A stretch of DNA of 64,000 bases from a virus (Duplodnaviria; Caudoviricetes): positions 32,001 through 96,000 of the IMG/VR virus record IMGVR_UViG_3300032265_002598; one strand, given 5' to 3'. The notes beneath the pieces were generated by a model. It was not told the origin of the DNA. It worked only from the letters and a program-made list of their open reading frames with translations, and made no database searches. How positions within the stretch are numbered: the stretch's first letter is position 1; the number at the start of each line of letters is the position of its first letter. Below, piece after piece: positions 1-64,000 of this stretch. A program made the position numbers and the translations under genes.

Positions 1-135
1 TGCAATTATCATGCCAAACTTTTTTGGCACAGCATTTGCGTTGCCACTTGACGTAAAGTGTTGGTACATAAGCACTTATGGCAAATTCGGCCCCGAAAAT
101 TCGTCGTAAGTCCTTTGGTGTCAAGGGTTTACGTC
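1..135. repeat. Non-coding regulatory cassette copy 1 (sigma54-like boxes + two TAA-N4-TT-N7-AA-N4-TTA palindromes); may be cut by window edge
   Basis: -24/-12-type boxes: minus 1-16 (TGGCATGATAATTGCA), plus 25-40 (TGGCACAGCATTTGCG), minus 31-46 (TGGCAACGCAAATGCT). Palindromes start at 54 and 107. Blocks shared with 1614-1793 and 2719-2858. Confidence 0.85.
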
Positions 136-157
136 GAATCTTTTGTACACTACTATA

Positions 158-475
158 CTACTGTATAGTCATCCCCTCAATATAGGGGAATACCTTACCA
201 TTTGTGTGTACGTTCCACTCTCCCTTAGTTTGTCGAACATATCCCGGTATATACTTATTCATTCGATCCTTAGTCGTTGGACTATACCATCCCCCATTTC
301 GCAGGGTATAGGTATTATCCTCATGGATTGTCACGACATAGGTACTGTGTAGCATGATCCCTACGCTACCATTCGGCAGAATTTCAGCATAGGTGTTGTT
401 GCCTACCTTGCGGGATTGCCGGCCTGTCTTACCATGTACCATCTTTACTGCTTCGGCGTGTGTCATTTTGTTCAC
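158..475 (-). CDS. Phage hypothetical protein (GGWxxxTTKxRxN type); ATG at 466 is the likely start
   Basis: ORF track 105 aa; overlaps the stop of the upstream minus-strand ORF. Confidence 0.75.
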   Translation of the reverse strand: MNKMTHAEAVKMVHGKTGRQSRKVGNNTYAEILPNGSVGIMLHSTYVVTIHEDNTYTLRNGGWYSPTTKDRMNKYIPGYVRQTKGEWNVHTNGKVFPYIEGMTIQ

Positions 476-579
476 CAGCTTTCGCTGATCATCCCTAGTA
501 ATTGTTGAAGAAACTGTAAAATCTCTTTAATGTTATAAGTAGCATAATCTACATAACCATCGGGCAGATACCTAGACAT
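472..579 (-). CDS. Small hypothetical protein (35 aa, MSRYLPDGY...)
   Basis: ATG at 579 preceded by GAGGGA; 3' part of track ORF 472..657. Confidence 0.55.
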   Translation of the reverse strand: MSRYLPDGYVDYATYNIKEILQFLQQLLGMISESW

Positions 580-586
580 AATTCCC

Positions 587-706
587 TCAGTCGTTGTCGT
601 GAAGAATGGAATGGATAGCGTCGGCAACTTGACCCGCAGTGTAACTAATAAAACCACAGAAGCATAGAAGGCCGGCCAATACGATATAATCTACAAATGT
701 CAACAT
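587..706 (-). CDS. Small membrane protein (39 aa, MLTFVDYIVLAGLLCFCGFISYTAG...)
   Basis: Translated by hand; directly downstream of promoter 732-761 with an A/G-rich leader; one hydrophobic helix. Confidence 0.65.
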   Translation of the reverse strand: MLTFVDYIVLAGLLCFCGFISYTAGQVADAIHSILHDND

Positions 707-731
707 ATTTTTTCTTTTCTATTGTTTTCCT

Positions 732-761
732 ATTATACTCTATCGTTTGCCGGCCTGTCAA
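732..761 (-). promoter_or_regulatory. sigma70-like promoter TTGACA-N18-TATAAT with CGATA in the spacer
   Basis: Minus strand reads TTGACAggccggcaaaCGATAgagTATAAT. Confidence 0.8.
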
Positions 762-931
762 TCCTTACAATATTGCAAGGCATCCTGCATATTAGCTAAT
801 TCGGCTTTGAGTTGTTCTAAGCTATACATTTCACGACCGGGCCAATAATCCCCGATCATGTCTTTCAGATTGAAGATATAGATTTCAACTTCTTTTTTTG
901 TCATATTCTGTATAGCGTAACTTTTTTTCAT
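758..931 (-). CDS. Small hypothetical protein (57 aa, MKKSYAIQNMTKKEVEIYIF...)
   Basis: Hand-translated; purine-rich leader after promoter 955-984; its TGA stop lies inside the next -35 box. Confidence 0.65.
   Translation of the reverse strand: MKKSYAIQNMTKKEVEIYIFNLKDMIGDYWPGREMYSLEQLKAELANMQDALQYCKD
763..780. promoter_or_regulatory. Operator-like palindrome CCTTAC-AATATT-GCAAGG
   Basis: Abuts -35 box; near-identical copies at 1211-1234 and 2369-2392. Confidence 0.65.
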
Positions 932-954
932 TTCTTTTCTCTTTTCTTTTCTCT

Positions 955-984
955 ATTATACTCTATCGGCTATTCTGTTATCAA
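955..984 (-). promoter_or_regulatory. sigma70-like promoter TTGATA-N18-TATAAT
   Basis: Minus strand reads TTGATAacagaatagcCGATAgagTATAAT. Confidence 0.7.
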
Positions 985-987
985 CCC

Positions 988-1146
988 TTAGAGATCCCAA
1001 ATATTTTTTGAAGTATAGGGGAGCAAATCATCAATCGGGAAGCCCGTAGCTTCTGCAACAATCTTTCGGGCTGTAATCCAGTCAGCCGCTTTTGCTTGAC
1101 CGATAAACTTGTGATCGCCATAGCTGAAGAAGTAAAACGTTTTCAT
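988..1146 (-). CDS. Small hypothetical protein (52 aa, MKTFYFFSYGDHKFIG...)
   Basis: Hand-translated; follows promoter 1176-1205 and a purine-rich leader. Confidence 0.65.
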   Translation of the reverse strand: MKTFYFFSYGDHKFIGQAKAADWITARKIVAEATGFPIDDLLPYTSKNIWDL

Positions 1147-1175
1147 TTTCTTTTTTCCTTTTCTCTTGTTTCTCT

Positions 1176-1205
1176 ATTATACAGTATCGGTTATTGTCTT
1201 GTCAA
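1176..1205 (-). promoter_or_regulatory. sigma70-like promoter TTGACA-N18-TATAAT
   Basis: Minus strand reads TTGACAagacaataacCGATActgTATAAT. Confidence 0.8.
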
Positions 1206-1210
1206 CTCTT

Positions 1211-1234
1211 GAACCTTGCAATGTCGTAAGGTTC
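1211..1234. promoter_or_regulatory. Operator-like palindrome GAACCTTGC-AATGTC-GTAAGGTTC
   Basis: 5 nt upstream of the -35 box; repeated three times in the region. Confidence 0.7.
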
Positions 1235-1481
1235 AGGCAAAATCCTCTTCACCAAAGAAATCATCGAGCCATTGATCGTCAGTCTCGATATGATCCTCAG
1301 CATCCCCCATAATGGGGTCCCAACCTTCGCCATCGTCAAGGCCGGGAATGTAGTCGGCTTCCATGCTATCGTCTGCAATGATCGTGCAATGCTCACCACA
1401 CTGCGAGCAAATCTCATGATCCACATTGCTTTCAGCATTGCAGCAATCGGAAACGTATAAGGTATTCTTTTCCATTTTCAT
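1233..1481 (-). CDS. Small acidic protein with CC...CxxC...C putative zinc ribbon
   Basis: 82 aa; SDCCNAES..ICSQCGEHC, then a very Asp/Glu-rich tail. Confidence 0.75.
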   Translation of the reverse strand: MKMEKNTLYVSDCCNAESNVDHEICSQCGEHCTIIADDSMEADYIPGLDDGEGWDPIMGDAEDHIETDDQWLDDFFGEEDFA

Positions 1482-1613
1482 TTTCTCTTTTCTTTCTTGT
1501 TCTCTTTTCTCTTATATCGACATTATACAGTAGATTCTGAAACATTCAAGCAAAATCCAAAAAGATTTATGTCAAGAGATTTTGACAAAACTTTTCATCA
1601 TTTTCTATACGAT

Positions 1614-1793
1614 TGGCATACCATTTGCCCTATGCAATTATCGTGCCAAACTTTTTTGGCATGAAATTTGCTGTGTGTTAAGATAGGTAAGATTGGGCCA
1701 AAAACGTGTCGTAAGTCATTGCAGCATAAGCACTTACGACGAGCCGGCCGCCGCGAATTTGACGTAAGTCCTTTATCCATAAGGGTTTGCGTC
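1614..1793. repeat. Non-coding regulatory cassette copy 2
   Basis: sigma54-like boxes: plus 1614-1629, minus 1633-1648 (TGGCACGATAATTGCA), plus 1657-1672 (TGGCATGAAATTTGCT). Palindromes start at 1712 and 1765. Confidence 0.85.
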
Positions 1794-1820
1794 AAGCCGG
1801 CCAGTATACAAGCGTATACC

Positions 1821-1913
1821 CTACAGGATAGCGTATAGCTCACCTAGTAGAGTACATGCCCTATATGCTAGAACAGTTAGCAGTATACAGGCGATCAGGT
1901 CTACAATTATCAT
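1821..1913 (-). CDS. Tiny membrane peptide (30 aa, MIIVDLIACILLTVLAYRAC...)
   Basis: ATGA overlap with the upstream ORF; hydrophobic. Confidence 0.5.
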   Translation of the reverse strand: MIIVDLIACILLTVLAYRACTLLGELYAIL

Positions 1914-2065
1914 ACACACGCCTCTTCTTTAGCTTGGAGAGATTCAACAAGAGCCCAACATTCATTGAACGTGATATGTCGGGCGATTACCACCCCACCA
2001 TACCACACTTCATATCGATCCCCTGTACGATTGGAAGTATTCCAGTAGATCATTTTCTTTTGCAT
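1910..2065 (-). CDS. Small hypothetical protein (51 aa, MQKKMIYWNTSNRTGDRYEVWYGG...)
   Basis: Hand-translated; downstream of promoter 2087-2115; GAGG in the leader. Confidence 0.65.
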   Translation of the reverse strand: MQKKMIYWNTSNRTGDRYEVWYGGVVIARHITFNECWALVESLQAKEEACV

Positions 2066-2086
2066 GGCTTGTATCCTCTTTTCCGT

Positions 2087-2115
2087 ATTGTATACGTTGT
2101 CCGTTTAGGTGTCAA
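2087..2115 (-). promoter_or_regulatory. sigma70-like promoter TTGACA-N17-TACAAT
   Basis: Direct reading of the minus strand. Confidence 0.75.
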
Positions 2116-2300
2116 GCGGTAGCCAAATAATTGCAAGAAACACACTTGTCGAGATACATTGAACGATATCCAACATTCTCGATTTTCAACGTGAACAACA
2201 GGCGATATCCTTCCATATACTTGACGCTCACGATTTCCCCAACAAACTTTTCACCCGTAGCATATTCGACCGAGACGTTGTATCCGATTTCCATTTTCAT
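2112..2300 (-). CDS. Small beta-rich hypothetical protein (SH3-like pattern)
   Basis: 62 aa ORF; promoter 2335-2362 upstream; stop lies inside the next TTGACA. Confidence 0.7.
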   Translation of the reverse strand: MKMEIGYNVSVEYATGEKFVGEIVSVKYMEGYRLLFTLKIENVGYRSMYLDKCVSCNYLATA

Positions 2301-2334
2301 TTCCTTTTCTTTATCGTTCGTTTCTTGTTTCTGT

Positions 2335-2362
2335 ATTATACATATCGTCTTTTGAGTGTCAA
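2335..2362 (-). promoter_or_regulatory. sigma70-like promoter TTGACA-N16-TATAAT
   Basis: Minus strand reads TTGACActcaaaagaCGATAtgTATAAT. Confidence 0.7.
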
Positions 2363-2368
2363 CAGCTT

Positions 2369-2392
2369 GAACCTTACAATATCGTAAGGTTC
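2369..2392. promoter_or_regulatory. Operator-like palindrome GAACCTTAC-AATATC-GTAAGGTTC
   Basis: Perfect 9-bp arms, 6 nt upstream of the -35 box. Confidence 0.7.
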
Positions 2393-2399
2393 GCCGGCC

Positions 2400-2633
2400 T
2401 TACGGAAGATAGGCTTCATCTACAACATAACCCATTTCGTCAATTTCAATCCATCCACCATCGTCAAGAAATCCGATTTCTCCGTCAATGCAGATTTGGT
2501 TGTATCCACTCTCACGAACCTTTTCTAGCAGATCGCCAGCAAATGCAACCTGATTCACCAGAGTATCCATTGAACCTCTGTTGAGCAGTTCAGTCAGTTC
2601 AGCCACAGTATTCAGTACGATCATGTTTTTCAT
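2400..2633 (-). CDS. Small acidic hypothetical protein (77 aa from ATG 2633)
   Basis: The upstream part of track ORF 2400..2717 is actually promoter/leader (TTGAAA-N16-TATAAT at 2668-2695). Confidence 0.7.
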   Translation of the reverse strand: MKNMIVLNTVAELTELLNRGSMDTLVNQVAFAGDLLEKVRESGYNQICIDGEIGFLDDGGWIEIDEMGYVVDEAYLP

Positions 2634-2718
2634 TTTCTTATCCTTTTCTTTTTTCTCTTGTGCTTTCATTATACAGTATTTATCGACCATTTCAATAGAA
2701 AAAATAAAAAATTCCAAA

Positions 2719-2858
2719 ATATAATTTCATGCCAAATAATTTTTTTCTTTTTGGCATACCACTTGCGTTAAAACTTGACGTAAACCATTGGCACATAAGC
2801 ACTTAGGACGAATTTTCGGGATAGAGATCTTCATAAGTCCTTTGTTTATATACCTTTA
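2719..2858. repeat. Non-coding regulatory cassette copy 3 (more degenerate)
   Basis: Degenerate minus box 2719-2734; plus box 2752-2767 (TGGCATACCACTTGCG). Palindromes start at 2781 and 2834. Confidence 0.75.
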
Positions 2859-2990
2859 CAGAAGAAGGGGGTTTTTTCATTCTCCCCAGATAAGAGCGAA
2901 AACTCTTGAAAAAGGCCGGGTGGTCCAAAAATAGTAGGCACCACCATATATAATTGGCCAGTTTATTAGCCAGTATTCCCCACCTTTAAT

Positions 2991-3027
2991 AAAAAAGCCC
3001 CTGGCATTCATTTCTACCAGAGGCTTT
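2991..3027 (-). terminator. Rho-independent terminator
   Basis: Minus strand AAAGCCTCTGG...CCAGGGGCTTTTTT downstream of 3053..3355. Confidence 0.7.
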
Positions 3028-3052
3028 CTTAATCAAGCTTACCAGAAACTTT

Positions 3053-3355
3053 CTAATAAGAGTACAACCGGTTCATTGGACCATAGTTCCAATGTTTCCA
3101 ACAAGGACTCCTTCTTTCAACCACTACTGGTTGATTATAGTAATAAACTGGTGCCACCACATTCTGCATCACCGTTACCGGACGATAAACTACCACTGGA
3201 GCTGGTTGAACTACCACTGGCTGAAGAACTGTCACAGGATACTGAACTACTGTATAGCCATATCCATACTGATAAGGCCCCCAACCATAATCCTGAGAAT
3301 ATCCAGTTGTCCCTAAAACTCCCACCATTAACATTGCCCACAATAAACTTCTCAT
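3053..3355 (-). CDS. Secreted Tyr/Val/Pro-rich small protein with signal peptide
   Basis: N-terminal hydrophobic signal, PVVV repeats; good GGAGA RBS. Confidence 0.75.
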   Translation of the reverse strand: MRSLLWAMLMVGVLGTTGYSQDYGWGPYQYGYGYTVVQYPVTVLQPVVVQPAPVVVYRPVTVMQNVVAPVYYYNQPVVVERRSPCWKHWNYGPMNRLYSY

Positions 3356-3379
3356 AATCTTCTCCTTTAAGTTAAGTAT

Positions 3380-3411
3380 AAAAAAAGAGGCCCAGCAATC
3401 TGCCGAGCCCC
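3380..3411 (-). terminator. Probable Rho-independent terminator
   Basis: GC hairpin (CTCGGCA/TGCTGGG) followed by a T7 run on the minus strand. Confidence 0.5.
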
Positions 3412-3436
3412 CATTTTATCACTTTTGATGATGAAT

Positions 3437-3673
3437 TCAACCAGTGACAGTAGTATCGGACGATTCTGATGTTGTCACCACACGATTTTTACTAGGACGA
3501 CCCCTTGGTTTCTTTAGTGCCAGCTTTCGTCTTTGTCTACGAACCATTGCTGTTGTAATATTTTGACCAGTCATTTGACTCAATTTGACCCCCAAAACTT
3601 CATCACATAACAATGTATGATTATTCTGAATAAACTCTGTTTCACTAGATGACCACTTTTTATATGTTGCCAT
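3437..3673 (-). CDS. Small DNA-binding protein (Myb/HTH-like plus AT-hook-like PRGRP)
   Basis: KKWSSSETEFI...MVRRQRRKLALKKPRGRP. Confidence 0.65.
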   Translation of the reverse strand: MATYKKWSSSETEFIQNNHTLLCDEVLGVKLSQMTGQNITTAMVRRQRRKLALKKPRGRPSKNRVVTTSESSDTTVTG

Positions 3674-3757
3674 TTTTTACTTTCCTGAATAAAGTTGACT
3701 AAAAGTGTAAGAACTCTATTATAGTAGTAGTTGACAAGTTTAGCGCAAGGAGAGAAT

Positions 3758-3922
3758 ATGACTAATCCTGAATTTAATATTGTCGATTCCATATTGACCG
3801 TTAAAGCATCCGGAACAGACCTCAATATCGACCAAGATCTATCACTTCCTCAAGGAAAGAGTATAGCTCAGTTATTATATGACCAAGAAAATTACCCAGT
3901 CAAAGAAGACCCCCAAGAATAA
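3758..3922 (+). CDS. Small hypothetical protein (54 aa)
   Basis: AAGGAGAG RBS before ATG 3758; overlaps the sigma factor gene by 44 nt. Confidence 0.5.
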   Translation: MTNPEFNIVDSILTVKASGTDLNIDQDLSLPQGKSIAQLLYDQENYPVKEDPQE

Positions 3923-4553
3923 AACTCTTCCTGATCAATTGCCCCACGGTGTTACTGAAAAAGAGTTCCTATCAGTATTAGATAATATAAGCAAAAGATT
4001 AGGCCACAAATTTAAATTTGGCTATCATAGTTTCGATGATATGAAGCAACAAGCTGCTATATTTGCTTTGGAAGGTCTACAAAAATATGATAATAAAAGA
4101 CCTCTTGAAAACTTTTTATGGACCCACGTTAGAAATCGCCTCTTCAACTATAAAAGAGATAACTATCAAAGGCCCGATAAACCCTGTTTAACTTGCCCCC
4201 TATATGATGCTCATTGTAAAAAATCCACTAGTGGTTGTTTAGAATATGACAATAAGACCGACTGTGAATTATATCAAACATGGGATGCCAGAAATTCATC
4301 CAAAAAGAACATTATGAAACCCATAGGAATGGATGATGTTCAAGATACTTCCCACAACCACCACAAAACCACCGATGTTCCCAATACTGTTTTTAACAAA
4401 CAAATAATTGACCTATTAGACCAACACATTCCTGCACAATATCGTGAGACCTATCTTAGACTCAAATATGGAGAAAAGATATACAAAAGCGATATGACCA
4501 AATTACTTTCAGTTATCACAGATCTTTTAAGAGAACATGGCTATGAATACTAA
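3879..4553 (+). CDS. Phage sigma70-family (ECF/late-type) sigma factor with a Cys-rich insertion
   Basis: Region-2-like DDMKQQAAIFALEGLQKYDNKRPLENFLWTHVRNRLFNYKRD; CLTCPL..C..C..C insertion. Confidence 0.8.
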   Translation: MTKKITQSKKTPKNKTLPDQLPHGVTEKEFLSVLDNISKRLGHKFKFGYHSFDDMKQQAAIFALEGLQKYDNKRPLENFLWTHVRNRLFNYKRDNYQRPDKPCLTCPLYDAHCKKSTSGCLEYDNKTDCELYQTWDARNSSKKNIMKPIGMDDVQDTSHNHHKTTDVPNTVFNKQIIDLLDQHIPAQYRETYLRLKYGEKIYKSDMTKLLSVITDLLREHGYEY

Positions 4554-5376
4554 AGGCCCCAAGAAGCGTGGACAACTAGGACTTGATGAAGAGAAATATA
4601 TAAGAGACAATATTTTCTCATTATCTATTGAGACTATTGCTGAAAATTTAAATCGGTCAACCGCTCCAGTACAAAGATATATTGATGAGGCCCGACTAAC
4701 TCAAGATCCTGAAGAGGCCACCGATGACCGCGTTCTACGTCAGAAACTTCATGGCAAAAACTTCTGGATAGAAATTAAAAGGCAGTTTGATGAAGACAGC
4801 GGAGAACTAGAATACTTTGAAAGTTTATGGATTAATTTAATTAGACAGTTTAGAGAAGACGTTTTGCCCGCCGAAGAACTTCAAATCAAACAATTCATCA
4901 CTATCGACATTCTTATTAATAGAAGTATGAAAGAACGCAAACGTCACATTAGTGAAACTGAAAAACTCCAAAAGCAAGTTGATAAAGAATATGACAAATC
5001 GGAAACCGAAAGAGATATTCCCAAGCTTGTTAACATGGAAACCCAATTAAGTTTCGCCCGTAATAGCATTGCCAATTACACCAACGAATATACCAAGCTG
5101 CTCAACGAACAACAAAAGATCAGCAAGGATCTTAAAGCGACCAGAGAGCAAAGAATCAAAAGAATCGAAGACGGAAAAAGTTCTTGGGTGGGTTTGATAA
5201 GAATGTTAGAAGATGAAGAAATTAGAGAGCGTGAGGGGCGTGAGATGGAAATTATTAGCATGGCAACTGATAAGGTAATGCTCACACTAGAAGGTTATCA
5301 TCAATATGCCGATGGGGGAATTGACAGTCCATTTTTAACAGCAGAAAGCGTTTTAGAAAAAGAGGATAAAGAATGA
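4537..5376 (+). CDS. HTH + coiled-coil protein; candidate terminase small subunit
   Basis: N-terminal HTH-like SIETIAENLNRS, long coiled coil, position upstream of TerL. Confidence 0.45.
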   Translation: MAMNTKGPKKRGQLGLDEEKYIRDNIFSLSIETIAENLNRSTAPVQRYIDEARLTQDPEEATDDRVLRQKLHGKNFWIEIKRQFDEDSGELEYFESLWINLIRQFREDVLPAEELQIKQFITIDILINRSMKERKRHISETEKLQKQVDKEYDKSETERDIPKLVNMETQLSFARNSIANYTNEYTKLLNEQQKISKDLKATREQRIKRIEDGKSSWVGLIRMLEDEEIREREGREMEIISMATDKVMLTLEGYHQYADGGIDSPFLTAESVLEKEDKE

Positions 5377-6353
5377 AAACAGCATTAGTAACGGGAATTA
5401 CTGGACAAGACGGATCTTATTTAGCAGAACTCTTATTAGAGAAAAACTATAGGGTGGTGGGACTTCATCGAAGATCTAGTACTAATAATTTTGAAAGAAT
5501 ACGTTCCATAGTGGGAAATGTTAATTTTTTACTAGAAGAATTTGATCTAACAGATCCTTCGGGAATTAACAGAATCGTAGATCAATATCAGCCACAAGAG
5601 TTTTATAATCTGGGCGCTCAGAGTCATGTGGGAACTAGCTTTAAACAAGCTACCACAACCTTTGAAATTAATACGGTGGGAGTAGTTAATATATTAGAGA
5701 GTATTCGTAACTTATCTCCTAATACAAAATTTTATCAGGCTAGTACTAGCGAAATGTTTGGGCGAAATTATAGTGAGGGGCCAGATGGTAGCAAATATCA
5801 AAATGAAAATACATTAATGCTTCCTCAAAGTCCTTATGGTGTTGCCAAGCTGGCTAGTTATCACATGGTGGAAATATATCGGTCTTCCTATGGATTATTT
5901 GGCTGTTCTGGCATTTTATTTAATCATGAGAGCCCCAGACGAGGAGAGAATTTTTTAACTCGTAAGGTGACTAAGTATATAGGACAACTAGTAAAAGGAT
6001 TAACTAAGGAAAAATTGAAACTGGGTAATTTAGATGCTCAAAGAGACTGGGGACATGCTAAAGATTATGTAAGAGCAATGTATCTTATGTTGCAGCAAGA
6101 CTCTCCAGAGGATTTTGTAATTGCCACAGGAAGAACTCGATCTGTACATGAATTTGTGGAAACAGCCTTTAAACTAATAAATGCTAATTATCAAGATCAT
6201 GTTGAAATTGATAGCGACTTATTCCGACCAGCCGAAGTAGAATTTCTTAAGGGGGATGCTACTAAAGCAGAAACCAAACTAAATTGGAAGCCAGAGATTT
6301 CCTTTGAAGATTTAATTATGGATATGATTAATAACGATATTATGATGAAATAA
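5373..6353 (+). CDS. gmd: GDP-mannose 4,6-dehydratase
   Basis: ALVTGITGQDGSYLAELLL, YNLGAQSHV, YQASTSEMFG, SPYGVAK, GILFNHESPRRGENF, GNLDAQRDWGHAKDYV. Confidence 0.97.
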   Translation: MKTALVTGITGQDGSYLAELLLEKNYRVVGLHRRSSTNNFERIRSIVGNVNFLLEEFDLTDPSGINRIVDQYQPQEFYNLGAQSHVGTSFKQATTTFEINTVGVVNILESIRNLSPNTKFYQASTSEMFGRNYSEGPDGSKYQNENTLMLPQSPYGVAKLASYHMVEIYRSSYGLFGCSGILFNHESPRRGENFLTRKVTKYIGQLVKGLTKEKLKLGNLDAQRDWGHAKDYVRAMYLMLQQDSPEDFVIATGRTRSVHEFVETAFKLINANYQDHVEIDSDLFRPAEVEFLKGDATKAETKLNWKPEISFEDLIMDMINNDIMMK

Positions 6354-6356
6354 ATA

Positions 6357-6626
6357 ATGTTTAGAAACTATAAAGACCCCAAATATAAACAGTGGAGATT
6401 ATCAGTATATAAAAGAGATAAGAACCATTGTCGGTGGCCAGGGTGTAATTTAAAAAGAAAACTTAATGCTCATCACATAATGACTTGGGCCAAATTTCCT
6501 GGTTTAAGGTTTGAGGTTAGTAATGGAATAACATTGTGTAAATATCATCATGACCTTATTAAAGGTATGGAAGATATCTATGCTCCTACATTTTTAAAGA
6601 TTCTTGCCAATGACAGACTACAATAA
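6357..6626 (+). CDS. HNH endonuclease
   Basis: RDKNHCRWPGC...LNAHHI...NGITLCKYHH. Confidence 0.9.
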   Translation: MFRNYKDPKYKQWRLSVYKRDKNHCRWPGCNLKRKLNAHHIMTWAKFPGLRFEVSNGITLCKYHHDLIKGMEDIYAPTFLKILANDRLQ

Positions 6627-7095
6627 TTTTGAAATCATCATAGACACCAGAGAACAACAACCCTGGGTCTTTGATCATCATTCAGTATCCTCAGAAAAGC
6701 TTGATACAGGAGACTATTCTGTAAGGGGGCTTGAAGAGATATTGTGCATTGAGAGGAAAAAGAGTGTTAGCGAAATAGCCAACAATATCACAGAAAAAAG
6801 ATTCAAAGATGTTGTTGACCGCATGAAACAATATAAATATTCATTTTTGTTATTTGAATTTGACCTAGAAGATATTCTTATCTATCCAGTAGGTTCAACT
6901 GTTCCAAAGAAAATGTGGGATAAAATTAAAATCTCTCCCAACTTTATAATAAAGCACCTAGTAGAACTACAAGTGTTTTTTAATATAAAGGTTCTTTTTT
7001 GCGGCTGTCCATCCAATGCCGAAAGAATGGCTTTATCCATCATGAAAAAGGTATACGAAATTGAAGGACCACCAAAACCAAAAGAAAATATTTGA
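6610..7095 (+). CDS. ERCC4/XPF-domain nuclease (putative junction resolvase)
   Basis: IIIDTREQ...LDTGDYS...IERKKSVSE motif. Confidence 0.88.
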   Translation: MTDYNNFEIIIDTREQQPWVFDHHSVSSEKLDTGDYSVRGLEEILCIERKKSVSEIANNITEKRFKDVVDRMKQYKYSFLLFEFDLEDILIYPVGSTVPKKMWDKIKISPNFIIKHLVELQVFFNIKVLFCGCPSNAERMALSIMKKVYEIEGPPKPKENI

Positions 7096-9097
7096 AGATG
7101 CTTGGTTGAATCTTGGAGATGTCTCCGAGCTTATTCTTCCAAATAATCCAATGATACACAGAATCAAGAAGGATATAGAAAATCCTGACTTGCATCTTCT
7201 TAGACTTTTAAGAAATCCCAAATACTTAGGATCAACATGTAAACTTCTCTTTAATATAGAACTCCATCCTATTCAAATTGCTATTCTTCAAGAATTTTGG
7301 AATCGACCTTTCCCTATGTATATAGCTTCTCGTGGTTGGGGTAAGTCATTCCTTCTTGCTTTGTATTCGGTTTTACGATGTATGTTTTATCCTGGAACCA
7401 AGATTGTTATTGTGGGTGCTGCATTTAGACAGAGTAAAATTATCTTTGAATACATGGAAACAATATGGAGAGGTAGTCCGATTCTAAGAAGTATTTTCAA
7501 TGGTAATGATGATGGCCCAAGAAGAGACGTTGATCGATGTACTATTCGTTTGGGTGACAGCTGGACTATCGCGGTACCAATGGGTGACGGTAGTAAGATT
7601 AGAGGTTTAAGAGCACATATCATTATTGCAGACGAATTTGCATCTATTAGTCCTGATATTTACGAAACAGTTGTATCAGGTTTCGCCGCCGTATCTGCTA
7701 GTCCTATTCAGAATGTTAAAGAACATGCGAAAAAAGCAGCAATGAGTGAGGCTGGATTATGGAACGAAGAATTAGAAGCACTAGATACAAAGATGGGTAA
7801 TCAAGCTATAATATCCGGTACTGCTGATTATTCATTTAAACATTTTGCTAGCTATTGGAGAAGATACAAAGCTATTATTGAAAGCAAAGGAGATATTAGG
7901 AAGCTTGAAGATCTTTTTAAAGGAGAAGTTCCTAGTAATTTCAACTGGAAAGATTATTCAATCATTCGTATTCCATACGAATTAATTCCTAAAGGTTTCA
8001 TGGATGATAAACAAGTTAGTAGAGCTAAAGCTACTATTCATACTGGTATCTATAACATGGAATATGCTGCATGTTTTACAGCAGATAGTGATGGATTTTT
8101 CAAACGTAGTTTAATTGAAAATTGTGTTGTTAATGATTCTAGTCCAATTGTTATTAATAATAAACCTATTATATTTGATCCTATTGTTACAGGAAATACA
8201 TCTCTTCAATATGTTTATGGCATCGATCCAGCATCCGAACAAGATAATTTTAGTATTGTAGTATTAGAAATTTATCCTGATCATAGTAGAATTGTATATG
8301 TATGGACTACTAATAGAAGTAATTTTAAAGAAAGACAAAAAACAGGATTAGTAAAAGAATATGATTTTTATGGATTCTGTGCTAGAAAGATTCGTAATCT
8401 CATGAAAACCTTCCCTTGTTCTAGAATCGGTATGGATGCACAAGGTGGTGGTGTGGCAATTGAAGAAGCTTTACATGACCCTAGTAAACTAGAAGACGGA
8501 GAACATCTTATCTGGCCAGTTATAGATTACAATAAAGCTAGAGACACAGATGACCAAGCTGGTTTACATATGCTAGAACTAGTTCAGTTTGCCAAGGCTG
8601 ATTGGACAGCTCAAGCTAATCATGGATTAAGAAAAGATTTAGAAGACAAAGTATTATTGTTTCCTAGATTTGATTCTTTAACATTAGGTTTAGCTTTAGA
8701 TAAAGAAGGAAAAGATATTTTAGGTTCTGATCTAAATCCGATCTATGATAGTCTTAGTGAATGTATATTAGAAATTGAAGACCTAAAGAGTGAATTGACA
8801 ACTATTGTAATGACACAAACTAGCACAGGTTCTGGTGGACGAGATCGATGGGATACTCCAGAAGTCAAATTGCCTAATGGTAAAAGAGGTCGATTAAGAA
8901 AAGACCGATATAGTGCTTTAGTTATTGCTAATATGCTTGCTAGACAAATGAACAGAGCTTTACAGGCTGTTAAGTATGAAGTTATAGGCGGAAATGCCAA
9001 AGATGTTGTAGGTCAAAAAGGCAGTATGTACAAGGGACCAGACTGGTTTACATCCTCAGCAAATGATGACGATATTTATACAGGTATTTATAGATAA
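7061..9097 (+). CDS. terL: Terminase large subunit
   Basis: Walker A ASRGWGKS, IRGLRAHIIIADEF (Walker B), RNase H-type YGIDPA and C-terminal KDRYSA; precedes the portal. Confidence 0.93.
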   Translation: MKDHQNQKKIFEDAWLNLGDVSELILPNNPMIHRIKKDIENPDLHLLRLLRNPKYLGSTCKLLFNIELHPIQIAILQEFWNRPFPMYIASRGWGKSFLLALYSVLRCMFYPGTKIVIVGAAFRQSKIIFEYMETIWRGSPILRSIFNGNDDGPRRDVDRCTIRLGDSWTIAVPMGDGSKIRGLRAHIIIADEFASISPDIYETVVSGFAAVSASPIQNVKEHAKKAAMSEAGLWNEELEALDTKMGNQAIISGTADYSFKHFASYWRRYKAIIESKGDIRKLEDLFKGEVPSNFNWKDYSIIRIPYELIPKGFMDDKQVSRAKATIHTGIYNMEYAACFTADSDGFFKRSLIENCVVNDSSPIVINNKPIIFDPIVTGNTSLQYVYGIDPASEQDNFSIVVLEIYPDHSRIVYVWTTNRSNFKERQKTGLVKEYDFYGFCARKIRNLMKTFPCSRIGMDAQGGGVAIEEALHDPSKLEDGEHLIWPVIDYNKARDTDDQAGLHMLELVQFAKADWTAQANHGLRKDLEDKVLLFPRFDSLTLGLALDKEGKDILGSDLNPIYDSLSECILEIEDLKSELTTIVMTQTSTGSGGRDRWDTPEVKLPNGKRGRLRKDRYSALVIANMLARQMNRALQAVKYEVIGGNAKDVVGQKGSMYKGPDWFTSSANDDDIYTGIYR

Positions 9098-9098
9098 C

Positions 9099-9116
9099 AG
9101 TGTATAAAAACATTAA
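9099..9116 (+). promoter_or_regulatory. Candidate late promoter (variant AGTGTAT...)
   Basis: Intergenic variant of the GGTGTA motif found before five other late gene blocks. Confidence 0.4.
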
Positions 9117-9153
9117 TTGAATTGCAATTACATTACAATAGTATTAAAAAAAT

Positions 9154-11358
9154 ATGGCTAAAAAATATCCAAAAAGTGACGTTATCAATGATGCTCAAGT
9201 TACCGGCGAGCAGGCTTATGTTGCATGGGGAGACGATTTAGCCAGTAAACAAGAAGCCCTAAAACAATCTTCCGAATCAATGTCAGAATATACTCTAGTT
9301 CAAAAAGCTAGTAGTATGAGACGGTATGGATTAGATTATTCAAATTTAGATAAGAATACTTCTGGTCGACCAGGATTAACAAGATCTGATTACGACTACT
9401 TCCGTCCAGACGAAGCAGTTCCTCGTGAAATCAAGATGATTATCAGACGAGCAGAAGATATTTATCAAAGAGTTGGTTTAGTAAAAAATGTTATTGATCT
9501 CATGGGTGATTTTGCTAGTCAAGGCATCAGACTAGTTCATAAAAATAAAAGAATAGAAAGATTCTATAGACAATGGTTTAAAAAGATTAGAGGAAAAGAT
9601 CGTAGCGAAAGATTTTTAAACAATTTGTATAAGAGTGGTAATGTTGTTATCAATAGACAAACTGGTAAATTAAGTCTTAAAGTTGCAGATAAACTATATA
9701 ACGCTATTGCTTCTCCAGATTTACAGGTACAAGATTTATCTGAAGTACAATTAGAGAAAAGAGAAATTCCTTGGGTCTATACTTTCATTGATCCTTTTTT
9801 AGTAGATATTGCAGCCGGAGCATTATCTTCATTTACTTCTAGTAAGGCTTATGAGCTACAACTACCACCAGAGCTAAGAAAATTAATTAACAACCCAAAA
9901 ACAGATGCAGAGAAAAAAGTTGTTGCTGGCCTTCCTCCTCAAATTATAGCAGCAGCAAAAAGTAGACTACCTTATCCGCTAGATACTAATAAGACTCTTG
10001 TATACCATTATAAGAAAGATGATTGGCAGTCGTGGGCTTTTCCAATGGTATATGCCATTATGGATGATATCAACGTTATCGAAAAACTAAAGCTAGCAGA
10101 TATGGCTGCTCTTGATGGTGCTATTTCTAATATTCGTATTTTTAAACTAGGCAGTTTAGAACACAAGATTGCTCCTACCAAAGCAGCAACAGCTAAACTG
10201 GCACAAATCCTAGGAAATAATGTTGGTGGTGGTACAATGGATCTTGTTTGGGGACCAGATATTGAACTATTAGAATCCAAAACAGCAGTACATCAATTCT
10301 TGGGCGAGGGCAAATATATTCCTCACATGAATAGCGTATATGCTGGTCTTGGTATTCCTCCAACTCTTACTGGAACCTTTGGAGCGGCTGGAACTACTAA
10401 TAATTTTATTTCACTAAAGACACTAACACAAAGACTACAATACGGCAGAGATGTATTAATAGATTTCTGGGAACAAGAAATTGCTCTAGTACAAAAAGCT
10501 ATGGGATTCAGATATCCAGCTAGAATAGAATTTGATAGAATGGATCTTAGTAATGAAGATAGTGAGAAATCTTTGTTAGTGCAACTAGCAGATAGAAACC
10601 TTGTTTCTGATGAACTTATTCAAACCAGATTTGGTCTTGATCCTGATATGGAAAAATCCAGACTCAATAAAGAATCTAGAGATAGAGATGGAAATAGAAT
10701 GGTCAAAAAAGCTGGTCCTTGGTTTGATCCACAAGTAGAAAATGCTCTTAAGAAAATTGCATTACAAGGTGGTTCAGTAGCTCCTAGTCAAGTTGGACTT
10801 GAACTTGAGAAGAAAAAGAGTGGCGAAAAAACTGCACTCGAAATGAAACAACCCCCTGCGTCTGCACCCTCAACGAAGTTGGCAAATGATTCTCCTGAAT
10901 CTTTGCCAGGATCGCCCGGCCAAGGTAGACCTAAAAATTCTAAAGACACTGAACAGAGGAAGACCAAAGTTTTCAAACCCCAGACCGGAGCTAAACTTTT
11001 ATTATGGGCTTCTGAAGCACAAGACAAGATTAGTCAAATTATCAACCCCATACTGCTAGAGTTTTATAATAAGAAAAATTTGAGAAGTTTATCTAGCGAA
11101 GAGACCAGAGAAATAGATCTTATTAAAACCAAAATTCTATTTACTCTTGACCCCCTATCAGCTATAGCCTCAGATAAAATTATTGACATACTAGATAATC
11201 TTAGTCAGTTTGATAAAAATGAAACAATATTGGCCTATAGTGTATGGCTTAAAGAACTCAAAGCTGATTTAAACAAAGAATTATCTGTTGATGAACACAA
11301 ACAGGCCAAAGCTTCGTTTTATTCTATGGTGTATTCTTCTATAGAAAAAGAGGTATAA
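9154..11358 (+). CDS. Portal protein
   Basis: Position after TerL; GLVKNVIDLMGDF, YKKDDWQSWAFP, AALDGAISNIRIFKLG portal-like segments. Confidence 0.85.
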   Translation: MAKKYPKSDVINDAQVTGEQAYVAWGDDLASKQEALKQSSESMSEYTLVQKASSMRRYGLDYSNLDKNTSGRPGLTRSDYDYFRPDEAVPREIKMIIRRAEDIYQRVGLVKNVIDLMGDFASQGIRLVHKNKRIERFYRQWFKKIRGKDRSERFLNNLYKSGNVVINRQTGKLSLKVADKLYNAIASPDLQVQDLSEVQLEKREIPWVYTFIDPFLVDIAAGALSSFTSSKAYELQLPPELRKLINNPKTDAEKKVVAGLPPQIIAAAKSRLPYPLDTNKTLVYHYKKDDWQSWAFPMVYAIMDDINVIEKLKLADMAALDGAISNIRIFKLGSLEHKIAPTKAATAKLAQILGNNVGGGTMDLVWGPDIELLESKTAVHQFLGEGKYIPHMNSVYAGLGIPPTLTGTFGAAGTTNNFISLKTLTQRLQYGRDVLIDFWEQEIALVQKAMGFRYPARIEFDRMDLSNEDSEKSLLVQLADRNLVSDELIQTRFGLDPDMEKSRLNKESRDRDGNRMVKKAGPWFDPQVENALKKIALQGGSVAPSQVGLELEKKKSGEKTALEMKQPPASAPSTKLANDSPESLPGSPGQGRPKNSKDTEQRKTKVFKPQTGAKLLLWASEAQDKISQIINPILLEFYNKKNLRSLSSEETREIDLIKTKILFTLDPLSAIASDKIIDILDNLSQFDKNETILAYSVWLKELKADLNKELSVDEHKQAKASFYSMVYSSIEKEV

Positions 11359-11361
11359 ATA

Positions 11362-12972
11362 ATGCAAATATTTACAGCAGAACGTGAAGATGGCTTAGAG
11401 GCTAAAATATCCTCATCTGCATCAATTTCTTATGCTTCCATAGCAGAGCCATGTCACCCAAATAAGTCCCAAATCAGAAAATTTAAAAGTTTAGCATCTG
11501 TCCAAGATTCTGATCTATATTATGTTCAGTCTATACTAGTTACTTCTTCATGGAATAAGAATGACGATATTTTTGATAAAGATGAAATATGGATGGCCAG
11601 AAATACTCCAGAAGATAAACCAACAAACCTAGAACATGATGAGAATTTAATTATCGGCCATATTACTAGCAATTGGCCAATCACCGAAGATGGTATTCTT
11701 ATTTCTGAAGATACTCCTATTGAGAATCTTCCAGAAAAGTATCATATTTTAACTGGATCAGTAATCTATAGAGCTTTTACTAGTCCAGAATTAAAAGAAA
11801 GATCTGATAAGCTTATTGCAGAAATAGAGTCTGGTGATATGTTTGTTAGTATGGAGTGTTTCTTTAAAGGTTTTGATTATGGTTTATTAGATAAGTCTAC
11901 AGGAACATATAAAACTTTAGCTCGTAATGAGAATACTGCATATTTAACAAAATACTTAAGAGCTTATGGTGGATTAGGAGAACATGACAATTATAAAATA
12001 GGTAGAGTATTAAGGAATATTACATTTTCTGGTAAAGGATATGTTGAAAAACCAGCTAATCCAGAAAGTATTATTTTTAACAAAAACATAATTGATGACT
12101 TGTTTACTAAAAAAAGTAACGATTTATCAATAGCAGGTGTATCTAACAATCAGTTAACCTCTAAAGTGGAGAATAATATTATGAGTTCAGACAATAAAGT
12201 AGCAGAAACAACCGAAAAGGCCGAAACAGTTACCGAAGCTGTTGTCGCCACAGAATCTGCTCCAGAGGCCACAGTAGAAGCTTCAACAGAAAATACAACA
12301 ATAGAACCTGAAACATCTAGTGCAACAGACGAGCTAATTGCTTCTCTCACAGCTGAAGTCGAAGCCCTCAAAGCTATGAACGAAGCTATGGCTAAGAAAA
12401 TGAAAGCTGATGATTCTACAAAGAAAGAGAATGACGAAGATATGGATGCAGAAGCTAAAAAAATGAAAGAAGAAAAAGAAGCTAAGGATGAAGAAAATAA
12501 GAATCTTAAAGCAGCTTTAGAAGCAGCTAATGAAGTTATTGCTGGCTATAAGATGAAAGAAGAAGAGATGGCCAAGAAAGAAAAGAAGATGAAGAGAAAG
12601 GCCTCTCTACTTGATTGTGGTTTTGATGCTGAATCAGCAGAAGCTACAGTTGAAAAATTTGATAATCTTAATGACGATGCTTTTGAAGCCATGACTAGTT
12701 TATTTGCTGGCAAAATGCCACCATGGTTGGAAAAGATTAAAAAAGATGATAAAACTTCAAAAGACAAAAAAGAAGATGAAGATACTGATACCAAGGAAAA
12801 GAAGAAAGCTTCCGAAGATACAGTAGACGCATCTGCTCTTGACACAGTTGAAGTTGAAGAGGCTGTAAATCTCAGTGTTAGTAGTGAAACATCATCAGTT
12901 GACACCACTCGTGCTGAATTAATTGAATTTGTTTGTGCTAGACTAGGTAAAAAACTTAACAAGGGAGAATAA
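11362..12972 (+). CDS. Prohead protease fused to an acidic/coiled-coil scaffold
   Basis: WNKNDDIF, NLEHD..IIGHI, VSMEC in the N-terminal domain; K/E-rich C-terminal half; between portal and capsid. Confidence 0.8.
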   Translation: MQIFTAEREDGLEAKISSSASISYASIAEPCHPNKSQIRKFKSLASVQDSDLYYVQSILVTSSWNKNDDIFDKDEIWMARNTPEDKPTNLEHDENLIIGHITSNWPITEDGILISEDTPIENLPEKYHILTGSVIYRAFTSPELKERSDKLIAEIESGDMFVSMECFFKGFDYGLLDKSTGTYKTLARNENTAYLTKYLRAYGGLGEHDNYKIGRVLRNITFSGKGYVEKPANPESIIFNKNIIDDLFTKKSNDLSIAGVSNNQLTSKVENNIMSSDNKVAETTEKAETVTEAVVATESAPEATVEASTENTTIEPETSSATDELIASLTAEVEALKAMNEAMAKKMKADDSTKKENDEDMDAEAKKMKEEKEAKDEENKNLKAALEAANEVIAGYKMKEEEMAKKEKKMKRKASLLDCGFDAESAEATVEKFDNLNDDAFEAMTSLFAGKMPPWLEKIKKDDKTSKDKKEDEDTDTKEKKKASEDTVDASALDTVEVEEAVNLSVSSETSSVDTTRAELIEFVCARLGKKLNKGE

Positions 12973-12973
12973 C

Positions 12974-13429
12974 ATGGCTCTTAAACCAGATCGTATCGAA
13001 CTCTTAACAGATATTTCTTTTTTCTCTAACGCAGTTAGTGAAAGAGGCGGCGTAGTTTCTGCTGTAACAAGTGGTTCCGGCGTTGCTATGGATGACGCTA
13101 ATGCTGTTGCTGCTTATGCTGCTGTAGCAAGTGGTGCCAAGCCTCTCGGTATCCTACTCAATGACGTTGTGAATCTTGATCTAACAAGACAGCACATCAA
13201 CTGGCACAAAGATGAAGTACAATTGGGTGGCAAGGTCTCCCTACTTCGTCAGGGTCAAGTAACAACTAATATGTTAGTTGCTGCTATTACTCCTGCTGCT
13301 GGTGTCGATGCCTATGTTGGTGCTAGTGGCCTCATTGGCACATCAAGTACTAATAGTGTGAAAATTGGCACCTTCTTGGGGTCAAAAGATTCTGATGGTT
13401 ATGTCAAATTATCAGTAAACATTGCTTAA
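12974..13429 (+). CDS. Capsid decoration/stabilising protein
   Basis: 151 aa directly upstream of the MCP; PLGILLNDVVN, GQVTTN. Confidence 0.65.
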   Translation: MALKPDRIELLTDISFFSNAVSERGGVVSAVTSGSGVAMDDANAVAAYAAVASGAKPLGILLNDVVNLDLTRQHINWHKDEVQLGGKVSLLRQGQVTTNMLVAAITPAAGVDAYVGASGLIGTSSTNSVKIGTFLGSKDSDGYVKLSVNIA

Positions 13430-13450
13430 GCTTTAACAAGGGAGAAAAAA

Positions 13451-14461
13451 ATGTCAGTTAACACAAAAGCATTTAAACCAACACCCGAACTAACAGATCT
13501 TCTCGTTCGTTCAGGTTCACCAAATAGAGAAGTAGCCTTAGCTGCTAACTCTGAGTTTGCCAAAGCTCTAGAGCTACCACTAAGACAAGGTCTCTTGAGT
13601 GGTGATATTCTTGATGGTATTTTCGAGCCAATTCAACTTGCTCAAAGTGCCACTCCAGAATTTCCACTCGATTTCCTTGCTCCTGGCACGGAAAAAGACT
13701 TTGTGGCCTACACTGTTCCTAACCACGGTTATATTCCAGAGCGTCACGTTGAAGGCGATTACGTCATGGTTCCAACCTATGACATCGGCGCCTCAATTGA
13801 CTACCTCCTAAAATATGCTCGTGATGCTCGCTGGGACGTTGTTGGTCGCGCAATGGAAGTACTAGAAGGTTCATTTGTTAAGAAGATGAATGATGATGGT
13901 TGGCACACATTGCTAGCTGCTGGTGTTGACCGCAACATTGTTGTTTATGACAGCGATGCCTCAAGTGGTCTTTTCACCAAGCGTCTAGTAAGTCTCATGA
14001 AGACAGTTATGCGTCGTAACGGCGGCGGTAACAGTGCTTCTAACAATCGTGGCTTGCTAACAGATCTTTATGTTTCACCAGAGTCAATGGAAGATATCCG
14101 TAGTTGGGGTATCGATCAAGTTGACGAAGTTACTCGTAGAGAAATCTATACAGCTGCTGACGGCACACTAAACCGTGTTTTCAGTATTAATCTTCATGAT
14201 CTTGACGAACTAGGTGAAGGCCAAGAGTATCAACTATTCTATAGTAATGTACTCAGTGGTAGTTTACCAACTGGTAAGAATGAAATTATTGTTGGTCTTG
14301 ATCTACGCAAGAGAGACAGTTTCATAATGCCAGTTCGTGAACAAGTCCAGGTCTTTGAAGACGATACACTACATCGTCAGAAGAGAGCTGGTTTCTATGG
14401 TTGGGCCGAACAGGGCTTCGCTGTTCTAGACAACCGCAGAGTTCTACTCGGCGCTCTATAA
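13451..14461 (+). CDS. Major capsid protein (HK97 fold)
   Basis: Synteny, strong GGGAG RBS, highly biased codons, terminator after; C-terminal GFYGWAEQGFAVLD. Confidence 0.88.
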   Translation: MSVNTKAFKPTPELTDLLVRSGSPNREVALAANSEFAKALELPLRQGLLSGDILDGIFEPIQLAQSATPEFPLDFLAPGTEKDFVAYTVPNHGYIPERHVEGDYVMVPTYDIGASIDYLLKYARDARWDVVGRAMEVLEGSFVKKMNDDGWHTLLAAGVDRNIVVYDSDASSGLFTKRLVSLMKTVMRRNGGGNSASNNRGLLTDLYVSPESMEDIRSWGIDQVDEVTRREIYTAADGTLNRVFSINLHDLDELGEGQEYQLFYSNVLSGSLPTGKNEIIVGLDLRKRDSFIMPVREQVQVFEDDTLHRQKRAGFYGWAEQGFAVLDNRRVLLGAL

Positions 14462-14489
14462 TATCTAGTTACTAGATAAGATTAAAATT

Positions 14490-14528
14490 AGAAGGGTCCA
14501 GTAAATAAATTACTGGCCCTTCTTTTTT
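14490..14528 (+). terminator. Rho-independent terminator after the MCP
   Basis: AGAAGGGTCCAGTAA / TTACTGGCCCTTCT + T6. Confidence 0.85.
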
Positions 14529-14554
14529 ATATCTATAGTGTAGTTTAAGGTTAA

Positions 14555-14572
14555 GGTGTATCTATATAATAG
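14555..14572 (+). promoter_or_regulatory. Candidate late promoter GGTGTA motif
   Basis: GGTGTATCTATATAATAG in the intergenic gap. Confidence 0.6.
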
Positions 14573-14625
14573 ATATTCCAGATTTAATTATACTTGGCCA
14601 ACCATAAATCTTAAGGGCCTAAAAC

Positions 14626-15033
14626 ATGGCAGCAGGTAAATATGACTTTGCTATAGAACAAGGAACCTCTTTTAGAATATCTTTTATCTATAAAGACACA
14701 AATGGAAATCCTATAAATTTAACTGGATGGTGTGCTAGATTAATATGGAAAACTAATCTAAGTACAATACAAACATTTAATTCTCATAATACTGATTATA
14801 GTTTATACAAATTTACTATAGATGAACCAAATGGAAAACTAACTTTACTTATACCAGCTACAACAACTAATGGATTTAATTTTAATACGGCTAAATATGA
14901 TGTAGAGCTACAATCTCCAGATGAACTATATGCTAATGGAGGAGGAAAGTATTTAACTCGTATTCTTTTTGGTACGATTACAGTTGTTAAACGATTTAGT
15001 CAATCATCTAACATATTGGATTGTCAAATATGA
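14626..15033 (+). CDS. Fibre-attachment beta-sandwich protein, paralog of 28395..28835
   Basis: YDFAIEQGTSF...PINLTGWCARLIW...AKYDVELQSP...RILFGTITV. Confidence 0.7.
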   Translation: MAAGKYDFAIEQGTSFRISFIYKDTNGNPINLTGWCARLIWKTNLSTIQTFNSHNTDYSLYKFTIDEPNGKLTLLIPATTTNGFNFNTAKYDVELQSPDELYANGGGKYLTRILFGTITVVKRFSQSSNILDCQI

Positions 15034-15293
15034 GTGATTTTATAGTTGAAATTACAGATACAGATACTAGTATTATTGAAATTGAAACTAGCTATACAGA
15101 TAATGTAAATAATATTGATATTGAAAGATATGAAATTTATAATGTAGATATTATTAACACTGAAAAAATACTACCAAGCGACTTGCCAGATACATATTCT
15201 ATGAATAAAATTATTGGTGATTTATCAGTATATAGAATCTCTGGACTTAACGATTATTTAAACCATTATACTTTTGATTGTGGTACCCCATAA
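15030..15293 (+). CDS. Small acidic fibre-associated protein ending FDCGTP
   Basis: ATGA overlap with the previous gene. Confidence 0.7.
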   Translation: MSDFIVEITDTDTSIIEIETSYTDNVNNIDIERYEIYNVDIINTEKILPSDLPDTYSMNKIIGDLSVYRISGLNDYLNHYTFDCGTP

Positions 15294-15316
15294 CTTTTAA
15301 ATGAAGGTCTATAAAC

Positions 15317-16882
15317 ATGCCAGCACTAACTAGAATACAACTCAGAAGAGGCACTGCGGGAGTGGGGTCTTATCAATGGACCAGTCAAGTTCTATATGCT
15401 GGAGAAATTGGTTATGAAACTGATACAGGAAAATTTAAGGTGGGTGATGGATCAACAATATGGTCATCCTTACCCTATGCTGCTGTTCTTCCTTCAGAAC
15501 TAAATGAGAGTATTGATGATAGAGTAGATGCTCTAGTGGTTGCTGGTACTGGTATTGTTAAGTCATATAATGACTCTGCTAATACTCTTACATTGTCAAG
15601 TCCTTTAAGTGCTGGTAGTGGTATTGTTTTAGGTTATAGTAGTGGTACTTATACTATTAGTGTTAGTAATCCTACTATTGATTCTACCTTGGTTACGGAC
15701 TTTAGTGAAGCAGTTGACGATAGAGTGGCAGCTTTATTATTCGCGGGATCAAATATTCAATTAATATATAATGACTCTGGTAATTCTTTATCAGTTGCTG
15801 TTACTGGAGTTAGTTTGCCTGGACATACTCATACAGCATCTAATATTACGGATTTTAATACAGCAGTAAGAACCAACACACTAGATCAACTATCTGCTCC
15901 AACCTCTTCTGTTTCTTTAAATAGTCAAAAAATTACTAATCTTGCTACCCCAACAAGCGACACCGATGCTGCTACAAAAGCATATGTAGATGCTCTAAAG
16001 CAAGGATTGGACGTTAAACAAAGTGTTAGAGCAGCTACAACTGCTAATATTACTTTAAGTGGCACCCAAACCATAGATGGTGTTGCATTATCTGTTGGAG
16101 ATAGAGTTTTGGTTAAAGATCAAACAATAGCTAGTTTTAATGGTATTTATGTCGTAGCAGCTAGTACATGGTCACGAGATACTGATGCAGATGCTAGCTC
16201 TAAAATTACCGCTGGTATGTTTACCTTTGTTGCTGAAGGAACAACCAACTCAGATTCTGGATGGGTACTAACAACTAATGATTCTATTGTTTTAGGAACA
16301 ACATCTTTAACATTTTCTCAATTTAGTGGAGCTGGCCAAATTACTGCTGGTTCTGGTCTTACCAAAACTGGCAATACTATAGATATTGGTACAGCTAGTT
16401 CAAGCAGAATTGTAGTTAATGCAGACAGTATTGATCTTGCAACAGTTTCCCAAAGTAATTCTAGCGGTTCTGGTTCTTCTGTTATTCAAAGTGTTTCGGT
16501 GGATGCTTATGGACGAGTAACAGGAGTAGTTAGTGGATCAATAAGCGTTGTTGATGCCACATCATCTACTAAAGGTATTGCGACTTTTGATATTGGTGAT
16601 TTTCTAGTTACTAGCGGCAATGTAACAATTAAAACTGCTGGTGTGGATAATGCTCAGTTAGCTAATAGCTCAGTTACTGTTGGGTCCACATCTATTTCTT
16701 TGGGTGCATCAGCTACAACTTTGGCTGGATTATCATCAGTAACTAGCACATCCTTTACCGGGGCTTTGACTGGTAATGCTAGTAGCGCAACAGCACTCCA
16801 GACTGCTCGTACTATCAACGGGACTAGTTTTGATGGGACAGCAAATATTACCATATCATCAATTGACGGTGGAACTCCCTGA
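15317..16882 (+). CDS. Fibre protein with Mtd-N/hyaluronidase-N-like domain, ending IDGGTP
   Basis: RIQLRRGT...LYAGEIGYETDTGKFKVGDG; DAATKAYVD; SGTQTIDGV..VGDRVLVKDQ..NGIYVV. Confidence 0.85.
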   Translation: MPALTRIQLRRGTAGVGSYQWTSQVLYAGEIGYETDTGKFKVGDGSTIWSSLPYAAVLPSELNESIDDRVDALVVAGTGIVKSYNDSANTLTLSSPLSAGSGIVLGYSSGTYTISVSNPTIDSTLVTDFSEAVDDRVAALLFAGSNIQLIYNDSGNSLSVAVTGVSLPGHTHTASNITDFNTAVRTNTLDQLSAPTSSVSLNSQKITNLATPTSDTDAATKAYVDALKQGLDVKQSVRAATTANITLSGTQTIDGVALSVGDRVLVKDQTIASFNGIYVVAASTWSRDTDADASSKITAGMFTFVAEGTTNSDSGWVLTTNDSIVLGTTSLTFSQFSGAGQITAGSGLTKTGNTIDIGTASSSRIVVNADSIDLATVSQSNSSGSGSSVIQSVSVDAYGRVTGVVSGSISVVDATSSTKGIATFDIGDFLVTSGNVTIKTAGVDNAQLANSSVTVGSTSISLGASATTLAGLSSVTSTSFTGALTGNASSATALQTARTINGTSFDGTANITISSIDGGTP

Positions 16883-16901
16883 TTTTAATTAGGATTATTT
16901 A

Positions 16902-17618
16902 ATGAGCAGAATTACTAATATACAGATTAGAAAAGGAACATCAACAGAATGGAGTTCTGCTAATCCAGTATTAGCTAGTGGCGAGCCAGGATATGATATT
17001 ACAAATAAAAGTTTAAAGATAGGTGATGGATCTACGACTTGGTCAAGTTTAAGTAGTATTAATCTATTAACTTCAAATATTACTAATTTTGCTAGTGGCG
17101 TTAATGCTCTTATTGATAATGCTGTTAGCGCAAGTATTGTTGGTGGTAGCGGAGTCGATATCGTATATAGTAGTGGGACAAATACTCTTACTATTAGTAG
17201 TGCTTTAACAGCAGGAAGTGGTATCTTTCTTAGTCAGAATAGTGGTAATTATACTATTTCTTTAAATACTAGTGGTGTTGATAATTCTAAATTAGCTAAT
17301 AGTTCTTTTACTATTGGTTTAACACCAGTTAGTCTTGGTGGAAGTATTACCTCGATATCAGGACTAAGCAGTGTTAGTAGCACATCGTTTGTCGGTGACC
17401 TGACTGGTACTGCTACAAATGCTAATAATATTGAAGTAGATCTTAGTACAAGTAATGTAAATAGTCTTGTATTTGTTAATGGCACAGATGGTAATCTTAA
17501 ACCAAGTGTCAATAATAATCTCAAATTTAATGCATCAAGTAATGAGCTATTTGGTTCATTAAATACAACGCCAACAACAACATTAAAATACTTTACTATA
17601 GATGGTGGAACCCCATAA
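16902..17618 (+). CDS. Short Mtd-N fibre protein, paralog of the previous gene, ending IDGGTP
   Basis: IQIRKGT..EW...NPVLASGEPGYD...KIGDG; shares the GVDNxxLANSS module. Confidence 0.8.
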   Translation: MSRITNIQIRKGTSTEWSSANPVLASGEPGYDITNKSLKIGDGSTTWSSLSSINLLTSNITNFASGVNALIDNAVSASIVGGSGVDIVYSSGTNTLTISSALTAGSGIFLSQNSGNYTISLNTSGVDNSKLANSSFTIGLTPVSLGGSITSISGLSSVSSTSFVGDLTGTATNANNIEVDLSTSNVNSLVFVNGTDGNLKPSVNNNLKFNASSNELFGSLNTTPTTTLKYFTIDGGTP

Positions 17619-17630
17619 TTAAGGTTGTTA

Positions 17631-18872
17631 ATGAAAAACGGTAAATTTTTTATAGTTAATGGGCGACCCAAGACAAAGCCCCCGCAACCGATATCTCCTC
17701 CGCTATCAACCTTGTCGTCAATGACGGTAGGAGGCTGGGGAGATCCTCATATGTATATTACTACTAGTTCTTTAGATTCTAAAAATAGAGTAATTACTAA
17801 AACTATAGCACAATGGGGAGATAATAAACCAGGAACTGCAGGAAATAATGAACTTATCCTATTAGATTTACAAACTTCAACAAATACTATAAAAGTTCTT
17901 TATACAAATAAAGCCTATGGCACTGCTAAAGTTGTTAGTAGTGTTAGAGTGATTTATAACGGCACTTCTACAACATATAATGATACAATTAAATTTACTG
18001 CTGGGCCAGTGAATATAAAAATCTTAAAAATTGTATCTGGAAATAGTGCTTATCTTAATTTTGAAATTAGCTGGTCTGATATTAATAATGTAGTTAAACT
18101 TGGTGGTGCTATAGTTCCTATACTTAAAAGAGTAGCTAGTAGCAACGGAACTTTATGGAATGGTGGAGACGGAGCATTATGGGATGGTTTTGGAAAAGCA
18201 TTAGCTCCTTATGGTTTAACTAGAAGTAGTTTTGAAACTGGTATTAGTATTCAAGCAGTATCAGAAGAATTAATATTATCAGAAAATGAGGCCAGTTTCT
18301 TAACAATTGCAACAGAAAACTTTACTCAAAACAGTAATATTTTTGATAATTTACAAAATCTCGGAGAAAATGGAGAAGGAGATAATGCTAATATTGGAGA
18401 TTGGGATGCTACATACTCTGATATTTTGCCAGTACTTTCTAACCCTATTGGATTAGATGGAGCTATAGACATTGCTATTAGCGGTTCAACAACTACCACA
18501 CCAGCGCCAGGACCTACGTGTTTGTATGCATATACTGGAAGAAATGGCAACGGTGCTCAAAATCACTGGGTATTAATTGGTGGTTCCAGTGCGGGTTGCC
18601 CAAGTGATAAGACCACGGCTTGTTTAACTTTAACTTTTAATCCATGTTTACCAGAACAGGCTGGATGCAATGAAAAATATGGAGAGACTACTGATATTTG
18701 CTCTATTGGTAGCGATGGTTCTGTTAGTAAAGCACCACCGCCAGTAATATCCTATTATTATACTAGCGATGGTTGTACTTCATGTAAAACTTACGGCACA
18801 ACTTATTCAGAATGCCCAGAAGGATACACCCTTTATTCAACTCTCACAGATTGTAACTCTTCACATCCATAA
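17631..18872 (+). CDS. Virion protein with VWD-like GDPH motif, Thr linker and Cys-rich C-terminus
   Basis: GGWGDPHMY at 17739-17750; STTTTPAP; about 8 Cys in the last 120 aa. Confidence 0.65.
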   Translation: MKNGKFFIVNGRPKTKPPQPISPPLSTLSSMTVGGWGDPHMYITTSSLDSKNRVITKTIAQWGDNKPGTAGNNELILLDLQTSTNTIKVLYTNKAYGTAKVVSSVRVIYNGTSTTYNDTIKFTAGPVNIKILKIVSGNSAYLNFEISWSDINNVVKLGGAIVPILKRVASSNGTLWNGGDGALWDGFGKALAPYGLTRSSFETGISIQAVSEELILSENEASFLTIATENFTQNSNIFDNLQNLGENGEGDNANIGDWDATYSDILPVLSNPIGLDGAIDIAISGSTTTTPAPGPTCLYAYTGRNGNGAQNHWVLIGGSSAGCPSDKTTACLTLTFNPCLPEQAGCNEKYGETTDICSIGSDGSVSKAPPPVISYYYTSDGCTSCKTYGTTYSECPEGYTLYSTLTDCNSSHP

Positions 18873-18888
18873 TTTAAAGGAAAAACAC

Positions 18889-19488
18889 ATGCAATTAAAT
18901 AATACTATCACAATAACTCCTCCTCCTTTTACTAATAATATTGGACAAATAATAAATCCAACCCCACTAGTTTTAGACAGTTTAGATTTAGTGTTTACTG
19001 ACAATGTAAAAAATAAAACGGTGTCTGTTAACGTGCTTGGTATCCCGGCCACAATTATGCTGTGGTCTGTAGACGAGTATGATTCGTTTGGCGATTGGAC
19101 TCAATCTCAAGCTGAAACTAGGCTTGCTTATTTGTTGGGCGACGATCCAGGAGCAGCATTGCGAGCACTATTTCCAAAAACCCTAGAAGAAGATCCTAAC
19201 GGAGCTGGTACAGTTTTAGCTAAAATGATTAAAAATTTAGGATTTACTATATCAGATAATTGCGCTTGTAAAAAACATGCTTTAGAAATGAATGAGAAAG
19301 GTAATGATTGGTGTGTTGAAAATATTAATACAATTGTTGCTTGGCTCAAAGAAGAAACTAAAAATAGAAATATTGTGTTCATAGATATGGTTGCTAGACT
19401 AATGGTTATGAGAGCTATCAAAAAATCTCGTAAGCTATTAGCAAATGAACCAGTTCCAGAAAATGATGAAGAGTTAGATAATATTTAA
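18889..19488 (+). CDS. Hypothetical protein (CACKKHA..MN motif)
   Basis: AAGGA RBS before ATG 18889, in frame with the track ORF. Confidence 0.7.
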   Translation: MQLNNTITITPPPFTNNIGQIINPTPLVLDSLDLVFTDNVKNKTVSVNVLGIPATIMLWSVDEYDSFGDWTQSQAETRLAYLLGDDPGAALRALFPKTLEEDPNGAGTVLAKMIKNLGFTISDNCACKKHALEMNEKGNDWCVENINTIVAWLKEETKNRNIVFIDMVARLMVMRAIKKSRKLLANEPVPENDEELDNI

Positions 19489-19512
19489 TTAATATGTGGA
19501 ATTTTAATTTAA

Positions 19513-21160
<1,648 letters not shown>

Positions 21161-21171
<11 letters not shown>

Positions 21172-22039
21172 TAAACTTCTTACCATAGGTATGGCAACAT
21201 ATGATGATTACGATGGGGTATATTTTAGTCTCCAAGCATTAAGAATGTATCAACCAGCCCTTCAATCCATTGATTATGAGTTAATAGTAATTGATAACAA
21301 TCCAGATGGCCCTCACGGTCAAGCTGTAAAAGATCTTTTAACTGGATGGACTAAAGGTAGAGGCAAATATATTCCATATAAAGATCGAACCAGCACAGCG
21401 GTTAGAAACGAAATATTCTCTAATGCTAGTGGCAAATATACTATATCTATGGATTGTCATGTATTGATAGCTAGTGGGGGATTAGAGAAATTATTAGAAT
21501 ATTATAGTCAAAATGAAAATTGTAAAGATATAATTCAGGGGCCATTAATAAATGATGATTTAGAAAGCTATTCCACAGAGTTTGCTCCAGAGTGGCGCGG
21601 AGATATGTATGGAACTTGGCATACTAATAGAGAAGGTTATGAGTCTGGTTTACCTTTTGAAATACAAATGATGGGACTGGGATTATTTTCTTGTGAGACT
21701 AAAAATTGGCCAGGATTTAATCCTCACTTTAAAGGCTTTGGTGCAGAAGAAGGCTATATTCATGAAAAGTTTAGACGCAATGGTGGAAAAGCAATATGTA
21801 TTCCTCAACTCAAGTGGCTTCATAGATTCAATCGTCCCAATGGAGTTAAATATCCTCTAGTTTTAGAAGATAGAATCTGGAACTATTTTGTGGGGTGGTT
21901 AGAGATTAGTCAAGATCCTGATCATTATATGGTGGTTGATGCCTATAATTATTTTAAGACTAGAATACCAGAAGAGAGTTTAGATAATATATTGAATAGA
22001 GCTAAAAAAAGAATTCTTGGTAAAAATAGCCAATTATAA
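21161..22039 (+). CDS. Glycosyltransferase family 2
   Basis: LTIGMATYDD, ELIVIDNNPD, YTISMDCHV, FKGFGAEE; overlaps the stalk-protein gene. Confidence 0.88.
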
Positions 22040-22062
22040 GACCATTACTTATCTTGCCAACG

Positions 22063-22080
22063 GGTGTATTAATAATTAAG
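22063..22080 (+). promoter_or_regulatory. Candidate late promoter GGTGTA motif
   Basis: GGTGTATTAATAATTAAG, intergenic. Confidence 0.6.
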
Positions 22081-22118
22081 ATAACCTATATACCTCTATA
22101 ATAGGACTATATTTCAAG

Positions 22119-25100
22119 ATGGCTGTAAATAATCTAATAATTTTGAGGAAAGGCACAGCCTCCCAGTGGAATTCGGCTAATCCAGTATTGGCTAGCGGAG
22201 AACCTGGATATGATTTAACTAATCAAATTCTCAAAGTAGGAGATGGAGTTACTGCTTGGAATAGTCTATCTAACCACAGCCACTCTGCTTCAAACATTAG
22301 TGATTTTAATAGTTCTGTTAGTGGACTTTTTCCAGTAAAGAGTATTATTGCTGGGAGTAATATTACTATAAGTTCAACTAGTGGTACATATACCATTAAC
22401 TCGACAGCTAGTGGTGGAGGTGGATCGGCCACATCAATATCAAATTATGGATCTAATAGAGTATTATTATCAGATAATACTTCTACAGGAATTAGTGCCC
22501 AAACTAATTTAACATTCAATGGATCGACACTGTCTGCTCCAAATGGATCATTTTCTACTGCTTTGACAGTTAATAGTGTGAATGTGAGTGTAAGTGGGCA
22601 TAATCATATAATTGGAGATGTTACTGGGTTACAAAGTGCTTTAGACAGTAAACAAGCTACTGGTAGTTATGCGGCAAGTTCTCATACTCATACAGCTTCA
22701 CAGGTTACAGATTTTAATAGTTCAGTAAGTGGGTTAATTAATGGTATTTATGCTCCATTAAGTAGTCCAACTTTTACCGGTGTCCCACTGACCCCTACTG
22801 CATCGAGTGGAACAAATACTAATCAAATAGCATCAACATCTTTTGTAAGAACAGAAATTAGCAATTTAGTAGCATCTGCTCCATCAACACTAGATACTTT
22901 AAATGAGTTAGCAACAGCTTTAGGAAATGATGCTAACTTTTCAACAACTATAGCCTCTGGACTTGGAACAAAAGCTGCTTTAAGTGGATCAACATTTACA
23001 GGGAACATTAGCGCACCAAGCGGTAGTTTTACTTCGTTATCGGTTAGTGGAATTCCTTTACTTAATCGCGGTTATTATTACGAAATCCATGTTAGCCAAG
23101 TAGATGGAAATGATACCACCGGTAATGGTGACTTATTAAATCCAGTTGCATCTATTACCAAAGCATTAACTTTAGTAGGATCTCAACGCAAAACAATTAT
23201 TGTTCATCCCGGTACTTATACTGAAAATCCATCAATAACAGTTCAATATACAACTATAACTGGTCCGGGGCTTATTGGTGGTAATATAGTACTTTCTGGA
23301 ACATTAAGCACAAATACTGGTTGTACAATTGCTGGAATAAAGATGACAAACCTGACCATAGCTACGCCAACTGGTGCAGGAAATGTAAATATTTTAAATT
23401 GTGAGATTTCTGGCACACTTACAAAAAGCAGTAACGCCGACTACACTGTTCTTCGTTTATGTGACTATGGCTCCGCAAGTATTACTGGTGCAGGTTTAGT
23501 TGCTATTTTTGGTGGTAATCCAAATTTTACAACAGTAAATAATGCTAGCGCAAATATAATTATTAAAAGCGCTGTTACTGTGGCTCCAGTTTTAACTTCT
23601 GGAACTTTAAGTCTTGTAGATTCTATAGTAGTTGCTGCTGTGACAAATGCTATCACATCAGCCTCTTCAAGTATCATTACTTTAGCCAACTGTCAAATGC
23701 TAACTTCGGCATTAAGTAGTGTCGCCCCAGTTGTACTAAGTGGATTTTATTCAATATTAAATTGCGTATATGATAAAACAAACTCAACACTAGTAGCATT
23801 GTCTGCAACTGGTGGATCTACAAATTCTATTGATTATTTTCAATATATTAATGCTGACAAATTTATTACTCAAGGGGGAACCTCTTCTGACTATGTAAAG
23901 GGTGATGGATCGTTAGGACTATTACCAAACACTATTGTTTATACAACTGGCAATCAAGCTATTAGTGGAGTTAAAACTTTTAGTGACCTTCCGTTTGTTA
24001 ATGGAACTGGAATTAGTATTAGTGGCCATAATCATATCACTTCTAATATTACAGATTTCAATACTTCTGTAAGTGGATTAGTTAATGGAGTATATGCTCC
24101 ACTTGCTAGTCCTACTTTTACTGGGACTGTAAATGGGATTACTAAAAGTATGGTTGGCTTGGGTAATGTAGATAATACTAGTGATGCTAGCAAGCCTATA
24201 AGCAGTGCTACTCAAACAGCTCTTGATAATAAAGCCGCTATTTCTCATACTCATACTTCATCAAATATTACCGATTTTAATTCTTCTGTTAGTGGATTAG
24301 TTAGTAATTATGCTTTATTAAATAGCCCAACTTTAACAGGAACTCCTCTTTCTCCAACAGCAGCAGTAGACACTAATACTACACAAATTGCTAGTACAGC
24401 ATTTGTTTTGGGGCAAGCTTCATCATCCACTCCTCTGATAGATGGAACTGCCACAATAGGAACTTCTACTAGATATGCCAGGGCAGATCATATACATCCA
24501 ACAGATACAACTAGAGCAGCCCTGACTGGTGCAACATTCACTGGTTCGATATCTTCTCCAAGCGGTAATTTTACTCAAAGTTTACAGGTAAATAGTACAG
24601 GAGTTAGTCTTGTAGGACATACCCACACCTCTAGTCAAATTAGTGATAGTACAACTGCTGGAAGAGCATTATTAACTGGGGCCGATGCTGCTGCTCAGAG
24701 AACTTCTTTAGGTTTGGGTACTTTGGCAACACAAAATGGAACTTTTAGTGGAACTAGTAGTGGAACCAATACTGGCGATCAAACAATTAGCATCAGTGGT
24801 GATGTTACAGCCGCTGGAAGCTCTAGTTCATTAAATGCGACAGTAACAAAAATTAATGGTGTTTTATTAGCAGGACTTAGTACTGGTCTTATTAAGAATA
24901 CAATTAGCACAGGAGCTCCAAGCATTGCTATTGCTGGTACCGATTATGCTGCTGCTAGCCATACTCATACTTCATCTAATATAACTGATTTCAATAGTAG
25001 TGTTAGTGGATTATTACCAGTACTAAATATAGTAGCAGGATCAGGTGTGACCATATCCTCTACTTCTGGAACATACACTCTTAATGCTACTGGTAGTAGT

Positions 25101-25160
25101 AGTATACCTACTAATGTTACTAATAGTGCAAATCTTTACTTATGGTCATCTTTCAGATAG
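22119..25160 (+). CDS. Long fibre protein: Mtd-N, five HxH..ITDFNSSVSGL repeats, beta-helix (pectin-lyase-like) domain
   Basis: NPVLASGEPGYD; APSTLDTLNELATALGND; VDGNDTTGNGDLLNPVASITKA..VHPGTYTE. Confidence 0.85.
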   Translation: MAVNNLIILRKGTASQWNSANPVLASGEPGYDLTNQILKVGDGVTAWNSLSNHSHSASNISDFNSSVSGLFPVKSIIAGSNITISSTSGTYTINSTASGGGGSATSISNYGSNRVLLSDNTSTGISAQTNLTFNGSTLSAPNGSFSTALTVNSVNVSVSGHNHIIGDVTGLQSALDSKQATGSYAASSHTHTASQVTDFNSSVSGLINGIYAPLSSPTFTGVPLTPTASSGTNTNQIASTSFVRTEISNLVASAPSTLDTLNELATALGNDANFSTTIASGLGTKAALSGSTFTGNISAPSGSFTSLSVSGIPLLNRGYYYEIHVSQVDGNDTTGNGDLLNPVASITKALTLVGSQRKTIIVHPGTYTENPSITVQYTTITGPGLIGGNIVLSGTLSTNTGCTIAGIKMTNLTIATPTGAGNVNILNCEISGTLTKSSNADYTVLRLCDYGSASITGAGLVAIFGGNPNFTTVNNASANIIIKSAVTVAPVLTSGTLSLVDSIVVAAVTNAITSASSSIITLANCQMLTSALSSVAPVVLSGFYSILNCVYDKTNSTLVALSATGGSTNSIDYFQYINADKFITQGGTSSDYVKGDGSLGLLPNTIVYTTGNQAISGVKTFSDLPFVNGTGISISGHNHITSNITDFNTSVSGLVNGVYAPLASPTFTGTVNGITKSMVGLGNVDNTSDASKPISSATQTALDNKAAISHTHTSSNITDFNSSVSGLVSNYALLNSPTLTGTPLSPTAAVDTNTTQIASTAFVLGQASSSTPLIDGTATIGTSTRYARADHIHPTDTTRAALTGATFTGSISSPSGNFTQSLQVNSTGVSLVGHTHTSSQISDSTTAGRALLTGADAAAQRTSLGLGTLATQNGTFSGTSSGTNTGDQTISISGDVTAAGSSSSLNATVTKINGVLLAGLSTGLIKNTISTGAPSIAIAGTDYAAASHTHTSSNITDFNSSVSGLLPVLNIVAGSGVTISSTSGTYTLNATGSSSIPTNVTNSANLYLWSSFR

Positions 25161-25169
25161 GAGTTTATC

Positions 25170-25553
25170 ATGGCAGCTAGTCCAGTTTTCGCAGTTACAC
25201 CAAGAGTTGCAGCAGTTTCAATTGCTACTGCTGATTCTAGTTATACAGCACCTACAAACGTGGGCACTTTAATAACTGGAGCTTCAACAGGAACAAAAAT
25301 CAATGAAATAGTAGTTAAAAATGCAGCAATATCCGCTGCTGCTATTGTTAGAATATTTCTTTATGATGGATCAACATATTGGTTATTTGATGAAATCACC
25401 GTTGCCGCTGCTACAGGTAGCTCAACAGTCCAACAGTCTAGAGTTAGTACATTATATAACAACTTAATTCTTCCTAGTGCTTCTTGGTCTGTGAGAGTCA
25501 CAACCAGTGTTGCACAAGCTACTCATGTGACAGCACTAGGAGCAGATTTGTGA
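25170..25553 (+). CDS. Fibre-associated hypothetical protein
   Basis: 127 aa ORF with GGAG RBS. Confidence 0.7.
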   Translation: MAASPVFAVTPRVAAVSIATADSSYTAPTNVGTLITGASTGTKINEIVVKNAAISAAAIVRIFLYDGSTYWLFDEITVAAATGSSTVQQSRVSTLYNNLILPSASWSVRVTTSVAQATHVTALGADL

Positions 25554-27559
25554 ATAATGGTCTTTTTAATATAACATCTTTACAAACTAATTCTACTATT
25601 AGTTCTAGTATATTATCTACTACTAATATTGCTAGTAATATTTTAATGCCTCAAGGACAATCCCAGAATAGAGGCATTGGTGTTAATTATGATAATCTAG
25701 TTTTTTTACTTGATACTAGATTAGAGGCTGATAATAATTTTAGTTTTTCATTAGGTTCTATTGTTGATGTATTTGTTGATTGGGGTGATGGAACTAGAGA
25801 AACTTTTAAAACAACAGGAACAAAGAGTCACACCTACTCAAGTAGGGGAAGATACATTATTCAAATTGGTGGAATATTAAATAGTATAACTTTTACATCT
25901 ATGTTAGGTAGAAATAAATTAGTTAGCTGTTTATCATTTGGGAATTTATCAAAATTAGGATCTTGCTGTTTTAATGGTTGTGCTAATCTAATAAGTGTTC
26001 CAAATCAAATTCCAAGAACATTTACTGTTTTAAATAGTATGTTCGCATCTTGTACTAATTTTAATGATAGCAATGTTTGTTCTTGGGATACTAGTAATAT
26101 AACAGATATGGCTTTAGTTTTTAGTGGTGCTAGCAATTTTAATAAACCTTTAAATAGTTGGAATACTAAAAAAGTTACAGCTATGAATAGCATGTTTGGT
26201 CAATCTGGTTTCAACCAACCAATAGGTTCTTGGGATGTTAGTAAAGTAACAAATTTTAGTAATATGTTTAATCAAGTATATACTAATGGATTTAATCAAG
26301 ATATAGGACAATGGGATGTTAGTAGTGCTACAAATATGAGCCAAATGTTTTATGTTTCTACTAAATTTAATCAAAACCTAAATTCTTGGAATGTTAGTAA
26401 AGTTACTAATATGAACAATATGTTTTATCAAGCAGCGCTTTTTAATGGAAACATTACTAATTGGAATATTAGCTCTGTGACAAATATGGCTGGTATGTTT
26501 TTCCAAACTCCTTTTAATCAAAATATAGGATCTTGGAGCGTTAGTGGTGTTCAAAATATGGCTGGTATGTTTCAAGGAACAACAGCTTTTAGTCAAGATA
26601 TTAGTTCTTGGAATATTAAAGGACTTAATGCCACAGCAAGTTTTGATAATTTTTTGGCAACTAATTCTACTTTTGGAACAACAAATCTAAATGCTTTCTA
26701 TATAGCACTAAATACTAACAAGGCTAATTACAGAACTGATCTAAGACCAAGTTTTGGATCTAATACTTATTATGGAAGTAACAGTGCTGCTGCTACGGCG
26801 AGGGCAGCTTTAGTAACTTATGGTTGGACAATAACAGATGGAGGAACAACAACTGCGGCTCCAGATGCTCCAACTTCAGTAGCTGGTACCGCTGGCAATG
26901 CTCAAGTTTCTTTAACATGGACAGCTCCCACCTATAATAATGGAGCAGCAATAAGCGATTATACAGTACAATATAGTAGTAATTCTGGCTCAAGTTGGAC
27001 AACATTCAGTCACTCAGCTTCAGCTACAGCTTCTATAACAGTAACAGGACTGACTAATAGTACAGCCTATATATTTAGAGTTGCTGCTATAAATTCTGCT
27101 GGAACTGGAAGTTATTCAACTAATAGTTCTAGTGTAACACCAGTTGCCTCAACAACTACCACAACAACCGCCACCCCATCATACTTCAATAGTTTTAATA
27201 CAACTTGGAATGCAATTGGATTTACTGGCGCTGGAACATCTAGTTCACCATACACACGCACCGGTTATGGTTCTAATATGATTCCAGCCCAAGCTACTGT
27301 AGTATCAGCTGGAACCGTAAGAATAACAGGTCAAATGCATTCTGACTTTGGTGTTGATATTTTTAGAATTAGAAGCGGTGTTGCTACCAACGTTTATAGT
27401 TTAGCAGACACTTTCGGCGGTAATGGTGGTAATTATACTATGAATGCAACAATCACAGTAGCTGCTGGTGATATAATTAGATTTGGTACTCCTGACGTTG
27501 GTGACTATTATGATTTAGGCGCTAATGGTAGCGTTACTATTAATATTTGGTATCAATAA
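25550..27559 (+). CDS. BspA/DUF285-repeat adhesin with PKD-like and FN3 domains
   Basis: GTG start overlapping the previous stop; DWGDG..HTY; about 7 FNQxIGxWDVSxVTNMxxMF repeats; APDAPTSVAGTAGNAQVSLTWTAP..YIFRVAAINSAGTG. Confidence 0.9.
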   Translation: MNNGLFNITSLQTNSTISSSILSTTNIASNILMPQGQSQNRGIGVNYDNLVFLLDTRLEADNNFSFSLGSIVDVFVDWGDGTRETFKTTGTKSHTYSSRGRYIIQIGGILNSITFTSMLGRNKLVSCLSFGNLSKLGSCCFNGCANLISVPNQIPRTFTVLNSMFASCTNFNDSNVCSWDTSNITDMALVFSGASNFNKPLNSWNTKKVTAMNSMFGQSGFNQPIGSWDVSKVTNFSNMFNQVYTNGFNQDIGQWDVSSATNMSQMFYVSTKFNQNLNSWNVSKVTNMNNMFYQAALFNGNITNWNISSVTNMAGMFFQTPFNQNIGSWSVSGVQNMAGMFQGTTAFSQDISSWNIKGLNATASFDNFLATNSTFGTTNLNAFYIALNTNKANYRTDLRPSFGSNTYYGSNSAAATARAALVTYGWTITDGGTTTAAPDAPTSVAGTAGNAQVSLTWTAPTYNNGAAISDYTVQYSSNSGSSWTTFSHSASATASITVTGLTNSTAYIFRVAAINSAGTGSYSTNSSSVTPVASTTTTTTATPSYFNSFNTTWNAIGFTGAGTSSSPYTRTGYGSNMIPAQATVVSAGTVRITGQMHSDFGVDIFRIRSGVATNVYSLADTFGGNGGNYTMNATITVAAGDIIRFGTPDVGDYYDLGANGSVTINIWYQ

Positions 27560-27573
27560 CACAAAGGAAAATT

Positions 27574-27780
27574 ATGGGCGCAGAAATTACATATCCACAA
27601 AATACAACATATTGGATTATTACGGATGGCACCAATTATGGAGATGGAGTTACAGGAATTAATCAAGTAACAACAGTTGGTAATGGATGGACAATACATT
27701 GGCAAGGTACTAATTATGATGAATATATTATACAATGTCAAAATGTTAATATAGTACCAGAAATATCGCTTACCAGTTGA
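27574..27780 (+). CDS. Small hypothetical protein (68 aa)
   Basis: AAGGA RBS before ATG 27574. Confidence 0.65.
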   Translation: MGAEITYPQNTTYWIITDGTNYGDGVTGINQVTTVGNGWTIHWQGTNYDEYIIQCQNVNIVPEISLTS

Positions 27781-27819
27781 TTAGCCAATTAATTTTAAAA
27801 ACCGTACTCTTTGCTATAA

Positions 27820-27836
27820 GGTGTATTAAAGAATAG
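27820..27836 (+). promoter_or_regulatory. Candidate late promoter GGTGTA motif
   Basis: GGTGTATTAAAGAATAG, intergenic. Confidence 0.6.
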
Positions 27837-27863
27837 CCCTAATACACATAAAAGGATCAAATT

Positions 27864-28379
27864 ATGAGCTGGTCTATTGAAATACCTCTTATTGTTCGTA
27901 CATTGATTAATGATCTTACAGATCAGCCAGTTTATAGCGACGAAAGATTGATCCAAGTTATAACGGTTGCATCAAAATATGTCCAATTTGAGGTTACTTT
28001 AGATAATCAATATACTGTGGATGTATCTAATGGTACATTAACTCCAGACCCTTTAGATTATCATGATGATGTATTTATCGGTTTGGTTGCTTTAAAGAGC
28101 GCTTGTATTATCGATCAAAGTACAGTCAGAACTAAATCAGCAACCGAAGGTATCAGAGCTTCTCTTGGACCAGCCAGCCTAAGCGTACAAGGCAGTTTGG
28201 AAGGATTAAAGCTGTTATTAGAAACCGGTCCATGTGCTTTATATCAGGACTTAGTTCTTAATTGGAATGTACGAGATGCTAGTGCTGTTACTGCGGTGCT
28301 TAGTCCATTTGTTGGCAACAAGTTCAACCCAAGATACTTGCAGGGCAATACTTATCGTTCAAGATATTTTTATTCATGA
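27864..28379 (+). CDS. Putative head-tail adaptor/connector
   Basis: IVRTLINDL..P.YSDERL pattern; size and position. Confidence 0.6.
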   Translation: MSWSIEIPLIVRTLINDLTDQPVYSDERLIQVITVASKYVQFEVTLDNQYTVDVSNGTLTPDPLDYHDDVFIGLVALKSACIIDQSTVRTKSATEGIRASLGPASLSVQGSLEGLKLLLETGPCALYQDLVLNWNVRDASAVTAVLSPFVGNKFNPRYLQGNTYRSRYFYS

Positions 28380-28394
28380 TGGGAGTAGATTATT

Positions 28395-28835
28395 ATGCCA
28401 GCAGCAGATTACAATTTCGCTATAGAAAAAGGAACAGCATTCGTTATCGCTTTTGAATATAGAGATGATATGAATGTACCTGTTGATATTACTAATTGGT
28501 GTGCTAGAATAAGATGGATAGAAGATCAGGCAACCCCCACAGTTAGAACTTTTGTAACGAATACACGAAGTAACGAATATGAATTCACAATAGAACCACT
28601 AATGGGCAAAATTCTATTAAAAATTCCAGCAGCTCAAACGGCACTATATAATTTTGGTACTGCCAGATATGATTTTGAGCTACAAGAACCTAATGATCTA
28701 TATAGTGGTGGTGGAAAAAAAGTTTTCAGAATATTACAAGGAGGTGTCTCTTTAGTTTCTAGAAATGTTCCTGGTACAGACGCATTTGAATGCAATATTG
28801 ACACACAGAATGATTGTGGGACATGTGACACATGA
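28395..28835 (+). CDS. Fibre-attachment beta-sandwich protein, paralog of 14626..15033
   Basis: YNFAIEKGTAF..PVDITNWCARIRW..ARYDFELQEP..RILQG. Confidence 0.7.
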   Translation: MPAADYNFAIEKGTAFVIAFEYRDDMNVPVDITNWCARIRWIEDQATPTVRTFVTNTRSNEYEFTIEPLMGKILLKIPAAQTALYNFGTARYDFELQEPNDLYSGGGKKVFRILQGGVSLVSRNVPGTDAFECNIDTQNDCGTCDT

Positions 28836-31800
28836 GCATAGTTAGAGTAGAAGAAGAAATACAACCACTTAAATATCTGGTTATAACACATGAAGTAGAC
28901 CCAGAAACTGTTATTACTACTAATGTAATTATAACAGACAATAGATTAAATAAAATAAATCTTCTAGCTATTGAGAGAGGAACACAAGGAAATACAGGTC
29001 CGACTGGTCCAAAAGGTGATCCTGGTAAAGATGGTTTAATATTCGATAAATTGCCTATTTCTAGTGGCGGAACTAATAATACTTCTTTTTCCAGTGGTAA
29101 TATAATTTACTATGATGGTAATAAATTATCTAGCTCTAACTATAGTGTTCAAAATATTTTAGATTCTGCTGGAGCAAATGCTTCTGTTACCGGAGTGATC
29201 AATGGTCTTGGACTATATAGAGATATTGCTGGAAAAACAGTTACTCTCGGAATTAATCCTGGTGAAGGTTTATTAATTAATGATGCTAATCAAATCGCAG
29301 TAGATGATACTATTGTTCGTCGTGTAGAACTAGATTTGGGTGGTATTCAAGGAATGGTTCCAATCAGCAAAGGTGGAACTAACAACTCAAGTTTTACTGG
29401 TAATAGACTACTATACTATGATGGTCTTAAAATTTCATCATTTCCGCTCAATACTGGAACTATACTTCTTAGCGGAACAAAAATCAATATAGTAGCAGGA
29501 TCTGGTCTTACTGGAGGAGGAGATCTTACTTTGCCTAATGGGTCGGTAGTTCTCAATATTACCGGATCAGAAGATATTCTAGTTACTAATGATTCTATTT
29601 CTTTATCCCCTACTGGGGTTCCAGGAACCTATAGTAAAGTTACAACAGACTCAAGAGGAAGAGTAGTTTCTGGGAGCAGTCTTAGTTCTGCTGATATATT
29701 AGCTATATTAGGATATACTCCTTGGCATCCTGGTAATGATGGCTCTGGTTCTGGTCTTGATGCTGACCTATTAGATGGTTTTAGTTCATCTGTATTCTTT
29801 GATCTAAGTACTCATACTGGAACAATAGGTAATACTAACTTACCAATTCAAACTACTGCCGGAACATATACTAAGATTCAAGTCAATGATCGCGGTATAG
29901 TTATTAATGGACAAAATAATACATACAATGATATTGTACAAGCACTAGGGTATCGTCCAGTATCAATTTCTGGAGATACTATTTATGGTCCTATTACCAT
30001 TAATGGAGACGTTAATCTTAATAGTGATAATTTAATAGTCAAAGATAATATTCCAGTTTTTGGAACAAATTCTTCTTCTATTCTTCCTAGCGAACCAAGA
30101 GGATTTAGTTTCATTTATGGCGGAGCAACCCAAAGAACTGGTATTCTAGCTTACTATCCAGCACAACAAGAACTCAGACTAGTAACGAATATCACAGCTG
30201 ATCCTGCTAATGTCAATGGAGGCACATCTACTAATGCTTTTGCAGATGATATAAATGGAGGAGACCAAAATGCTGTTTATCTGATGGGAAATTTAAATGG
30301 TGATCCAAATATTGTTTTGTTTAGAGGAATAGCTGATAATATTTATATTAGTCGTCTCAATCCTCAAGTTGTTAGTGGATTAAAGAGATTTGCTGATGGA
30401 ATTAGTGTTAACGGACAGGTATCTATTATTTCTAATGCTACACAGGGCGATCCTCCATTAAATATTGGTGGCAATAACAATATGGTAGTAAATCTTAATT
30501 CTGATTTATTACATGGTCACCCAGGAACATATTATACAGAAGCGTTTAATATGACTGGATTATTTGATTATCGCAAAGTAGAATTTAATAGTCTAGAGGG
30601 GGATCTAGGATATATTCCTAGATTTGATGAAAGAACTAGAGATCCTAGTCGTACTATTAGTAATTCATATATTCGTCAAACTGGTAATGTTATTCAAGTT
30701 ACCTCAGATGCTAATGTCTCAATAGGTTCCACAAATACCGGATTGACTGATGCTAATAGATCTCTTCTTGTTGGAGCCAATAATAAGACCTATTCTGATA
30801 ACGGATTAGCAGTAGGTAGTTATAATATTGTTTCTGGCAATAATAGTGTGGCTTTGAATGTTGGATCAAAAGCACTAAATTCAAGCTCTATAGCTGCTGG
30901 TAATTATGGATACACATGGGCAAATAATCAGTTTAGTTTTGGAGCATTTTCTGAAACAGACACAGCAAACAATGCTTCAGCACAAGGACAATTCTCCACT
31001 ATAGCTCTTTATCTTAATGGAACAGAAACAAATGGCTCATGGTATACTATGAGTCCTCCAATATCTATACCTAAAAATAAAACAATAGCATATAATCTAG
31101 AAATTCTTTTAAATAAGGCTGCCGGAACAGGAGCAGCTCTTTTTTCTTTTTCTAGTGGTATTATTAAAAATAGTACTTTTAGAGATCCAAATAATATCAC
31201 TTCAATCATAAATATGACCTCTGTATTAAAAGATAGTACAAAGCAAGAGATATATAATGATTCCCAACAAAGAACACATTATTTTCATTACAAATTAGAC
31301 AATGACACAGAGATACAGAATGTTAAGGTTTCTAATCCTCCTCTACAAACACTACCAGTATTAGCTCAAAACACAGAATCTTTGTACAAGTATACGCCAG
31401 AATATTTAAGCTTGTCAGGGAATTATGTAAAAACAAACTCTGGCAATGTATTATTGTCTCTGCAAAAACCTCTTTCTAATGGTTGGTTTTATCAAAATAT
31501 TAATAATCCAAATCTTTTTATAAGATCATATAATCATGCACTAGTAACTGGTTGTGCGGTTAATTTAAATATGTTAACTGGTAGTATACGAAGACCATTA
31601 ACTAAACCATATACTGTTCTTAATATTATAGATAAACACAATTTTACAGTTGCCGAACATTCGTGGAAAGGTTATTTTCTAACTAATAATTTTTTTGTTT
31701 TAGACCCAAAAGAAGTTGCAGAAACTGATCAGATTAATTTGGTTAAAATATCTGGTAATATTTATACTGGTGGAAATACATTATCTTATACAACTACTAA

Positions 31801-34800
31801 TCCAATAGGTTCTATTTTTTCTGGTATGTTAGTTTCTTTTGGCCCAGATCCAGAAACCTATCCTGATAGCTTGGCTCAGACAGGTAAGATTATTAGTGTG
31901 ACTAGTGATACTATTACGTTTACTCCCAATTTTACTGGCATTTATGATGGCTTTTCAATTTATGGTCCAGGATTTTGTAAGATCACCAATCATAGTCGTT
32001 ATGTATTTGATAGTAGTCCAACTGTTCAGTTTAATTTAGGATCATATGGCTATGAGTCAGTACAGAATATTAGTGGAAGTATTGATACTATATATTGTGG
32101 ATATCCAACTATTGGCCTCTTCGTTAATGGATTGACTGCAAATTTTAGTGGTCAGCAAGCAATTATTAGTCCAGCTAGTATAAATTCTGGCACACTCTCT
32201 CTGATTCCTAGAAGAAATTATGTAGCCACATATAATAGACAAGAAACAAATTTTCATAAATATGAAGCCATATATACTCAGTATGTATCAAGTAATGGGT
32301 CTAGTAAAATTTCATTATTTGATAAAAATTTAGAAGCTATAGAATTACCCTCCACTCCATTTGTCTATTCTTTAGTTTGCGGACAAGGGAGTGATGATAA
32401 CTCTTCTTTTAGTATACAAAATGACAGACTAATATCTTCAGAATCTTTTGATTATGAGACTAAATCTTCTTACAAGATTAGAATAAGAAGTACAGATATG
32501 TCTGGTAGAAATAAAGAGAAATCTTTTACTATTAGTATTGGTGATATTACAGGTGCTGCATTTGATAATATTCATCTAAATGCTCCTAATGATTATTCTT
32601 TTAATTTAACAGACATAGTGCTTTCAAATAGTATAATTTCAGAAAACTCCCCAGTAGGAACAACTATTGGCAAAATCACTACTCTAGGTGGATATTCGCC
32701 TTATTTAGAATTTGCCACAGCATCCAATAGTTTTAGCGGAGTATTAGTTAGTGGAAGTAATATAATAAGTGAGTGTAATCCATTTTATAAAATATACTCT
32801 AATACTAATCCTTTACGAAATGCCTCTGTGTATGGAACACCTTATACTTTAATTACTGGTTTAACTATACACACTTCCCATACCGGCTTACTCTCTGCTA
32901 ATATCTCTGGTATTGCAGAATCTATTGCTGTTAATGGTTTTACTCAAACTAGTGGATATATTATTAGTGGTTGTTCACCATCTATAATTGGTTCTATTTT
33001 TTCTGGTATGAAATTATATTCTAATACATCTGGTTGGAACCCTGAATCTCGTGTACAAAGTATAACTTCTAATTCTATTACTCTTAATCTACCATTCACT
33101 GGAACACAGATCAGTCCAATCTCAATATCTGTTTCTACTCTTGGCAGAAGTTTTATTCTAGATGTCCCTTTCACTAATAGCGGTGTTGTTAATACTTTAG
33201 TCACATATAGCGGCATAATACCAAATACTAAAAACTATTATCCATCAGGTCTACAATATTTTTCTACTACAGAACAGTCTGGTTATTGTCCTGTTGACGT
33301 AACTAAATCTTATGTCTATGGTTTTTCAACACAGGCTGATCAGTACACGGTATCTCCTGGCTATTATTTAACTGGTCTTGTTTATTTTTATTCAAATACG
33401 GGCACTAGTCAAATTTCTGTAAATTTACCAGAAAATCTTTATTTAGAAGCAGACGAACCCAGCACATTCCTTAATTTTATTAGTTCTAATACTGGATCTA
33501 TTCCACTAGATGATAACTATACTAATCTTAGTGATCTGATAGAAACTGGATTTTCAGTCCAAAATGCTCATTTATATCCTAACGGTAATCCAAATTCCAC
33601 TGGTACAGTATTGGTTAGTATAGATAGAAACCATGGATTTAAAATAATAGACTCAAAAATACTAAATCAGATACCTGTTCAATTTGTTGATGCTCCATTC
33701 AATAACGCCAATAGAATTCCTAAAAATAATCTATTTGATATCTTAGGTATTAATGGTAATAAAATAACAATAAAAGATTCTCAAAACTATTTATTAACAG
33801 AAACTAATAAACCAAAATATTTTGAAAAATCTATCGAAGGTAGATATCGTATTGCTAATATCTTTAATTTTAGTGGAACAATATTTCATAATTATAATCG
33901 AATATTTAATATTGATAAGGCAGACATTACTTCTTATCTAAAGAAAAATAGTGTCATAGGAACAAATTCATCTTTATCTTATAATTCAAATCATATATTT
34001 CCAATTTCTATAACTAGAATAGATGAACCATTTAATTTTGGAACTAAGATTGTTCCAGGATCAAATATTGTAAAATACTGTGGAGAATCATTATGGCAAA
34101 CAAAAATATTCTCTGGGGTCAATTTATACTCCACAGATCCTTTAATTGGTAGTAATGGTTCTACAATAATTGATCATTTTATTAATCCAACATTAAGATC
34201 TGTATCATTAGATAAAACAAATTTTGAAGATCCACAACTATCTTATGATTTTTCTGCATCTTCTACTCCAAATACTGGCACAGACTATACTAAAAATTAT
34301 ATTGTTAGTGGTTGTAATGATGGATTTTTGAGTCTGTCTGGATATTGTTATTTTTATACTGTTAGCGGAGTAGGTTCCTATCCTAAAACCATTAACTTTG
34401 GTCCTTCTATTGGTGGTTTCACAGAGAACAGTGGATACGTTATTAGTGGCTGTTCACCATCTCCAATTAGTTCTCTTTCTGTTGGTATGAAGTTATATTC
34501 TACTACTTCTGGATGGAACCCAGATTCTATTGTACAAAGTTTAACCTCAGATTCTATTACTCTAGATTTACCTTTTACAGGAACACAGACTAGTCCAATT
34601 CCAATTGTAGTTACAGATATTAATAGAATTGCTTATGAAACACTATCCATGAATCCGAGCCAAGCTACTATTAAACGAATAAGTCCTAGTAGCAGTACAA
34701 ATACAGCTTTTAATACTACTTCATTATTACCAGCAAGCGTAGCAACTATTCATAACGGATCTATTTTAAATAGTATTCCTCCATACCCATTTTCAATAGA

Positions 34801-37800
34801 GAATACAAAGCCCTATGCTTCTGGAATGAAAATACCAGTTAGTATTAATATTCCTGTCAATTATCAAGATATATTAGAAATCAAAGCAACATCTGGGTCA
34901 GTTACTCATGTTGTGCCATCTCTTAATTCTAGTAATCAAATAATTTATACAACAGGTATTTATCCAATATATAACTTTTTTGACTTAAAAAATATCCAAG
35001 CTACCGGTATTATTCCTGATAAGTCCCTTGTCTTAGAAACCAACACCCCAAATCTTTACAATGCAGAAACTAGTTTGGTAGTTAATATTAAACCTAAAAT
35101 TTTTCTTAATAATAAAATATGTATAACAAATGGATATAATGGTCTTAGAAAAACTAATTCATATTTTTCTAATGGAGACTCTATTTATATAGATAATTTA
35201 TCTTTACCCAGAAGCTATTTAAATCCGGATGATCAACTAACTATTCTTAGCTATAATGGCAATAGTTCTTTTGGTTCCGGAGTAAGTAGAAATATAAGAA
35301 TTACAAATTCTAATCCAAGAGATACTGCTTTCAGTGGGGTTCCAGCAAATGGGAATAACAGTATTATATTAAATAAATATGGATCACCATGGTATAATCA
35401 GTATAGATTTACAAATCCGCTAGGTCTCACTTTGGACCAACAAATACAGCCAACAGGATATATATCATTTGTTGGTTCTGTTTCTGGGAATTGTAGTATC
35501 CCCTTTAATAATAACATATACTACCATTCACATGGTGGTTTTACAGCATCTTGGCCAAGAGATCCTTCTGGAACGAACGTACCTGCTCCACAGACGGGAA
35601 TATATACCATAGGAGTTCATAGTCAAAATTGTTCTTCTGGTACTCTATGCGTTAGAGTTGCAGTATATAATGATAATCAATTCCGTAATATACCAGATAT
35701 AGTTAATCGTCAAGATATTGGTAAACAATCGAATGTTACCAATACATCTAATGGTAGTGGCTATCTTAGACCATGGGGAGTTAACAAGAAATTCTATTTT
35801 GATTTTAGCGATGATACTCCAGAGCTTAATGGTAGCTATTATATTGCTGATAGTTTAGACTCAAATAATTTTACTCTTAATATGCCTTTTAATGCTGATT
35901 ATCTTGGTCGTAGTGGTTTAGTTTATATTATAGATAGCGATTATAATATTAAATCTAATAGAAATCCTAATATAGATAATGTTTTTCAAATATCTCAAGG
36001 AAATATTAATATAGGAACTAACTTAGTAGATTACTATATTAATTCATACAATGATCAGTCTCACAGATGGAAGCATTTGATCCATTTCAATAAAGATATT
36101 AATAATTTTGGAGGATATAGCGGCACTATACATTATGGACAAGCTGGCACACAATTGATATCCTTGCCTCCAGACCTTCTTAAGATTTCTCAAATTGAAT
36201 ATATGTTTAATGATGAGTCAGCATATAAAACTGTAACAGACAATAATGTCACTATTCCTTCTACTAAAAATCAAATTTATTTTAAATTTACAGTATCAAA
36301 TGGTGCTGGTAAATGGTCAGATAATCTACTCCGATCTGCTCCACGAATTAATATCTATGGATTTGGCTCATATAATATAGATTTTTCTAATATAATATAT
36401 ACTAATTCTACAAGACAATGGATGATTCCAGTAGTTATATCCGATGTAACACAGTATGTTAATAATAAAAAAATTACTATAACAGTAAATGATGAGAGTG
36501 GTACAGATTCTACGGATATATTTTTGACAACTAAAATATTGCCAAAAATAGGAAATGCCGGAACAACTTATGTATATAAAAATAGTTCTATTAATTGGAT
36601 ATTACCATTTGATATTAAAAATCTCTCATCAGATAGCCAAACCTATACCCTTTCAGTTGATAATTATCCAGGTTCTTATTACAATATTATTGATGAAGAA
36701 CTACTATATGCTTCTGGCACAAAAATAGTAGTTGGTTCTGCTGGCGCAAATACTGGTATATTTAATCCAATATTAAAAATTAGAGATTATGTAACATCTG
36801 AAATTTTAGCATCACAAAGTGGGACAGTAGTAGTTCTGGATTCTTCTCAATCTAAACCTATATACTCTATCAATCCGCAAGGCCTTGATAATGATATTTA
36901 TATTGATATTACAAATGCTAATGATGTAGCATCTTTTTCTTTCTTTATTCCAGCTGTTCTTGATTCTCAAAGTAATCCTGTTGTTAGCTTTACTAATACT
37001 TCTTCTTTATCTATCAGTTCTAGTATAGAATATAGTACTAGTTCTCAAAGATACAGAGTTACAGCATTAGTTAGTGGATTAGCAGGATACTATCCTTCTA
37101 TTAATGCTAATATTGCAATATCTCAACCAGTAATACAGAGTGATGACAGTATTAATTGGGTAAGATATACAAAAAATCAAGCATTCAATCTTACTTTATA
37201 CAAAAGAATATCGATTAACAAAACAGAACTTATAGAACCATTAGTTTATGACCCAGCAGGGCCTTGGGCTTTACAGTTCAAAATACAAAATGGTATAGGT
37301 TCTCATCGCAGTGATCTTCCTCCTAAAGTTAGATTATCTAATTTACCAACAATAGGAAATTATTCATCACAACCACTAGAGTATCTTCTTTTTACAAAAT
37401 ATGATGAGATTAATCATTTGTGGTTAGTGTCTGTTGATGGGAAAAAAGATATTTTTGGTAAAGAAACAGAGGTTTTAGGGTTTAGAGATATTCAAGTTTA
37501 CGCAGAAGATGGGGTGTCTAGCAGCACAAGCATCATTAGATTATTCTTTACAAAACAGCAATATTTAGATAATATCAAATCTATTATCTATGCAACACCT
37601 AATAATAGTTATCAATCTAATTTAGATATTAAACAAGCCCCGCCTCCACCAGAAGATCTCCCACAGGTCGCTGTAGCTGCCTCACCTCTTACAGAAAATA
37701 CTGTACAATTAACAAGGTCGTATGCTAAATATGATAAAGACTTATCTCTATGGGAATATGCGTATTCCGGTGCTCCATTAACTGCTAAATGGGATGCTTC

Positions 37801-40800
37801 TATTGATATTACTAATCAAAATACTTCATTAGGAGATAGTAGTTATTCTAGTCTATTAGTTAAATGCAAAGGTATTGCTACGGATAAAATTTATGGAGTT
37901 GGTAAACTTAGTTTAGTTGAATTAGATTCCTCATATTTAGCTAGTATTGGAGGCACAACAGTACCATTTCAGATAGTAGATATTCAAGATCCATATGAGG
38001 CCAAAGAAGGCTTTCCTTGGGAAGTGTCTTTTGGCACTATAGGAGGATTAGAGAATCCTAATTATCCTCCAACAATCTTATTATCTGGGTTTCCATCTTC
38101 ATGTTCAGGATATAATCCTAAAATTTCGATAGAAGATCAGGCAGCATGTTTTATTGGCAGAGCTTGGAATCCGGCAAAGAAAAAATGGACTTTCAGTTTT
38201 AGCGGACTTCCACTGTGTAATATCTCAGGCGCTAAACCAATTATTATTACTGCTATTGATACTGATACTACACAAAACTTATATTTGAGTTCAGATAAAG
38301 CACAAGCTATTATTTTATACAAATCATTAATAGAACAAGGCATAAGCCACCCTGGACCTACCATTAAAACAATGCAGGGCTCATCAGATAATATCGAATT
38401 ATCTCCACTATGTGGTCAAGCTCCAATTGATAGCTATTGGCAATTTTATACTAATACAAGAGCCCAATGCCCAGAAGCAACTGGAATATCAGGATGGATT
38501 GTTAGTGGCTCGTTACCTTCTGGTCTTCATTACACAGTATCATTCCCTGGAGGTACTCCAGTCTCTCCATATGATAATCTAGGTACTGGAACTTTAAGAA
38601 TATATGGGGAACCTCTAACATTTGCTAGTGGTGGTTCATATCCAGATATTTTCTTATTCAAAGTTGTTGATGCTAGAAATAAATATGCTATTAAAGAGAT
38701 AAAATTTACAGATATTTCTACAGCTAATCCAGCTTCTCCAATTAATTTGACAGTTTATTTTGATGGTACTAAACCAGCTTATACTCCAAGAGGCAATGAT
38801 ATAGGACAAGTTCAACAACCTTCCGGTACCAATCCGATAGACGCTGATGGTCAGCAAAATTACTGGCCGCCAGCTATATCAGACGCTCTAACATGTACCA
38901 GTATTTTACCTCATTCTAATTGCCAGACTTCTTCATTTAGCTATAGTGGAGGAAATTTTGCAGCAGGGGACTCTAATGTATATATTAATAATATTACCAA
39001 TACTAAACTAACTAATACTGTTGGTAGTCTACTATATATTGAATTCGATAATAATCCTTCTAATACTTTTAACAGTGCTTATATACTAAAACAAAGTGGA
39101 ATCCCCAGCATTAAATATATAACAATTCCAGGCCACAATTTTACCGTAGGATCTGGTAGATTTGTTCAGTCTGCTATTAAAGCAATAAATACTTCTAATT
39201 TAAATAATTTCAAAGGAACTGTAGATTCTAGTAGTAGTAAATCAATACTTGGTTGTGGCATAATTAAGCCTAGAAGCATATATGACCCTAACAATTATGG
39301 TTTATTTGGAAGAATGAGACCTTCATATTCTGCATCTTTACCGGTATCTGGATCTTTTCGTAATGATGATATCTTCTTTACTGGACTTAATATTTCTACT
39401 ATATCAGATTATAGTAGTTATCCTTCGGTATATACTATGAAAACTTCTAATTGTTGGGAAACTGGATATCTTAGAATTAGTGGTATTAGCGTTCCAAAAC
39501 CATCAGTAGAATTAACAAACCCTCCCCCAGCAGATACATTTGCTCCATTTTCATACAATAACCAAGCATATGCTGTTTTAAGTCGTTGCACATATGGTTC
39601 TTCTCAATACGAAAAAGATAAATCAGAAAATTATAGATCAACATCGATTAATTATTTTATTAAACATTGTGTTTCTGGAACTGTATTAAATAGTGGGTCT
39701 GTATCTAGTTTAGGTGCTGGCTCTAGTACTGGAGATACTATTCAATTCAATTATATTTTTAATTCTGGCGCTGTTCTTTCTATGTTTATAAATAAAGCAT
39801 CTGATAAATTTCCAACTTATAAATATAATGCTATGCCATATGCAGAAAATGAATATTTTTGGGTTCATAAAGGAGGAAATAGAGATGACAATCCTACTCA
39901 ATTAAGCTTTCCTCCGATTATTATTACTGGTATTAAAAATAGTATTAGCTGCATGAGCGGATCACCAATATCTGGATATAGTATTAGAGCAGTAGGTGGT
40001 TATATTCCATTTAGTGGAGGCAGTCAAAAAATACCTTTCTATCAATTATCAGATGGTACTGCTTGGGACTTGGTTGACTATCCTCCATTATTTACTGGTG
40101 TATTACAGAAAAAACTTAATGAGAAAATATTAACTGGAACATATCAACATTCTGGATTCTTTGGTGGAACTGACGGTCAAAAACTTAATATTTCTTTACC
40201 ATCTAATGCTAGTTCTATTTTCAAATCCACTGATTCTGTTTTAATAAATTTTAGTGGAGATAATATATCATTTACTACTGGAATGATTTTAAACGATAGC
40301 TATAACAGCACAATGACCTTGCCTTATGTATATAATGGAACATCTACAGTTGGAACAGTAACAATATACGATAAATGCTATATTCAATCAATAGATAGTA
40401 CATCAATACTTTTACATCATAATAATATTCCTTATAAAACAGGAGATTATATAGATATATCAGATAGTGGTTCTCTATCTACAGAGAACAATAATCTATT
40501 ACCATATAATTATAAGCTATCTATAATTTCTGGAGATAATAGCTCTATAACAGCATCTTTCAATGGACCTAGCAGTTATTCTTTTGCTGCTGGATTTAAT
40601 GTTAGCGGTTTTTATGATATTAAGAAAAATGAGTATAATCAAATCAAATTAAACAATATTCTATATAATAAAAAGGGAGAATGGAGATTTGGATTAAGTG
40701 GTACTCCAACAGGCCTATATAAAGACTATAAATATAAAATATTTTCTATGGAGAACAGTGGATTACCAGCATTCTCCGGTACTTCTTTAATTCCTAAAAA

Positions 40801-41170
40801 ATATATAACAGAATACCCTGTTTATATTAATAAACCACTCAAAATTATTCTTCCTCAATCTATCATTAACTCTGGTATTATTAATAATAATGGATCATGG
40901 AGTTTCAGTTTTGAAATTGATGGAGGTCTTAGGCCTATTTATAGTAATACTCCAGAAATTTTAGTTAACAATAGTATGTGCATTTTTTCTAGATCTTTAG
41001 ATACAGCTAATATGAGAGATAGCTATAATAGTACTACAGACAGATTAACTATTACTTTATCTAGTACTAATAGTGTAAATTATGATTGGAGATCTATACA
41101 GACTCTTAATATTAGAGCATATGATGATACTGGTTCCGATACAGTAACAGTAAACTTAAATCAACCATAA
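28832..41170 (+). CDS. Giant 4112-aa virion fibre/adhesin (collagen, fibre repeats, YadA-like, cadherin, many beta-sandwich domains)
   Basis: GTQGNTGPTGPKGDPGKDG; PISKGGTNN; DADLLDG; cadherin FDYETKSSYKIRIRSTD; uninterrupted ORF. Confidence 0.85.
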   Translation: MSIVRVEEEIQPLKYLVITHEVDPETVITTNVIITDNRLNKINLLAIERGTQGNTGPTGPKGDPGKDGLIFDKLPISSGGTNNTSFSSGNIIYYDGNKLSSSNYSVQNILDSAGANASVTGVINGLGLYRDIAGKTVTLGINPGEGLLINDANQIAVDDTIVRRVELDLGGIQGMVPISKGGTNNSSFTGNRLLYYDGLKISSFPLNTGTILLSGTKINIVAGSGLTGGGDLTLPNGSVVLNITGSEDILVTNDSISLSPTGVPGTYSKVTTDSRGRVVSGSSLSSADILAILGYTPWHPGNDGSGSGLDADLLDGFSSSVFFDLSTHTGTIGNTNLPIQTTAGTYTKIQVNDRGIVINGQNNTYNDIVQALGYRPVSISGDTIYGPITINGDVNLNSDNLIVKDNIPVFGTNSSSILPSEPRGFSFIYGGATQRTGILAYYPAQQELRLVTNITADPANVNGGTSTNAFADDINGGDQNAVYLMGNLNGDPNIVLFRGIADNIYISRLNPQVVSGLKRFADGISVNGQVSIISNATQGDPPLNIGGNNNMVVNLNSDLLHGHPGTYYTEAFNMTGLFDYRKVEFNSLEGDLGYIPRFDERTRDPSRTISNSYIRQTGNVIQVTSDANVSIGSTNTGLTDANRSLLVGANNKTYSDNGLAVGSYNIVSGNNSVALNVGSKALNSSSIAAGNYGYTWANNQFSFGAFSETDTANNASAQGQFSTIALYLNGTETNGSWYTMSPPISIPKNKTIAYNLEILLNKAAGTGAALFSFSSGIIKNSTFRDPNNITSIINMTSVLKDSTKQEIYNDSQQRTHYFHYKLDNDTEIQNVKVSNPPLQTLPVLAQNTESLYKYTPEYLSLSGNYVKTNSGNVLLSLQKPLSNGWFYQNINNPNLFIRSYNHALVTGCAVNLNMLTGSIRRPLTKPYTVLNIIDKHNFTVAEHSWKGYFLTNNFFVLDPKEVAETDQINLVKISGNIYTGGNTLSYTTTNPIGSIFSGMLVSFGPDPETYPDSLAQTGKIISVTSDTITFTPNFTGIYDGFSIYGPGFCKITNHSRYVFDSSPTVQFNLGSYGYESVQNISGSIDTIYCGYPTIGLFVNGLTANFSGQQAIISPASINSGTLSLIPRRNYVATYNRQETNFHKYEAIYTQYVSSNGSSKISLFDKNLEAIELPSTPFVYSLVCGQGSDDNSSFSIQNDRLISSESFDYETKSSYKIRIRSTDMSGRNKEKSFTISIGDITGAAFDNIHLNAPNDYSFNLTDIVLSNSIISENSPVGTTIGKITTLGGYSPYLEFATASNSFSGVLVSGSNIISECNPFYKIYSNTNPLRNASVYGTPYTLITGLTIHTSHTGLLSANISGIAESIAVNGFTQTSGYIISGCSPSIIGSIFSGMKLYSNTSGWNPESRVQSITSNSITLNLPFTGTQISPISISVSTLGRSFILDVPFTNSGVVNTLVTYSGIIPNTKNYYPSGLQYFSTTEQSGYCPVDVTKSYVYGFSTQADQYTVSPGYYLTGLVYFYSNTGTSQISVNLPENLYLEADEPSTFLNFISSNTGSIPLDDNYTNLSDLIETGFSVQNAHLYPNGNPNSTGTVLVSIDRNHGFKIIDSKILNQIPVQFVDAPFNNANRIPKNNLFDILGINGNKITIKDSQNYLLTETNKPKYFEKSIEGRYRIANIFNFSGTIFHNYNRIFNIDKADITSYLKKNSVIGTNSSLSYNSNHIFPISITRIDEPFNFGTKIVPGSNIVKYCGESLWQTKIFSGVNLYSTDPLIGSNGSTIIDHFINPTLRSVSLDKTNFEDPQLSYDFSASSTPNTGTDYTKNYIVSGCNDGFLSLSGYCYFYTVSGVGSYPKTINFGPSIGGFTENSGYVISGCSPSPISSLSVGMKLYSTTSGWNPDSIVQSLTSDSITLDLPFTGTQTSPIPIVVTDINRIAYETLSMNPSQATIKRISPSSSTNTAFNTTSLLPASVATIHNGSILNSIPPYPFSIENTKPYASGMKIPVSINIPVNYQDILEIKATSGSVTHVVPSLNSSNQIIYTTGIYPIYNFFDLKNIQATGIIPDKSLVLETNTPNLYNAETSLVVNIKPKIFLNNKICITNGYNGLRKTNSYFSNGDSIYIDNLSLPRSYLNPDDQLTILSYNGNSSFGSGVSRNIRITNSNPRDTAFSGVPANGNNSIILNKYGSPWYNQYRFTNPLGLTLDQQIQPTGYISFVGSVSGNCSIPFNNNIYYHSHGGFTASWPRDPSGTNVPAPQTGIYTIGVHSQNCSSGTLCVRVAVYNDNQFRNIPDIVNRQDIGKQSNVTNTSNGSGYLRPWGVNKKFYFDFSDDTPELNGSYYIADSLDSNNFTLNMPFNADYLGRSGLVYIIDSDYNIKSNRNPNIDNVFQISQGNINIGTNLVDYYINSYNDQSHRWKHLIHFNKDINNFGGYSGTIHYGQAGTQLISLPPDLLKISQIEYMFNDESAYKTVTDNNVTIPSTKNQIYFKFTVSNGAGKWSDNLLRSAPRINIYGFGSYNIDFSNIIYTNSTRQWMIPVVISDVTQYVNNKKITITVNDESGTDSTDIFLTTKILPKIGNAGTTYVYKNSSINWILPFDIKNLSSDSQTYTLSVDNYPGSYYNIIDEELLYASGTKIVVGSAGANTGIFNPILKIRDYVTSEILASQSGTVVVLDSSQSKPIYSINPQGLDNDIYIDITNANDVASFSFFIPAVLDSQSNPVVSFTNTSSLSISSSIEYSTSSQRYRVTALVSGLAGYYPSINANIAISQPVIQSDDSINWVRYTKNQAFNLTLYKRISINKTELIEPLVYDPAGPWALQFKIQNGIGSHRSDLPPKVRLSNLPTIGNYSSQPLEYLLFTKYDEINHLWLVSVDGKKDIFGKETEVLGFRDIQVYAEDGVSSSTSIIRLFFTKQQYLDNIKSIIYATPNNSYQSNLDIKQAPPPPEDLPQVAVAASPLTENTVQLTRSYAKYDKDLSLWEYAYSGAPLTAKWDASIDITNQNTSLGDSSYSSLLVKCKGIATDKIYGVGKLSLVELDSSYLASIGGTTVPFQIVDIQDPYEAKEGFPWEVSFGTIGGLENPNYPPTILLSGFPSSCSGYNPKISIEDQAACFIGRAWNPAKKKWTFSFSGLPLCNISGAKPIIITAIDTDTTQNLYLSSDKAQAIILYKSLIEQGISHPGPTIKTMQGSSDNIELSPLCGQAPIDSYWQFYTNTRAQCPEATGISGWIVSGSLPSGLHYTVSFPGGTPVSPYDNLGTGTLRIYGEPLTFASGGSYPDIFLFKVVDARNKYAIKEIKFTDISTANPASPINLTVYFDGTKPAYTPRGNDIGQVQQPSGTNPIDADGQQNYWPPAISDALTCTSILPHSNCQTSSFSYSGGNFAAGDSNVYINNITNTKLTNTVGSLLYIEFDNNPSNTFNSAYILKQSGIPSIKYITIPGHNFTVGSGRFVQSAIKAINTSNLNNFKGTVDSSSSKSILGCGIIKPRSIYDPNNYGLFGRMRPSYSASLPVSGSFRNDDIFFTGLNISTISDYSSYPSVYTMKTSNCWETGYLRISGISVPKPSVELTNPPPADTFAPFSYNNQAYAVLSRCTYGSSQYEKDKSENYRSTSINYFIKHCVSGTVLNSGSVSSLGAGSSTGDTIQFNYIFNSGAVLSMFINKASDKFPTYKYNAMPYAENEYFWVHKGGNRDDNPTQLSFPPIIITGIKNSISCMSGSPISGYSIRAVGGYIPFSGGSQKIPFYQLSDGTAWDLVDYPPLFTGVLQKKLNEKILTGTYQHSGFFGGTDGQKLNISLPSNASSIFKSTDSVLINFSGDNISFTTGMILNDSYNSTMTLPYVYNGTSTVGTVTIYDKCYIQSIDSTSILLHHNNIPYKTGDYIDISDSGSLSTENNNLLPYNYKLSIISGDNSSITASFNGPSSYSFAAGFNVSGFYDIKKNEYNQIKLNNILYNKKGEWRFGLSGTPTGLYKDYKYKIFSMENSGLPAFSGTSLIPKKYITEYPVYINKPLKIILPQSIINSGIINNNGSWSFSFEIDGGLRPIYSNTPEILVNNSMCIFSRSLDTANMRDSYNSTTDRLTITLSSTNSVNYDWRSIQTLNIRAYDDTGSDTVTVNLNQP
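32934..34606 (+). repeat. Internal ~195-bp diverged direct repeat (copies ~32934-33126 and ~34411-34606)
   Basis: SGYxISGCSPS..GMKLYSxTSGWNPxSxVQSxTSxSITLxLPFTGTQxSPI occurs twice. Confidence 0.85.
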
Positions 41171-41185
41171 GGATATAAATAGATT

Positions 41186-42340
41186 ATGGCTACTGTTAAT
41201 ATCACTCCATCGTCTCCAAAAATTTTAGTTATCAATCAGTCTATAGCTGGATCTGATACTCCTAATGTAATTACTACAAATCTTAATATTATAGATGGTT
41301 TTGATAATACTGTTAGTGTAGTTTATGCTGAAAGAGGATTAACTGGATTAACTGGACCTAGCGGTTTGCGAGGAGAAACTGGTCCCGCAGGCCCTCAAGG
41401 AGAAATCGGTCCATCAGGTTTGCAAGGGCCTCCAGGCAGTGGGTTAACTAAATTAAATGTTGGAAATATCATTATAAAAGAAAATGATACTTTAAATATA
41501 GTTGGAGCAGGAGGAACTTCTGTCTCATTTTCTCCCAATACTAAAACAATTAATATTTTATCAGATAATTTAAGTTCACAGTATTCACCTTTGGGTCATC
41601 ATCATGTTTCAAGTGATATTAATAATTTCAATGAATCTGTTGACGATAGAGTTGCAGACTTATTAAAAGCAGGAACCTCTTTACAGCTTAATTATGCAGA
41701 TCAGGATTTTAATACTCTAACATTATCTGTTACTGGCTTAACTATTGGAACAGACATCCAAGCCTATAATGACAGATTAACACAATTAAGTAATTTACAG
41801 ATTACTCGAAATCAGCTTATTTACGGGACTGGAGTTGATAAATATGGAACAATACCTATTAGCGATGCTGGTAAAGCTCTAATTAATGACGTTTCAGCAT
41901 CTGCTCAAAGAAATACATTAGGTTTAGGAACTGTAGCAATTTTGTCAGCAGATCTTTTTGCTAGGCTTGAGGGAGGAAATAATTTTACAGGCACCCAATC
42001 TTTAGGAGACGGAGAGTTAACACGATTCTCAGCCTCTTTGCAAAATATTTCATCTTCTGGCTATAATATAACCCAAGCAGACAATGGTAAAGTTTTAACA
42101 TTTACTAATAATGATCATGCAATTAATATACAATTTAGTGATAATTTATCTCTAGGTTTTAATTGTTTGCTTTCTCAATTAGGTTCTGGTCAAGTTAGAG
42201 TCTCTGGAGTTGGATTATCTAACAGATTAGGTCACTCCAAATTAGTCGGACAATACTCAATTGCAACTCTTGTAAAAGCTGGAGTTAATACTGTAATATT
42301 ATCTGGAGATACTACTGATGCTAATGGTGGCCCAGATTAA
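41186..42340 (+). CDS. Collagen-repeat fibre protein
   Basis: About 11 GXY triplets; DFNESVDDRV-type segment shared with 15317; IQAYNDRL. Confidence 0.8.
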   Translation: MATVNITPSSPKILVINQSIAGSDTPNVITTNLNIIDGFDNTVSVVYAERGLTGLTGPSGLRGETGPAGPQGEIGPSGLQGPPGSGLTKLNVGNIIIKENDTLNIVGAGGTSVSFSPNTKTINILSDNLSSQYSPLGHHHVSSDINNFNESVDDRVADLLKAGTSLQLNYADQDFNTLTLSVTGLTIGTDIQAYNDRLTQLSNLQITRNQLIYGTGVDKYGTIPISDAGKALINDVSASAQRNTLGLGTVAILSADLFARLEGGNNFTGTQSLGDGELTRFSASLQNISSSGYNITQADNGKVLTFTNNDHAINIQFSDNLSLGFNCLLSQLGSGQVRVSGVGLSNRLGHSKLVGQYSIATLVKAGVNTVILSGDTTDANGGPD

Positions 42341-42351
42341 CGGAGAAAATC

Positions 42352-42543
42352 ATGATCTTACCTCCATTTTTTGGATATCCATTATCTTATAAAGACAGAG
42401 AAATTTACAGAATTTATTATTCATCTTTGGGTCATGATTTTTTAACATATAAAACTCCTGATTTTTCAGCATTGGTATCGTATGTTGCTGTAGAAGTATT
42501 ATTGTATGATCTTCCGTGTGACTTACAGATTTCAATAATTTAA
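42352..42543 (+). CDS. Small hypothetical protein
   Basis: GGAGA RBS, 63 aa. Confidence 0.55.
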   Translation: MILPPFFGYPLSYKDREIYRIYYSSLGHDFLTYKTPDFSALVSYVAVEVLLYDLPCDLQISII

Positions 42544-42546
42544 ACC

Positions 42547-42564
42547 GGTGTATTAAATCTATAG
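42547..42564 (+). promoter_or_regulatory. Candidate late promoter GGTGTA motif
   Basis: GGTGTATTAAATCTATAG, intergenic. Confidence 0.6.
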
Positions 42565-42624
42565 GACTATATTGACCAATATAATGATCATATTAAGCAA
42601 TATAATTCTGGTCTAGGAGATACT

Positions 42625-45066
42625 ATGGCTACTTTATTTTTTGAAGGCTTTGACAAAGGAGTAGTTTTTAATGAACTAGATCCTAAGTACTGGTCTACTC
42701 AATTCAAATATTTTCCCAAATACTCTTTTGGTGGATATGCTCCAACTACTATAGAAGATCAAGCTATGGATGGAATATTTGGAAACAATATAGGTGCAGA
42801 TAAATTGGCTTTCATATATAAATATTCTACTCCAGTATCTATCAATGGTTTGGTTCCTAGCGGAAGATATACCGACAATAGAGCTGTTTTAGATGGCCAA
42901 TATGGTAGCACAGCTTATACTAAAAATTCTTATCCTGGTTTTGGAAGTCCACCAGGATTTTTAGCATTTACTAATATAGAACTAGAAAATAGTACTAGTG
43001 TAGAATATCCAACATACTTACAGACTAGTGGATTTCCAGTTTCAACAGGAAACATATCATATCTGTCAATGAGATGTCTTGGTTTGGAATCAAAACACAC
43101 AGACTACTCTTCATATCCTTATCGACACACGCTATTCAGTTTTAATAGCGGAGATTTTCCTTCTTTAACTGTTAACATTGTTAAAATAACTGGAAATAAT
43201 TTATTATCCATTAATAATAAGAAAGAAACATTAGCAATAGAGATACAACAGAATGATCAAACTCTTGGTTATTTTGACCTTAATCTTTCTGGAATAATTA
43301 GTCGATACCAGATAAGTTCTATTTTTAATTCAAGCAATAATAAAATACTAACTATTACAGATACTAATAGAGGAGATGGATTTAGTGCTATGATTAGTAG
43401 ATGGTGTCATTTAGAATTTTCAGTAGATAAATCCACAAGTCCTCCTTTGTTATATATTAATGTCGAAGATATTAATTTACCAGTAGTAAATACAGGAATA
43501 GCTAAAGAACTATGGGATACTAGTCTACCAATCAGTGGTTTTAATTTTAATAACTTGCGTTTTTATAATAGAACATACTCTAGCTCTATAATGAATGGAG
43601 TTACTGCGTCTATCCAAGGACAAGATATATGGAAAGATTCATGGTATTACATGAATGGAAGAGTATGGTTGTTAGACGACCTGGCTCTGGTAGATAACAC
43701 AGATCCCCCTCCTTCATATTGGTTGGGGAGTACTGCTAAAGTGATGTCAATATATCCTGGCGTTAGTGGTAGCTTAGTAGATAATTATGGTTTTTCTGAT
43801 GGATTATTAAAATGGTTTAAAGATCCAAATGTTCGTTCTATATCAAGGACTGTTACTGATGATTCTACATATGTACAAACATATTCTGATTATAGTAGTC
43901 ATCGACGAGCTTTTTTAATTCCAGATGCTGATGGAAATAATATAGAAACTATAGATAGCGGTAATATTGATGCTATTATAATGACCAAACCAAACTATCT
44001 TTTAAATACCCTGTACAATTCTTTCGACACTGAATCAATTTGGAGAGGTAATTTTAATGATGCTATTGGAGGAATGAAAGTTTATAATAGTGCTAGAAAA
44101 AAATATCTTGATACAAAATTTATTAATGTATTATATTCAGGACAAAGCGATATTTATGAACCAAACATTTCTTTGCTTTTGCATGGAGATTCTAGTCCTA
44201 TCATAGATAATGCCACAATTCCAAAAACTCTTAATATTTATGGACAAACTAATTCTACAGCTTCAATTAGTAAAATGGGTACTCGTAGTATTAGTTTTCC
44301 AAATAAGAATTCTTACATATATTTAAATCATCCAGACCTATCATCTTCTCCTTTTACAATAGAGTCATGGGTTTATTTTCCAAATAACACAACATCTGTT
44401 TCTTTATTTGATAAAGTTTCTTTACCAGCATTAGATACTATTGTTGTTGATCCTCAAGATTTTAATTCTAAATTTTATTCTTTTAGTGCTAATATTAGTG
44501 GAATCCAGTATATATCTGATTATGCGAATAATTATAACCCACATAAAGTTATTAGACAATTAATTTTTCCAAGTAATGCATCCACTGGAGTTTGGCATCA
44601 TGTTGCTATTACTAGAAATTCTAGCAATAATATAGTATGCTATCTTGATGGTCAGTCAGGAAATTCGTATAAATTATCAACCAGTGGAAACTTTTTTGGT
44701 GGATCTGATTATGAAACAACAGGAACATTTAATACTATTTATACTATTCCGAATGCTGTATCTGATATATCATCTTATTTTATTTCCTATAACAGCACTA
44801 AACCATATCTTAGTATTGGTAAAGATGGATATATAGATGAATATAGAATAACTTCGGGCATTAATCGTTATCCAACTAATTTTAATGTTCCAACTTTACC
44901 ATTTAAAACTAAAGCAGATGACTATGTAGAGATTGGTCCTGCTCATAATGTTACTAAAACTAGCTATAAAACATATCAATATTATGTTAATCAAAATCCG
45001 ATCACACAACAAAACTGGATATTACCAGATGTTACTGGTTTAGTTTTTGGAGTCAAAAAACTATGA
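42625..45066 (+). CDS. LamG/concanavalin-A-like virion protein
   Basis: PFTIESWVY...WHHVAITR..CYLDG...GYIDEYRIT...RYPTNF. Confidence 0.8.
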   Translation: MATLFFEGFDKGVVFNELDPKYWSTQFKYFPKYSFGGYAPTTIEDQAMDGIFGNNIGADKLAFIYKYSTPVSINGLVPSGRYTDNRAVLDGQYGSTAYTKNSYPGFGSPPGFLAFTNIELENSTSVEYPTYLQTSGFPVSTGNISYLSMRCLGLESKHTDYSSYPYRHTLFSFNSGDFPSLTVNIVKITGNNLLSINNKKETLAIEIQQNDQTLGYFDLNLSGIISRYQISSIFNSSNNKILTITDTNRGDGFSAMISRWCHLEFSVDKSTSPPLLYINVEDINLPVVNTGIAKELWDTSLPISGFNFNNLRFYNRTYSSSIMNGVTASIQGQDIWKDSWYYMNGRVWLLDDLALVDNTDPPPSYWLGSTAKVMSIYPGVSGSLVDNYGFSDGLLKWFKDPNVRSISRTVTDDSTYVQTYSDYSSHRRAFLIPDADGNNIETIDSGNIDAIIMTKPNYLLNTLYNSFDTESIWRGNFNDAIGGMKVYNSARKKYLDTKFINVLYSGQSDIYEPNISLLLHGDSSPIIDNATIPKTLNIYGQTNSTASISKMGTRSISFPNKNSYIYLNHPDLSSSPFTIESWVYFPNNTTSVSLFDKVSLPALDTIVVDPQDFNSKFYSFSANISGIQYISDYANNYNPHKVIRQLIFPSNASTGVWHHVAITRNSSNNIVCYLDGQSGNSYKLSTSGNFFGGSDYETTGTFNTIYTIPNAVSDISSYFISYNSTKPYLSIGKDGYIDEYRITSGINRYPTNFNVPTLPFKTKADDYVEIGPAHNVTKTSYKTYQYYVNQNPITQQNWILPDVTGLVFGVKKL

Positions 45067-45995
45067 GTGAATACAAAAGAATAAGATTACGAAGAGCACA
45101 AAGCGGAGAATGGTTTTCAGCTAATCCAACTCTTGGTCTAGGAGAACCAGGATATGAAACCAATTCACAAAGATTAAAAATAGGAGATGGAATATCTGCA
45201 TGGTCTGGCTTAGACTATATAAAAGTTCATCCATCTTCTATATCATATCCTAATATTTTATTTTCTATTTATGATGGATCTGAACCTAGAATAAATCTGA
45301 ATCTATCTAGTGGAGACTATTTGAATGTTATAGGTTCCGGTGACACAGAAGTGAAATATAATGCTTTTAGTAACACAATGACTATTAATACTCAAGCAGG
45401 ATCTTCATTTCTTACTGCTGCTAATATAGCAGATAGATTAGGCTATGTGCCACAAAGATCTGGTCAGTATAGCTTATTGGGTCATACTCATATTATTTCA
45501 GAAATCAATGGATTATCTGGAATATTAGATAGCAAACAGCCTAGTGGCAATTATGCTTCTAGTGGACATATTCATACTTTCTCTATAGGAGATGGGACTG
45601 CCAGTAGAATTAATTATAATTCTAATGAGAGGCTAGATATTATTGGTGATGGATATACGAATATAAATTATAATAATGCTAACAATAGTATTACTATCAG
45701 TTCAATTGGTAATAGTGGAGTAGTATCTTTTAATAACAGAACAGGAGTGGTAAATCTTTCTTTTCCTGATGTAACAGGAGCATTAAATTATACCCCTCAA
45801 CCAGTTGGTAATTATGCTCTTTCTGGCCATCATCATCCAGTATCCGATATTACAGGATGGAATCAATTTCCATTTAGAACCCCACCAGCTTCTTTATCAC
45901 AAGGAATAGCAGGAGAAATTTGTTGGGATTCATCTTATCTATATATTTGTATAGCTAGTAATCTATGGCATAGAATACCTCACTATGGCTGGTAA
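45063..45995 (+). CDS. Mtd-N fibre protein with HxH boxes
   Basis: RIRLRRAQ..EW..NPTLGLGEPGYETN..KIGDG; C-terminal GEICWDSSYLYICIASNLW. Confidence 0.82.
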   Translation: MSEYKRIRLRRAQSGEWFSANPTLGLGEPGYETNSQRLKIGDGISAWSGLDYIKVHPSSISYPNILFSIYDGSEPRINLNLSSGDYLNVIGSGDTEVKYNAFSNTMTINTQAGSSFLTAANIADRLGYVPQRSGQYSLLGHTHIISEINGLSGILDSKQPSGNYASSGHIHTFSIGDGTASRINYNSNERLDIIGDGYTNINYNNANNSITISSIGNSGVVSFNNRTGVVNLSFPDVTGALNYTPQPVGNYALSGHHHPVSDITGWNQFPFRTPPASLSQGIAGEICWDSSYLYICIASNLWHRIPHYGW

Positions 45996-46013
45996 GGTGT
46001 AATTAATAATAAG
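45996..46013 (+). promoter_or_regulatory. Candidate late promoter GGTGTA motif
   Basis: GGTGTAATTAATAATAAG directly after the stop codon. Confidence 0.6.
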
Positions 46014-46038
46014 CAATTATTCTTTTGAGGAAAATATT

Positions 46039-46572
46039 ATGGCCAACCCTTTTGAAGCTTTGATATCTCCAGAATTTAAAACGCTGTATAATCAAGCAAT
46101 TGATGCAATATTGGCTAATACTGCGCTCTCCGTTCCTTGCATTATATCCTATGGATCTTCTAATAACTCATTATGTAATAATTGTTTATATGATCCTATG
46201 TCTCAAAGATCTTTACATAAATATAATGGAACTGGTCCGGTAGCTTTTGCTGATAGTAGTATTTGTCCAGTTTGTAATGGATATGGATTGATTGATAAAG
46301 CTAAGGAAGAAACTATTTACATGGCAGTTCTTTTTGATAGTAAATACTGGTTTAATTGGTCAACCAAACCAGATGCTATTAATATATCAGATGGTATGGT
46401 ACAGACAATATGCCCGATAGCATTATTGCCAAAAATAAAAAATGCTCAATATATTACAATTGATAAAAATATAGAAAATTATGGTGGTTATACATATGTC
46501 ACTGCTGGAGATCCTCAACCTTGTGGTTTAGGAGAGAATAGATACATTGTTACTATGTGGTCAAGAGCATGA
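46039..46572 (+). CDS. Putative head-closure/stopper protein with zinc-binding Cys motifs
   Basis: CNNC, CPVCNG; position before the neck/tail genes. Confidence 0.55.
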   Translation: MANPFEALISPEFKTLYNQAIDAILANTALSVPCIISYGSSNNSLCNNCLYDPMSQRSLHKYNGTGPVAFADSSICPVCNGYGLIDKAKEETIYMAVLFDSKYWFNWSTKPDAINISDGMVQTICPIALLPKIKNAQYITIDKNIENYGGYTYVTAGDPQPCGLGENRYIVTMWSRA

Positions 46573-47213
46573 GAATAACAGCAAAAATACTAGAGTCTGA
46601 CTCATATATTAGAAATCAGATACTAACCAGTATTAAAGAACATATGGAGCAGGCTTTTAAAAAAGCCGTACCTGCTCTATCTAAATCTATACCACAAATA
46701 GTTTATAAGGTAATAGTAGGAGAACCAGAATATCAATCTTTATTATCTGGTAAATTAAAGTACGAATTCGGCATACCTTCATCTGCTCAAAAGGTAAATG
46801 ACATTGTTGATATATGGACTAAAAATATTACTATCAATGCCACTCCAATAACCATGTCATCCTCTGGTTTGAGAGGTGGATTTAACATCAATATGATTAA
46901 AGATAATTATGAAGATGTACTAACTAGTGACTCAGCTTTAGTCACAGACAGCACTAGCCAAGCTGTACTTCCATGGTTAGAGTGGCTATTATTATATGGA
47001 GATAAAATTATTGTTAGAAACTATGAGGTGGTAATTGGTCCTAGTCCATATTCAAGAACTGGATTAGCTATTATGAAACCATCTAAAAAGAATTGGAGAG
47101 TTCCACCAGAATTTGCTGGTACAAAAAATAGCAATTGGATTACTAGAGCATTAGAAAAATTAGATGAATCCATACCCGATCTTATTCAAAAAGAAATTGA
47201 GAACCAGATATGA
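46569..47213 (+). CDS. Putative neck/tail-completion protein
   Basis: ATGA overlap; LPWLEWLL..G, WRVPPEFAGT..NWITRA. Confidence 0.55.
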   Translation: MRITAKILESDSYIRNQILTSIKEHMEQAFKKAVPALSKSIPQIVYKVIVGEPEYQSLLSGKLKYEFGIPSSAQKVNDIVDIWTKNITINATPITMSSSGLRGGFNINMIKDNYEDVLTSDSALVTDSTSQAVLPWLEWLLLYGDKIIVRNYEVVIGPSPYSRTGLAIMKPSKKNWRVPPEFAGTKNSNWITRALEKLDESIPDLIQKEIENQI

Positions 47214-48172
47214 GTTGTGAAAATTATACTAAATTTAATAATGTTACTAAAATAGGAGATAATTATTTACTTAGTCAATTAGAAGAAAACCTTAAAGCTT
47301 TTTTAGATTGGGGTTTCTTAAATATTGGTGGATTTATTAATGTAAAAATTCCTACTAGTGGTTTATATGGTGGCACTTTTCATGAACTAAAAACATCAGA
47401 TCAAGCTGGTTTTACAAAAGGACAAGTTTGGCAAACGCCAAAAAAAGAATGGGTATGGGAAACGGGAGTGGTATATAATAATACTCAACCAAAAAATATT
47501 AGTAGTATTAAAGTAAATAATGTAGATTATCCAGCACCAACTGGTAGTGGTTCTATATCATACCATATTAATTATCCTCTTGGACAAGTAGTATTTGATA
47601 AACCATTGCAAGCAAATGCATCTGTTAGTATGGAGTATGCTTATAGATGGTGTCAAGTATATAAAAGTACAACAGATCCTTATTGGACAGAATTACAAGG
47701 TGCTACATATGATCCTACGCCAGCCATAGGACAAAGAGATAAAGGATATTATCAATTATCTTCTAATCATAGGATACAAATGCCATGTATAGTCATAGAA
47801 CCCATAGCTTCTAGTTCTTCTAAAGCTTGGCAAATTGGTGGAACAGATTTTATAATTTCTCAAGATATACTATTACATGTATTTGCAGAAAATGCTCAGG
47901 ATCAAAATAAAATAACAGATATTCTTAGATTACAAAAAGAAAAAACCATTTGGTTATATGATGTAAATAAAGTGGTCAATAGTGGAGTAAATCCATTAAA
48001 CTATCAAGGATCTTTAAATAATAATGGTAAAATTTATTGTGATCTAGCTACAAATCCGACATATCAATGGCGAAGATGTTTTTTTAAAGACATAGTTATA
48101 ACTGATATGGAAAGTCGAAATAAAAATTTATATTGGTGTACAATAAGATTAACGACCGAAGTTATCATTTAG
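47210..48172 (+). CDS. Putative tail terminator
   Basis: Directly before the tube gene; QMPCIVIE..SQDILLHVFAE. Confidence 0.55.
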   Translation: MSCENYTKFNNVTKIGDNYLLSQLEENLKAFLDWGFLNIGGFINVKIPTSGLYGGTFHELKTSDQAGFTKGQVWQTPKKEWVWETGVVYNNTQPKNISSIKVNNVDYPAPTGSGSISYHINYPLGQVVFDKPLQANASVSMEYAYRWCQVYKSTTDPYWTELQGATYDPTPAIGQRDKGYYQLSSNHRIQMPCIVIEPIASSSSKAWQIGGTDFIISQDILLHVFAENAQDQNKITDILRLQKEKTIWLYDVNKVVNSGVNPLNYQGSLNNNGKIYCDLATNPTYQWRRCFFKDIVITDMESRNKNLYWCTIRLTTEVII

Positions 48173-48194
48173 CCAAATTTAATGGAGACATCTC

Positions 48195-49292
48195 ATGGCC
48201 AACCGTATTTATTATGCCTGCCAATCTGTTCAAATTAACGGACCAAGTGGTACATTATCTGGCAAAAATCCAGCATACGACACCATACAAGGTTTACAAA
48301 GTGTTGGTATGAATACCAACTTTAATCTAGAGCCAGTTTATCAAATGGGTCAGATTCAACTATATGATAACTATGAAGAAATTCCAGAAGTTGAAATCAC
48401 TCTTAGCAAGGTTCTTGATGGTTATCCCACAATTTACTCAATGGCTATGGGCACAGGCACACTAGCTAATTTGGCTAATAATCGTTGTGGTGTAAGAATG
48501 CAGCTATTCCCTGATACTCAAACAGTAGCTACTGGAACACCATTAGCTTCAGTTGAATGTGCTCCAGCTTACGTTTCTTCAGTAAGCTACAAGTTTCCAA
48601 CAGAAGGCAACTTTACAGAGGACGTTACACTAGTATCTAATGATAAGTATTGGGCTACTGGTACTTTAAGTAATACAGATGCTGTACTAGTTACTGAAAG
48701 TCCAAATCCAGATGTTGGCATTTTACGCAGAGGTTTATGGAGCAAGAACAGTGTTCTTCCCAATTCAGGTATTGGCTCAACTATTTCTGGTATTTATTCA
48801 TCTAATAGTGGTGGTATTCCTTCTGGTTCCAAAATTAATAACGTTACTGTTAGCATGAATCTTGGTCGTGAACAGATTCGTGAACTTGGTAGTAGAACCC
48901 CCTATTATCGTTATATCAAATTCCCTGTTGAAATTACAACAGAAATTGAAGTAACAGCTATTGGTGGTGATATGGTTGGTGTTTATGGATCAAGTAATGC
49001 AACTTGCAGTAATCCTAAAGCACTAACTAATAAACAAATTATTATTAGATTGTGCGATGGTACTACTCTTGATCTTGGTAGCAAGAACAAGCTAACCAGC
49101 GTTAATTTCACCGGTGGTGATACTGGCGGCTCAAATGCAACAATCACCTATAGCTATACTACTTATAGTGAGTTCACTTATACTGGACCAACAGGAACTA
49201 CAGGCTATCAATCTCCTGGTTCAGGGCTTGCCTATAATGATCCAAGTGGCGTAGTAGAAAGTGGTCTACCAGTTGCAGGCGTAGATTATTAA
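48195..49292 (+). CDS. Major tail (tube) protein
   Basis: GLQSVGMNTNFNLEPVYQMGQ..VEITLSK; NLGREQIRELG..KFPVEITTEIEV; position. Confidence 0.75.
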   Translation: MANRIYYACQSVQINGPSGTLSGKNPAYDTIQGLQSVGMNTNFNLEPVYQMGQIQLYDNYEEIPEVEITLSKVLDGYPTIYSMAMGTGTLANLANNRCGVRMQLFPDTQTVATGTPLASVECAPAYVSSVSYKFPTEGNFTEDVTLVSNDKYWATGTLSNTDAVLVTESPNPDVGILRRGLWSKNSVLPNSGIGSTISGIYSSNSGGIPSGSKINNVTVSMNLGREQIRELGSRTPYYRYIKFPVEITTEIEVTAIGGDMVGVYGSSNATCSNPKALTNKQIIIRLCDGTTLDLGSKNKLTSVNFTGGDTGGSNATITYSYTTYSEFTYTGPTGTTGYQSPGSGLAYNDPSGVVESGLPVAGVDY

Positions 49293-49330
49293 TAGTTAAT
49301 TTAACATAAGACACAGGTTCGAGGACTAAT

Positions 49331-49465
49331 ATGGAAGATATTTTTTCAGTAATAGGTAAGCTTTATTTAGAGCTACTACAAAGTCAAAAAGTAATAGAAA
49401 GTCTGCAAAAAAAACTAGACGAAATGTCTAATTTGCAGACTTCTGTTATTTCTACAGATAACTAA
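49331..49465 (+). CDS. Small coiled-coil protein (44 aa, MEDIFSVIGKLYLELL...)
   Basis: GAGGA RBS; hand-translated. Confidence 0.65.
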   Translation: MEDIFSVIGKLYLELLQSQKVIESLQKKLDEMSNLQTSVISTDN

Positions 49466-49467
49466 AT

Positions 49468-50514
49468 GTGAATGAAACTAGGAAATATGAAATACTAGTT
49501 CATAGGATATTGTCAGGAAAGCAAATTTTTTCTCATAATAACAATACTTATGAGCTTAGGAAACCCTCTTTATCTTTAAAGATGAAAGCAGACTTATTAT
49601 ATATTTCTGCTTATGAAAATAATATTTATAGTGATTTTATTCTGATGGAAGATATTGATGAGCTATTATTTGAGACAAATATTATTAGCAGAGATCATAA
49701 AAAAATCTTAGCTAAGATAGAAAAAAGTTTAGATAATCAAAAAATCAGTCTTTATAAATCATATTATGATAATACTCAAAAAAATAAAATCAAACAAAAA
49801 ATAAAAAACACTAGAGAAGATATTAATAAATTTTACCAAGAGCAACATAGTTTAGATTATCTAACCCTAGAACATTATTGTGATAATATTAAGAATGAAT
49901 TCATTATTACAAATTCTTTATATCACTGTGACTCTGATAAATTAGTTTTTGATTATAATATTCCTATATCATTTAATCTTTTTAATAGTATCATGTCTAT
50001 TATTTCTCATAATGTTATTGATGTTTCCACATACAAAGCAATAGCTCGTAGCGATTATTGGAAAAATTATTGGAATAATAATAAAACAAATATATTAGAT
50101 GAACCAGTTAAAGAATGGTCAGAAGAACAAAAAAGTTTGATTAATATTTCTTGTATGTATGATAAAATACATGAACATCCAGAGTGTCCTAAAGATGATA
50201 TTATAGATGATGATGATGCTCTTGATGGATGGATGTTAGTTCAAAGACAAGAAAATGAGAAACAAAAAAAGGAAAAAGGTGTAGATAGTATGTTGAGTGG
50301 CAAGATAAGGGATTCTGCGGAAGTATTTTTGATGGCTGGAAATAGAGAACAAGCACAGGATATATTTAGTCTTAACTCGGAACAAGGATTACGAACAATA
50401 CAAGATAAAATGAACATGGTCATATCTAGTGATGTTCCAGTACGAGATGCAGAATTACCGGATGTAAAAGCTAGGATATTTAATCAATTAAAGGAACAAC
50501 AGAAACGAGGTTAG
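49468..50514 (+). CDS. Putative tail assembly chaperone
   Basis: Between tube and tape measure; HEHPECP..IIDDDDALDGW. Confidence 0.55.
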   Translation: MNETRKYEILVHRILSGKQIFSHNNNTYELRKPSLSLKMKADLLYISAYENNIYSDFILMEDIDELLFETNIISRDHKKILAKIEKSLDNQKISLYKSYYDNTQKNKIKQKIKNTREDINKFYQEQHSLDYLTLEHYCDNIKNEFIITNSLYHCDSDKLVFDYNIPISFNLFNSIMSIISHNVIDVSTYKAIARSDYWKNYWNNNKTNILDEPVKEWSEEQKSLINISCMYDKIHEHPECPKDDIIDDDDALDGWMLVQRQENEKQKKEKGVDSMLSGKIRDSAEVFLMAGNREQAQDIFSLNSEQGLRTIQDKMNMVISSDVPVRDAELPDVKARIFNQLKEQQKRG

Positions 50515-50515
50515 T

Positions 50516-50830
50516 ATGTACGATCCAGATAGACTTAAATTTTATATGGAAAGAAGAATTCAAACAACAATGATTGGAGCATTAGCTCGTATTGAAGAAA
50601 ACCTTGGATTTTTATGGGGACAACATAAAGATGGTGAGCTTACAAAAGAAGAAGAAGAATTTGCTGACATTTGGGATTTTACCAGAAATCAAATTTTGAA
50701 TAATGGTAATAATCAAATTAGACAAATTAAAGAAGACTTTTATAGATATGGTGGTATATTTAAATCAAGATATCACTATAATTTCCCAGTAACAAAAAAT
50801 CAAGATAATCAAAACTCTCAGGAAGGATAA
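50516..50830 (+). CDS. Hypothetical protein
   Basis: 104 aa ORF in the tail operon. Confidence 0.75.
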   Translation: MYDPDRLKFYMERRIQTTMIGALARIEENLGFLWGQHKDGELTKEEEEFADIWDFTRNQILNNGNNQIRQIKEDFYRYGGIFKSRYHYNFPVTKNQDNQNSQEG

Positions 50831-50833
50831 ATA

Positions 50834-51727
50834 ATGAAAACTGAAAATTTTAGTGTTGTAGTTGATGGTGTCGAAAAGCATTTTACTGTTAGATCACCTT
50901 CTTTAAATGATCAAAGAGAAGGACAGAAAGCATACAATCAAGCTTTTACAGACGCTATCAAGTCTAAATCTGTTGTTAGGGCCAAGATGGACGATCTCCT
51001 TGAAGAACAAGGTTTGTGGAATCCGGAAAAGCAAAGAAAATTTGCCGATTTGCAACAAGAATTAATAGACGGAGAAAAGAAACTTGCCAAAGGTGGTTTC
51101 GGTCTTAAAGATGCTAAAGGACTGGCTTTAAGAATGAAAGAAATTAGATCAGAAATTAGAGATCTAATTAGTGTTCGTACCTCTTTAGATAACCATAGTG
51201 CAGAAGGTCAAGCTGATAATGCTAGATTTAATTATTTAGTCTCGGCTTGTGTGGTGTATAAAGATACAAATGATCCCTATTTTCGCAGTTTAGAAGAGTA
51301 CTTAAATAAGGCCGACGATCCTGTTGCCTTGATGGGTGCTCAGAAATTGGCCAGTATGATTTATGGTTTAGATAATAATTTTGAAAAGAATTTACCTGAA
51401 AATAAATTCCTTCAAAAGTATAAATTTGTTGATGAGAAACTAAGACTGGTAGACAAGAGAGGTCGGTTGGTAGATGCTGATGGTCGATTAATTGACGAAC
51501 AAGGTCGATTTATTGATGAGGAAGGCAACTACATTGATAAGAATGGTAATAGAGTCGACAGAGATGGTGATTATGTTGTCGATGCTGAACCATTTTTAGA
51601 TGAAGAAGGAAAACCTGTAGTTTTAGAACAAGACACCAAACCCGAAGTGACTAAAGATGAGACAACTACAACTACAGTATCAGAACCAGTCCCAGCAGAA
51701 ACCCCAGTACCCCCTGCAACTACTTGA
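50834..51727 (+). CDS. Putative tail assembly chaperone with 7-aa DxxG repeats
   Basis: VDKRGRL VDADGRL IDEQGRF IDEEGNY IDKNGNR VDRDGDY. Confidence 0.55.
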   Translation: MKTENFSVVVDGVEKHFTVRSPSLNDQREGQKAYNQAFTDAIKSKSVVRAKMDDLLEEQGLWNPEKQRKFADLQQELIDGEKKLAKGGFGLKDAKGLALRMKEIRSEIRDLISVRTSLDNHSAEGQADNARFNYLVSACVVYKDTNDPYFRSLEEYLNKADDPVALMGAQKLASMIYGLDNNFEKNLPENKFLQKYKFVDEKLRLVDKRGRLVDADGRLIDEQGRFIDEEGNYIDKNGNRVDRDGDYVVDAEPFLDEEGKPVVLEQDTKPEVTKDETTTTTVSEPVPAETPVPPATT

Positions 51728-51755
51728 TAATTTATTTACATCTTTTTTCACCATC

Positions 51756-51797
51756 GAAACACCATGTTGTATCATTGCAGCGTGGTGTTTCTTTTTT
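51756..51797 (+). terminator. Rho-independent terminator immediately before the tape-measure gene
   Basis: 14-bp stem GAAACACCATGTTG / CAGCGTGGTGTTTC + T6. Confidence 0.8.
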
Positions 51798-51808
51798 GAG
51801 GTACAATA

Positions 51809-54800
51809 ATGGCTAAAGGATTTAATTTAACAGCACAAATTAATTTACAGGGACCATCTAATATTAATGTTATTGTATCTAACATTAAAAAACAATTAGG
51901 CACCATTTCAGCTAATGTTAATTTAAAGATAGACCCAGCATCGGCTAAAACAGTTGCCAGCTTAAATTCTTCTTTAAATCAACTTAACTTAACCCTTAAA
52001 GCGACGGCATCTTCTGCAACAAATGCTGCTGATGCAGTTAGGGATTTACTATCAGCTATGAATGGTGTTGCATCTGTAAAGTTGCCCAGTCAAGCAGCAC
52101 AAGTATCTTCATCTCTTAATAATGTAGCAGCTTCTTCTGCTAGCGCCCAAAAAGCACTATCTGCTTCAAGAACAGAGATAGAAGAATTTGGTAATCAAGC
52201 TGGTTTGGCAGTAAGAAGATTTGCTGCATTCAGCACTGTAACATCAGTAATATATGGATTAACAGGAGCAATTAGAGGTGGAATATCCGATTTTATTGAT
52301 TTTGATAAACAATTAACTAGAATCGCTCAGGTTACTGGTGAAAGTAAAGACGGATTAGGTAGACTAAAAGGAACCATAACAGAATTATCTACAGGTCTTG
52401 GTGTTACAGCTAAAGACTTAGCTGGCGTATCAGTTACACTATCTCAGGCTGGTCTTACCGCTAGAGATACTGAAAAAGCATTAAGAGCATTGGCTCTTAG
52501 CGCCCTAACAGCATCATTTGATGATATGAATCAGACGGTAGAAGGTTCTATTGCTTTGATGAGACAGTTCAAGATCGGATCTAATGAATTAGAAGCGGCT
52601 CTAGGATCTATCAATGCTGTATCAGCAAAGTTTGCAGTAGAATCTAGTGATATTATTGCTGCTATTCAGCGTACTGGTGGTGTGTTTGCCGCAGCTAGTA
52701 GAGGAGTTAGTGAAGGTAAAGATGCTCTCAATGAATTTATTGCTGTCTTTACTAGCGTTAGAGCAACAACCAGAGAAAGTGCTGAAACAATTGCTACTGG
52801 TTTAAGAACTATCTTTACCAGACTCCAAAGAGGAGACACTATTGAGGCCCTTAAAGAATATGGTGTTAATCTTACAGATTTAGATGGCAAATTCGTTGGT
52901 GCTTATAAAGCTGTTCAGTTATTAGCTGAAGGTTTAGGACAGATCGACCCTAGAGACCTTAAATTCTCCAAGATTGTTGAAGAGCTTGGTGGTTTTAGAC
53001 AGATTGGTAAGGTTATTCCATTAATCCAAGAGTTCACAACGGCACAACAAGCACTACAAGTTGCTCAAGCTGGACAAGGCTCATTAGCTTCTGATGCTGC
53101 TAAAGGACAATTAGCATTAGCAGTACAAATTAGTAAAACAAAACAAGAATTTTTATCTTTGATTCGTAGTATTGGAGATACTGATAGTTTTCAAAAAATG
53201 GTTACTGTTGGTCTTAGTTTAGCTAGTGCTTTAATTAAGGTAGCCGACGCTGCTAAAGGCATTATCCCATTAATAGGATTATTTGCCGCATTCAAGGGTG
53301 CTTCAGCTATACGACAGTTTAGTGCTGGATTTGGAACTGGCTTTGGTGGAGGAGCAGCTAAACAAAATAATAGACCATTAGGTTTTGCTACCGGTGGTTT
53401 AGTTCCCGGACAAGGTAATTCTGATAGTGTATCAGCAAGACTAACTCCTGGTGAGTTTGTTGTGAGAAAAAGTGCTGTTAAAGCTATTGGCTCAAATAAT
53501 CTACATAGAATGAATAGATATACAACTGGTGGAATTGTTAATCAAATAGGTGGTGTTCCAGGAAAAACAATAGTTCAAAATAGCAAAAATCAATTAGTAG
53601 GATTTAGTCCAAAAGACACCTATTCTATATCAGATGGTTCTGAAAATCTTATTATTAAATATGATAGTAAAAAACAAAATTATAGAGCTAGAGGTAAAAT
53701 ACTTGATCCTTCTTTAGTTAATCGTCTTTTTAAAAACAATTTTCAATCTACTGTGTCTTGGGAAGAAATTGTTGCCAAAAGCTATAATGGTAGATTAGTA
53801 AATGGAAAAAATGATAAATTCCCAATAGATATTATTGCTGGAAATACTTTAATAGATGCTAAATTTAGGCCAGAAGAATCATATAAGCCTATGGATGCTT
53901 TAGGAAAAGCATTAAGTTATCGTCTATATAAAGCATCGGGAGGTAGATACAACTATGAAAATAATGGACAACAAAAACTTAAACTTAATAGTTTAGTTAG
54001 AAATACTCTTACAGAAAATCAAGATAATATTAAAGATTCTGGTCAGATAAAATTTGTTTATCCAGAATTTCAAGATATTCCCACAGACTTACCCGGAATT
54101 AAGTCTAATGTAACAAAACGACAAGCTCAATTATCTAGCAAAAGAACAAGTTCAATGCAGAGGGGGTATGCTCAAAGTTCAATTGACATATTCGGTGGAT
54201 CTACTTTCAGTGGAAATAAAACAGATATTAATACTTTAAGCCCCTACGATAAAAAAAGTAGATTGTTTGGAGGAGGATCAGTTCGTAAATTTGAAAATGC
54301 GGGCTTAGTTACTCCAACAGCAGGAACAGCAGCTAATGCTAGTGAAATATTAAAAGTACTTACTTTGCCAGGAGCAATGGCAGCTAGTGGAGCAAGTGCT
54401 GGGGATATACTGAAAATACTAAAGAAAAAAAATGTACTTACTCCAAAAGAACAAGATATCAAAAATAAAATTTTAGGAGCATATACTAAAAAAACTTCTG
54501 GTATTAGATTAGCAGAGAATGCAGATATACAGAAGGCAATTACCGAAGGTCTTTTATTTGGTGCTGCTGGATTTAAAGGTAGAGCTTTTCCTATCACACC
54601 AAGAATGGATATTCCAGGATTAAAGAATGCAGTTAAGGTTAGAATTACTAGTGGTGTTTTAGATTCAGAGATGTCTAAAAAACTATTAAAGAAAATGACA
54701 GTGGGACTTAATAGTGTCGCTAATAAAACTTCAAGAAATATCATGATTAAAGATATCTTGAAACAAACTGGTCCATTATATGCTGATTTTGATAGAACAT

Positions 54801-57800
54801 TAGCCTTCGGTGCTGATAAAATTTTAGGAGATCCAACAAAGCCAAAATATAGTGAATTCTCTGATAGAAGCAAAGTTGCTGGGGCTTTAAGAACAGCTAA
54901 TCTTAGCATTTTAGGTAAAGCTATTGCTAGTACAGTAAGAAAAACCCCAGAATTTGCTAATAACCTAAATGTAATTTCTGCTAGACCACAATCAACAATG
55001 GATTTAATAGCCGGATGGTTAGCTAGCAAGGGCATTCCAATTCCATTAAATAGAATAAAGGGTGTTGGTGGGCCACAAGTTACTCCAGAACAGATTGCTA
55101 GTTTAAAGGCTGACTTGATGAATCCAGAGGGGGCCTTTGTTGACGATGATCCTAGAAATATTGCAGAATCAGAAAGAAGAGGAATCCGATCATATCTATA
55201 TAAAAAACAAAATGTTGGACCAACAGGAAGAAAAAAGCTTGGAGAAGCAAATGCTAAGGGTTATTTAGCCGAAAGAGTAATTCATGAGCTGGGCGGTCCA
55301 ATAGCTAATAAAGCTGCGACTAACTATGGTATCGACTTCCCAGATGGTTTAAAAAGTGCCGCGAAATACTTTGGTATTCCATCAGATATTCCAACAGACG
55401 CTAAACTTACTTTAAATGGTCCTGCTGAACTGAAGAGCCAGATTGGCAATTATCTCAAGGTGAGAGGATATGCTGGTGGTGGTTCTGTTACAGCAGACTA
55501 TTATAGCTTAGAAAAAAGTAGTGGATTAAAAAGTTTTGAATTTGATAATGCTGTAAAGTTTGCTAAAACTATGAATTATAGCATGTCAGAATTTCAAACA
55601 TATCTAAAGAAACTGCAAGTAGAAAAACAGAATAAATCTGGTGTTAAGACAGATAAAGATGCTCTAAGAAAATCTTTAATATCTGGAACCCCAACTGCTA
55701 CATCTAGACAAATGTCATTAGCAGAATCACTAAAAGGTCCAGCAGATGCTGGCTATAGACCAATATTAACAGAAGCTCAAAGAGTTGCTGCTGCTCGTGC
55801 AGATGTGAGAAATGCAACAAGAGGATTTGCTTCTGGTGGACTTGTTCCCGGAGTTGGTAATCAGGATACTGTTCCTGCTAATCTCAATGTGGGTGACTTT
55901 GTTATTCGTAAAAAAGCAGTATCTACTATTGGTGCTAGTAATCTAAGTTCATTAAATAAAAGAGCTAGTGGCGGAGAAATAAGCAACACCGTCCCTGCAC
56001 TATTAACTCCTGGTGAGTTTGTTATAAATAGAAAAACTGCTAGTAGCATAGGAACAGCAACACTTAATAGATTAAACTATGCAGATAAGGCTTCTAAATT
56101 TAATAATGGTGGCCCAGTAGGAACTGTTCAAGAGTTTGCAATAGGTGGAGCTGTACAAAGACTATTCTTTGGTGGTCCAAGCTTACCAGCTAAACCCTCT
56201 AATCCTACAGAGGGTAATGTTCAAATTTCTACTACTGTTGGTGACCAGCTTAGAGGTATGGTAACCGCTTTAAATGACTTAGGAATATCTTCATCTAAAA
56301 CAGCAGAGATTATTAAAAAGGGTGGACAGATCAGTTATCAAGCTGCTATAAAAGCTTATTCTGCTGATATCCAAAAAATGAGATTAAATGGTGCATCTGC
56401 GATACAAGTTGCAGACGCAGAGAGAAAGCTTAGAGATATTAGAGCAGACGCAGCAAAGAATATCGAAACTAGAAAAAAACTCTCTGGAGTTGGTGCAGAT
56501 CAATTACAGAACATAGATACCTCAGCACAGTTTGAGAAAGAAAGATTAACAAATCAAAAGAGAAATAGTTTAAGAAAAAAAGGAATTACTGGAGAAGCAG
56601 CGGATAAAGTATTAGAAGGTAGTGCTGCTAATATTGAAAAAATAGCATATCAAAGTGCAGCAAAATCACAAGGTGTTGATCTTAAAGGTATGGGTCTAAA
56701 TGGTCAGGATATGCAAAAATATATCCAACGATCAATGATGGATGCAAAAACTTTACAGCAAATGAATGCTCAATATTTACAAACTAGAAAGAAAGATTTA
56801 GAAGCAGTAGGACATAGTGCAGCAGAAGCTCATAAAATAGCTCAAAAAGAAATCAAAGAAAGAGAAGCCATACTTAGAGATGTTGCCAAGTCTCGTGGAA
56901 TGGCAGATCCTACAGGGAAGGGATCGTCTGAAAAACTCAGCCAAAGAATGATGATGGCCGGTTTTATGCTTCCTATGATAGGTAGTGCAGCATCTAGTCT
57001 TATTAATCCTGAAAGTAGTGCAGCGAGTGCTGCAACATCTGCTGGTATTCAAGGAGTAACTAATACAGTTGGTATGGGATTAGGCACAATGAGTATGATA
57101 CCTCTTGAAAAACTAGGTAAATTTGGTGGAATACTAGGTATGGCAGCAGTTGCAGCAGCAGCTGTTGGTCAAGCTATGATAGATGCTCGTAATGCTACTA
57201 TAGAGTTTGAGAAAAAGATGGGTCAGAATAAAGCAGAAAAAGCTTTAGAAGAAGTAGGTAAAACTTTTGAAAAACTTGAAAAAGATATAAAGAATATAAA
57301 TCTTCAGAAAATTATTATAACTAAACTAGCAGAAGCTAGTACAAATATCAAAAGTAGTGTAGAAGCTGATGTTAAAAGAGCTAAAGCATATTGGACTAAT
57401 TTATTAGATGCTTATTTCGGTGGAGCAGGAACATCGCAAGGAAATAGGGAAGCAGCAGAAAGAAGTAAAATTTTAGAAAAAGGAGGAGTAGGTAAATATT
57501 TTCAAGCTACAGGTTTTGGTCAAGCTATGATGGGTAATGTTTCTGGTGCTGATGCAGCAGCTAGTGCGTCAAGATCTGCACAAATAAGAGGTTATGCTCC
57601 AGAAACAGCACAGCAAAATGCCAAAATATTTGCTGATACTGCTAGCCAAATTAATCGTCTTATAGAACAAAAATTTAAAGGCGGAGAAAGCTTAGAAAGT
57701 ATTTTAACAAGCATTACAGATGCTTCACAACCAGAATTTCAACAGTTTGCAGAAGTCTTAGCTAAATCTAATGCTGTTATAGGACAACAAATTTTGTATA

Positions 57801-60800
57801 TAGAGTCTGATATACATCTTAAAGCCGATCAGAAAAAAGCACAAATAGAAGCTATACAAGCTACCTACGCTGAAGCAGAGGCCAGAAGAATCTATGGTGT
57901 TGTTGCTAGACAAAAAGAAATAAAATCTTTAGAACAATCGACTGGCTTATTTAGTCGTAGTCTTGAAAGAATGTATCAGAATATGGAACAGTCCATAAAT
58001 AGGACTATCTTTACTTTAGACAAAATGAGTAAAGAATTAGACTTAGTAGTTTCTTCTTTTAAGGGTGAAGCTACAGTAGGCCAAGGCTCATTAGACAGTA
58101 TTAATATGCTACAGAATCCTCGTGCTTATTCTAAGAATGATAGAGAATCTGCTCGTGATCAAGCTTCTAGTTTCTTTTCTGGTAATAGAGATCTAGTTAA
58201 AGGATTATTAAATGCTGGGGATAATTTAGAACAAGTTATTATGACCACTTTAAGTAATACTTTTAGAGATAATCCAGCAGCTAACAACGAACAAATTGGT
58301 ATTGCTATAGAAAGAAATGTTAAAGATCAACTAGCTAATTTATCTTTACCATCTGATGTTGGAGATAAGCTTGCTGCTGAAGTTCAAAAGGCTTTGGGAG
58401 ATTTAAGAAAAGAAGATAATAGTAAAGTTGATTTTGCTCAGTTAGCAGAAAAAATACCTCAATTATCAAAAGTTATTGAGAGTGCAAAAAGAGCACAAGA
58501 AGTAGCAATAAAAGCATTAGAAAATTGGCAAAATGCATTAAATAACTACTCTACTAGAACTAATCAGCTTGTTGATTTGCAAGTAGACACTAATAATAGA
58601 CTGAGAAAGTCAACTCAAATTTTAGCTGATAGTCAAATAGATTTAGCAAAATCTCTTGGTCAAGAAATAGGAGTATCTGATACTAGAAGAGTAGCAGAAT
58701 CTAAAACAGGACAACTAACTGGTGGATTAATAAGTCCAAAAGATATAACTGATAATATCTTAAATCTTGAAGGAAATAGAAGAGCACAAGAAACTGGATC
58801 TAATATTGCTAGAAATAGAGGAGCTAGTGGAGTAGATGATTTTATGAATATGCAGAAGGGTCTAAAAGACACAAATACTGCATTAAGAGAAAACTATGAA
58901 GCTCTCAAAAACTTAGCAGATAATTCAGATGTAGCATCAGCTGCTTTAGGTAAAATTCAAGAAGCTCAACAAAAAAATCAGGGACGAGTTAGTTTTATCG
59001 AAAAATTAGTCACCAGTACACCAGATGAAATGGATGGTTTAGGTAAAGCACTCGGTAGACTACAAACTAATATGAATGGTCAAGTTAATACTATTCAACG
59101 ATCACAAGGAGCACAGCAGGCTTATTATGAAGCTTTACAAAATGGAGCTTCTGGCTTTGAGGCTATGAGAGCTGCTCAAACTGCATTTGCTAATGAGAGA
59201 AAAGAAACGCTAGGTGCTCTTAATGATATTATGCCTTTCTTAGGAAATAATAAACAAAGCAATAATATTAAAGCTAATGTATTAGAAGGTATGTTAAAAG
59301 AATCTGGTCAGGGTGTTTCTCCAATAATGCAACAGGTATTAACTACCCTCAGAAATCCACAAGCTGATCCAGAAACCCAAGCAGCTATGGCTCAGTATCA
59401 ACAGGCCACCAACTTACAATCAGAAGCTAATAGACAATTAGCTATGTTAAATACTAATTTAGCTGGTCAAATAGCAGACGCTTCTGCAAAAGCTTTGAAA
59501 GACGCATTAACTGGAACAGCACTAACTTTCCAAAATGCAGAATTAACAAATATTCGAGACGATGTGGCTATTATCAAGAATTTAATAGGAGCAGGAACGA
59601 CTACACCGACAACCAAAGCTTCTGGAGGTGTTATATATGCTGCTGCTGGTATGGGTATTGATTTTTCTCCAAAGGGTACTGATACTGTTCCAGCAATGTT
59701 GACCCCCGGAGAATTTGTGGTTAATAGAGCAGCTACCCAGAGAAATCTCCCACTATTACGTTCTATCAATAGTCAAAAACATAGTAGTGGTGGTCCTGTT
59801 AGATATTATGCTGGTGGTGGATATGTTAGTAGTATTATGAAGGATCAAACAGATCTTAGGGGAGAAGGACTTAAAGTAACAGATAAAAACTATTTAGATC
59901 CAGATAGTGAAGATTTTAAAAATCTAGTTAGTGATAAATCTCCAACAGTATTTAGTGGATGGAAAAACTATACTAGAAGTCAGGCATCTGGAGAAGGAAG
60001 AAAAGAAGGAGATAACATATATGCTCCTGCTCGTTGGTGGTATGGAATAGCTGGGATGGGTCCTGGAGAAATTGCTTTTAATAACAGAGGGGCTTTATTA
60101 GCGGGTGCTGCTCCAAAAATTGAAGTAACTCCTGATGGATATTTCCAATATACCGCTACTCAACCAACTACAGTAGATCCTATTAATCAAGTTCAACCTA
60201 TGGGTCTTTTGATGTCTAAGGGTGTTATAGGAACAAGACCTATTCGACAAGATCAAATAATAAAATATAAAGAGAAAATTTTAGCAATTAAAAGAAATAT
60301 GGGGGCTCAGGCTTGGGGAGATGACCCATCAGATTTTGATATAGGATCACTTGAAGATATCAATGGTGTGCAAGGGAAAAGTGGTGGGCCAGGTAAAGAG
60401 TACGATCCTAATATCAGTATTGGTAAAAATATTGGTATAATTATTTCTCCCAATAAAAATAGGCCAATAATTACTCCAGTATTTCCTTCTGAAGAAACTA
60501 CAGATATACAAAAAGTTTGGTTGGAAATGACTACAGCTGCTAGTCTTGTTCCAACAGGATATTATGGAACTATAGTTTCTCCACACGCAGTTGAGACAGG
60601 AGGGACGTTAAGAACAGACAACAGCGAAACAGTTCCGGGTGCTAATAATAGTAACGCTGGTCAAGATATTAGAGATAAGGGATTAAAAATTGATTTACTT
60701 AGTACCCCAAGAACTAGCGTTGTTCCAAACGCAGCTATGGCTACAGTAGAAGCTAATTGGGTTAGAGCAAAAGCAGATATTGATGCTAAAATTAATTCTC

Positions 60801-63800
60801 AGAGAATAAATACAACATTTTATAAGGATACTTTAGCTTCTGTTGAAGCTGATAATTTTAAATTTGTAAGAACAAAGGTTAACAATAGACTAGATCAATT
60901 ACAAAAACAACTACAAAATCTATACGAAAACCGTAGTTTGGTAGAAGATATTGGCCCATCTAAAGAGTTTCTTGATTTAGAGCCTTTAAATGCTCCAGAT
61001 CCTATTGTAGATTTGCATGTTTTATCAGCTACTAAAAATAATGAATTACGACAAAAAATAAAAGAACTTCAAGCTATTTCTCCTACTATTCGTGAAGATA
61101 AAGGTTGGAGAGGATTAAATGTTGGTACTATAGGAGCAGCATTTGGTGAAAAATGGATGGACGGTAATGCTATAGATATTCAAGATGAAATGGCAGCTGG
61201 ACCCTTAAAAGAATTTCCTTGGATTGCTAATCTTGATCCAACCATTCTTTTAGCTAATTTAGCTGCTGATATAAGAAGGAAACAAGAAGACTTAGCTAGT
61301 GGTAAAGAGTATGGATTTAATGTTAGTCAAATTACTCATTCTGTTAATGAAAAATTACCAGCACCACTAGATCAATATTCTCTAAAGCATACCGAACAAT
61401 ATTTAAAATATACTGGTCCTCTTTGGAATCCTGATGATCCTAATGCTGATCCTTCTGGTTTCTTGACAGACAATCCTCTTAAAGATTACTTTGTTGTTAA
61501 ACCCTCTCCAGCTAAAGAAGACATGTTTCAATATGCCGGAGAGGCATTTAAAAATCAAAGAAATTTTGCTAGTAAGAATAAACCATTTGATCTTTCTGAT
61601 TTAATCTCTAAATTACAGCCAGCACAAACTCAAACTATAGCAGATTATATTAAGAATCCTACTGACCCACAATTAACCACTGATCTTAAGAATATTGCTG
61701 TTGGAGTTAATCCTAGTTTAATAACAGCTAAAACTGTCGGTGTTAGTAAACCAATTGGATTAGAAGGTTTTGATTTATTTTCTCAAGAAGATAATACTCC
61801 AATTAATCTTAATATTGGTAGTTATTTAACTCATGCAATTGAAGAGTTAGCACAAGAACAAAAAAGAAAAGCTTTAGGAGTAACTGGAGAAATAGATAAT
61901 GCTAAGGGGCTTAGTATTGGTATTGCAGATACTGATAAACAAAAGGCTTCTGTTAATCTAACTCGTGGAGCATTAAATGTTTTTGGTAGATCAAAGATTC
62001 CGGGATTTGCTAATGGATGGTTAGCCAGATATATTGGTAGAATGCCAAGCATATTAGGTATGGCTAAAAATAATAATATTGTAAAATCTGGTACTTCATA
62101 TATAGCCAATGTTTTCAATGAGGCTGGTGCTTATGCTAGTAAATTATTTCAAATGGCTCGTAATCCTCAACAATATAATGCTCTCAAAGAAGCATATGTG
62201 ATGATCTCTGGGGCTACCAGCGCTTTTAATGGATTATCCAATGGAGATACAAGGTTCTTAAAACTACTACAAGACCAAGGAGACTATTCAGCTCTATTTA
62301 GATCTTTAGGAGCAAGTTCTAGTTTCCAAAAAGCAGCAAATAATGAACTAACAGCAGACTATCAAGCTCAATTGGGTCAGGAACTTAAGGGATCAAAGAT
62401 TAGAAAAGTCGGTGCTGATGGTTCACTAAGTTACGCTGATTTCAATAATTCTGTACCAAAAACTTATCAAGACTTAGTAGATACAGCACTTAATCCATAT
62501 AATGAATTTACTAGTCCTTCTATTCGTAAGGGATTGATTAATACATTAATTGCTGATATTTCTAATGGTAAAGATAGTTTAGGAATGCCATTCTTTGATA
62601 AAAGAACTTTGGACTATATTAATAATAATCTTAGAACTCTACAGTCTTGGTACGGTGGTGATGGTAATGCATGGCCCGGACAAGACTCTTTTTATGACGA
62701 AACTTTAGATGCTAAGATCAGAACTGATAGTGTTATAAATGCTCTAAATAATAATGCTGCTGGTGGATTATTAGATCAGGCTAATTTAGCTAATACACAA
62801 TTGGGTGTTGCTACTAAATTTGGTAACTTGCCAAGTGCTCAATGGTTTGAGGCCAGAAAGATTGCACAACCTCAATTTAGAGCTACTGGCGGCATGATCT
62901 ATGCTTCTGAAGGCCAGATGATTAATTTTCAGCCCCGTGGCACAGATACCGTTCCAGCAATGTTAACTCCCGGCGAATTTGTTGTCAATAGACAAGCCAC
63001 CCAAAAGAACCTCCCATTGCTACAATCTATTAATAATGGTAATCATTATTCTAAGGGTGGTCCTGTTAATTATCTATCAGATGGTGGAGAAGCTGCCCCA
63101 TTTAATGCTATAACTGGCAATAGAGTCAAAGAAAAACCAGAAGATAAAGATTCTCCACTAACTAAATATAAAATCAGCTCAGTACTTTATCCCTATGTTA
63201 GTTATCCATTTGATGAGAGAGGATATTCTCAGGATTTACCTCCAGAACTAAAAATGCTTAATACTTTAGGGGGTTATGGCGGTGGAATAGGATATACAAA
63301 TATTTTCTTTGATACTGATTTAGCTAAAAGTTTGCGGTCTATCAGAAGTAATAAAAATAATCAGTATGCAACTAGTACAGCAGTAAATAACAGTTCTGCT
63401 GAGTTTATTAAACAGTTTAAATTTAGAGATATTGATAATAATGATAAATTAACTGGCTTTGATTTTTCTAGCTTTTTATCTGATAGTGATAATATTTTAG
63501 GTTTAATAGATCCAGATTTAGGTGATGGATTTGCTCCTAAAAATCTAATAGCATGGAAAAAAGCAGAAGATAGAGTCAAGGCCAGATCATCTGCTAAGGC
63601 TGTTATTGCTAATTTAACACCAGACTTAGAAAATATTAAAGCTGTTATACAAGATCAACATCCAGTAGATGGTTCAAATAATACTAATGATCGTAATTCT
63701 TATGGGGCTCAAGGTCAAGCTGCAATAGCAATGAGGATGTTGATTTACAATGTAATAGAAACATGGAAAAAAGATTCTATAGAAAGTATAGAGGGTCTTG

Positions 63801-64000
63801 GATCAGATAATGCTCAAGTCAATTCTCAACAAGTAGCAGAAGATATCTATAAAGGTAATAAAACGCCTTTGACGAAAAAATTAGTAGATTGGTTAGATAA
63901 AAAAGAAGGAGCTAAAACTTTAGTTGAAAAAGCTAAAGAATTATTTCCTGGTAGATCCCCTGATGATGCTCCAAATGACAAATTTTTAGCATCAGATTTT
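51809..64000 (+). CDS. Giant tape measure protein (TP901-type core) with embedded cargo domains; 3'-truncated, >=4064 aa
   Basis: ATG 51809 (MAKGFNLTAQINLQGP). No in-frame stop seen in the ~7 kb translated by hand, and the ORF track lists no closed ORF in this frame. TP901-like FDKQLTRIAQVTG..ELSTGLGV..LSQAG; hydrophobic stretches ~53190-53340 and ~56940-57180. Confidence 0.9.
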   Translation, partial: MAKGFNLTAQINLQGPSNINVIVSNIKKQLGTISANVNLKIDPASAKTVASLNSSLNQLNLTLKATASSATNAADAVRDLLSAMNGVASVKLPSQAAQVSSSLNNVAASSASAQKALSASRTEIEEFGNQAGLAVRRFAAFSTVTSVIYGLTGAIRGGISDFIDFDKQLTRIAQVTGESKDGLGRLKGTITELSTGLGVTAKDLAGVSVTLSQAGLTARDTEKALRALALSALTASFDDMNQTVEGSIALMRQFKIGSNELEAALGSINAVSAKFAVESSDIIAAIQRTGGVFAAASRGVSEGKDALNEFIAVFTSVRATTRESAETIATGLRTIFTRLQRGDTIEALKEYGVNLTDLDGKFVGAYKAVQLLAEGLGQIDPRDLKFSKIVEELGGFRQIGKVIPLIQEFTTAQQALQVAQAGQGSLASDAAKGQLALAVQISKTKQEFLSLIRSIGDTDSFQKMVTVGLSLASALIKVADAAKGIIPLIGLFAAFKGASAIRQFSAGFGTGFGGGAAKQNNRPLGFATGGLVPGQGNSDSVSARLTPGEFVVRKSAVKAIGSNNLHRMNRYTTGGIVNQIGGVPGKTIVQNSKNQLVGFSPKDTYSISDGSENLIIKYDSKKQNYRARGKILDPSLVNRLFKNNFQSTVSWEEIVAKSYNGRLVNGKNDKFPIDIIAGNTLIDAKFRPEESYKPMDALGKALSYRLYKASGGRYNYENNGQQKLKLNSLVRNTLTENQDNIKDSGQIKFVYPEFQDIPTDLPGIKSNVTKRQAQLSSKRTSSMQRGYAQSSIDIFGGSTFSGNKTDINTLSPYDKKSRLFGGGSVRKFENAGLVTPTAGTAANASEILKVLTLPGAMAASGASAGDILKILKKKNVLTPKEQDIKNKILGAYTKKTSGIRLAENADIQKAITEGLLFGAAGFKGRAFPITPRMDIPGLKNAVKVRITSGVLDSEMSKKLLKKMTVGLNSVANKTSRNIMIKDILKQTGPLYADFDRTLAFGADKILGDPTKPKYSEFSDRSKVAGALRTANLSILGKAIASTVRKTPEFANNLNVISARPQSTMDLIAGWLASKGIPIPLNRIKGVGGPQVTPEQIASLKADLMNPEGAFVDDDPRNIAESERRGIRSYLYKKQNVGPTGRKKLGEANAKGYLAERVIHELGGPIANKAATNYGIDFPDGLKSAAKYFGIPSDIPTDAKLTLNGPAELKSQIGNYLKVRGYAGGGSVTADYYSLEKSSGLKSFEFDNAVKFAKTMNYSMSEFQTYLKKLQVEKQNKSGVKTDKDALRKSLISGTPTATSRQMSLAESLKGPADAGYRPILTEAQRVAAARADVRNATRGFASGGLVPGVGNQDTVPANLNVGDFVIRKKAVSTIGASNLSSLNKRASGGEISNTVPALLTPGEFVINRKTASSIGTATLNRLNYADKASKFNNGGPVGTVQEFAIGGAVQRLFFGGPSLPAKPSNPTEGNVQISTTVGDQLRGMVTALNDLGISSSKTAEIIKKGGQISYQAAIKAYSADIQKMRLNGASAIQVADAERKLRDIRADAAKNIETRKKLSGVGADQLQNIDTSAQFEKERLTNQKRNSLRKKGITGEAADKVLEGSAANIEKIAYQSAAKSQGVDLKGMGLNGQDMQKYIQRSMMDAKTLQQMNAQYLQTRKKDLEAVGHSAAEAHKIAQKEIKEREAILRDVAKSRGMADPTGKGSSEKLSQRMMMAGFMLPMIGSAASSLINPESSAASAATSAGIQGVTNTVGMGLGTMSMIPLEKLGKFGGILGMAAVAAAAVGQAMIDARNATIEFEKKMGQNKAEKALEEVGKTFEKLEKDIKNINLQKIIITKLAEASTNIKSSVEADVKRAKAYWTNLLDAYFGGAGTSQGNREAAERSKILEKGGVGKYFQATGFGQAMMGNVSGADAAASASRSAQIRGYAPETAQQNAKIFADTASQINRLIEQKFKGGESLESILTSITDASQPEFQQFAEVLAKSNAVIGQQILYIESDIHLKADQKKAQIEAIQATYAEAEARRIYGVVARQKEIKSLEQSTGLFSRSLERMYQNMEQSINRTIFTLDKMSKELDLVVSSFKGEATVGQGSLDSINMLQNPRAYSKNDRESARDQASSFFSGNRDLVKGLLNAGDNLEQVIMTTLSNTFRDNPAANNEQIGIAIERNVKDQLANLSLPSDVGDKLAAEVQKALGDLRKEDNSKVDFAQLAEKIPQLSKVIESAKRAQEVAIKALENWQNALNNYSTRTNQLVDLQVDTNNRLRKSTQILADSQIDLAKSLGQEIGVSDTRRVAESKTGQLTGGLISPKDITDNILNLEGNRRAQETGSNIARNRGASGVDDFMNMQKGLKDTNTALRENYEALKNLADNSDVASAALGKIQEAQQKNQGRVSFIEKLVTSTPDEMDGLGKALGRLQTNMNGQVNTIQRSQGAQQAYYEALQNGASGFEAMRAAQTAFANERKETLGALNDIMPFLGNNKQSNNIKANVLEGMLKESGQGVSPIMQQVLTTLRNPQADPETQAAMAQYQQATNLQSEANRQLAMLNTNLAGQIADASAKALKDALTGTALTFQNAELTNIRDDVAIIKNLIGAGTTTPTTKASGGVIYAAAGMGIDFSPKGTDTVPAMLTPGEFVVNRAATQRNLPLLRSINSQKHSSGGPVRYYAGGGYVSSIMKDQTDLRGEGLKVTDKNYLDPDSEDFKNLVSDKSPTVFSGWKNYTRSQASGEGRKEGDNIYAPARWWYGIAGMGPGEIAFNNRGALLAGAAPKIEVTPDGYFQYTATQPTTVDPINQVQPMGLLMSKGVIGTRPIRQDQIIKYKEKILAIKRNMGAQAWGDDPSDFDIGSLEDINGVQGKSGGPGKEYDPNISIGKNIGIIISPNKNRPIITPVFPSEETTDIQKVWLEMTTAASLVPTGYYGTIVSPHAVETGGTLRTDNSETVPGANNSNAGQDIRDKGLKIDLLSTPRTSVVPNAAMATVEANWVRAKADIDAKINSQRINTTFYKDTLASVEADNFKFVRTKVNNRLDQLQKQLQNLYENRSLVEDIGPSKEFLDLEPLNAPDPIVDLHVLSATKNNELRQKIKELQAISPTIREDKGWRGLNVGTIGAAFGEKWMDGNAIDIQDEMAAGPLKEFPWIANLDPTILLANLAADIRRKQEDLASGKEYGFNVSQITHSVNEKLPAPLDQYSLKHTEQYLKYTGPLWNPDDPNADPSGFLTDNPLKDYFVVKPSPAKEDMFQYAGEAFKNQRNFASKNKPFDLSDLISKLQPAQTQTIADYIKNPTDPQLTTDLKNIAVGVNPSLITAKTVGVSKPIGLEGFDLFSQEDNTPINLNIGSYLTHAIEELAQEQKRKALGVTGEIDNAKGLSIGIADTDKQKASVNLTRGALNVFGRSKIPGFANGWLARYIGRMPSILGMAKNNNIVKSGTSYIANVFNEAGAYASKLFQMARNPQQYNALKEAYVMISGATSAFNGLSNGDTRFLKLLQDQGDYSALFRSLGASSSFQKAANNELTADYQAQLGQELKGSKIRKVGADGSLSYADFNNSVPKTYQDLVDTALNPYNEFTSPSIRKGLINTLIADISNGKDSLGMPFFDKRTLDYINNNLRTLQSWYGGDGNAWPGQDSFYDETLDAKIRTDSVINALNNNAAGGLLDQANLANTQLGVATKFGNLPSAQWFEARKIAQPQFRATGGMIYASEGQMINFQPRGTDTVPAMLTPGEFVVNRQATQKNLPLLQSINNGNHYSKGGPVNYLSDGGEAAPFNAITGNRVKEKPEDKDSPLTKYKISSVLYPYVSYPFDERGYSQDLPPELKMLNTLGGYGGGIGYTNIFFDTDLAKSLRSIRSNKNNQYATSTAVNNSSAEFIKQFKFRDIDNNDKLTGFDFSSFLSDSDNILGLIDPDLGDGFAPKNLIAWKKAEDRVKARSSAKAVIANLTPDLENIKAVIQDQHPVDGSNNTNDRNSYGAQGQAAIAMRMLIYNVIETWKKDSIESIEGLGSDNAQVNSQQVAEDIYKGNKTPLTKKLVDWLDKKEGAKTLVEKAKELFPGRSPDDAPNDKFLASDF

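Follow-up and report, generated by a model that had tools for sequence, protein, structure and literature searches.

Organization of the early region and of the repeated units

The window (the whole stretch of 64,000 nucleotides analysed) comes from a phage genome of 201 kb in IMG/VR. The terminase of this phage reaches no more than about 25% identity with that of any isolate, and the phage has no integrase. Coding ORFs here were all on the minus strand, and the intergenic regions at the beginning of the window contained three copies of a conserved unit, together with sigma54-like boxes, sigma70-type promoters and hairpins (Table 1). These three copies are the last members of an array of 15 units extending from 17.8 to 34.9 kb of the genome, in which the units are separated by small minus-strand genes and many genes are orphans; what a preliminary description of the sequence had taken for a thrice-repeated cassette is this array, cut off by the window. 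Fourteen pairs of palindromes at 53 bp were detected by scans of the genome and the 15th was located at genome position 19042, while the reversed-pattern control gave 0 pairs.

Table 1. Position of units, promoters, boxes and genes in the window.
Feature	Position	Strand	Details
Unit 13 of 15 (copy 1)	48..137	+	P1 54-78, linker 79-106, P2 107-131
Outer arms of unit 13	within 48..137	+	TTGACG / CGTCGA
Unit 14 of 15 (copy 2)	1706..1795	+	P1 1712-1736, linker, P2 1765-1789
Unit 15 of 15 (copy 3)	2775..2864	+	P1 2781-2805, AT-richer linker, P2 2834-2858
Small early genes between units	158-475, 1233-1481, 2400-2717 and others (158..2717)	-	
Sigma70-type promoter TTGAAA-16-TATAAT	2668..2695	-	gene direction; served by unit 15; P1-to-(-35) gap 85 bp
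Sigma70-type promoter TTGAAT-16-TATAAT	1522..1549	-	gene direction; downstream of unit 14, gap 162 bp
Consensus promoters, unit-less junctions	2362-2335, 2115-2087, 1205-1176, 984-955, 761-732	-	
Hairpins GAACCTTAC..GTAAGGTTC, unit-less junctions	763-780, 1208-1234, 2366-2392 (promoters and hairpins together span 732..2392)	-	
Sigma54-like box TGGCACAGCATTTGC	25..39	+	towards P1, antisense to genes; ends 14 bp before P1
Sigma54-like box TGGCATGATAATTGC	2..16	-	gene direction
Three sigma54-like boxes	1614-1628 (+), 1634-1648 (-), 1657-1671 (+) (span 1614..1671)		
Sigma54-like box TGGCATACCACTTGC	2752..2766	+	14 bp before P1
Candidate DNA binder, 78-aa three-helix protein	3437..3673	-	first gene of leftward early block

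Each unit comprises about 90 bp: two 25-bp palindromes (P1 and P2) built on the half-site TAAGTNCTT, a GC-rich and roughly dyad-symmetric linker between them, and outer arms (TTGACG/CGTCAA), three of the four outer arms resembling a -35 hexamer. Conservation was limited to positions -6 to +85 of the unit. The 7-bp spacers inside the palindromes varied across the 15 units (GGTACAT, GCAGCAT or TGGTGTC, for example) and their columns carried near-zero information. The spacing between palindromes was almost invariant: in 1.04 Mb of related loci, 505 pairs were found at 53 bp vs. 8 at 52 bp and 6 at 54 bp, although the units of related phages are partly orthologous and these counts are not independent, a bias that clustering mitigates but does not remove. 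The 53 bp acts as an integral number of helical turns (about 5), as had been proposed.

In the window, the palindrome starts originally described (54/107, 1712/1765 and 2781/2834, each 53 bp apart) were confirmed. Two of the six sites carry one mismatch to the pattern TAA-N4-TT-N7-AA-N4-TTA: P2 of unit 14 at 1765 (TTG for TTA) and P2 of unit 15 at 2834, unit 15 being the most degenerate. The half-site is TAAGTNCTT and not the IHF core to which it had been compared. By itself, the loose palindrome pattern occurred at chance level in the AT-rich window (18 matches vs. 17.8 expected), whereas its pairing was far above chance, both in the genome (14 + 1 pairs) and in the relatives.

The five complete genomes (this one and four others) harboured 6-16 units each, in one cluster per genome (15-20 kb in the four others), and the reversed-pattern control gave 0. 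The 25-base pattern matched more than 118 IMG/VR stretches; the phages carrying the element are uncultivated, come from freshwater and form a large group. Among 185,579 prokaryote genomes, the paired pattern was present in 6 contigs only, all of them short or phage-like freshwater MAG contigs: the paired unit is phage-specific.

Promoters and sigma54-like boxes associated with the units

A gene-direction TTGACA/TATAAT promoter was present on the P1 side of 236 of 355 units, compared with 22 hits at the mirror position; for about a third of the units, none could be recognised within 150 bp. The promoter is not part of the conserved unit, and its distance from it is variable but phased: the gap between P1 and the -35 hexamer peaked at 20, 30-31, 41, 52 and 62-64 bp (phasing of about 10.5 bp), with values of 30, 30, 30, 31, 35, 41, 41, 73, 74, 84 and 85 bp, among others, in this genome. 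After collapsing the units to 91 clusters, the spectral power of the gaps was maximal at 10.5-11 bp, and none of 5000 jittered nulls reached this peak. The units are thus coupled to sigma70-type, not sigma54-type, promoters. The promoter at 1522..1549 precedes the gene at 1233-1481, both on the minus strand, and the unit-less junctions between 732 and 2392 showed one promoter/hairpin set per small minus-strand gene.

Six exact TGGCA-N6-TTGC boxes were found in the window (0.41 expected by chance; 0 of 100 shuffles reached 6), four on the plus strand (starting at 25, 1614, 1657 and 2752) and two on the minus strand (2-16 and 1634-1648). Seven good boxes had been counted originally; a seventh is located at genome position 31982, outside the window, 18 bp before its start. 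The back-to-back arrangement of boxes on both strands held for copies 1 and 2 (the trio of copy 2 contains the palindrome TGCCAAA-N4-TTTGGCA), but not for copy 3, where the plus box is preceded by CATGCCAAA (2729-2737), which has no TTGC partner. The distance of 14 bp between plus box and P1 was correctly described for copies 1 and 3; the corresponding distance in copy 2 is 40 bp. In the phage group, TGGCAY-N5-TTGC was enriched about 100-fold (194 copies vs. about 2 expected), with a flanking T, a Y after TGGCA and TTTGC conserved. Variable GG/GC spacing had been named as an observation that would speak against the preliminary interpretation, and the gap was 6 nt in 70 of the 70 GGCA...TTGC pairs adjoining units. 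The box (TGGCAC-N5-TTGC, GG and GC 10 nt apart) has the sequence of a sigma54 -24/-12 element and matches the published RpoN motif TGGCACnnTTnTTGC (PMC8743547).

The first option of the preliminary description was a sigma54 promoter/enhancer module. In such a module, P1 and P2 would be upstream sites for an enhancer-binding ATPase that acts as activator and opens the sigma54 holoenzyme at the adjacent box. The invariant GG-N10-GC spacing and the enrichment of the box agree with this interpretation, as does the geometry of the two minus-strand boxes of the window: relative to them, the calculated positions of the P1 and P2 centres are about -76 and -129, as is typical for enhancers. Some relatives also display the classical sigma54 layout (upstream dyad repeats, box, and then RBS and ATG), though the dyads in those cases are GTAGCA-AAA-TGCTAC, not P1/P2, and a box directly followed by RBS and ATG was seen in only three cases, in the relatives L099 and L010. 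Most boxes point against the genes: in relatives, 106 of the 146 unit-associated boxes were antisense to the genes and 40 sense, the former facing and abutting the palindrome, which places P1 at about +1 to +25, and in the window 4 of 6 boxes were on the plus strand, opposite to all coding ORFs. No box accompanied 10 of the 15 units of this genome or about 87% of those of relatives; in the other 13% or so of the latter, it was present at -30. The units are phased to sigma70-type promoters. Neither sigma54 nor the PF00158 enhancer-binding ATPase was encoded in this and five other complete genomes. Weak PF00158 matches were rejected as enhancer-binding proteins and correspond to a RuvB-like ATPase. 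The genome-wide search that had been suggested for a phage RpoN, enhancer-binding protein, IHF/HU or tyrosine recombinase found none encoded, and no serine recombinase either. A sigma54 module built on P1 and P2 is therefore considered unlikely. The boxes are a separate, optional module and not part of an obligatory cassette with the palindromes, since 10 of 15 units here have none and only about 13% in relatives have one. They would most likely be read by the sigma54 holoenzyme of whichever host the phage infects and, in the window, represent insertions that separate the unit from its promoter.

The opposite orientation of most boxes with respect to gene transcription could also suggest a decoy or roadblock, with sigma54 holoenzyme parked at the boxes in stable closed complexes and/or sigma70 region 4 on the TTGACG arms (three of the four outer arms are -35-like), titrating host polymerase or insulating neighbouring transcription units. 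The phage encodes no activator, and sigma54 holoenzyme without activator forms inactive closed complexes (PMC8743547). Five to ten boxes per genome would however constitute a small sink, and a decoy would explain neither why most units have no box nor why the units are helically phased; we regard this as the least probable of the alternatives considered here.

Base pairing and recombination at the units

The consensus unit can be folded into hairpins (z-score about -2 on both strands), and at two arm positions of P2 the plus strand showed G.T combinations in 49-61% of cases. The unit is probably transcribed, given that the upstream genes extend to within 20-100 bp of P2. On these grounds, a structured RNA or single-stranded DNA element was considered, in which the pair of hairpins would function as a terminator, an RNase III site, a small RNA or a REP-like sequence. 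Arm covariation, however, was absent in 355 units: the top pairs in mutual information were all adjacent columns, the Watson-Crick frequency at arm pairs was similar to or below the expectation for independent columns (except for two P2 flank pairs), interior arm positions, including those of P1, were mostly mismatched, and compensatory changes maintaining base pairing were not seen. Of 80 units folded at minimum energy, only 9 formed both hairpins in register; the searches made here returned no Rfam family and no tRNA; and no conserved U-tract follows the unit. The invariant 53-nt spacing and the phasing to a DNA promoter are also hard to account for in RNA. A single-strand role is thus disfavoured and very improbable; because the arms do not covary, the unit is interpreted as DNA recognised by a protein and not as a hairpin in RNA.

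Comparison with related phages revealed that the units mark sites of gene-cassette gain and loss. Clean indel junctions fell inside units in 31 of 85 cases (4.6 expected), 15 inserted segments had units at both borders, and 4 of the 13 indels with respect to a relative 84-94% identical (G004) touched units. One unit of G004 was a clear hybrid of two units of this genome that flank a 698-bp cassette, with the crossover inside or next to P1. These hot spots support the shuffling of early-gene cassettes suggested in the preliminary description. The units are similar direct repeats at cassette borders and also act as crossover points for the deletion, insertion or exchange of cassettes consisting of promoter plus gene. 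The overlaps between HSPs at the junctions measured 12-50 bp, which fits homology-driven exchange between repeats.

Dedicated site-specific recombination, in which each palindrome would be the core site of a recombinase (9-7-9) and the region an integron-like array of early-gene cassettes, could account for the inverted repeat around a 7-bp spacer, the concentration of junctions in units, the crossover in or next to P1 and the unit-bordered insertions. The same spacers vary between copies, and tyrosine recombinases require matching ones, which argues against the palindromes being crossover sites for these enzymes; recombination sites with a 7-bp spacer had been one option of the preliminary description. 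The tyrosine and serine recombinase domains (PF00589 and PF00239) were absent from the genome, and no recombinase appeared among the Pfam families listed (25 of 54 for the second half). The overlaps of 12-50 bp suit homology-driven exchange instead, and helical phasing to promoters is not expected for recombination sites. Such a system is quite improbable.

Proposed function and comparison with known regulatory elements

The best explanation, to which we assign a probability of roughly 0.6, is a double-dyad DNA element of about 90 bp which is a protein-bound control site phased upstream of early promoters and also a crossover point for cassettes. The dyads, about 5.0 turns apart, imply a single protein assembly on the DNA: P1 and P2 lie on the same helix face, with the GC-rich, roughly dyad centre between them, and are probably occupied by a tetramer, or by two dimers, of a putative protein specific to the phage lineage. 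The unit is polar: the next sigma70-type early promoter in gene direction lies on its P1 side, whole helical turns away, with the centre of P1 at about -69, -79, -90 or -101 and P2 53 bp further upstream. Because P1 faces the promoter at whole-turn distances, contact with polymerase is proposed: the bound protein may touch or wrap RNA polymerase, setting the output of each early transcription unit. We lean towards timed shut-off of these near-consensus promoters over activation, though the direction is a guess. Pfam detected no HTH, RHH or other DNA-binding families among 191 small ORFs (for the second half of the genome, among the families listed). The 78-aa protein (Table 1) has an invariant RRQRRKL and an RGR (AT-hook-like) tail, with fold matches that were all non-significant (best E 0.95); it is a candidate DNA binder.

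Dyads separated by whole turns and in phase with the target promoter are a property of paired operators. Cooperative repressors act on whole-turn operators in single regulatory regions, as in lambda CI (5-6 turns) and the GalR and AraC loops. The two dyads of the units are similarly about 5.0 turns apart, but hundreds of copies keep exactly the same spacing, to the base pair, and the GC-rich linker is conserved. Protein p4 of phage phi29 recognises inverted repeats that precede strong early sigma-A promoters and occupies a defined face of the helix; it contacts polymerase and switches off early transcription. Its sites, at A2b/A2c (early) and A3 (late), number four and belong to a single control region. 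The units share the dyads upstream of early promoters on one helical face; they differ in sequence, spacing and number (each early transcription unit has its own, which makes 14-16 copies), and no homologue of p4 was detected here. The stoperators of cluster A mycobacteriophages and the C1 operators of phage P1 are short asymmetric sites of temperate phages, often in transcribed regions. They resemble the units in the many copies of one operator across a genome region under one phage regulator (putative here), whereas the units are bipartite, dyad-symmetric, promoter-phased and present in an integrase-less phage.

The PeSL (promoter-early stem-loop) cassettes of T4-like phages combine a terminator stem-loop with an early promoter (PMC2839356; PMC4122927). 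As with the units, these are short conserved intergenic regulatory motifs of a plastic region, where they flank early genes that are small and for the most part orphans, and indel/swap junctions between related phages fall inside the motif. The unit is neither a stem-loop terminator nor a promoter (the promoter lies outside it, and pairing constraint and U-tract are absent) but a double palindrome at a fixed 53 bp, phased upstream, and the phage lineage is unrelated, as the terminase indicates. PeSL-like junctions with hairpin and promoter, and without units, also occur in this genome.

Anatomy and spread of the double-palindrome unit

The source record comprised 201,067 bp (34% G+C, 123-bp end repeats); a DNA search of the cultured-phage collection gave no match, and the best cultured match was that of the terminase, about 25% identical to Bacillus phage terminases. 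All credible genes between 16.5 and 35.7 kb of the genome lay on the minus strand (codon-usage score), and a plus-strand structural block began at window position 3879. These strands and this block start place the three copies of the repeat in the window at the promoter-proximal end of a leftward run of small genes, most of them orphans.

The repeat was real, and larger than the preliminary description had it. All three copies, and the positions given for the six palindromes, were correct, the array being truncated by the window edge: the whole genome held 15 units in one shared orientation, each with the starts of its two palindromes (P1 and P2) exactly 53 bp apart. In 1.04 Mb of related loci, 505 palindrome pairs had the 53-bp spacing, vs. 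8 with 52 bp and 6 with 54 bp, and five complete genomes carried 6-16 units each, confined to one 15-20 kb cluster (reversed-pattern control, 0). Conservation across 439 distinct units spanned about -6 to +85, with flanks devoid of information. The consensus was TTGnCG-TAAGTCGTT-N7-AAGGACTTA-CGTCAA for P1, followed by a GC-rich, GGCCGGCC-like centre and by GCCC-TAAGTCCTT-N7-AAGGGTTTA-CGTCAA for P2. All 16 GCCGGC sites of the genome, nine of them in the form GGCCGGCC, fell within the early region, chiefly in the linkers of units or the spacers of promoters (0 in the other 185 kb vs. roughly 4-5 expected). Comparison by eye with known motifs led to rejection of the CIRCE/HrcA operator, which has AGCACT/AGTGCT in common with the unit but with everted arms and an unlike spacer, and gave no match to TyrR, NtrC, LexA (Cheo box), Spo0A or CtsR boxes.

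A 25-base pattern (P1 skeleton, N28 and P2 core) matched IMG/VR contigs at more than 118 stretches and, among 185,579 prokaryote genomes, only six contigs, all from freshwater MAGs, short or phage-like and of inconsistent taxonomy, and therefore probably mis-binned phage DNA. These six (L124, accession RFTN01000003.1, 141 kb, and five others) were filed under unrelated bacterial MAGs, as Gammaproteobacteria, Rhodobacteraceae, Burkholderiaceae and Planctomycetota. The units make up a cis-element family, hundreds of copies strong and of unusually rigid geometry, usable as DNA-affinity bait toward the regulator of early genes in a large group of phages without a cultured member; the 78-bp pattern is a specific metagenome marker for the lineage and also flags phage contigs mis-binned in bacterial MAGs.

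Among 355 confidently oriented units, the 30 top mutual-information pairs joined columns 1-3 apart, none bridging the arms, and reflected a one-base register variant (TAAGT vs. TAAAGT). The Watson-Crick fraction at nearly all arm pairs did not exceed the value expected from independent columns, with the exception of two P2 flank pairs (about 0.11 above it), and interior arm positions of P1 were mostly mismatched. Folding z was about -2 on either strand, both hairpins were in register in 9 of 80 minimum-energy folds, and Rfam and tRNA scans of the 64-kb window gave no matches. A rightward intrinsic terminator past P2 was dropped as a reading, there being no conserved T-run. Arms conserved as sequence and not as pairs are, judging from these alignments, the signature of a putative protein recognising four half-sites.

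Early promoters, helical phasing and a candidate binding protein

The small genes each had a near-consensus TTGACA-16/18-TATAAT promoter. A promoter in the gene direction was present on the P1 side of 236 of the 355 units, vs. 22 hits at the mirror position past P2. The gap from P1 to the -35 was non-random (peaks at 20-21, 30-31, 41, 52 and 62-64 bp), and after the units were collapsed to 91 clusters (at least 75% identity, flank plus unit), the spectral maximum was still at 10.5-11 bp, which 0 of 5000 jittered nulls reached. Gaps in the present genome were 30, 30, 30, 31, 35, 41, 41, 73, 74, 84, 85, 115, 162 and 222 bp. Non-random gaps with this period put the unit on a fixed helix face relative to the polymerase. 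With a 17-bp spacer and initiation taken to be 7 nt past the -10, arithmetic put the P1 centre near -69, -79, -90 or -101, with P2 five turns farther upstream. This geometry is that of either an activator or a “holding” repressor bound upstream. The dyad-symmetric sites were an integral number of turns apart and in phase with the target promoter, as paired operators are. Since the early promoters already matched consensus and had A/T-rich upstream tracts, we lean, by inference, towards their timed shut-off.

Among the Pfam families listed for 191 small ORFs (for the second half, the first 25 of 54), none was a classical DNA-binding family, and a protein atlas queried with the early protein most often linked to units returned nothing. 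The gene that opens the leftward block encoded a conserved 78-aa protein with invariants including W7, E11, RRQRRKL, R57, G58 and R59 (the RGR tail being AT-hook-like), modelled by AlphaFold2 as three helices (pLDDT 78.5). The model had no significant Foldseek match (best E 0.95), the non-significant list consisting mainly of Myb repeats, the GcrA DNA-binding domain (TM 0.82-0.86 by target) and small-terminase HTH domains. The protein is a candidate unit binder, as a lead only. Other conserved early proteins were encoded at genome 31221-31547 and 24354-24863.

Sigma54-like boxes

Strict boxes (TGGCAY-N5-TTGC) numbered 194 in 1.06 Mb of loci, vs. about 2 predicted from composition by arithmetic. 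The window held six exact TGGCA-N6-TTGC boxes (0.41 by chance) and not the seven good matches first counted; the claim of boxes on both strands in every copy failed for copy 3, where one strand alone carried a box. The invariant GG/GC spacing, on which the sigma54 reading had been made to depend, was borne out by a 6-nt GGCA-to-TTGC gap in 70 of 70 cases, and the conserved positions (T-TGGCA-Y ... TTTGC-T/G) were those of the RpoN motif TGGCACnnTTnTTGC. A sigma70 reading, with TTGGCA as the -35, was rejected: there was no conserved -10 at 16-18 bp downstream.

Ten of the 15 units in the present genome were without a box, about 13% of units in relatives had one at -30 or -25 from P1, and 48 boxes had no unit within 200 bp. 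Orientation was into P1, against the genes, for 106 boxes and with the genes for 40; in the window, the four plus-strand boxes faced the palindromes. A recurrent sense layout ran from box to hairpin (AACCTTAC..GTAAGG), sigma70 promoter and gene. The P1-to-(-35) gaps of box-bearing units (74-162 bp) were only partly on the phased series 62, 72.5, 83 and so on. No sigma54, enhancer-binding ATPase (bEBP) or HU/IHF was encoded in the present phage genome, where a PF00158 near-hit proved to be a RuvB-like ATPase, and no bEBP was found in five other complete genomes. A literature search on phage sigma54 promoters found no relevant report. The boxes are probable host-sigma54 sites, placed between unit and promoter. 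For the sigma54 promoter/enhancer module proposed in the preliminary description, motif and spacing held, but the box was not obligatory to the unit, and the sigma54 reading would apply to a separable, optional module. For the early region of a lytic phage, so strong an enrichment of such boxes is unusual, and phage use or abuse of the sigma54 holoenzyme becomes testable given a host.

A few relatives had the layout of a textbook enhancer with a -24/-12 promoter: GTAGCA-AAA-TGCTAC dyads (27 upstream of boxes vs. 4 downstream), then a box followed immediately by RBS and ATG. The dyad was absent from the present genome.

Cassette exchange at units and a proposed nucleoprotein module

A relative, G004, was collinear with the present one (84-94% identical) and differed by 13 early-region indels or replacements, 4 of them touching units. 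Two insertions in the present genome began precisely where a unit ends on its P2 side, and one in G004 terminated at a unit. An alignment gap of 686 bp with a 12-bp overlap in G004 defined a 698-bp promoter-plus-gene cassette, flanked by two units in the present genome and replaced by a single hybrid unit in G004, with left flank and P1 left arm from the unit at genome 28301 and linker onward from that at 28999.

When every pair of closely related loci was considered, 31 of the 85 distinct clean-indel junctions were inside units, vs. 4.6 expected (units being 5.4% of the DNA); the enrichment is real and its size approximate, since some events were orthologous repeats of one another. Many junctions showed double alignment of 12-50 bp, as repeat-to-repeat exchange predicts; block ends of relatives aligned to the present genome gave a weaker enrichment at units, only about 1.9-fold, a result superseded by the clean-indel counts. 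The earlier suggestion of recombination sites that shuffle early cassettes was therefore upheld, by these junctions and the hybrid unit, as regards shuffling, but not as regards site specificity: the phage genome had no Ser/Tyr recombinase and unit spacers differed between copies, so that exchange is read as homology-driven. The same mode has been proposed for the promoter-early stem-loops (PeSLs) of T4-like phages (PMC4122927). The unit ties transcription control to modular gene shuffling and carries the PeSL idea to phages other than the T4-like ones, by a motif of another kind.

The core element is, from sequence comparison, most likely a new, lineage-wide, promoter-phased double operator and cassette-shuffling junction. 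A fuller scheme for these uncultivated 160-240 kb freshwater phages, to which we give roughly one chance in eight, is that a putative phage protein assembles on the rigid 53-bp double palindrome with its GC-rich centre and communicates with host polymerase bearing sigma70 or sigma54, so that the early programme would be run through a nucleoprotein module that would also be the crossover point for early-gene cassettes. If true, the module would be previously undescribed, and this would be the first phage lineage routinely using host sigma54 holoenzyme without a canonical AAA+ activator of its own.

Features of the early region and related loci (w, window; g, genome; L-numbers, related loci)
Feature	Position	Strand	Remarks
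Units 1-15	g 17,829-34,858		
Units 13, 14, 15	w 48-137, 1706-1795, 2775-2864		
GCCGGC sites	g 19078-34398		
Boxes	w 2-16, 1634-1648	-	P1/P2 at enhancer-like distances
Insertion starts	g 21329, 26575		
686-bp gap	g 28327-29012		
Gene-end hairpins	w 763-780, 1208-1234, 2366-2392		GAACCTTAC-N6-GTAAGGTTC, directly ahead of next consensus promoter
78-aa protein	w 3437-3673	-	
Sigma70_r2	w 3879-4553	+	Weak match, E 0.002; first plus-strand gene past divergence point; conserved in 37 loci
GDP-mannose 4,6-dehydratase	w 5373-6353	+	E 1e-116; adjoins HNH-like and ERCC4-domain ORFs, just ahead of terminase
Second sigma70-family ORF	g 167376-167510	-	Region 4, E 9e-14
tmRNA	g 195237-195586		Tag GKTSLALAA
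tRNAs	g 19936-23403		Seven of the phage's eight, between units
Conserved stretch, ~1.1 kb	g 17947-19059 (L127:3947-5059)		19 related loci; codon score negative on both strands; may be non-coding or of atypical codon usage
Acidic early proteins	L127:15464-15739, 15800-16018	-	Extremely acidic, D/E runs; among most widely conserved (40-41 loci); may recall DNA-mimic anti-restriction proteins
15-bp dyads	L099:4080-4290, 5500-5690; also L010, L109, L013		Two or three, 40-220 bp upstream of boxes
Box, then RBS + ATG	L099 4270, L099 5669, L010 8318		

The three gene-end hairpins of the window form PeSL-like junctions with promoters, and these junctions lack the double palindrome. The hairpin arms share CTTAC/GTAAG words with the outer arms of the palindromes, but everted.

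Follow-up and report, generated by a model that had tools for sequence, protein, structure and literature searches.

A giant phage tape measure protein with predicted enzyme cassettes between glycine-marked spacers

The window analyzed here is a 64,000-nucleotide stretch (positions 32,001 to 96,000 of IMG/VR record IMGVR_UViG_3300032265_002598) from the 201-kb genome of an uncultured phage with direct terminal repeats. From position 51809 to the window edge at 64000 and past it, the plus strand, on which all features described below lie, encodes the single tape measure protein (TMP) of the whole genome, 5,679 amino acids (aa) in length. The full gene occupies genome positions 83809-100848, equivalent to an end at 68848 in window coordinates. 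The protein was identified as a TMP because PHROG tape measure families match it at aa ~24-520 and because PF10145 (PhageMin_Tail) matches at 52373..52954 (aa 189-382) with 81.6 bits against a cutoff of 33.2, which is the TP901-type core that an earlier note had recognized from the letters of this DNA. A hydrophobic and then glycine-rich stretch follows (53198..53383, aa 464-525), with the same layout as that preceding a motif of lambda gpH discussed below. A second tape-like block (56150..59620, aa 1448-2604) is common to 133 of 157 relatives, is the block richest in helix-forming residues, and contains two hydrophobic stretches (aa 1714-1733 and 1769-1794). These sequence features point indirectly to the helical and transmembrane tape proposed previously for ~56200-59600.

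The earlier note had described a region (53384-56180, aa 526-1457) in which short glycine motifs separate segments with catalytic-looking motifs, and had suggested that the TMP is a polyprotein-like carrier of a HAD phosphatase and two nucleases. All six glycine motifs were found where they had been placed, namely, FATGG at 53384, YTTGG at 53519, FGGG at 54266, FASGG at 55826, FAIGG at 56135, and YAGGG at 55469 (given as ~55472), and the catalytic-looking motifs between them are conserved in relatives. Glycine pairs alone are not enriched in the TMP (49 versus 41 expected); the pentapeptide [FYM]xxGG is, with 13 occurrences versus 3.3 +/- 1.8 in 1,000 shuffles, and across more than 150 relatives it averages 15.2 versus 3.0, with the consensus (F/Y)AxGGxV.

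Four of the six motifs are edges of a repeat module of ~65 aa that a module HMM detected in nine copies in the TMP, with domain E-values of 1e-19 to 1e-24 each. These copies include module 1 (FATGG ... TPGEFVV ... YTTGG; 53384..53533, aa 526-575), modules 2 and 3 in tandem (FASGG ... FAIGG; 55826..56149, aa 1340-1447), module 4 (59621..59824, aa 2605-2672), and module 5 (62885..63094, aa 3693-3762). Modelled as a monomer, the module gave a low-confidence structure. Two shorter spacers carry the remaining motifs: a "half-module," FGGGSVRKFENAG (54266..54304, aa 820-832), and YAGGGSV (55469..55489, aa 1221-1227), which forms the upstream edge of an indel cassette and keeps its glycine pair in at least 90% of the aligned rows (alignment A4). 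Module 1 is homologous to lambda gpH aa ~735-790, with 41% identity over gpH aa ~710-800 (alignment A7) and a BLASTP E-value of 3e-7 to the C-terminal part of gpH, where a glycine-rich run lies immediately upstream of the motif. Against solved TMP chains, the module profile matched mycobacteriophage Douge gp16 (E 3.7e-9) and gpH aa 748-788 (E 2e-3). It also occurs internally, once or twice, in ordinary TMPs, such as Douge gp16 (aa 959-1034 and 1411-1463) and the Gordonia phage Clawz TMP (~aa 1194 of 1727), and in the gp29-position protein of T4-like cyanophages. Sequence comparison thus identifies the module as a homologue of the C-terminal motif of gpH and as a widespread TMP motif. The notion that the spacers are a private invention of the source phage was rejected, given their presence in lambda, Douge, Gordonia phages, and T4-like cyanophages.

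A hypervariable cassette, N1 (53534..54265, aa 576-819), fills the interval from module 1 to the half-module and carries the signature E652, P672, D674, D683, and K685 of PD-(D/E)xK nucleases. This E..PxD..(D/E)xK signature is invariant in 19 relatives, position 683 alternating between D and E only, and the AlphaFold2 model has a pLDDT of 85-97 across the domain. All 23 of its VIA fold matches are PD-(D/E)xK nucleases, but these matches are weak (Z 2.0-3.6), and a Foldseek search with N1 returned nothing significant. Taken together, the signature and the model support a fast-evolving PD-(D/E)xK nuclease-type domain with weak fold similarity and predicted activity. Its identity to close relatives is 15-30%, versus about 85-100% in the flanks.

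This divergence can be placed precisely among the more than 150 giant TMPs, all metagenomic, that are built to the same plan. In one relative (P0004), identity to the TMP is 85-98% at aa 240-560, falls to 15-28% at aa 561-811, and recovers to 85-100% over aa 836-1196, and residues ~1216-1316 are missing; in another (P0003), it is 97-100% over aa 1-540 and 17-30% within N1. On the downstream side, the divergent stretch ends in relatives at the half-module, whose slot end, GGxIQKF, is conserved in alignment A2, with identity restored at aa ~821-836. In the interval from module 1 to the HAD block, relative P0097 carries an ADP-ribosyltransferase (ART) domain (PF03496, 29 bits), and relative P0172 a staphylococcal nuclease (SNase)-like domain enclosed by FAxGG-type marks and likewise flanked by the half-module element. 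The exchange of cargo between conserved spacers, which the earlier note had proposed to look for, is therefore seen in relatives: identity collapses exactly between glycine motifs, and ART and SNase-like alternatives exist. Because divergent cassettes meet conserved sequence at the glycine-marked spacers, the latter are probably recombination joints. A further block of 1,020 aa (B3; 59825..62884, aa 2673-3692) starts after module 4, and its first ~350 aa again diverge strongly from the closest relative.

Downstream of the half-module, an alpha/beta domain, X (54305..54760, aa 833-984), was modelled with a pLDDT of ~80-93 and found in 70 of 158 giant TMPs; structural match lists for its region were filled by the adjoining domain, a capless HAD-superfamily phosphatase (54761..55207, aa 985-1133). 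The latter carries a complete motif set (I, D993-x-D995-x-T997; II, S1057; III, K1100; IV, D1112-D1113), all four motifs being near-invariant among 147 relatives, and D993, D995, T997, K1100, D1112, and D1113 are each kept in 144 to 149 of 149 aligned copies. VIA matched it to the T4 Pnkp 3'-phosphatase (Z 12.3), Pnkp1 and T4 PNK (11.3), and AphA (10.0), and nearly all Foldseek matches in PDB and BFVD were HAD and PNKP-phosphatase proteins, the named BFVD matches being phage PNKP phosphatase domains. Modelling of the segments between glycine motifs thus recovered a HAD fold rather than extended helical tape, and with the family-wide motif set this bears out the phosphatase first read from the motifs. 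In shape, the modelled domain appears closest to polynucleotide 3'-phosphatases, a substrate class that we treat as no more than a lead, since generic HAD phosphatases score only slightly lower (Z 9-10).

Next to it lies N2 (55220..55468, aa 1138-1220), a domain of ~85 aa with the motif E1155 ... D1176 ... (D/E)1197-x-K1199, in which D1176 is present in 184 of 184 sequences, K1199 in 180, D or E at 1197 in 183, and E1155 in 165. Its model comprises only helix-strand-strand-helix, too small for a full four-strand core, and an hhalign comparison with N1 placed the motifs in register at a probability of just 9%. N2 is therefore a nuclease candidate at the motif level, with a putative fold, and of the two nucleases claimed originally, N1 has the firmer standing through its invariant signature and concordant, if weak, fold matches. 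A helical cassette, Y (55490..55825, aa 1228-1339), is present in some relatives only.

Since Pfam and PDB sequence searches gave no match for N1, HAD, or N2, and fold evidence for N1 and N2 is weak, the domains could be inactive relics that add just length or bulk to a very long ruler. We regard this as very improbable, as catalytic residues, including all four HAD motifs, are near-invariant among proteins otherwise 27-40% identical, and the D/E alternation is typical of working PD-(D/E)xK sites. Alternatively, the nuclease-type and phosphatase domains may serve the phage itself, in tail assembly or in processing its DNA end, rather than act as host effectors; for example, they could trim or dephosphorylate the leading end of the genome where it lies against the TMP in the tail. 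HAD and N2 form a conserved family core (126 and 155 of 158 giants, respectively) and not the swappable cargo that they had been taken for, the nearest HAD shapes are nucleic acid end-healing phosphatases, the lambda and DT57C TMPs touch the genome end (PMC13033339), and the source genome has terminal repeats; all of this would suit such a role. N1, however, evolves like a conflict protein, at 15-30% identity between otherwise near-identical TMPs while retaining its catalytic signature, and the exotoxin-type ART and SNase-like domains of relatives have no obvious assembly role, so that we consider action on the phage itself unlikely.

We find it reasonably probable that this TMP is a ruler with enzyme cassettes between glycine-marked spacers, by which the tail would carry ready-made enzymes into the host. 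The cassettes, in this region in the order N1, X, HAD, N2, and Y, are chained along the TMP, each fenced by (F/Y)AxGGxV marks, with the nine gpH-type modules serving as fences. Made within the ruler and kept with it inside the tail, the enzymes would exit with it at the tail opening before the DNA and might then work, at the place of entry, on phosphodiester bonds and 3'-phosphate ends of nucleic acids, possibly for host takeover, counter-defense, or end repair. By our own estimate, a lumen of ~4 nm is too narrow for three or six copies of folded 20-45-kDa domains to lie abreast, and the domains would therefore be stored unfolded or staggered, or be located elsewhere. TMPs may also come to rest outside the cytoplasm, in the periplasm or in the membrane, and access to nucleic acids would then be restricted.

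The glycine-marked spacers are also candidate cutting sites, and here an uncut ruler competes with the polyprotein part of the proposal only. The modules and glycine marks could be docking points and flexible and recombination joints, leaving the giant TMP intact with its enzymes tethered at a trans-envelope channel. This fits the internal module of ordinary TMPs with no known multisite processing (Douge gp16, Clawz, and cyanophages), similarity breaks explicable by recombination alone, the picture of an enzyme attached to the TMP pore drawn for Thermus phage P23-45 (PMC10770324), and a search of the TMP, its neighbors, and the genome that found no processing protease (no JAB, no C48, and no Pfam peptidase). 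Against it, lambda gpH, the nearest studied homologue, is cut close to its C terminus in a glycine-rich region (PMC12617516), adjoining the module, to yield gpH* and gpHC, the latter remaining on gpI in the tip (PDB 8IYK; PMC12617516, PMC11101478), which by analogy offers a precedent for cleavage; T5 pb2 is cut too (PMC12617516), and the glycine pairs are invariant at every domain edge, beyond the needs of a linker. An uncut TMP is a serious possibility that we nonetheless hold to be somewhat doubtful.

Several known systems share parts of this architecture. Lambda gpH shows the same succession of elements, from a hydrophobic and then a glycine-rich stretch through FATGG, a GEFV hairpin, and a helix to YATGG, but it has only one module, close to the C terminus, and lacks enzyme domains, whereas nine copies are spread along the 5,679 aa here. 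The HAD domain resembles the capless DxDxT phosphatases of T4 Pnkp and Clostridium thermocellum Pnkp1 (5UJ0, 1LTQ, and 4XRP; 126-127 residues, rmsd 3.2-3.4) at only 11-13% sequence identity, and, unlike them, has no kinase or ligase partner. The TMPs of mycobacteriophage TM4 and T5 (pb2) have cell wall hydrolase motifs, embedded enzymes that are active during entry (PMC12619734, PMC12617516); these target peptidoglycan, whereas the domains here belong to nucleic acid and phosphate-ester enzyme classes. Tape-measure-related effectors of contractile injection systems, namely, Sle1 (PMC13277306) and a Streptomyces davawensis effector (PMC11126660), likewise attach interchangeable functional domains to a TMP-like carrier and are loaded in a tail-like tube and ejected, but they belong to bacterial devices rather than phages, are far smaller, and bear the functional domain at the C terminus. 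Polyvalent proteins encoded by phages and conjugative elements also string ARTs, nucleases, and further conflict enzymes unrelated to one another on one huge polypeptide and are thought to enter alongside DNA and be separated at deployment (Iyer, Burroughs, Anand, de Souza, and Aravind 2017, PMC5512222). They typically have their own zincin-type peptidases, none of which was found in the TMP, and in our case the tail ruler itself does the carrying; that article on polyvalent proteins does not mention tape measure proteins. Delivery of a TMP-borne enzyme by a phage tail has one published precedent, P23-45 gp96 (Chaban et al. 2024, PMC10770324), a TMP of 5,002 aa joined to a virion RNA polymerase by which pre-early genes are transcribed. 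Both are giant TMPs of long-tailed phages and bear enzyme domains, that of gp96 working at the onset of infection, as proposed at the TMP pore, and those described here having predicted activity. In gp96, a single two-barrel RNA polymerase is N-terminal, while our TMP lacks the DFDGD-type polymerase motif and instead carries nuclease-type and phosphatase domains in cassettes that can be exchanged and that follow the PF10145 core.

The tape measure protein (TMP) studied here is encoded by a virus whose record, 201,067 bp long, carries direct terminal repeats; the window covers its bases 32001–96000. Its plus-strand ORF begins at window position 51809 and continues past the window end (genome 83809–100848), giving a protein of 5,679 aa, of which aa 526–1457 form the region under study. 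The TP901 core domain (PF10145, PhageMin_Tail) was detected at aa 189–382 (81.6 bits; cut-off, 33.2), and PHROG tape-measure families covered aa ~24–520 (E 1e-11 to 1e-26). As in TP901- and lambda-type tape measures, a hydrophobic and glycine-rich stretch is followed by a gpH-type C-terminal motif. Pfam searches with the whole protein and nine sub-segments returned PF10145 and a pair of EF-hands only. The EF-hands (PF13202, E 2e-7; PF00036, E 1.8e-6) lie in a later cassette at aa ~4216–4265 (L002:12646–12795, a stretch of the same genome past the window) and are likewise present in a few relatives; they were the sole informative result of ESM Atlas feature searches with N2 (aa 1138–1220), B3 (aa 2673–3692), and a further TMP block, B4.

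Genes surrounding the TMP are largely without recognizable relatives. Neither of its immediate neighbours had a PHROG or Pfam match, and almost none of the wider neighbouring genes did. Upstream on the same strand are the large terminase subunit (window 7061–9097, plus strand; phrog_2, E 2e-24) and several fibre-like proteins. Two large ORFs following the terminase (window 9154–11358 and 11362–12972), at the place where a portal is expected, match nothing. Three fibre-like proteins (window 15317–16882, 22119–25160, and 45063–45995, all plus strand) have in common an N-terminal segment of ~50 aa that aligns with the N-terminal ends of numerous tail-fibre and structural-protein families in PHROG and is probably a shared virion anchor. 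A 4,112-aa ORF (window 28832–41170, plus strand) had no PHROG match and contained neither gpH-type modules nor an RNA polymerase motif; because it combines an N-terminal collagen-like G-x-y run with a repeated '...SxGGTNNxSF...YYDG' unit, it looks like a giant fibre. Downstream of the TMP on the same strand, four consecutive giant ORFs of 1,466, 538, 1,831, and 2,614 aa (genome 100818–120194; L003:18–19394, also past the window) occupy the presumed hub or tip position, with zero PHROG matches and a beta-roll slightly under cut-off as their sole Pfam match. A contractile tail was dropped as a candidate for this phage because no sheath family match was found in the genome.

The earlier note had reported six short glycine motifs along this part of the TMP, and all six were found again where it had placed them. 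This pattern holds far beyond chance. The TMP has no excess of plain GG dipeptides (49 observed versus 41 expected); the longer motif [FYM]xxGG occurs 13 times, compared with 3.3 ± 1.8 in shuffled sequences, and averages 15.2 versus 3.0 expected across 150+ relatives, with the consensus (F/Y)AxGGxV. Of these six motifs, four mark the edges of a ~65-aa module with the consensus GG-x-V-Y-A ... G-T-D-T-V-P-A-M-L-T-P-G-E-F-V-V-N ... L-P-L-L-x-x-I-N ... Y-x-x-G-G-x-V. Nine copies of this module are present in the TMP, at aa ~526, 1340, 1384, 2605, 3693, 4847, 5049, 5263, and 5513, each matching the module HMM at 1e-19 to 1e-24; the structure model of the module monomer was of low confidence. The remaining two motifs, FGGGSVRKF at aa 820 and YAGGGSV at aa 1221, are 'half-modules' terminating the first and the last of the globular domains, and their positions are kept in relatives. 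Giant relatives carry 0–11 modules (median, 5), the first directly after the TMP core and the last ~170 aa from the C terminus.

The module has a counterpart in lambda gpH, to which the TMP module 1 region aligned with 41% identity (alignment A7; BLASTP E 3e-7). The elements of this region follow one another in the same sequence in both proteins: first a hydrophobic and then a glycine-rich stretch, next FATGG and a GEFV hairpin, and last a helix that ends in NL-x-R-L, followed by YATGG-x-V. A profile built from 101 module copies and searched against structure chains matched two solved TMP chains, namely lambda gpH at aa 748–788 (E 2e-3) and mycobacteriophage Douge gp16, in which two internal copies were found (E 3.7e-9). 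The module was also present in TMPs from phages of Gordonia, Rhodococcus, and Nitrincola, and T4-like cyanophages have it in their gp29-position protein. Given the cyanophage occurrence, the motif spans both contractile and non-contractile tails, and from its distribution over all these proteins the spacer is an ancient, widespread tape-measure element that was multiplied in the giant TMP family. One such cyanophage protein, SSM2_012 of Synechococcus phage S-SM2 (L006:3002–5302), sits at the gp29 (tape measure/hub) position and carries the gpH-type module; it is annotated merely as a transmembrane protein.

Among the globular segments between the glycine marks, the HAD phosphatase proposed in the earlier note is well substantiated by modelling. 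The AF2 model of aa 825–1344 had a mean pLDDT of 80, rising to ~85–97 over the HAD domain (aa 985–1133). VIA matches to this domain comprised 50 HAD structures at Z 12.3 to 8.0, led by the T4 Pnkp 3'-phosphatase (Z 12.3), Pnkp1 (11.3), T4 PNK (11.3), and AphA (10.0), with dozens of HAD phosphatases at Z 8–9. Foldseek lists from PDB and BFVD likewise consisted almost entirely of HAD and phage PNKP-phosphatase proteins. HAD motifs I (DxDxT), II (S/T), III (K), and IV (DD) are all present, in order, and the key residues are nearly invariant among 149 sequences: D993 and D995 in 148, T997 in 146, K1100 in 144, and D1112 and D1113 in 148–149. The consensus further includes the motifs TARPQST and FVDDDxxN. 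The domain is accordingly modelled as a predicted DxDxT-type phosphatase with a Rossmann-like HAD core fold. Its PNKP-like shape, together with two nuclease signatures nearby, may point to nucleic-acid ends as the target; this substrate class is a lead, the margin over generic HAD phosphatases being small. A 263-aa antisense ORF (window 54244–55035, minus strand) overlaps, over its whole length, the conserved region of the TMP gene that codes for HAD and is most likely a chance frame.

Two nuclease domains had also been proposed, and this claim stood in part. Both candidates carry a signature of the E...D...(D/E)xK type, but the fold match of the first, N1 (aa 576–819), is weak, and the second, N2, is supported at the motif level. 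N1 was modelled by AF2 with pLDDT 85–97 across the domain. Across 19 aligned sequences E652, P672, D674, and K685 never vary and position 683 alternates between D and E, a set that reads as the classical E...PD...(D/E)xK nuclease signature. VIA scores for N1 were low (Z 2.0–3.6), yet all 23 of the 23 chains above Z 2 were PD-(D/E)xK nucleases. These included FAN1, BspD6I, Hjc, FokI, HindIII, NgoMIV, NucC, Can1/Can2, and McrC, as well as a CdiA toxin and viral cap-snatching endonucleases. Foldseek searches of the N1 model against PDB, AFDB clusters, and the Atlas returned nothing significant. For N2, an alignment of 184 sequences has E1155 in 165, D1176 in 184, and K1199 in 180, with position 1197 acidic in 183 (105 D, 78 E). 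In the model, N2 amounts to two helices with a bridge and one strand between them, and we count the domain as a conserved catalytic-looking motif. An origin of N1 and N2 as mutual duplicates was considered and dropped, since hhalign gave 9% probability, with the motifs in register. The domain X (aa 833–984), which precedes HAD, was well modelled, and the fold searches that included it, in which HAD matches filled the lists, gave it no assignment. No Pfam or PDB sequence match was found for N1, X, HAD, or N2; when PDB sequences were queried by phmmer and by profile with the cargo block, N1, and N2, nothing matched.

Word-indexed and exhaustive searches recovered more than 240 relatives of the TMP, nearly all of them 3,200–7,900 aa in length and with PF10145, and located on contigs that reach ~250 kb. 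An exhaustive phmmer search of aa 576–1344 against 1.84 billion representatives yielded 95 matches. Since nearly all of these were giant TMPs or short proteins that are possibly TMP fragments, none was a clearly free-standing relative. The TMP gene had no blastn match among 50,697 phage records, tblastn against phages matched the module and never the cargo, and GTDB genomes scanned with the N2 motif yielded no relative; cargo-bearing TMP relatives were thus absent from the cultured phages searched and from GTDB genomes.

The comparison set beforehand, namely whether cargo is swapped between conserved spacers, gave the result that the earlier note had named as supportive: the slot following module 1 varies and identity breaks at the marks. 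HAD and N2 do not behave as swappable cargo. Of 158 giants, 155 had N2, 126 had HAD, and 70 had X; from the first two counts, HAD and N2 are a fixed feature of the family instead of exchangeable cargo. The slot between module 1 and the HAD block, by comparison, ranges from 98 to 2,839 aa across relatives, and coverage-based clustering sorted it into 23 types or more (single-linkage clustering on window tiles merged all slots into one cluster). About one-third of slots (52 of 152) have a divergent domain with a YP[IV]D...(D/E)[AV]K pattern like that of N1. In other metagenomic relatives, the slot of P0097 holds an exotoxin-type ADP-ribosyltransferase (PF03496, 29 bits; cut-off, 23.4), and that of P0172 an SNase-like domain (19.9 bits, slightly under cut-off) between YAVGG and FAIGGLVQKFEGGG.

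Close relatives locate the exchange points. P0004 is 85–98% identical to the query TMP over aa 240–560 and 85–100% over aa 836–1196; between these, over aa 561–811, identity is 15–28%, within bounds set by YTTGG-571 and FGGG-820. P0004 also lacks aa ~1216–1316, bounded by YAGGG-1221 and FASGG-1340, and retains ~80% identity over the tandem modules. P0003 is 97–100% identical over aa 1–540 and 17–30% identical in N1; its identity collapses again directly past module 4, and a part lying between modules 6 and 8 is deleted. From the identity profiles of both proteins, the spacers are where changing cassettes begin and end. The first cassette, N1, diverges rapidly with its active-site signature kept. 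A hypervariable nuclease-type cassette of this kind looks like an arms-race protein and could reveal new activities for counter-defence that are delivered ahead of phage gene expression.

Tape measures fill the tail tube and exit before the DNA (PMC12617516, PMC13033339, PMC10770324). From this established behaviour, the TMP domains would be carried with the ruler and arrive at the cell envelope or cytoplasm before the genome, and a periplasmic role of the embedded domains is possible. That the TMP is a carrier of active enzymes is the reading we moderately favour. By our own estimate, folded 20–45-kDa domains in several copies would not fit side by side in a ~4-nm lumen and would be stored unfolded or staggered. 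Whether such domains would be released by cutting at the glycine marks is a separate matter. Lambda gpH is cut within a glycine-rich stretch, at a position and by a protease not known to the literature (PMC12617516), and in its sequence a glycine-rich run lies immediately upstream of the motif. Homology of the module to this region of gpH makes cutting at the marks plausible by analogy. Against it, a protease was not found, and the same module occurs inside ordinary tape measures that are uncut so far as known; a phage-encoded GG-specific protease was dropped as a candidate, as neither JAB (PF14464) nor C48 (PF02902) was present in the genome. On this evidence, multi-site cutting of the TMP at the marks seems rather doubtful.

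In a fuller form of the proposal, the (F/Y)AxGG marks and gpH-type modules would signal processing at multiple sites and be homologous to the cut, not yet mapped, of gpH into gpH* and gpHC. The ruler would then be a polyprotein that frees nuclease, phosphatase, ADP-ribosyltransferase, and other effectors after assembly or ejection, with the first cassette tracking host defences. We regard this as unlikely; if true, it would define a tail-lumen effector-cassette system and hint at which sequence determines TMP cleavage in phages of the lambda type. The slot boundaries are in any event tied to a motif in common with lambda gpH, immediately downstream of the glycine-rich stretch in which gpH is cut, and the FATGG/YATGG marks therefore offer a concrete handle on the old question of gpH cutting.

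An enzyme carried on a tape measure is already a published idea. In gp96 of P23-45, a TMP of 5,002 aa, the N-terminal part is a virion RNA polymerase by which pre-early genes are transcribed (PMC10770324); a polymerase of this type fused to the present TMP was dropped as a candidate because a DFDGD-type motif is absent. Tape measures with cell-wall hydrolase motifs have long been known (PMC12619734, PMC12617516), and tape-measure-related effectors are known in bacterial injection systems (PMC13277306, PMC11126660). In the literature found, of which our coverage was incomplete, there was no description of TMPs with nuclease, HAD, or ADP-ribosyltransferase cassettes and none linking cassette spacers to the lambda gpH motif. 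Like the polyvalent proteins (Iyer et al. 2017, PMC5512222), the TMP family combines several unrelated enzymatic domains, as predicted, in one giant phage polypeptide, with ADP-ribosyltransferase and SNase-like domains in relatives. Unlike the TMP, polyvalent proteins carry their own peptidases, and tape measures are unmentioned in that paper. By Pfam, no peptidase domain, zincin-like MPTase or other, and no LPD-type domain was found in the TMP, and traces of the polyvalent type amounted to a chance-level LPD39 neighbour and a sub-threshold ART-PolyVal match in the relative P0006. Collectively, these comparisons take TMP-fused enzymes from a single published case, the P23-45 RNA polymerase, to a sizeable uncultured family of more than 150 giant TMPs on 100–250-kb contigs, with predicted phosphatase, nuclease-type, ADP-ribosyltransferase, and SNase-like domains and exchangeable slots.

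Follow-up and report, generated by a model that had tools for sequence, protein, structure and literature searches.

A predicted HAD-superfamily phosphatase domain in the giant tape measure protein of an uncultured phage

Introduction

To our knowledge, tape measure proteins have otherwise been seen as rulers and channel formers; the exceptions are those with cell-wall hydrolases and a single fusion to an RNA polymerase, that of P23-45. SPbeta YomI, T5 Pb2 and mycobacteriophage TM4 have a catalytic domain within the tape measure that is used at infection; these domains cut peptidoglycan, whereas the domain described here is a predicted phosphomonoesterase. With 23% identity, the core of YomI is distantly related to the N-terminal tape-measure core described here. 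In Thermus phage P23-45, the tape measure gp96 has as its N-terminal part a virion RNA polymerase by which the pre-early genes are transcribed (Nat Commun 2024;15:317, PMC10770324). As would hold for the present protein, gp96 is a giant tape measure (5,002 aa) with an N-terminal enzyme that comes in with the virion, has a cytoplasmic substrate and acts before phage gene expression. The two lineages are unrelated, however, and gp96 contains a two-barrel RNA polymerase rather than a HAD phosphatase; its activity and role were experimentally shown, whereas we infer those of the HAD tape measure. A phosphomonoesterase in a tape measure was not described in the literature searched.

Among phosphatases, the closest known systems are the C-terminal 3'-phosphatase domain of T4 Pnkp (PseT; PDB 5UJ0, 1LTQ), the class B acid phosphatase AphA (PDB 2B82, 1Z5G), with which the class C acid phosphatases are grouped, and the small phage HADs (T5 5'-deoxynucleotidase family, HAD_SAK_1, NT5C-like and 'PNKP phosphatase domain' proteins). 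The T4 enzyme is a soluble early protein with a fused 5'-kinase, AphA is a secreted periplasmic homotetramer, and the small phage HADs are free cytoplasmic enzymes made post-infection. In contrast, the domain reported here has no fused 5'-kinase and is an internal part of a virion tape measure of 5,679 aa.

Results

The window, which is the whole 64,000-nucleotide stretch of DNA analysed, belongs to the complete 201-kb genome of an uncultured phage with terminal repeats, and structural genes of this phage are located in it. The tape measure protein is encoded by a single open frame (51809..64000 (+)) that runs past the window end; positions 51809-63997 (+) translate without interruption, and in the genome the ORF reaches its full length of 5,679 aa at window coordinate 68848. 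Its N-terminus is of the TP901 type, with a PF10145 (PhageMin_Tail) match at aa 189-382 (E 9.1e-23; 81.6 bits, cut-off 33.2), and aa 24-945 match the PHROG tape-measure families phrog_28, 4211, 167, and 1533. The position of the PF10145 core near the N-terminus and of the gene within the tail gene block is that of a TP901-type tape measure; genes for terminase, head, and fibre proteins are found upstream of it and giant ORFs downstream. The protein has one strongly hydrophobic stretch, at aa 1772-1793. As the original prediction had placed them, the HAD motifs are carried by the same ORF as the PF10145 and PHROG tape-measure matches.

The HAD phosphatase core (54737..55225 (+); aa 977-1139) is predicted to comprise five parallel β-strands with a short β1-β2 insert. 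Motif I, D993-F-D995-R-T997 (54785..54799 (+)), follows strand β1 and lies within LYADFDRTL (aa 990-998, nt 54776-54802), where the codons of D993 and D995 start at 54785 and 54791. Motif II, V-I-S1057-A-R1059-P (54971..54988 (+)), is part of NVISARP (aa 1054-1060, nt 54968-54988) at the end of β2. Motif III, Lys1100 (55106..55108 (+)), lies in SLKAD (aa 1098-1102, nt 55100-55114) on helix 194-203 of the structural model, and motif IV, D1112-D1113-D-P-R-N1117 (55142..55159 (+)), which holds the predicted Mg2+ ligands, is found in AFVDDDPRNI (aa 1109-1118, nt 55133-55162) at the end of β4. Translation of the ORF confirmed all the coordinates originally given for these four motifs. A loose pattern (DxDxT...S/T...K...DD with HAD-like spacing) was also present in 399 of 2000 shuffles of the 5,679-aa protein, and the bare motif string is therefore no proof. 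When hydrophobic strand residues ahead of motifs I, II, and IV were added to the pattern, it occurred once in the real protein (aa 990) and in none of 2000 shuffles. The weight of the case lies in conservation and fold, not in the bare motifs.

The structure of aa 900-1235 was predicted, not solved, with AF2 (pLDDT 86.3). In the model, strands 91-93 (β1), 154-158 (β2), 184-186, 210-213 (β4), and 228-231 alternate with helices in a Rossmannoid α/β core. Strands β1, β2, and β4 bear motifs I, II, and IV at their C-terminal ends, and the helix that precedes β4 bears the Lys, which is the arrangement of every HAD enzyme. The Rossmannoid HAD fold on which the original prediction depended is thus seen in the model, and the named top structural matches in PDB, Swiss-Prot, BFVD, and Atlas were all HADs. 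We regard the HAD fold as nearly certain; the modelled domain has the features of the superfamily, namely the core, motif I with Asp at +2, and motifs II, III, and IV. An Asp at +2 of motif I marks phosphatases. In the squiggle and β-hairpin flap region after β1, DSSP assigned single bridge residues only (model 96 and 100-101). Small and with essentially no cap, the domain is of the same type as the 3'-phosphatase domain of T4 Pnkp, AphA, and small phage nucleotidases. Its N-terminal flank (54506..54736 (+); aa 900-976) is modelled as a β-hairpin and a long helix (E17-25, E44-51, H54-85); in the alignment with AphA (model range 50-237), this helix matches the N-terminal extension of the enzyme.

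Comparison with the T4 Pnkp 3'-phosphatase domain indicated structural equivalence in the model, including the S-x-R of motif II. Motif I corresponds to D165/D167/T169 of T4 Pnkp (PMC3592404) and motif II parallels S211-G-R213, whereas the motif I-II insert is 64 residues here and 46 in T4. The hhalign comparison of the domain with T4 PseT gave a probability of 0.65%, i.e., no detectable sequence homology. AphA matched with a structural Z of 11.6, yet the Acid_phosphat_B HMM (PF03767) found nothing at E <= 10. The clusters nearest to the domain were those of the small phage HADs, both in language-model features (0.93) and in predicted structure (TM up to 0.71, rmsd 2.4-3.5); these proteins are of the same size (150-190 aa), but none of their HMMs that were run matches the domain.

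Sequence models were silent throughout. No HAD model matched the domain in Pfam and PHROGs scans, neither it nor 54 homologues had a PNKP-type family match in Pfam, and none of the PDB profiles recognised the domain. In searches of the phage genome only, the HAD family HMMs PF08645, PF10307, PF03767, PF11019, PF25109, and PF24694 had no match, and HAD_PNKP (PF25109) and PNK3P (PF08645) found nothing at E <= 10. The comparison with HAD family HMMs suggested along with the original prediction was negative for the models that were run, PNK3P among them, and no Pfam HAD model matched. Because all Pfam HAD models are silent, it is the fold and the active site that make the domain a HAD, outside the curated families, and its placement rests on predicted structure and motifs because no sequence model recognises it. 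Unseen by curated HMM or PDB profile, it represents a new sequence family within the HAD superfamily.

The homologue set comprised 122 proteins (54 + 68) of 1.9-7.9 thousand aa with identity down to 27%, gathered with this region as the query, which inflates its apparent conservation. D993 and D995 were each conserved in 120/120 homologues, and position 997 was T in 116/120 and V in the other four, as the canonical DxDx[T/V] permits. S or T occupied position 1057 in 121/121, as did A1058-R1059 their positions; in motif IV, D1112 was found in 121/122, D1113 in 122/122, and N1117 in 106/122. Lys was present at 1100 in all 105 aligned rows, and the apparent loss in the remaining 17 homologues is mere misalignment, because a Lys (GxxNK) sits 12-14 residues before their DD. 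The Asp residues and the other catalytic residues are thus essentially invariant, and together with the fold and motif set this deep conservation supports the earlier reading as a HAD-superfamily phosphatase.

The HAD domain is held in a conserved cassette (54356..55513 (+); aa 850-1235) whose bounds are marked by two boxes, FGGG (aa 818-821) and YAGGG (aa 1221-1225), and BLAST coverage by 54 homologues was highest over this cassette. With this region as the query, mean identity was 0.34-0.54 in the cassette versus 0.11-0.15 in the adjoining stretches; it was 0.52 in the HAD core, 0.60 in the tape-measure core, and 0.05-0.37 in most of the protein. The HAD core is hence conserved nearly like the tape-measure core and far above most of the protein. 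The domain is confined almost wholly to giant tape measures. One stand-alone homologue of 162 aa (P0119, E 3.7e-6) keeps the same residues, and a homologous tape measure of 7,122 aa contains two HAD copies and an ADP-ribosyltransferase domain (PF03496, E 1.5e-9).

The segment after the HAD domain (55217..55489 (+); aa 1137-1227) contains a helix with Glu, D1176 (DFPxG), and T-[D/E]1197-x-K1199. The D...[D/E]xK follows the domain in 119/121 homologues (D in 80, E in 39), and D1176, D1197, and K1199 are invariant in A1/A2. The conserved helix-Glu, Asp, and (D/E)xK stand in the order of PD-(D/E)xK nucleases, and by its sequence the motif may be described as nuclease-like.

Discussion

Fold, motif set, deep conservation, and tape-measure context are established, and from them we infer activity, delivery, compartment, and substrate. 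Quite probably, aa ~977-1139 of the tape measure form an active, Mg2+-dependent phosphomonoesterase of the HAD (DxDxT) type. By analogy with the family, D993 would attack the substrate phosphate to give an aspartyl-phosphate, and D995 would act as the general acid/base, first giving a proton to the leaving group and then activating water. The phosphate would be held by S1057 and K1100, and the metal by D1112 and D1113. These roles are borrowed from the biochemistry of T4 Pnkp (PMC3592404), for which the T4 sequence was checked.

The tape measure would fill the tail lumen and then be expelled into the host envelope before the DNA. The HAD domain probably enters with it at infection, and as part of the expelled protein it would be a ready-made enzyme before phage gene expression. 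Since the domain is conserved in more than 120 related giant tape measures, the phage probably brings a ready-made phosphatase into the host with its DNA, and the joint claim of an active phosphatase delivered as a tape-measure part is likewise judged probable. By the usual polarity of tape measures, a domain in the N-terminal fifth would be head-proximal and leave last, beside the DNA, like the RNA polymerase fused to the P23-45 tape measure. The tail lumen measures 4 nm (PMC9022992); a folded 160-aa trimer exceeds this, so the domain would travel unfolded or metastable. The unusual storage state that such a lumen requires (PMC9022992), the tolerance of tape measures for large insertions, and the fact that phosphatase activity rests on prediction would each suit a domain without a catalytic role in infection, such as a plug, an oligomerisation knot, a chaperone-binding module, or an enzyme whose action is limited to tail assembly in the producing cell. 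We consider this very improbable, because a purely structural domain would lose its catalytic residues, yet they are invariant across 122 proteins to 27% identity and the free-standing 162-aa version retains them.

Expelled into the periplasm or cell wall with the tape measure, the domain could help the phage to penetrate, in the way of the muralytic domains in other tape measures, with lipid A or LPS core phosphates, undecaprenyl (pyro)phosphate, wall-polymer end groups, or periplasmic nucleotides as candidate substrates. Such envelope action appears unlikely, as the domain is remote from the C-terminal end expected to leave the tail first, the Acid_phosphat_B HMM is silent, and the viral structural neighbours are cytoplasmic nucleotide or nucleic-acid enzymes. 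The ADP-ribosyltransferase of the 7,122-aa relative needs cytoplasmic NAD+ and is counted as cytoplasmic-type cargo. Capless HADs often act on macromolecules (Fcp1/Scp1, MDP-1), and the structural matches include MDP-1 and the HAD domain of Lem4, a translocated Legionella effector (ranks 17, 18, and 22), which would fit an effector that blunts the early response by dephosphorylating a host protein, for instance a signalling protein with phospho-Ser/Thr/Tyr or phospho-Asp, or the target of a defence kinase. These matches, however, rank below Pnkp and AphA and are absent from the 50 VIA table entries, the nearest viral clusters are of nucleotidase, PNKP, and acid-phosphatase types, and the fused nuclease-like motif (119/121 homologues) points to nucleic acids; a protein phosphatase is accordingly improbable.

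We tentatively favour, at somewhat less than even confidence, a nucleotide or nucleic-acid phosphomonoester or terminal phosphate as the substrate. It could be handled jointly with the E...D...(D/E)xK segment, at the end of the ejected tape measure that would face the cytoplasm. It is conceivable, but rather doubtful, that the two form a virion-delivered unit that processes nucleic acids or nucleotides at the cytoplasmic mouth of the channel in the first seconds of infection. Such a unit could remove terminal phosphates from nucleic-acid ends or from nuclease-released nucleotides, resembling either the repair by T4 Pnkp of tRNA that a defence has cleaved or the pre-early deoxynucleotidase of T5, except that it would come as protein. 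PD-(D/E)xK nucleases produce 3'-OH ends, and a partner of this kind argues against the need for a 3'-phosphatase. No polynucleotide kinase or RNA ligase over the cut-off was found in the phage genome, so that a T4-style heal-and-seal would lack visible partners; AAA_33 gave a sub-threshold P-loop match only, elsewhere in the genome (E 0.03), RNA_ligase gave none, and the RNA_lig_T4_1 search carries no weight, as it matched nothing in any control genome.

More than 120 clusters of giant tape measures, from uncultured phages of 100-250 kb, have retained an intact phosphatase active site despite their deep divergence. Should the domain be active and delivered, tails of the siphophage type can inject enzymatic effectors in much the same way as contractile injection systems, and the earliest steps of host takeover or counter-defence could proceed without gene expression. 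If it also works as a processing unit with the nuclease-like segment, pre-made anti-host enzymes would be a general cargo of the giant tape measures in uncultured jumbo phages. For biochemistry, the new HAD family has a clear minimal construct in aa 977-1139.

Conserved HAD active site in the tape measure protein

Translation of the tape measure ORF demonstrated that the four motifs from which a HAD phosphatase had originally been predicted lie on the plus strand at exactly the positions assigned to them: LYADFDRTL (motif I, aa 990–998, with the codons of D993 and D995 at window positions 54785 and 54791), NVISARP (motif II, aa 1054–1060), SLKAD (motif III, aa 1098–1102), and AFVDDDPRNI (motif IV, aa 1109–1118). 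A loose pattern of DxDxT, S/T, K, and DD with HAD-like spacing also appeared in 399 of 2000 shuffles (20%) of the tape measure sequence, and the bare motif pattern is weak evidence in so long a protein. A stricter pattern, which added the requirement that hydrophobic strand residues precede motifs I, II, and IV, matched the actual protein a single time and none of the 2000 shuffles; together with the conservation and fold described below, this rules out a chance arrangement. The decisive evidence for a HAD domain is this conservation and fold, not the motif string. An antisense ORF of 263 aa (window 54244–55035, minus strand) overlaps the domain within the strongly conserved plus frame and shows no sign of being a gene.

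Homologues were collected by a word-indexed search with aa 940–1200 (54 proteins) and by running HMMER exhaustively with aa 950–1180 against 1.84 billion representatives (86 proteins). Nearly all were 1.9–7.9 thousand residues long, carried PF10145, and came from contigs of up to 248 kb, with a few fragments; the block conserved among them spans approximately aa 850–1235, referred to here as the cassette. In the 122-protein set, D993 and D995 were each present in 120 of 120 homologues, and position 997 was Thr in 116 and Val in 4. S/T1057 and the following A1058-R1059 were found in 121 of 121, D1112 in 121 of 122, D1113 in 122 of 122, and N1117 in 106 of 122. K1100 was aligned in 105 rows, and because the remaining 17 have a Lys within GxxNK, 12–14 residues before DD, motif III is universal too. 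Thus, the aspartates on which the original prediction depended are conserved, D993, D995, and D1113 without exception. In this comparison, for which the homologue set had been gathered with the HAD region itself as the query, mean identity was 0.52 in the HAD core (aa 977–1139), 0.54 in the segment after it (aa 1137–1227), 0.60 in the tape-measure core, and 0.05–0.37 in the rest of the protein.

The sole free-standing homologue, P0119, is a 162-aa protein (contig locus L001, 28–516) with FDLDDTL, LTARP, NK, and LVDD. Its gene lies on a metagenome contig of 2.9 kb, ahead of two genes (567 and 220 aa), neither of which has a Pfam hit on record. P0119 may be either a spin-off or the stand-alone ancestor.

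Predicted fold and family assignment

An AlphaFold2 model of aa 900–1235, built from a 53-sequence alignment, had a mean pLDDT of 86.3 and a pTM of 0.68. Its strands (model residues 91–93, 154–158, 184–186, 210–213, and 228–231) alternate with helices; motif I follows strand 1, motif II lies at the end of strand 2, the Lys is on the helix preceding strand 4, and DD is at the end of strand 4. In Foldseek searches of the PDB, the matches bearing a protein or family name were HAD-fold proteins, including AphA, the T4 Pnkp phosphatase, MDP-1, HisB-N, phosphoserine phosphatase, the HAD domain of Legionella Lem4, and deoxyribonucleotidase-like proteins, and Swiss-Prot models gave the same picture. 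The matches in BFVD, a collection of viral structure predictions, came mainly from phage "PNKP phosphatase domain" proteins and from nucleotidases. Structural comparison with the ESM Atlas returned 160-aa viral HAD clusters (TM 0.63–0.71; rmsd 2.4–3.5), including NT5C and HAD_PNKP clusters, and language-model features gave 0.93 to viral Acid_phosphat_B, DUF2608, T5 dNMPase, and HAD_SAK_1 clusters. The model strands and the fold searches therefore agree on a HAD fold, and the reading of the motif set as a HAD phosphatase is supported by both conservation and predicted structure.

Curated sequence families did not recover the domain. Pfam analysis of the whole tape measure and of the excised domain yielded PF10145 alone and no HAD family, and no PHROGs family covered aa 940–1200. 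When the 54 aligned HAD segments were searched against Pfam, LNS2_PITM1-3 matched weakly in 7 (best E value, 0.011) and DUF2608 in one (E value, 0.19). Profile searches of PDB sequences with homologue alignments A1 and A3 gave nothing significant, the sole HAD match being the motif IV stretch of drimenol synthase (E value, 1.5). The original prediction had proposed HAD-family HMMs, PNK3P and HAD_SAK among them, as a check; against the phage genome alone, PNK3P, HAD_SAK_1, Acid_phosphat_B, DUF2608, HAD_PNKP, and LNS2_PITM1-3 produced no match at E ≤ 10. By its modelled fold and its active site, the domain is a HAD domain, and it forms a sequence family that is new within this known superfamily and sits in an unusual carrier.

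Possible activity and substrate

The domain parallels T4 Pnkp motif by motif (D165/D167/T169, S211-G-R213, K258, and D277-D278), in which the roles of these residues as nucleophile, acid/base, phosphate contacts, and metal ligand are established (PMC3592404). An hhalign comparison of the HAD alignment with T4 PseT was not significant (probability, 0.65%), and motif II alone was aligned. As in other members of the family, the domain would be expected to hydrolyze phosphomonoesters in an Mg2+-dependent manner through an aspartyl-phosphate at D993, with D995 as the acid/base. What the analysis shows is the modelled fold, an active site that is whole and deeply conserved, and the setting in a tape measure; the originally proposed role of an injected phosphatase in healing nucleic-acid ends or removing nucleotide signals of host defence is plausible.

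The segment after the HAD core carries a conserved E...D...(D/E)xK arrangement, a putative PD-(D/E)xK nuclease motif, for which ESM Atlas features (0.75) gave no informative match. A similar nuclease-like stretch, the FPIDII...IDAKF string, lies at aa ~630–730 (window 53700–54000); approximately 22 of the 54 homologues align there, and Pfam found nothing in aa 560–900. In some relatives, tape measures carry further enzymatic cargo. P0060, a 7,122-aa homologue, contains an ADP-ribosyltransferase exoenzyme domain (PF03496; E value, 1.5e-9) and two HAD copies, located at aa ~1160–1270, 2281–2427, and 3490–3636, and both P0032, another homologue, and P0060 have matches below the Pfam cut-off (E values, 1.8e-05 and 0.0097) to the cytidyltransferase-associated region PF16581. 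ADP-ribosyltransferase needs NAD+, which indicates that at least part of what these tape measures carry is designed to work in the cytoplasm.

A terminal phosphate of a nucleotide or nucleic acid is the favoured substrate on three grounds: the viral proteins closest to the domain, the nuclease-like motif fused to it, and this cytoplasmic-type cargo. An envelope or a protein substrate is possible. A purely structural domain, in contrast, is unlikely because the catalytic residues are invariant. With respect to nucleic acids, a T4-style heal-and-seal role is disfavoured, since no kinase or RNA ligase was seen in the phage genome, where AAA_33 gave only a sub-threshold P-loop hit, and PD-(D/E)xK nucleases leave 3'-OH ends. 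The T5 pre-early deoxynucleotidase acts as a nucleotidase after nuclease action, and such a role fits the pairing of HAD and nuclease-like segments somewhat better than heal-and-seal.

Carrier protein and probable delivery

The source genome is a complete viral record of 201,067 bp with direct terminal repeats and 34% G + C. The tape measure ORF runs in a single frame from window position 51809 past the window end to window coordinate 68848, encoding 5,679 aa. Its N-terminal 520 residues form a TP901-type tape measure core, with PF10145 at aa 189–382 (E value, 9.1e-23; 81.6 bits vs. a cut-off of 33.2), and the tape-measure families phrog_28, 4211, 167, and 1533 also matched. Large terminase, head-decoration, and fibre-like genes lie upstream, and giant ORFs of 1,456, 1,828, and 2,612 aa downstream. 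Seven consecutive ORFs (104–365 aa; window 46039–51727) directly upstream, where tail tube and chaperone genes are expected, matched no PHROG family at E ≤ 0.001. The structural block also has a second giant ORF (4,112 aa; window 28832–41170, plus strand), in which Pfam recognised no family at E ≤ 0.01. The closest cultured phages are only ~25% identical: the terminase is nearest to those of Bacillus siphophages, and the tape-measure core to SPbeta YomI. The cassette had no match in GenBank phages by tblastn and no relative in 185,579 prokaryote species genomes.

As a rule, the N-terminal part of a tape measure is its head-proximal end. Lying in the N-terminal fifth, the HAD domain would therefore leave the tail last, adjoining the DNA, like the polymerase of Thermus phage P23-45. 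Until then, it would be stored in a non-native state within the 4-nm lumen of the tail (PMC9022992, PMC10770324), to be expelled at infection. In P23-45, whose tape measure is 5,002 aa long, the N-terminal part is a virion RNA polymerase responsible for transcribing pre-early genes, and the authors of that study propose that it is retained at the pore formed by the tape measure (Nat Commun 2024;15:317). Tape-measure-like proteins of contractile injection systems also act as ejected effectors (PMC13277306). A literature search for tape measures with a HAD or phosphatase domain returned only unrelated co-mentions; the carrier principle has one published analogue, P23-45.

Surroundings within the tape measure

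The cassette is bounded by an FGGG box (aa 818–821) and a YAGGG box (aa 1221–1225), both within the block between modules 1 and 2 of nine TPGEFVV-type modules. These modules, GG...(D)xVPAxLTPGEFVV...L..N...GG, punctuate the tape measure from window 53384 to 63090 and on to 68848, and the strict pattern recovered seven copies (aa 1396, 2628, 3716, 4870, 5072, 5286, and 5536). Each may serve as a linker, be a site of cleavage, or form a small fold. Four stretches of the protein were hit by phrog_35029, a family of unknown function. Strong hydrophobicity over 19 residues (Kyte-Doolittle > 1.6) occurs at a single place in the tape measure, aa 1772–1793 (window 57122–57187), ~640 residues past the HAD domain; from its sequence, this stretch is a candidate membrane-inserting segment.

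What the first reader, a model, noticed from the sequence alone, without database searches (positions are those of the whole stretch)
53384..63090. Five copies of the GG...VPAxLTPGEFVxxxxA...L..N...GG module punctuate the tape measure
Seen: copies at ~53384-53533, 55826-55975, 55982-56110, 59618-59820 and 62879-63085. Copies 4 and 5 are also visibly similar as DNA, differing mostly at synonymous positions. From recall, a single similar motif (xATGG...GEFV...YATGG) lies near the processed C-terminus of lambda gpH. Inference: the multiplied motif is a processing or tail-tip docking signal, and its conserved DNA may let cargo cassettes be exchanged by recombination.
Basis: partly seen in the sequence, partly recalled or inferred. 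Interest (0 to 1): 0.7.

Follow-up and report, generated by a model that had tools for sequence, protein, structure and literature searches.

The report
Repeated junction module in giant tape measure
The tail "ruler" protein of an uncultured 201-kb freshwater phage is 5,679 residues long and is divided into a fixed backbone plus swappable inserts by nine copies of a short, very conserved protein module; the same module occurs once in phage lambda's ruler, next to where that protein is cut, and its job is still unknown.

Summary
The five copies are real and lie at the stated coordinates. The ORF runs 4.8 kb past the window end: it is 5,679 aa and has nine copies, found nowhere else in the genome.

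The module has about 60 residues: (aromatic/K/R)-A-x-GG, a DTVPAMLTPGEFVV core, a short helix, then GG. Mycobacteriophage Douge's TMP has two copies. No Pfam or NCBIfam model covers it.

In 121 giant relatives (3.3-7.9 kaa, 3-11 modules each) the modules separate a conserved backbone (F1, F0, F2, F3) from variable cassette slots. Homology breakpoints fall at modules 3-4 times more often than at random, for protein and for DNA.

The module DNA is not specially conserved. Copies share at most 20 identical bases, and conservation is at the protein level.

Function is inferred. I read the module as a conserved junction that serves one common partner. It may also mark post-assembly cuts, because lambda and T5 are cut just upstream of a module or a module-like stretch. 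No processing evidence exists for this phage.

The scan has reported the same architecture on other genomes. I found no paper describing it.

The parts
51809..64000 (+). Tape measure gene. The open frame continues beyond the window to window coordinate 68848 (genome 100848); it is 5,679 aa in all (P0002 = L001:1-17037).
   Evidence: PF10145 E 9e-23 at aa 189-382. TIGR01760 E 1e-25. PHROG tape-measure families.
51809..53383 (+). F1: N-terminal TP901-type tape-measure core (aa 1-525). It ends in a hydrophobic stretch (aa 464-493, window 53198-53287) and a Gly-rich run.
   Evidence: Present in 119 of 121 relatives, with mean identity 63%.
53384..53554 (+). Module 1 (aa 526-582), short type. It resembles the lambda gpH module most closely.
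53555..55825 (+). Variable slot A. Here it holds cassette family F4 (aa 583-1339), which has invariant DxDxT...K...DDD (HAD-like) and E...D...DxK (PD-(D/E)XK-like) motifs.
   Evidence: These are motifs only: there is no Pfam or PDB sequence hit.
55826..56134 (+). Modules 2 and 3 (aa 1340-1394 and 1391-1442), a tandem pair that shares one GG edge.
   Evidence: The AF2 model of the pair shows, for each module, a beta-hairpin plus two short helices, with pLDDT 75-83 in the cores.
56135..59632 (+). F0: universal backbone segment of about 1,170 aa (aa 1443-2608). It holds the second hydrophobic region (aa 1714-1793, window 56948-57187).
   Evidence: Present in 120 of 121 relatives.
59633..59818 (+). 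Module 4 (aa 2609-2670), long type.
59819..62896 (+). F2: nearly universal backbone segment of about 1,000 aa (aa 2671-3696), of unknown fold.
   Evidence: Present in 108 of 121 relatives.
62897..63085 (+). Module 5 (aa 3697-3759), long type.
63086..64000 (+). Start of variable slot B. Cassette F20 comes first and carries an EF-hand pair beyond the window. It is followed by module 6, F28, module 7, F14, module 8, F6, module 9 and the C-terminal domain F3, all outside the window.

Best explanation
The repeat is a protein-level junction module of tape measure proteins. It has a GG-flanked edge strand, a beta-hairpin (DTVPAMLTPGEFVV), two short helices (NRxATQxNLPLLxxIN) and a second GG edge. Lambda gpH has one copy. 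This 5,679-aa tape measure has nine, one at every boundary between segments.

Shown here:
- The copies are old paralogues kept by purifying selection on the amino acids.
- They are the most conserved part of the protein.
- They delimit a fixed backbone (F1, F0, F2, F3) and two slots of variable cassettes.
- Exchange junctions between related phages concentrate in them.

Inferred:
- Every copy serves the same partner during tail assembly. Candidates are neighbouring tape-measure chains, the tail assembly chaperone or the tube lumen. The module would act as a registration or anchoring node on either side of segments that are not simple helical ruler.
- Because all junctions are alike, a crossover between any two modules gives an in-frame, functional protein. 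Cassettes can therefore be gained, lost and swapped.
- A cut just upstream of some modules after assembly, as in lambda and T5, is possible but is not needed for this reading.
For: - Nine copies lie in this ORF only, with E 7e-14 to 1e-29.
- The module is homologous to lambda gpH 733-788 and to two internal copies in Douge gp16. It occurs in tape measures of Gordonia, Mycobacterium, Brevundimonas, Nodularia and Ralstonia phages and in a gp29-like protein of a T4-like cyanophage.
- 18,287 cluster representatives match at E<=1e-3, and 1,028 at E<=1e-30, a score that takes several copies.
- The twelve-residue core is 82-100% conserved over 614 modules.
- Long modules are 65-73% identical between proteins whose flanking F0 and F2 are 36% and 30% identical.
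- Identical core peptides are encoded with scattered synonymous differences.
- The architecture F1-M-[slot A]-M(M)-F0-M-F2-M-[1-6 cassettes, each bounded by M]-M-F3 is shared by 121 relatives. The same cassette families appear at different ordinal positions.
- Breakpoints are enriched at modules, for protein and for DNA.
- Copy number rises with length (Spearman 0.76, 240 proteins).
- All modules lie in one ORF in 64 IMG/VR loci; the gene is never split.
- AF2 gives no confident fold for a lone module (pLDDT 60). For a tandem pair it gives a hairpin plus two helices at pLDDT 75-83, which fits an element stabilised by a partner.
- In Douge, the 1,699-aa TMP with two internal modules matches a 270-nm tube at 0.16 nm per residue. 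Modules can therefore sit inside a working ruler (PMC13033339).
Against:
- The module region is unresolved in every solved tail (lambda, Douge). If it formed a rigid node, some density might have been expected.
- Spacing between modules is very irregular (0 to about 2,400 aa), which is unlike a periodic anchoring device.
- The enrichment of breakpoints could arise simply because modules mark domain boundaries where chimeras remain viable.
- The endpoints counted are not independent events.
Confidence: 0.5

Rival explanations
1. The modules are processing sites. After the tail is assembled, the giant protein is cut just upstream of each module, between position -3 and the [AS]-x-GG edge. This would turn it into a train of separate proteins (ruler pieces and enzyme cargo) that leave the tail ahead of the DNA.
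For: - Lambda gpH is cut in the Gly-rich stretch just before its single module, so the module lies within the N-terminal part of gpHC. Neither the site nor the protease is known (PMC12617516).
- T5 pb2 is cut after R1127. The next residues, AEGGMMY...GTE.V...VP...TP, line up with the N-terminal edge of the long module here, with Smith-Waterman z of 4.2-5.4 against M4-M6 (PMC10038345).
- In 626 long modules, position -3 from GG is K or R in 50% against a 12% background, and position -2 is A or S in 73%.
- Module 1 follows a hydrophobic and then a Gly-rich stretch, as in lambda and T5.
- The cassettes carry enzyme-like motifs and an EF-hand pair, which would work best once released.
Against: - The T5 likeness is weak: hmmsearch finds nothing, hhalign gives probability 2.4%, and z is only 2.1-2.8 against M7-M9.
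- Position -3 is a large hydrophobic residue in 42% of modules, so there is no uniform cleavage signature.
- No catalytic-looking residue is shared with lambda beyond GEFV.
- Searches of the genome for a JAB domain and for an NlpC/P60 peptidase domain found neither.
- There are no proteomic data for any member.
Confidence: 0.3
2. The module acts after ejection. Each copy would bind or insert into the host envelope (peptidoglycan, membrane or a periplasmic partner). This would help the extruded tape measure build the trans-envelope conduit and place its cargo.
For: - Tape measures are ejected and form the periplasmic channel in lambda (PMC12617516).
- Modules 1 and 2-3 flank regions that lie close to the two hydrophobic stretches.
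- The module occurs in phages of hosts with very different envelopes, as a generic element would.
Against: - The same breadth of hosts (Actinobacteria, Proteobacteria, Cyanobacteria, probably Bacteroidota) argues against any specific host ligand.
- The module is neither hydrophobic nor amphipathic.
- It has no similarity to known cell-wall-binding folds; Foldseek gives no match below E 0.7 and the best VIA Z is 2.2.
Confidence: 0.1
3. The copies are passive linkers or scars left by unequal recombination. Only one copy would be functional, as in lambda, and the others would merely be tolerated.
For: Breakpoints cluster at modules. Modules often occur as tandem pairs, which look like recombination by-products (118 pairs).
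Against: - All positions are under strong purifying selection. Internal copies are 65-73% identical across proteins whose flanks are 30-36% identical.
- Synonymous sites are scrambled while the peptide stays invariant.
- There is no concerted evolution or gene conversion that could otherwise explain the similarity.
Confidence: 0.05

Closest known systems
Phage lambda tape measure gpH, matured to gpH* plus gpHC (PMC12617516; Hendrix and Casjens 1974, and Tsui and Hendrix 1983, as cited there)
   Same: It has the same module (gpH 733-788: aromatic-A-T-GG edge, GEFV core, helix with IG..NL, Y-A-T-GG edge). The order is also the same: hydrophobic stretch, Gly-rich run, module, C-terminal docking domain. 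The F3 end of this protein resembles the lambda docking end.
   Different: Lambda has one copy in 853 aa and no inserted cassettes. Here nine copies bracket about 4,500 aa of extra segments. The role of the lambda module is itself unknown, and the region is unresolved in all lambda tail structures.
Phage T5 tape measure pb2, cut after R1127 into pb2* and pb2C (PMC10038345)
   Same: An experimentally mapped cut separates an enzyme-bearing C-terminal piece from the ruler. The residues after the cut resemble the N-terminal edge of the long module.
   Different: The similarity is weak: there is no HMM hit and hhalign probability is 2.4%. T5 has a single site and no repeated module.
Mycobacteriophage tape measures with embedded motifs (TM4, PMC1796659) and Douge gp16 (PDB 8ZDO, PMC13033339)
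   Same: These are tape measures that carry extra functional motifs inside the ruler. Douge gp16 has two internal copies of this module, at 974-1028 and 1412-1458, and its full length matches the 270-nm tail.
   Different: They have one or two copies and small inserts in 1.2-1.7 kaa proteins. The modules were not noted in the Douge paper's passages on the tape measure that I read. There is no backbone-plus-slots architecture.
Giant tape measure gp96 of Thermus phages P23-45 and P74-26 (5,002 aa; NC_009803)
   Same: It is of comparable size and belongs to a siphophage. A review sentence in PMC13033339 gives siphophage tails of up to 875 nm.
   Different: gp96 has no copy of the module (best domain E 0.42), so it is an independent route to a giant tape measure.
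Nodularia phages vB_NpeS-2AV2 and kac65 (tail 795 nm, PMC6293099 Table 1; kac65v162 TMP 3,312 aa)
   Same: These are cultured siphophages. kac65v162 has a giant tape measure with two copies of the module core (aa 915-948 and 984-1017). For 2AV2, tblastn found one match place. This shows that giant module-bearing tape measures can go with very long tails.
   Different: There are only two adjacent copies and no cassette array. The proteins are not close relatives of this one.
Polyvalent proteins of phages and conjugative elements (Iyer et al. 2017, cited in PMC7824862)
   Same: They are long multidomain proteins thought to be delivered into the host with the DNA, carrying exchangeable enzyme domains.
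   Different: As I recall that work, those proteins are not tape measures, are thought to be cut by their own peptidase domains, and lack this module.

Membership tests
Tail tape measure protein, TP901 type (PF10145 / TIGR01760) | Core domain matched above the curated cut-off | tested here: met
   PF10145 scores 81.6 bits against a cut-off of 33.2. TIGR01760 scores 90.2 bits against 28.8. PHROG 28, 4211, 167 and 1533 also match.
Tail tape measure protein, TP901 type (PF10145 / TIGR01760) | Hydrophobic segments within a long, largely helical protein, in a tail gene cluster | tested here: met
   There are two hydrophobic regions, aa 464-493 and 1714-1793. Tail-fibre-like ORFs lie upstream and very large ORFs downstream. 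The neighbouring genes have no family hits, so the cluster context is only suggestive.
Tail tape measure protein, TP901 type (PF10145 / TIGR01760) | Protein length sets tail length | not testable with these tools
   The phage is uncultured and no virion images exist.
Lambda gpH-type junction module (uncatalogued; PHROG 35029 and 13338 'unknown function') | Layout: aromatic/K/R-A-x-GG edge, (P)GEFV hairpin, A-T/V..IG/NL..L..N helix, second GG edge | tested here: met
   All nine copies show it. Lambda matches at hmmsearch 1e-8 and hhalign 3e-5. Douge gp16 matches twice.
Lambda gpH-type junction module (uncatalogued; PHROG 35029 and 13338 'unknown function') | Proteolytic cut just upstream of the module during tail maturation | not testable with these tools
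   This is known only for lambda (site unmapped) and for T5 (module-like stretch only). No proteomics exist for this phage family.
Virus polyprotein cut into separate mature proteins | A protease for the cuts, encoded by the virus or known from the host | tested here: inconclusive
   Searches for PF14464 (Prok-JAB) and PF00877 (NlpC/P60) found nothing in the genome. Other peptidase families were not searched. The lambda protease is itself unknown.
Virus polyprotein cut into separate mature proteins | A uniform cleavage-site signature at every junction | tested here: inconclusive
   Position -3 is K/R in 50% and F/L/Y/M in 42% of 626 long modules. Position -2 is A/S in 73%.
Virus polyprotein cut into separate mature proteins | Separate mature products in the virion or the cell | not testable with these tools
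   This needs mass spectrometry.
Ubiquitin-like beta-grasp with a C-terminal GG, cut by a JAB peptidase (as proposed for lambda gpI and gpK) | Beta-grasp fold of the module and a JAB peptidase in the genome | tested here: not met
   The AF2 models show a hairpin plus two helices, not a beta-grasp. The search found no JAB domain. The Atg8 hits of the core were not significant (E about 1-2).
Thermus phage P23-45 gp96-type giant tape measure | Shared sequence or shared module | tested here: not met
   There is no module in gp96.

The most novel reading that the evidence does not exclude
Every module marks an assembly-triggered cut. The 5,679-aa protein would then be a programmable delivery train: a ruler plus up to eight separately released proteins (phosphatase-like, nuclease-like, calcium-binding and others) injected ahead of the DNA, with new cars added by module-to-module recombination. 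The same module would then be the long-sought determinant of the lambda gpH to gpH* cut.
Probability: 0.2. Interest if true: 0.85.

Novelty: new variant of a known kind. Interest (0 to 1): 0.6.

Why it matters
Tape measure proteins are known to set tail length, to be cut in lambda and T5, and sometimes to carry a lytic motif. A large family of them (more than 1,000 cluster representatives at 50% identity) built as a fixed backbone plus exchangeable cassettes, joined by one conserved module, is not described in the papers I could search. The module has no Pfam or NCBIfam model.

The module lies in the part of lambda gpH that no structure resolves, next to a cut whose site and protease have been unknown for fifty years. 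The nine-fold repeat and its invariant residues give a precise target for mutagenesis and mass spectrometry in lambda, Douge or the Nodularia phages.

If the cassettes are delivered into the host, this would be a general route by which phages inject ready-made enzymes. The module would then be a natural splice point for engineering such cargo.

Tried and rejected
- Conserved DNA as the driver of exchange: rejected. The longest exact match between copies is 20 nt. Codon identity at conserved residues is 0.47 in M1 against 0.53 in F1.
- Concerted evolution or gene conversion among copies: rejected. Identity between positions within one protein equals identity between positions across proteins.
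- Gene fission at modules: none. In 64 IMG/VR loci all modules lie in one ORF. The short hit P0196 starts 64 bases from the end of its contig and is a fragment. P0173 is a complete 1,618-aa ORF that says nothing about fission.
- Ubiquitin-like module plus JAB peptidase: rejected.
- An autonomous fold for a single module: AF2 gives pLDDT 59.8, with only the helix confident.
- Fold searches with the tandem model: Foldseek against the PDB gives no match below E 0.7, and the VIA wide search gives a best Z of 2.2. No analogue was found, which does not show that the fold is new.
- blastn of the gene against phage records found nothing.
- A viral-contig scan with aa 2150-2700 found nothing; the scan with aa 1-585 worked.
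- Atlas feature searches for F2 and F4 gave no usable hit.
- PDB profile searches for F4 and F2 gave nothing.
- Pfam found nothing on the cassettes except the EF-hand pair.
- A paper search for the motif together with 'tape measure' gave no result.


Full report
**What is there.** The finding lies in one open reading frame that starts at window 51809 and runs off the window end. The window is bases 32001-96000 of a complete 201,067-bp virus record with direct terminal repeats. In the whole genome the frame is 5,679 codons long and ends at window coordinate 68848.

Its first 525 residues are a standard TP901-type tape measure core. PF10145 matches at E 9e-23 and TIGR01760 at 1e-25, both above their curated cut-offs, and several PHROG tape-measure families match as well. 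Pfam and NCBIfam name nothing else in the protein except an EF-hand pair at about aa 4216-4263.

**The observation.** A pattern search and an HMM built from the copies find nine modules. Four more lie beyond the window, at aa 4851-4909, 5053-5110, 5267-5334 and 5517-5578. A six-frame search of the genome finds the module only in this ORF, with domain E-values from 7e-14 to 1e-29.

There are two subtypes. Copies 1-3 are short (GG-LVPG-GN-D-VPA-L-GEFV...A...IG...L...N...GG). Copies 4-9 are long (GG-h-IYA-G-I-F-P-GTDTVPAMLTPGEFVVNR-ATQ-NLPLL-IN...GG).

The DNA remark about copies 4 and 5 is only partly right. They are 67% identical. Of 73 base differences, 22 lie in codons that keep the residue and 51 in codons that change it. 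All differences are synonymous only in the 18-codon core.

**Relation to lambda and others.** A profile of the nine copies, searched against PDB chain sequences, hits only two tape measures:
- Mycobacteriophage Douge gp16, with two internal copies at 974-1028 and 1412-1458.
- Lambda gpH.

Read from the lambda genome, gpH 733-788 has the same layout as short-type copy 1, and the same context: a hydrophobic stretch, then a Gly-rich run, then the module.

According to PMC12617516, gpH is cut in the Gly-rich region into gpH* and a piece of about 14 kDa, gpHC. Residues about 690-817 are unresolved, residues 818-849 dock on gpI, and both the cut site and the protease are unknown. The module is therefore not the docking element. 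It lies in the unresolved N-terminal part of gpHC.

tblastn finds the module in annotated tape measures of Gordonia, Mycobacterium, Brevundimonas, Nodularia, Ralstonia, Rhizobium and other phages. In three cultured phages that I checked:
- A 2,340-aa Brevundimonas jumbo-phage TMP has one copy.
- A 3,312-aa Nodularia phage TMP has two.
- A 659-aa gp29-like protein of a T4-like cyanophage has one.

The exhaustive profile search gives 18,287 cluster representatives at E<=1e-3 and 1,028 at E<=1e-30, a score that takes several copies. No Pfam or NCBIfam model covers the module. PHROG 35029 and 13338, both 'unknown function', contain it.

**Architecture across relatives.** A word-indexed search returned 462 giant relatives of 3.3-7.9 kaa, and I analysed the best 120. 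The iterated HMM finds 781 modules in the 121 proteins, 3-11 per protein. In 240 proteins, copy number rises with length (Spearman 0.76). The first module starts at a median of residue 526, and the last ends a median of 146 residues before the C-terminus.

I cut the proteins at the modules and clustered the pieces. This gives a common plan:

F1 (core, about 525 aa) - M - [variable slot A] - M or MM - F0 (about 1,170 aa, in 120 of 121) - M - F2 (about 1,000 aa, in 108) - M - [one to six variable cassettes, each bounded by M] - M - F3 (C-terminal domain, 100-260 aa)

Among the 152 segment families, 89 are singletons. Families such as F6, F10, F14, F15 and F17 occur at different ordinal positions in different proteins.

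**Are modules exchange points?**
- The window's protein and P0004 are 90% identical through residue 577, the end of module 1. They are unrelated in slot A and align again from residue 1357, inside module 2. P0006 and P0008 break at residues 3760-3761, the end of module 5.
- Over all pairs, 43.5% of 3,267 distinct internal endpoints of long, at least 50% identical alignments lie within 25 residues of a module, against 12.8% for random positions.
- At the DNA level, in 64 IMG/VR loci plus this genome, 20.5% of 127 endpoints of stretches at least 85% identical lie inside modules, against 4.6% at random. They pile up at the module edges and at the start of the core. For example, an 11.7-kb stretch that is 86% identical between this genome and L006 ends 40 bases after the GEFV codons of module 1.

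The endpoints are not independent events, and any domain boundary would attract viable junctions. This shows where exchange succeeds, not why.

**Is the DNA itself conserved?** No.
- Copies in this gene share at most 20 identical bases. The identical 15-residue core is written with different synonymous codons in each copy.
- Across relatives, codon identity at residues at least 90% conserved is 0.47 in module 1 and 0.53 in F1.
- There is no concerted evolution. Modules at different positions of one protein are no more alike than modules at different positions of different proteins.

Conservation is thus purely at the protein level, and it is strong. Twelve consecutive core residues are 82-100% conserved in 614 modules. 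Long modules are 65-73% identical between proteins whose F0 and F2 are 36% and 30% identical. Every copy is therefore under selection, which excludes the 'scar' reading.

**Structure.**
- AF2 on one long module with flanks (67-sequence alignment) gives pLDDT 59.8, with only the helix moderately confident.
- A tandem pair (101-sequence alignment) gives pLDDT 75-83 for each core. Each core is a two-stranded hairpin followed by two short helices, and pTM is 0.53.
- Neither Foldseek against the PDB nor the VIA wide search finds an analogue.

A small element that is not confidently folded alone fits a motif stabilised by a partner, but this remains an inference.

**Processing.** In T5, pb2 is cut after R1127 (PMC10038345). 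Read from the T5 genome, the next residues begin A-E-GG-MM-Y and continue with GTE.V and VP...TP. This lines up with the N-terminal edge and the core of the long module.

The alignment scores are z 4.2-5.4 against copies 4-6 (at most 1 of 500 shuffles reaches them) and only 2.1-2.8 against copies 7-9. hmmsearch finds nothing, and hhalign gives probability 2.4%. This is a lead, not a match.

In 626 long modules the residue aligned with R1127 is K or R in 50% (background 12%) and a large hydrophobic residue in 42%. The next residue is A or S in 73%. The genome has no JAB or NlpC/P60 domain.

Two experimental systems thus place a maturation cut just upstream of a module or a module-like stretch. 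Nothing shows cuts here.

**Tail length.**
- Douge's 1,699-aa TMP, with two internal modules, matches a 269.6-nm tube.
- Nodularia phage 2AV2 has a 795-nm tail (PMC6293099). Its relative kac65v162 has a 3,312-aa TMP.
- The published 5,002-aa gp96 of Thermus phage P23-45 has no module.

Giant tape measures and very long tails are therefore known, and modules can sit inside a working ruler. Whether this family (2.3-7.9 kaa) has tails that vary accordingly is unknown.

**Verdict.** The module is an old, widespread, uncatalogued tape-measure element homologous to the one in lambda gpH.

My best reading, at about 0.5, is a conserved junction that serves one common partner during tail assembly. Because it is the same at every boundary, module-to-module recombination yields viable chimeras.

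The main rival, at about 0.3, is that each module marks a post-assembly cut that releases cargo. The two readings are not exclusive.

The scan has reported the same architecture on several other genomes. I reached the lambda and T5 links and the count of nine before reading those notes.

Noticed in passing
window 28832-41170 (+): A second giant ORF of 4,112 aa lies upstream of the tail genes. It has no Pfam hit in either half. Downstream of it are ORFs with tail-fibre or collagen-like PHROG hits (41186-42340 and 45063-45995).
   Followed up: partly
window 50516-50830 and 50834-51727 (+): Two ORFs just upstream of the tape measure, where tail assembly chaperone genes usually lie, are in the same frame and separated only by TAA plus one codon. 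No -1 frameshift arrangement is evident, and neither ORF has a family hit. I did not check for possible readthrough.
   Followed up: no
window 54785-55405 (aa 993-1199 of the tape measure): Cassette F4 keeps invariant DFDRT...K...DDD (HAD-like motifs I, III and IV) and E...D...DAK (PD-(D/E)XK-like) residues across 28 relatives that share only 21% mean identity. Pfam and PDB sequence searches find nothing. I did not fold it.
   Followed up: partly
L001:12646-12789 (aa 4216-4263, beyond the window): An EF-hand pair lies inside cassette F20 of the tape measure. It passes the Pfam cut-offs for PF13202 and PF00036 and recurs in several relatives.
   Followed up: partly
L073:5005-6984 (Synechococcus phage SynMITS9220M01 gene 011): A 659-aa 'hypothetical protein' lies beside the baseplate hub genes of a T4-like cyanophage, in the gp29 position. 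It carries one clear copy of the module (E 2e-19), so the module is not confined to siphophages.
   Followed up: partly
L072:6259-16197 (Nodularia phage vB_NspS-kac65v162 gp180): This cultured phage has a 3,312-aa tape measure with two module cores 69 residues apart. Its relative 2AV2 is listed with a 795-nm tail, which would be about 0.24 nm per residue if its TMP has the same length as the kac65v162 one. That is more than an all-helical ruler would give.
   Followed up: no
L002:3-4370 (first ORF downstream of the tape measure): This 1,455-aa ORF has a weak, sub-threshold match to the 'grass antifreeze beta roll' family (PF21300, 28.7 bits against a cut-off of 30). It is probably a beta-helical tail tip or fibre protein.
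   Followed up: no
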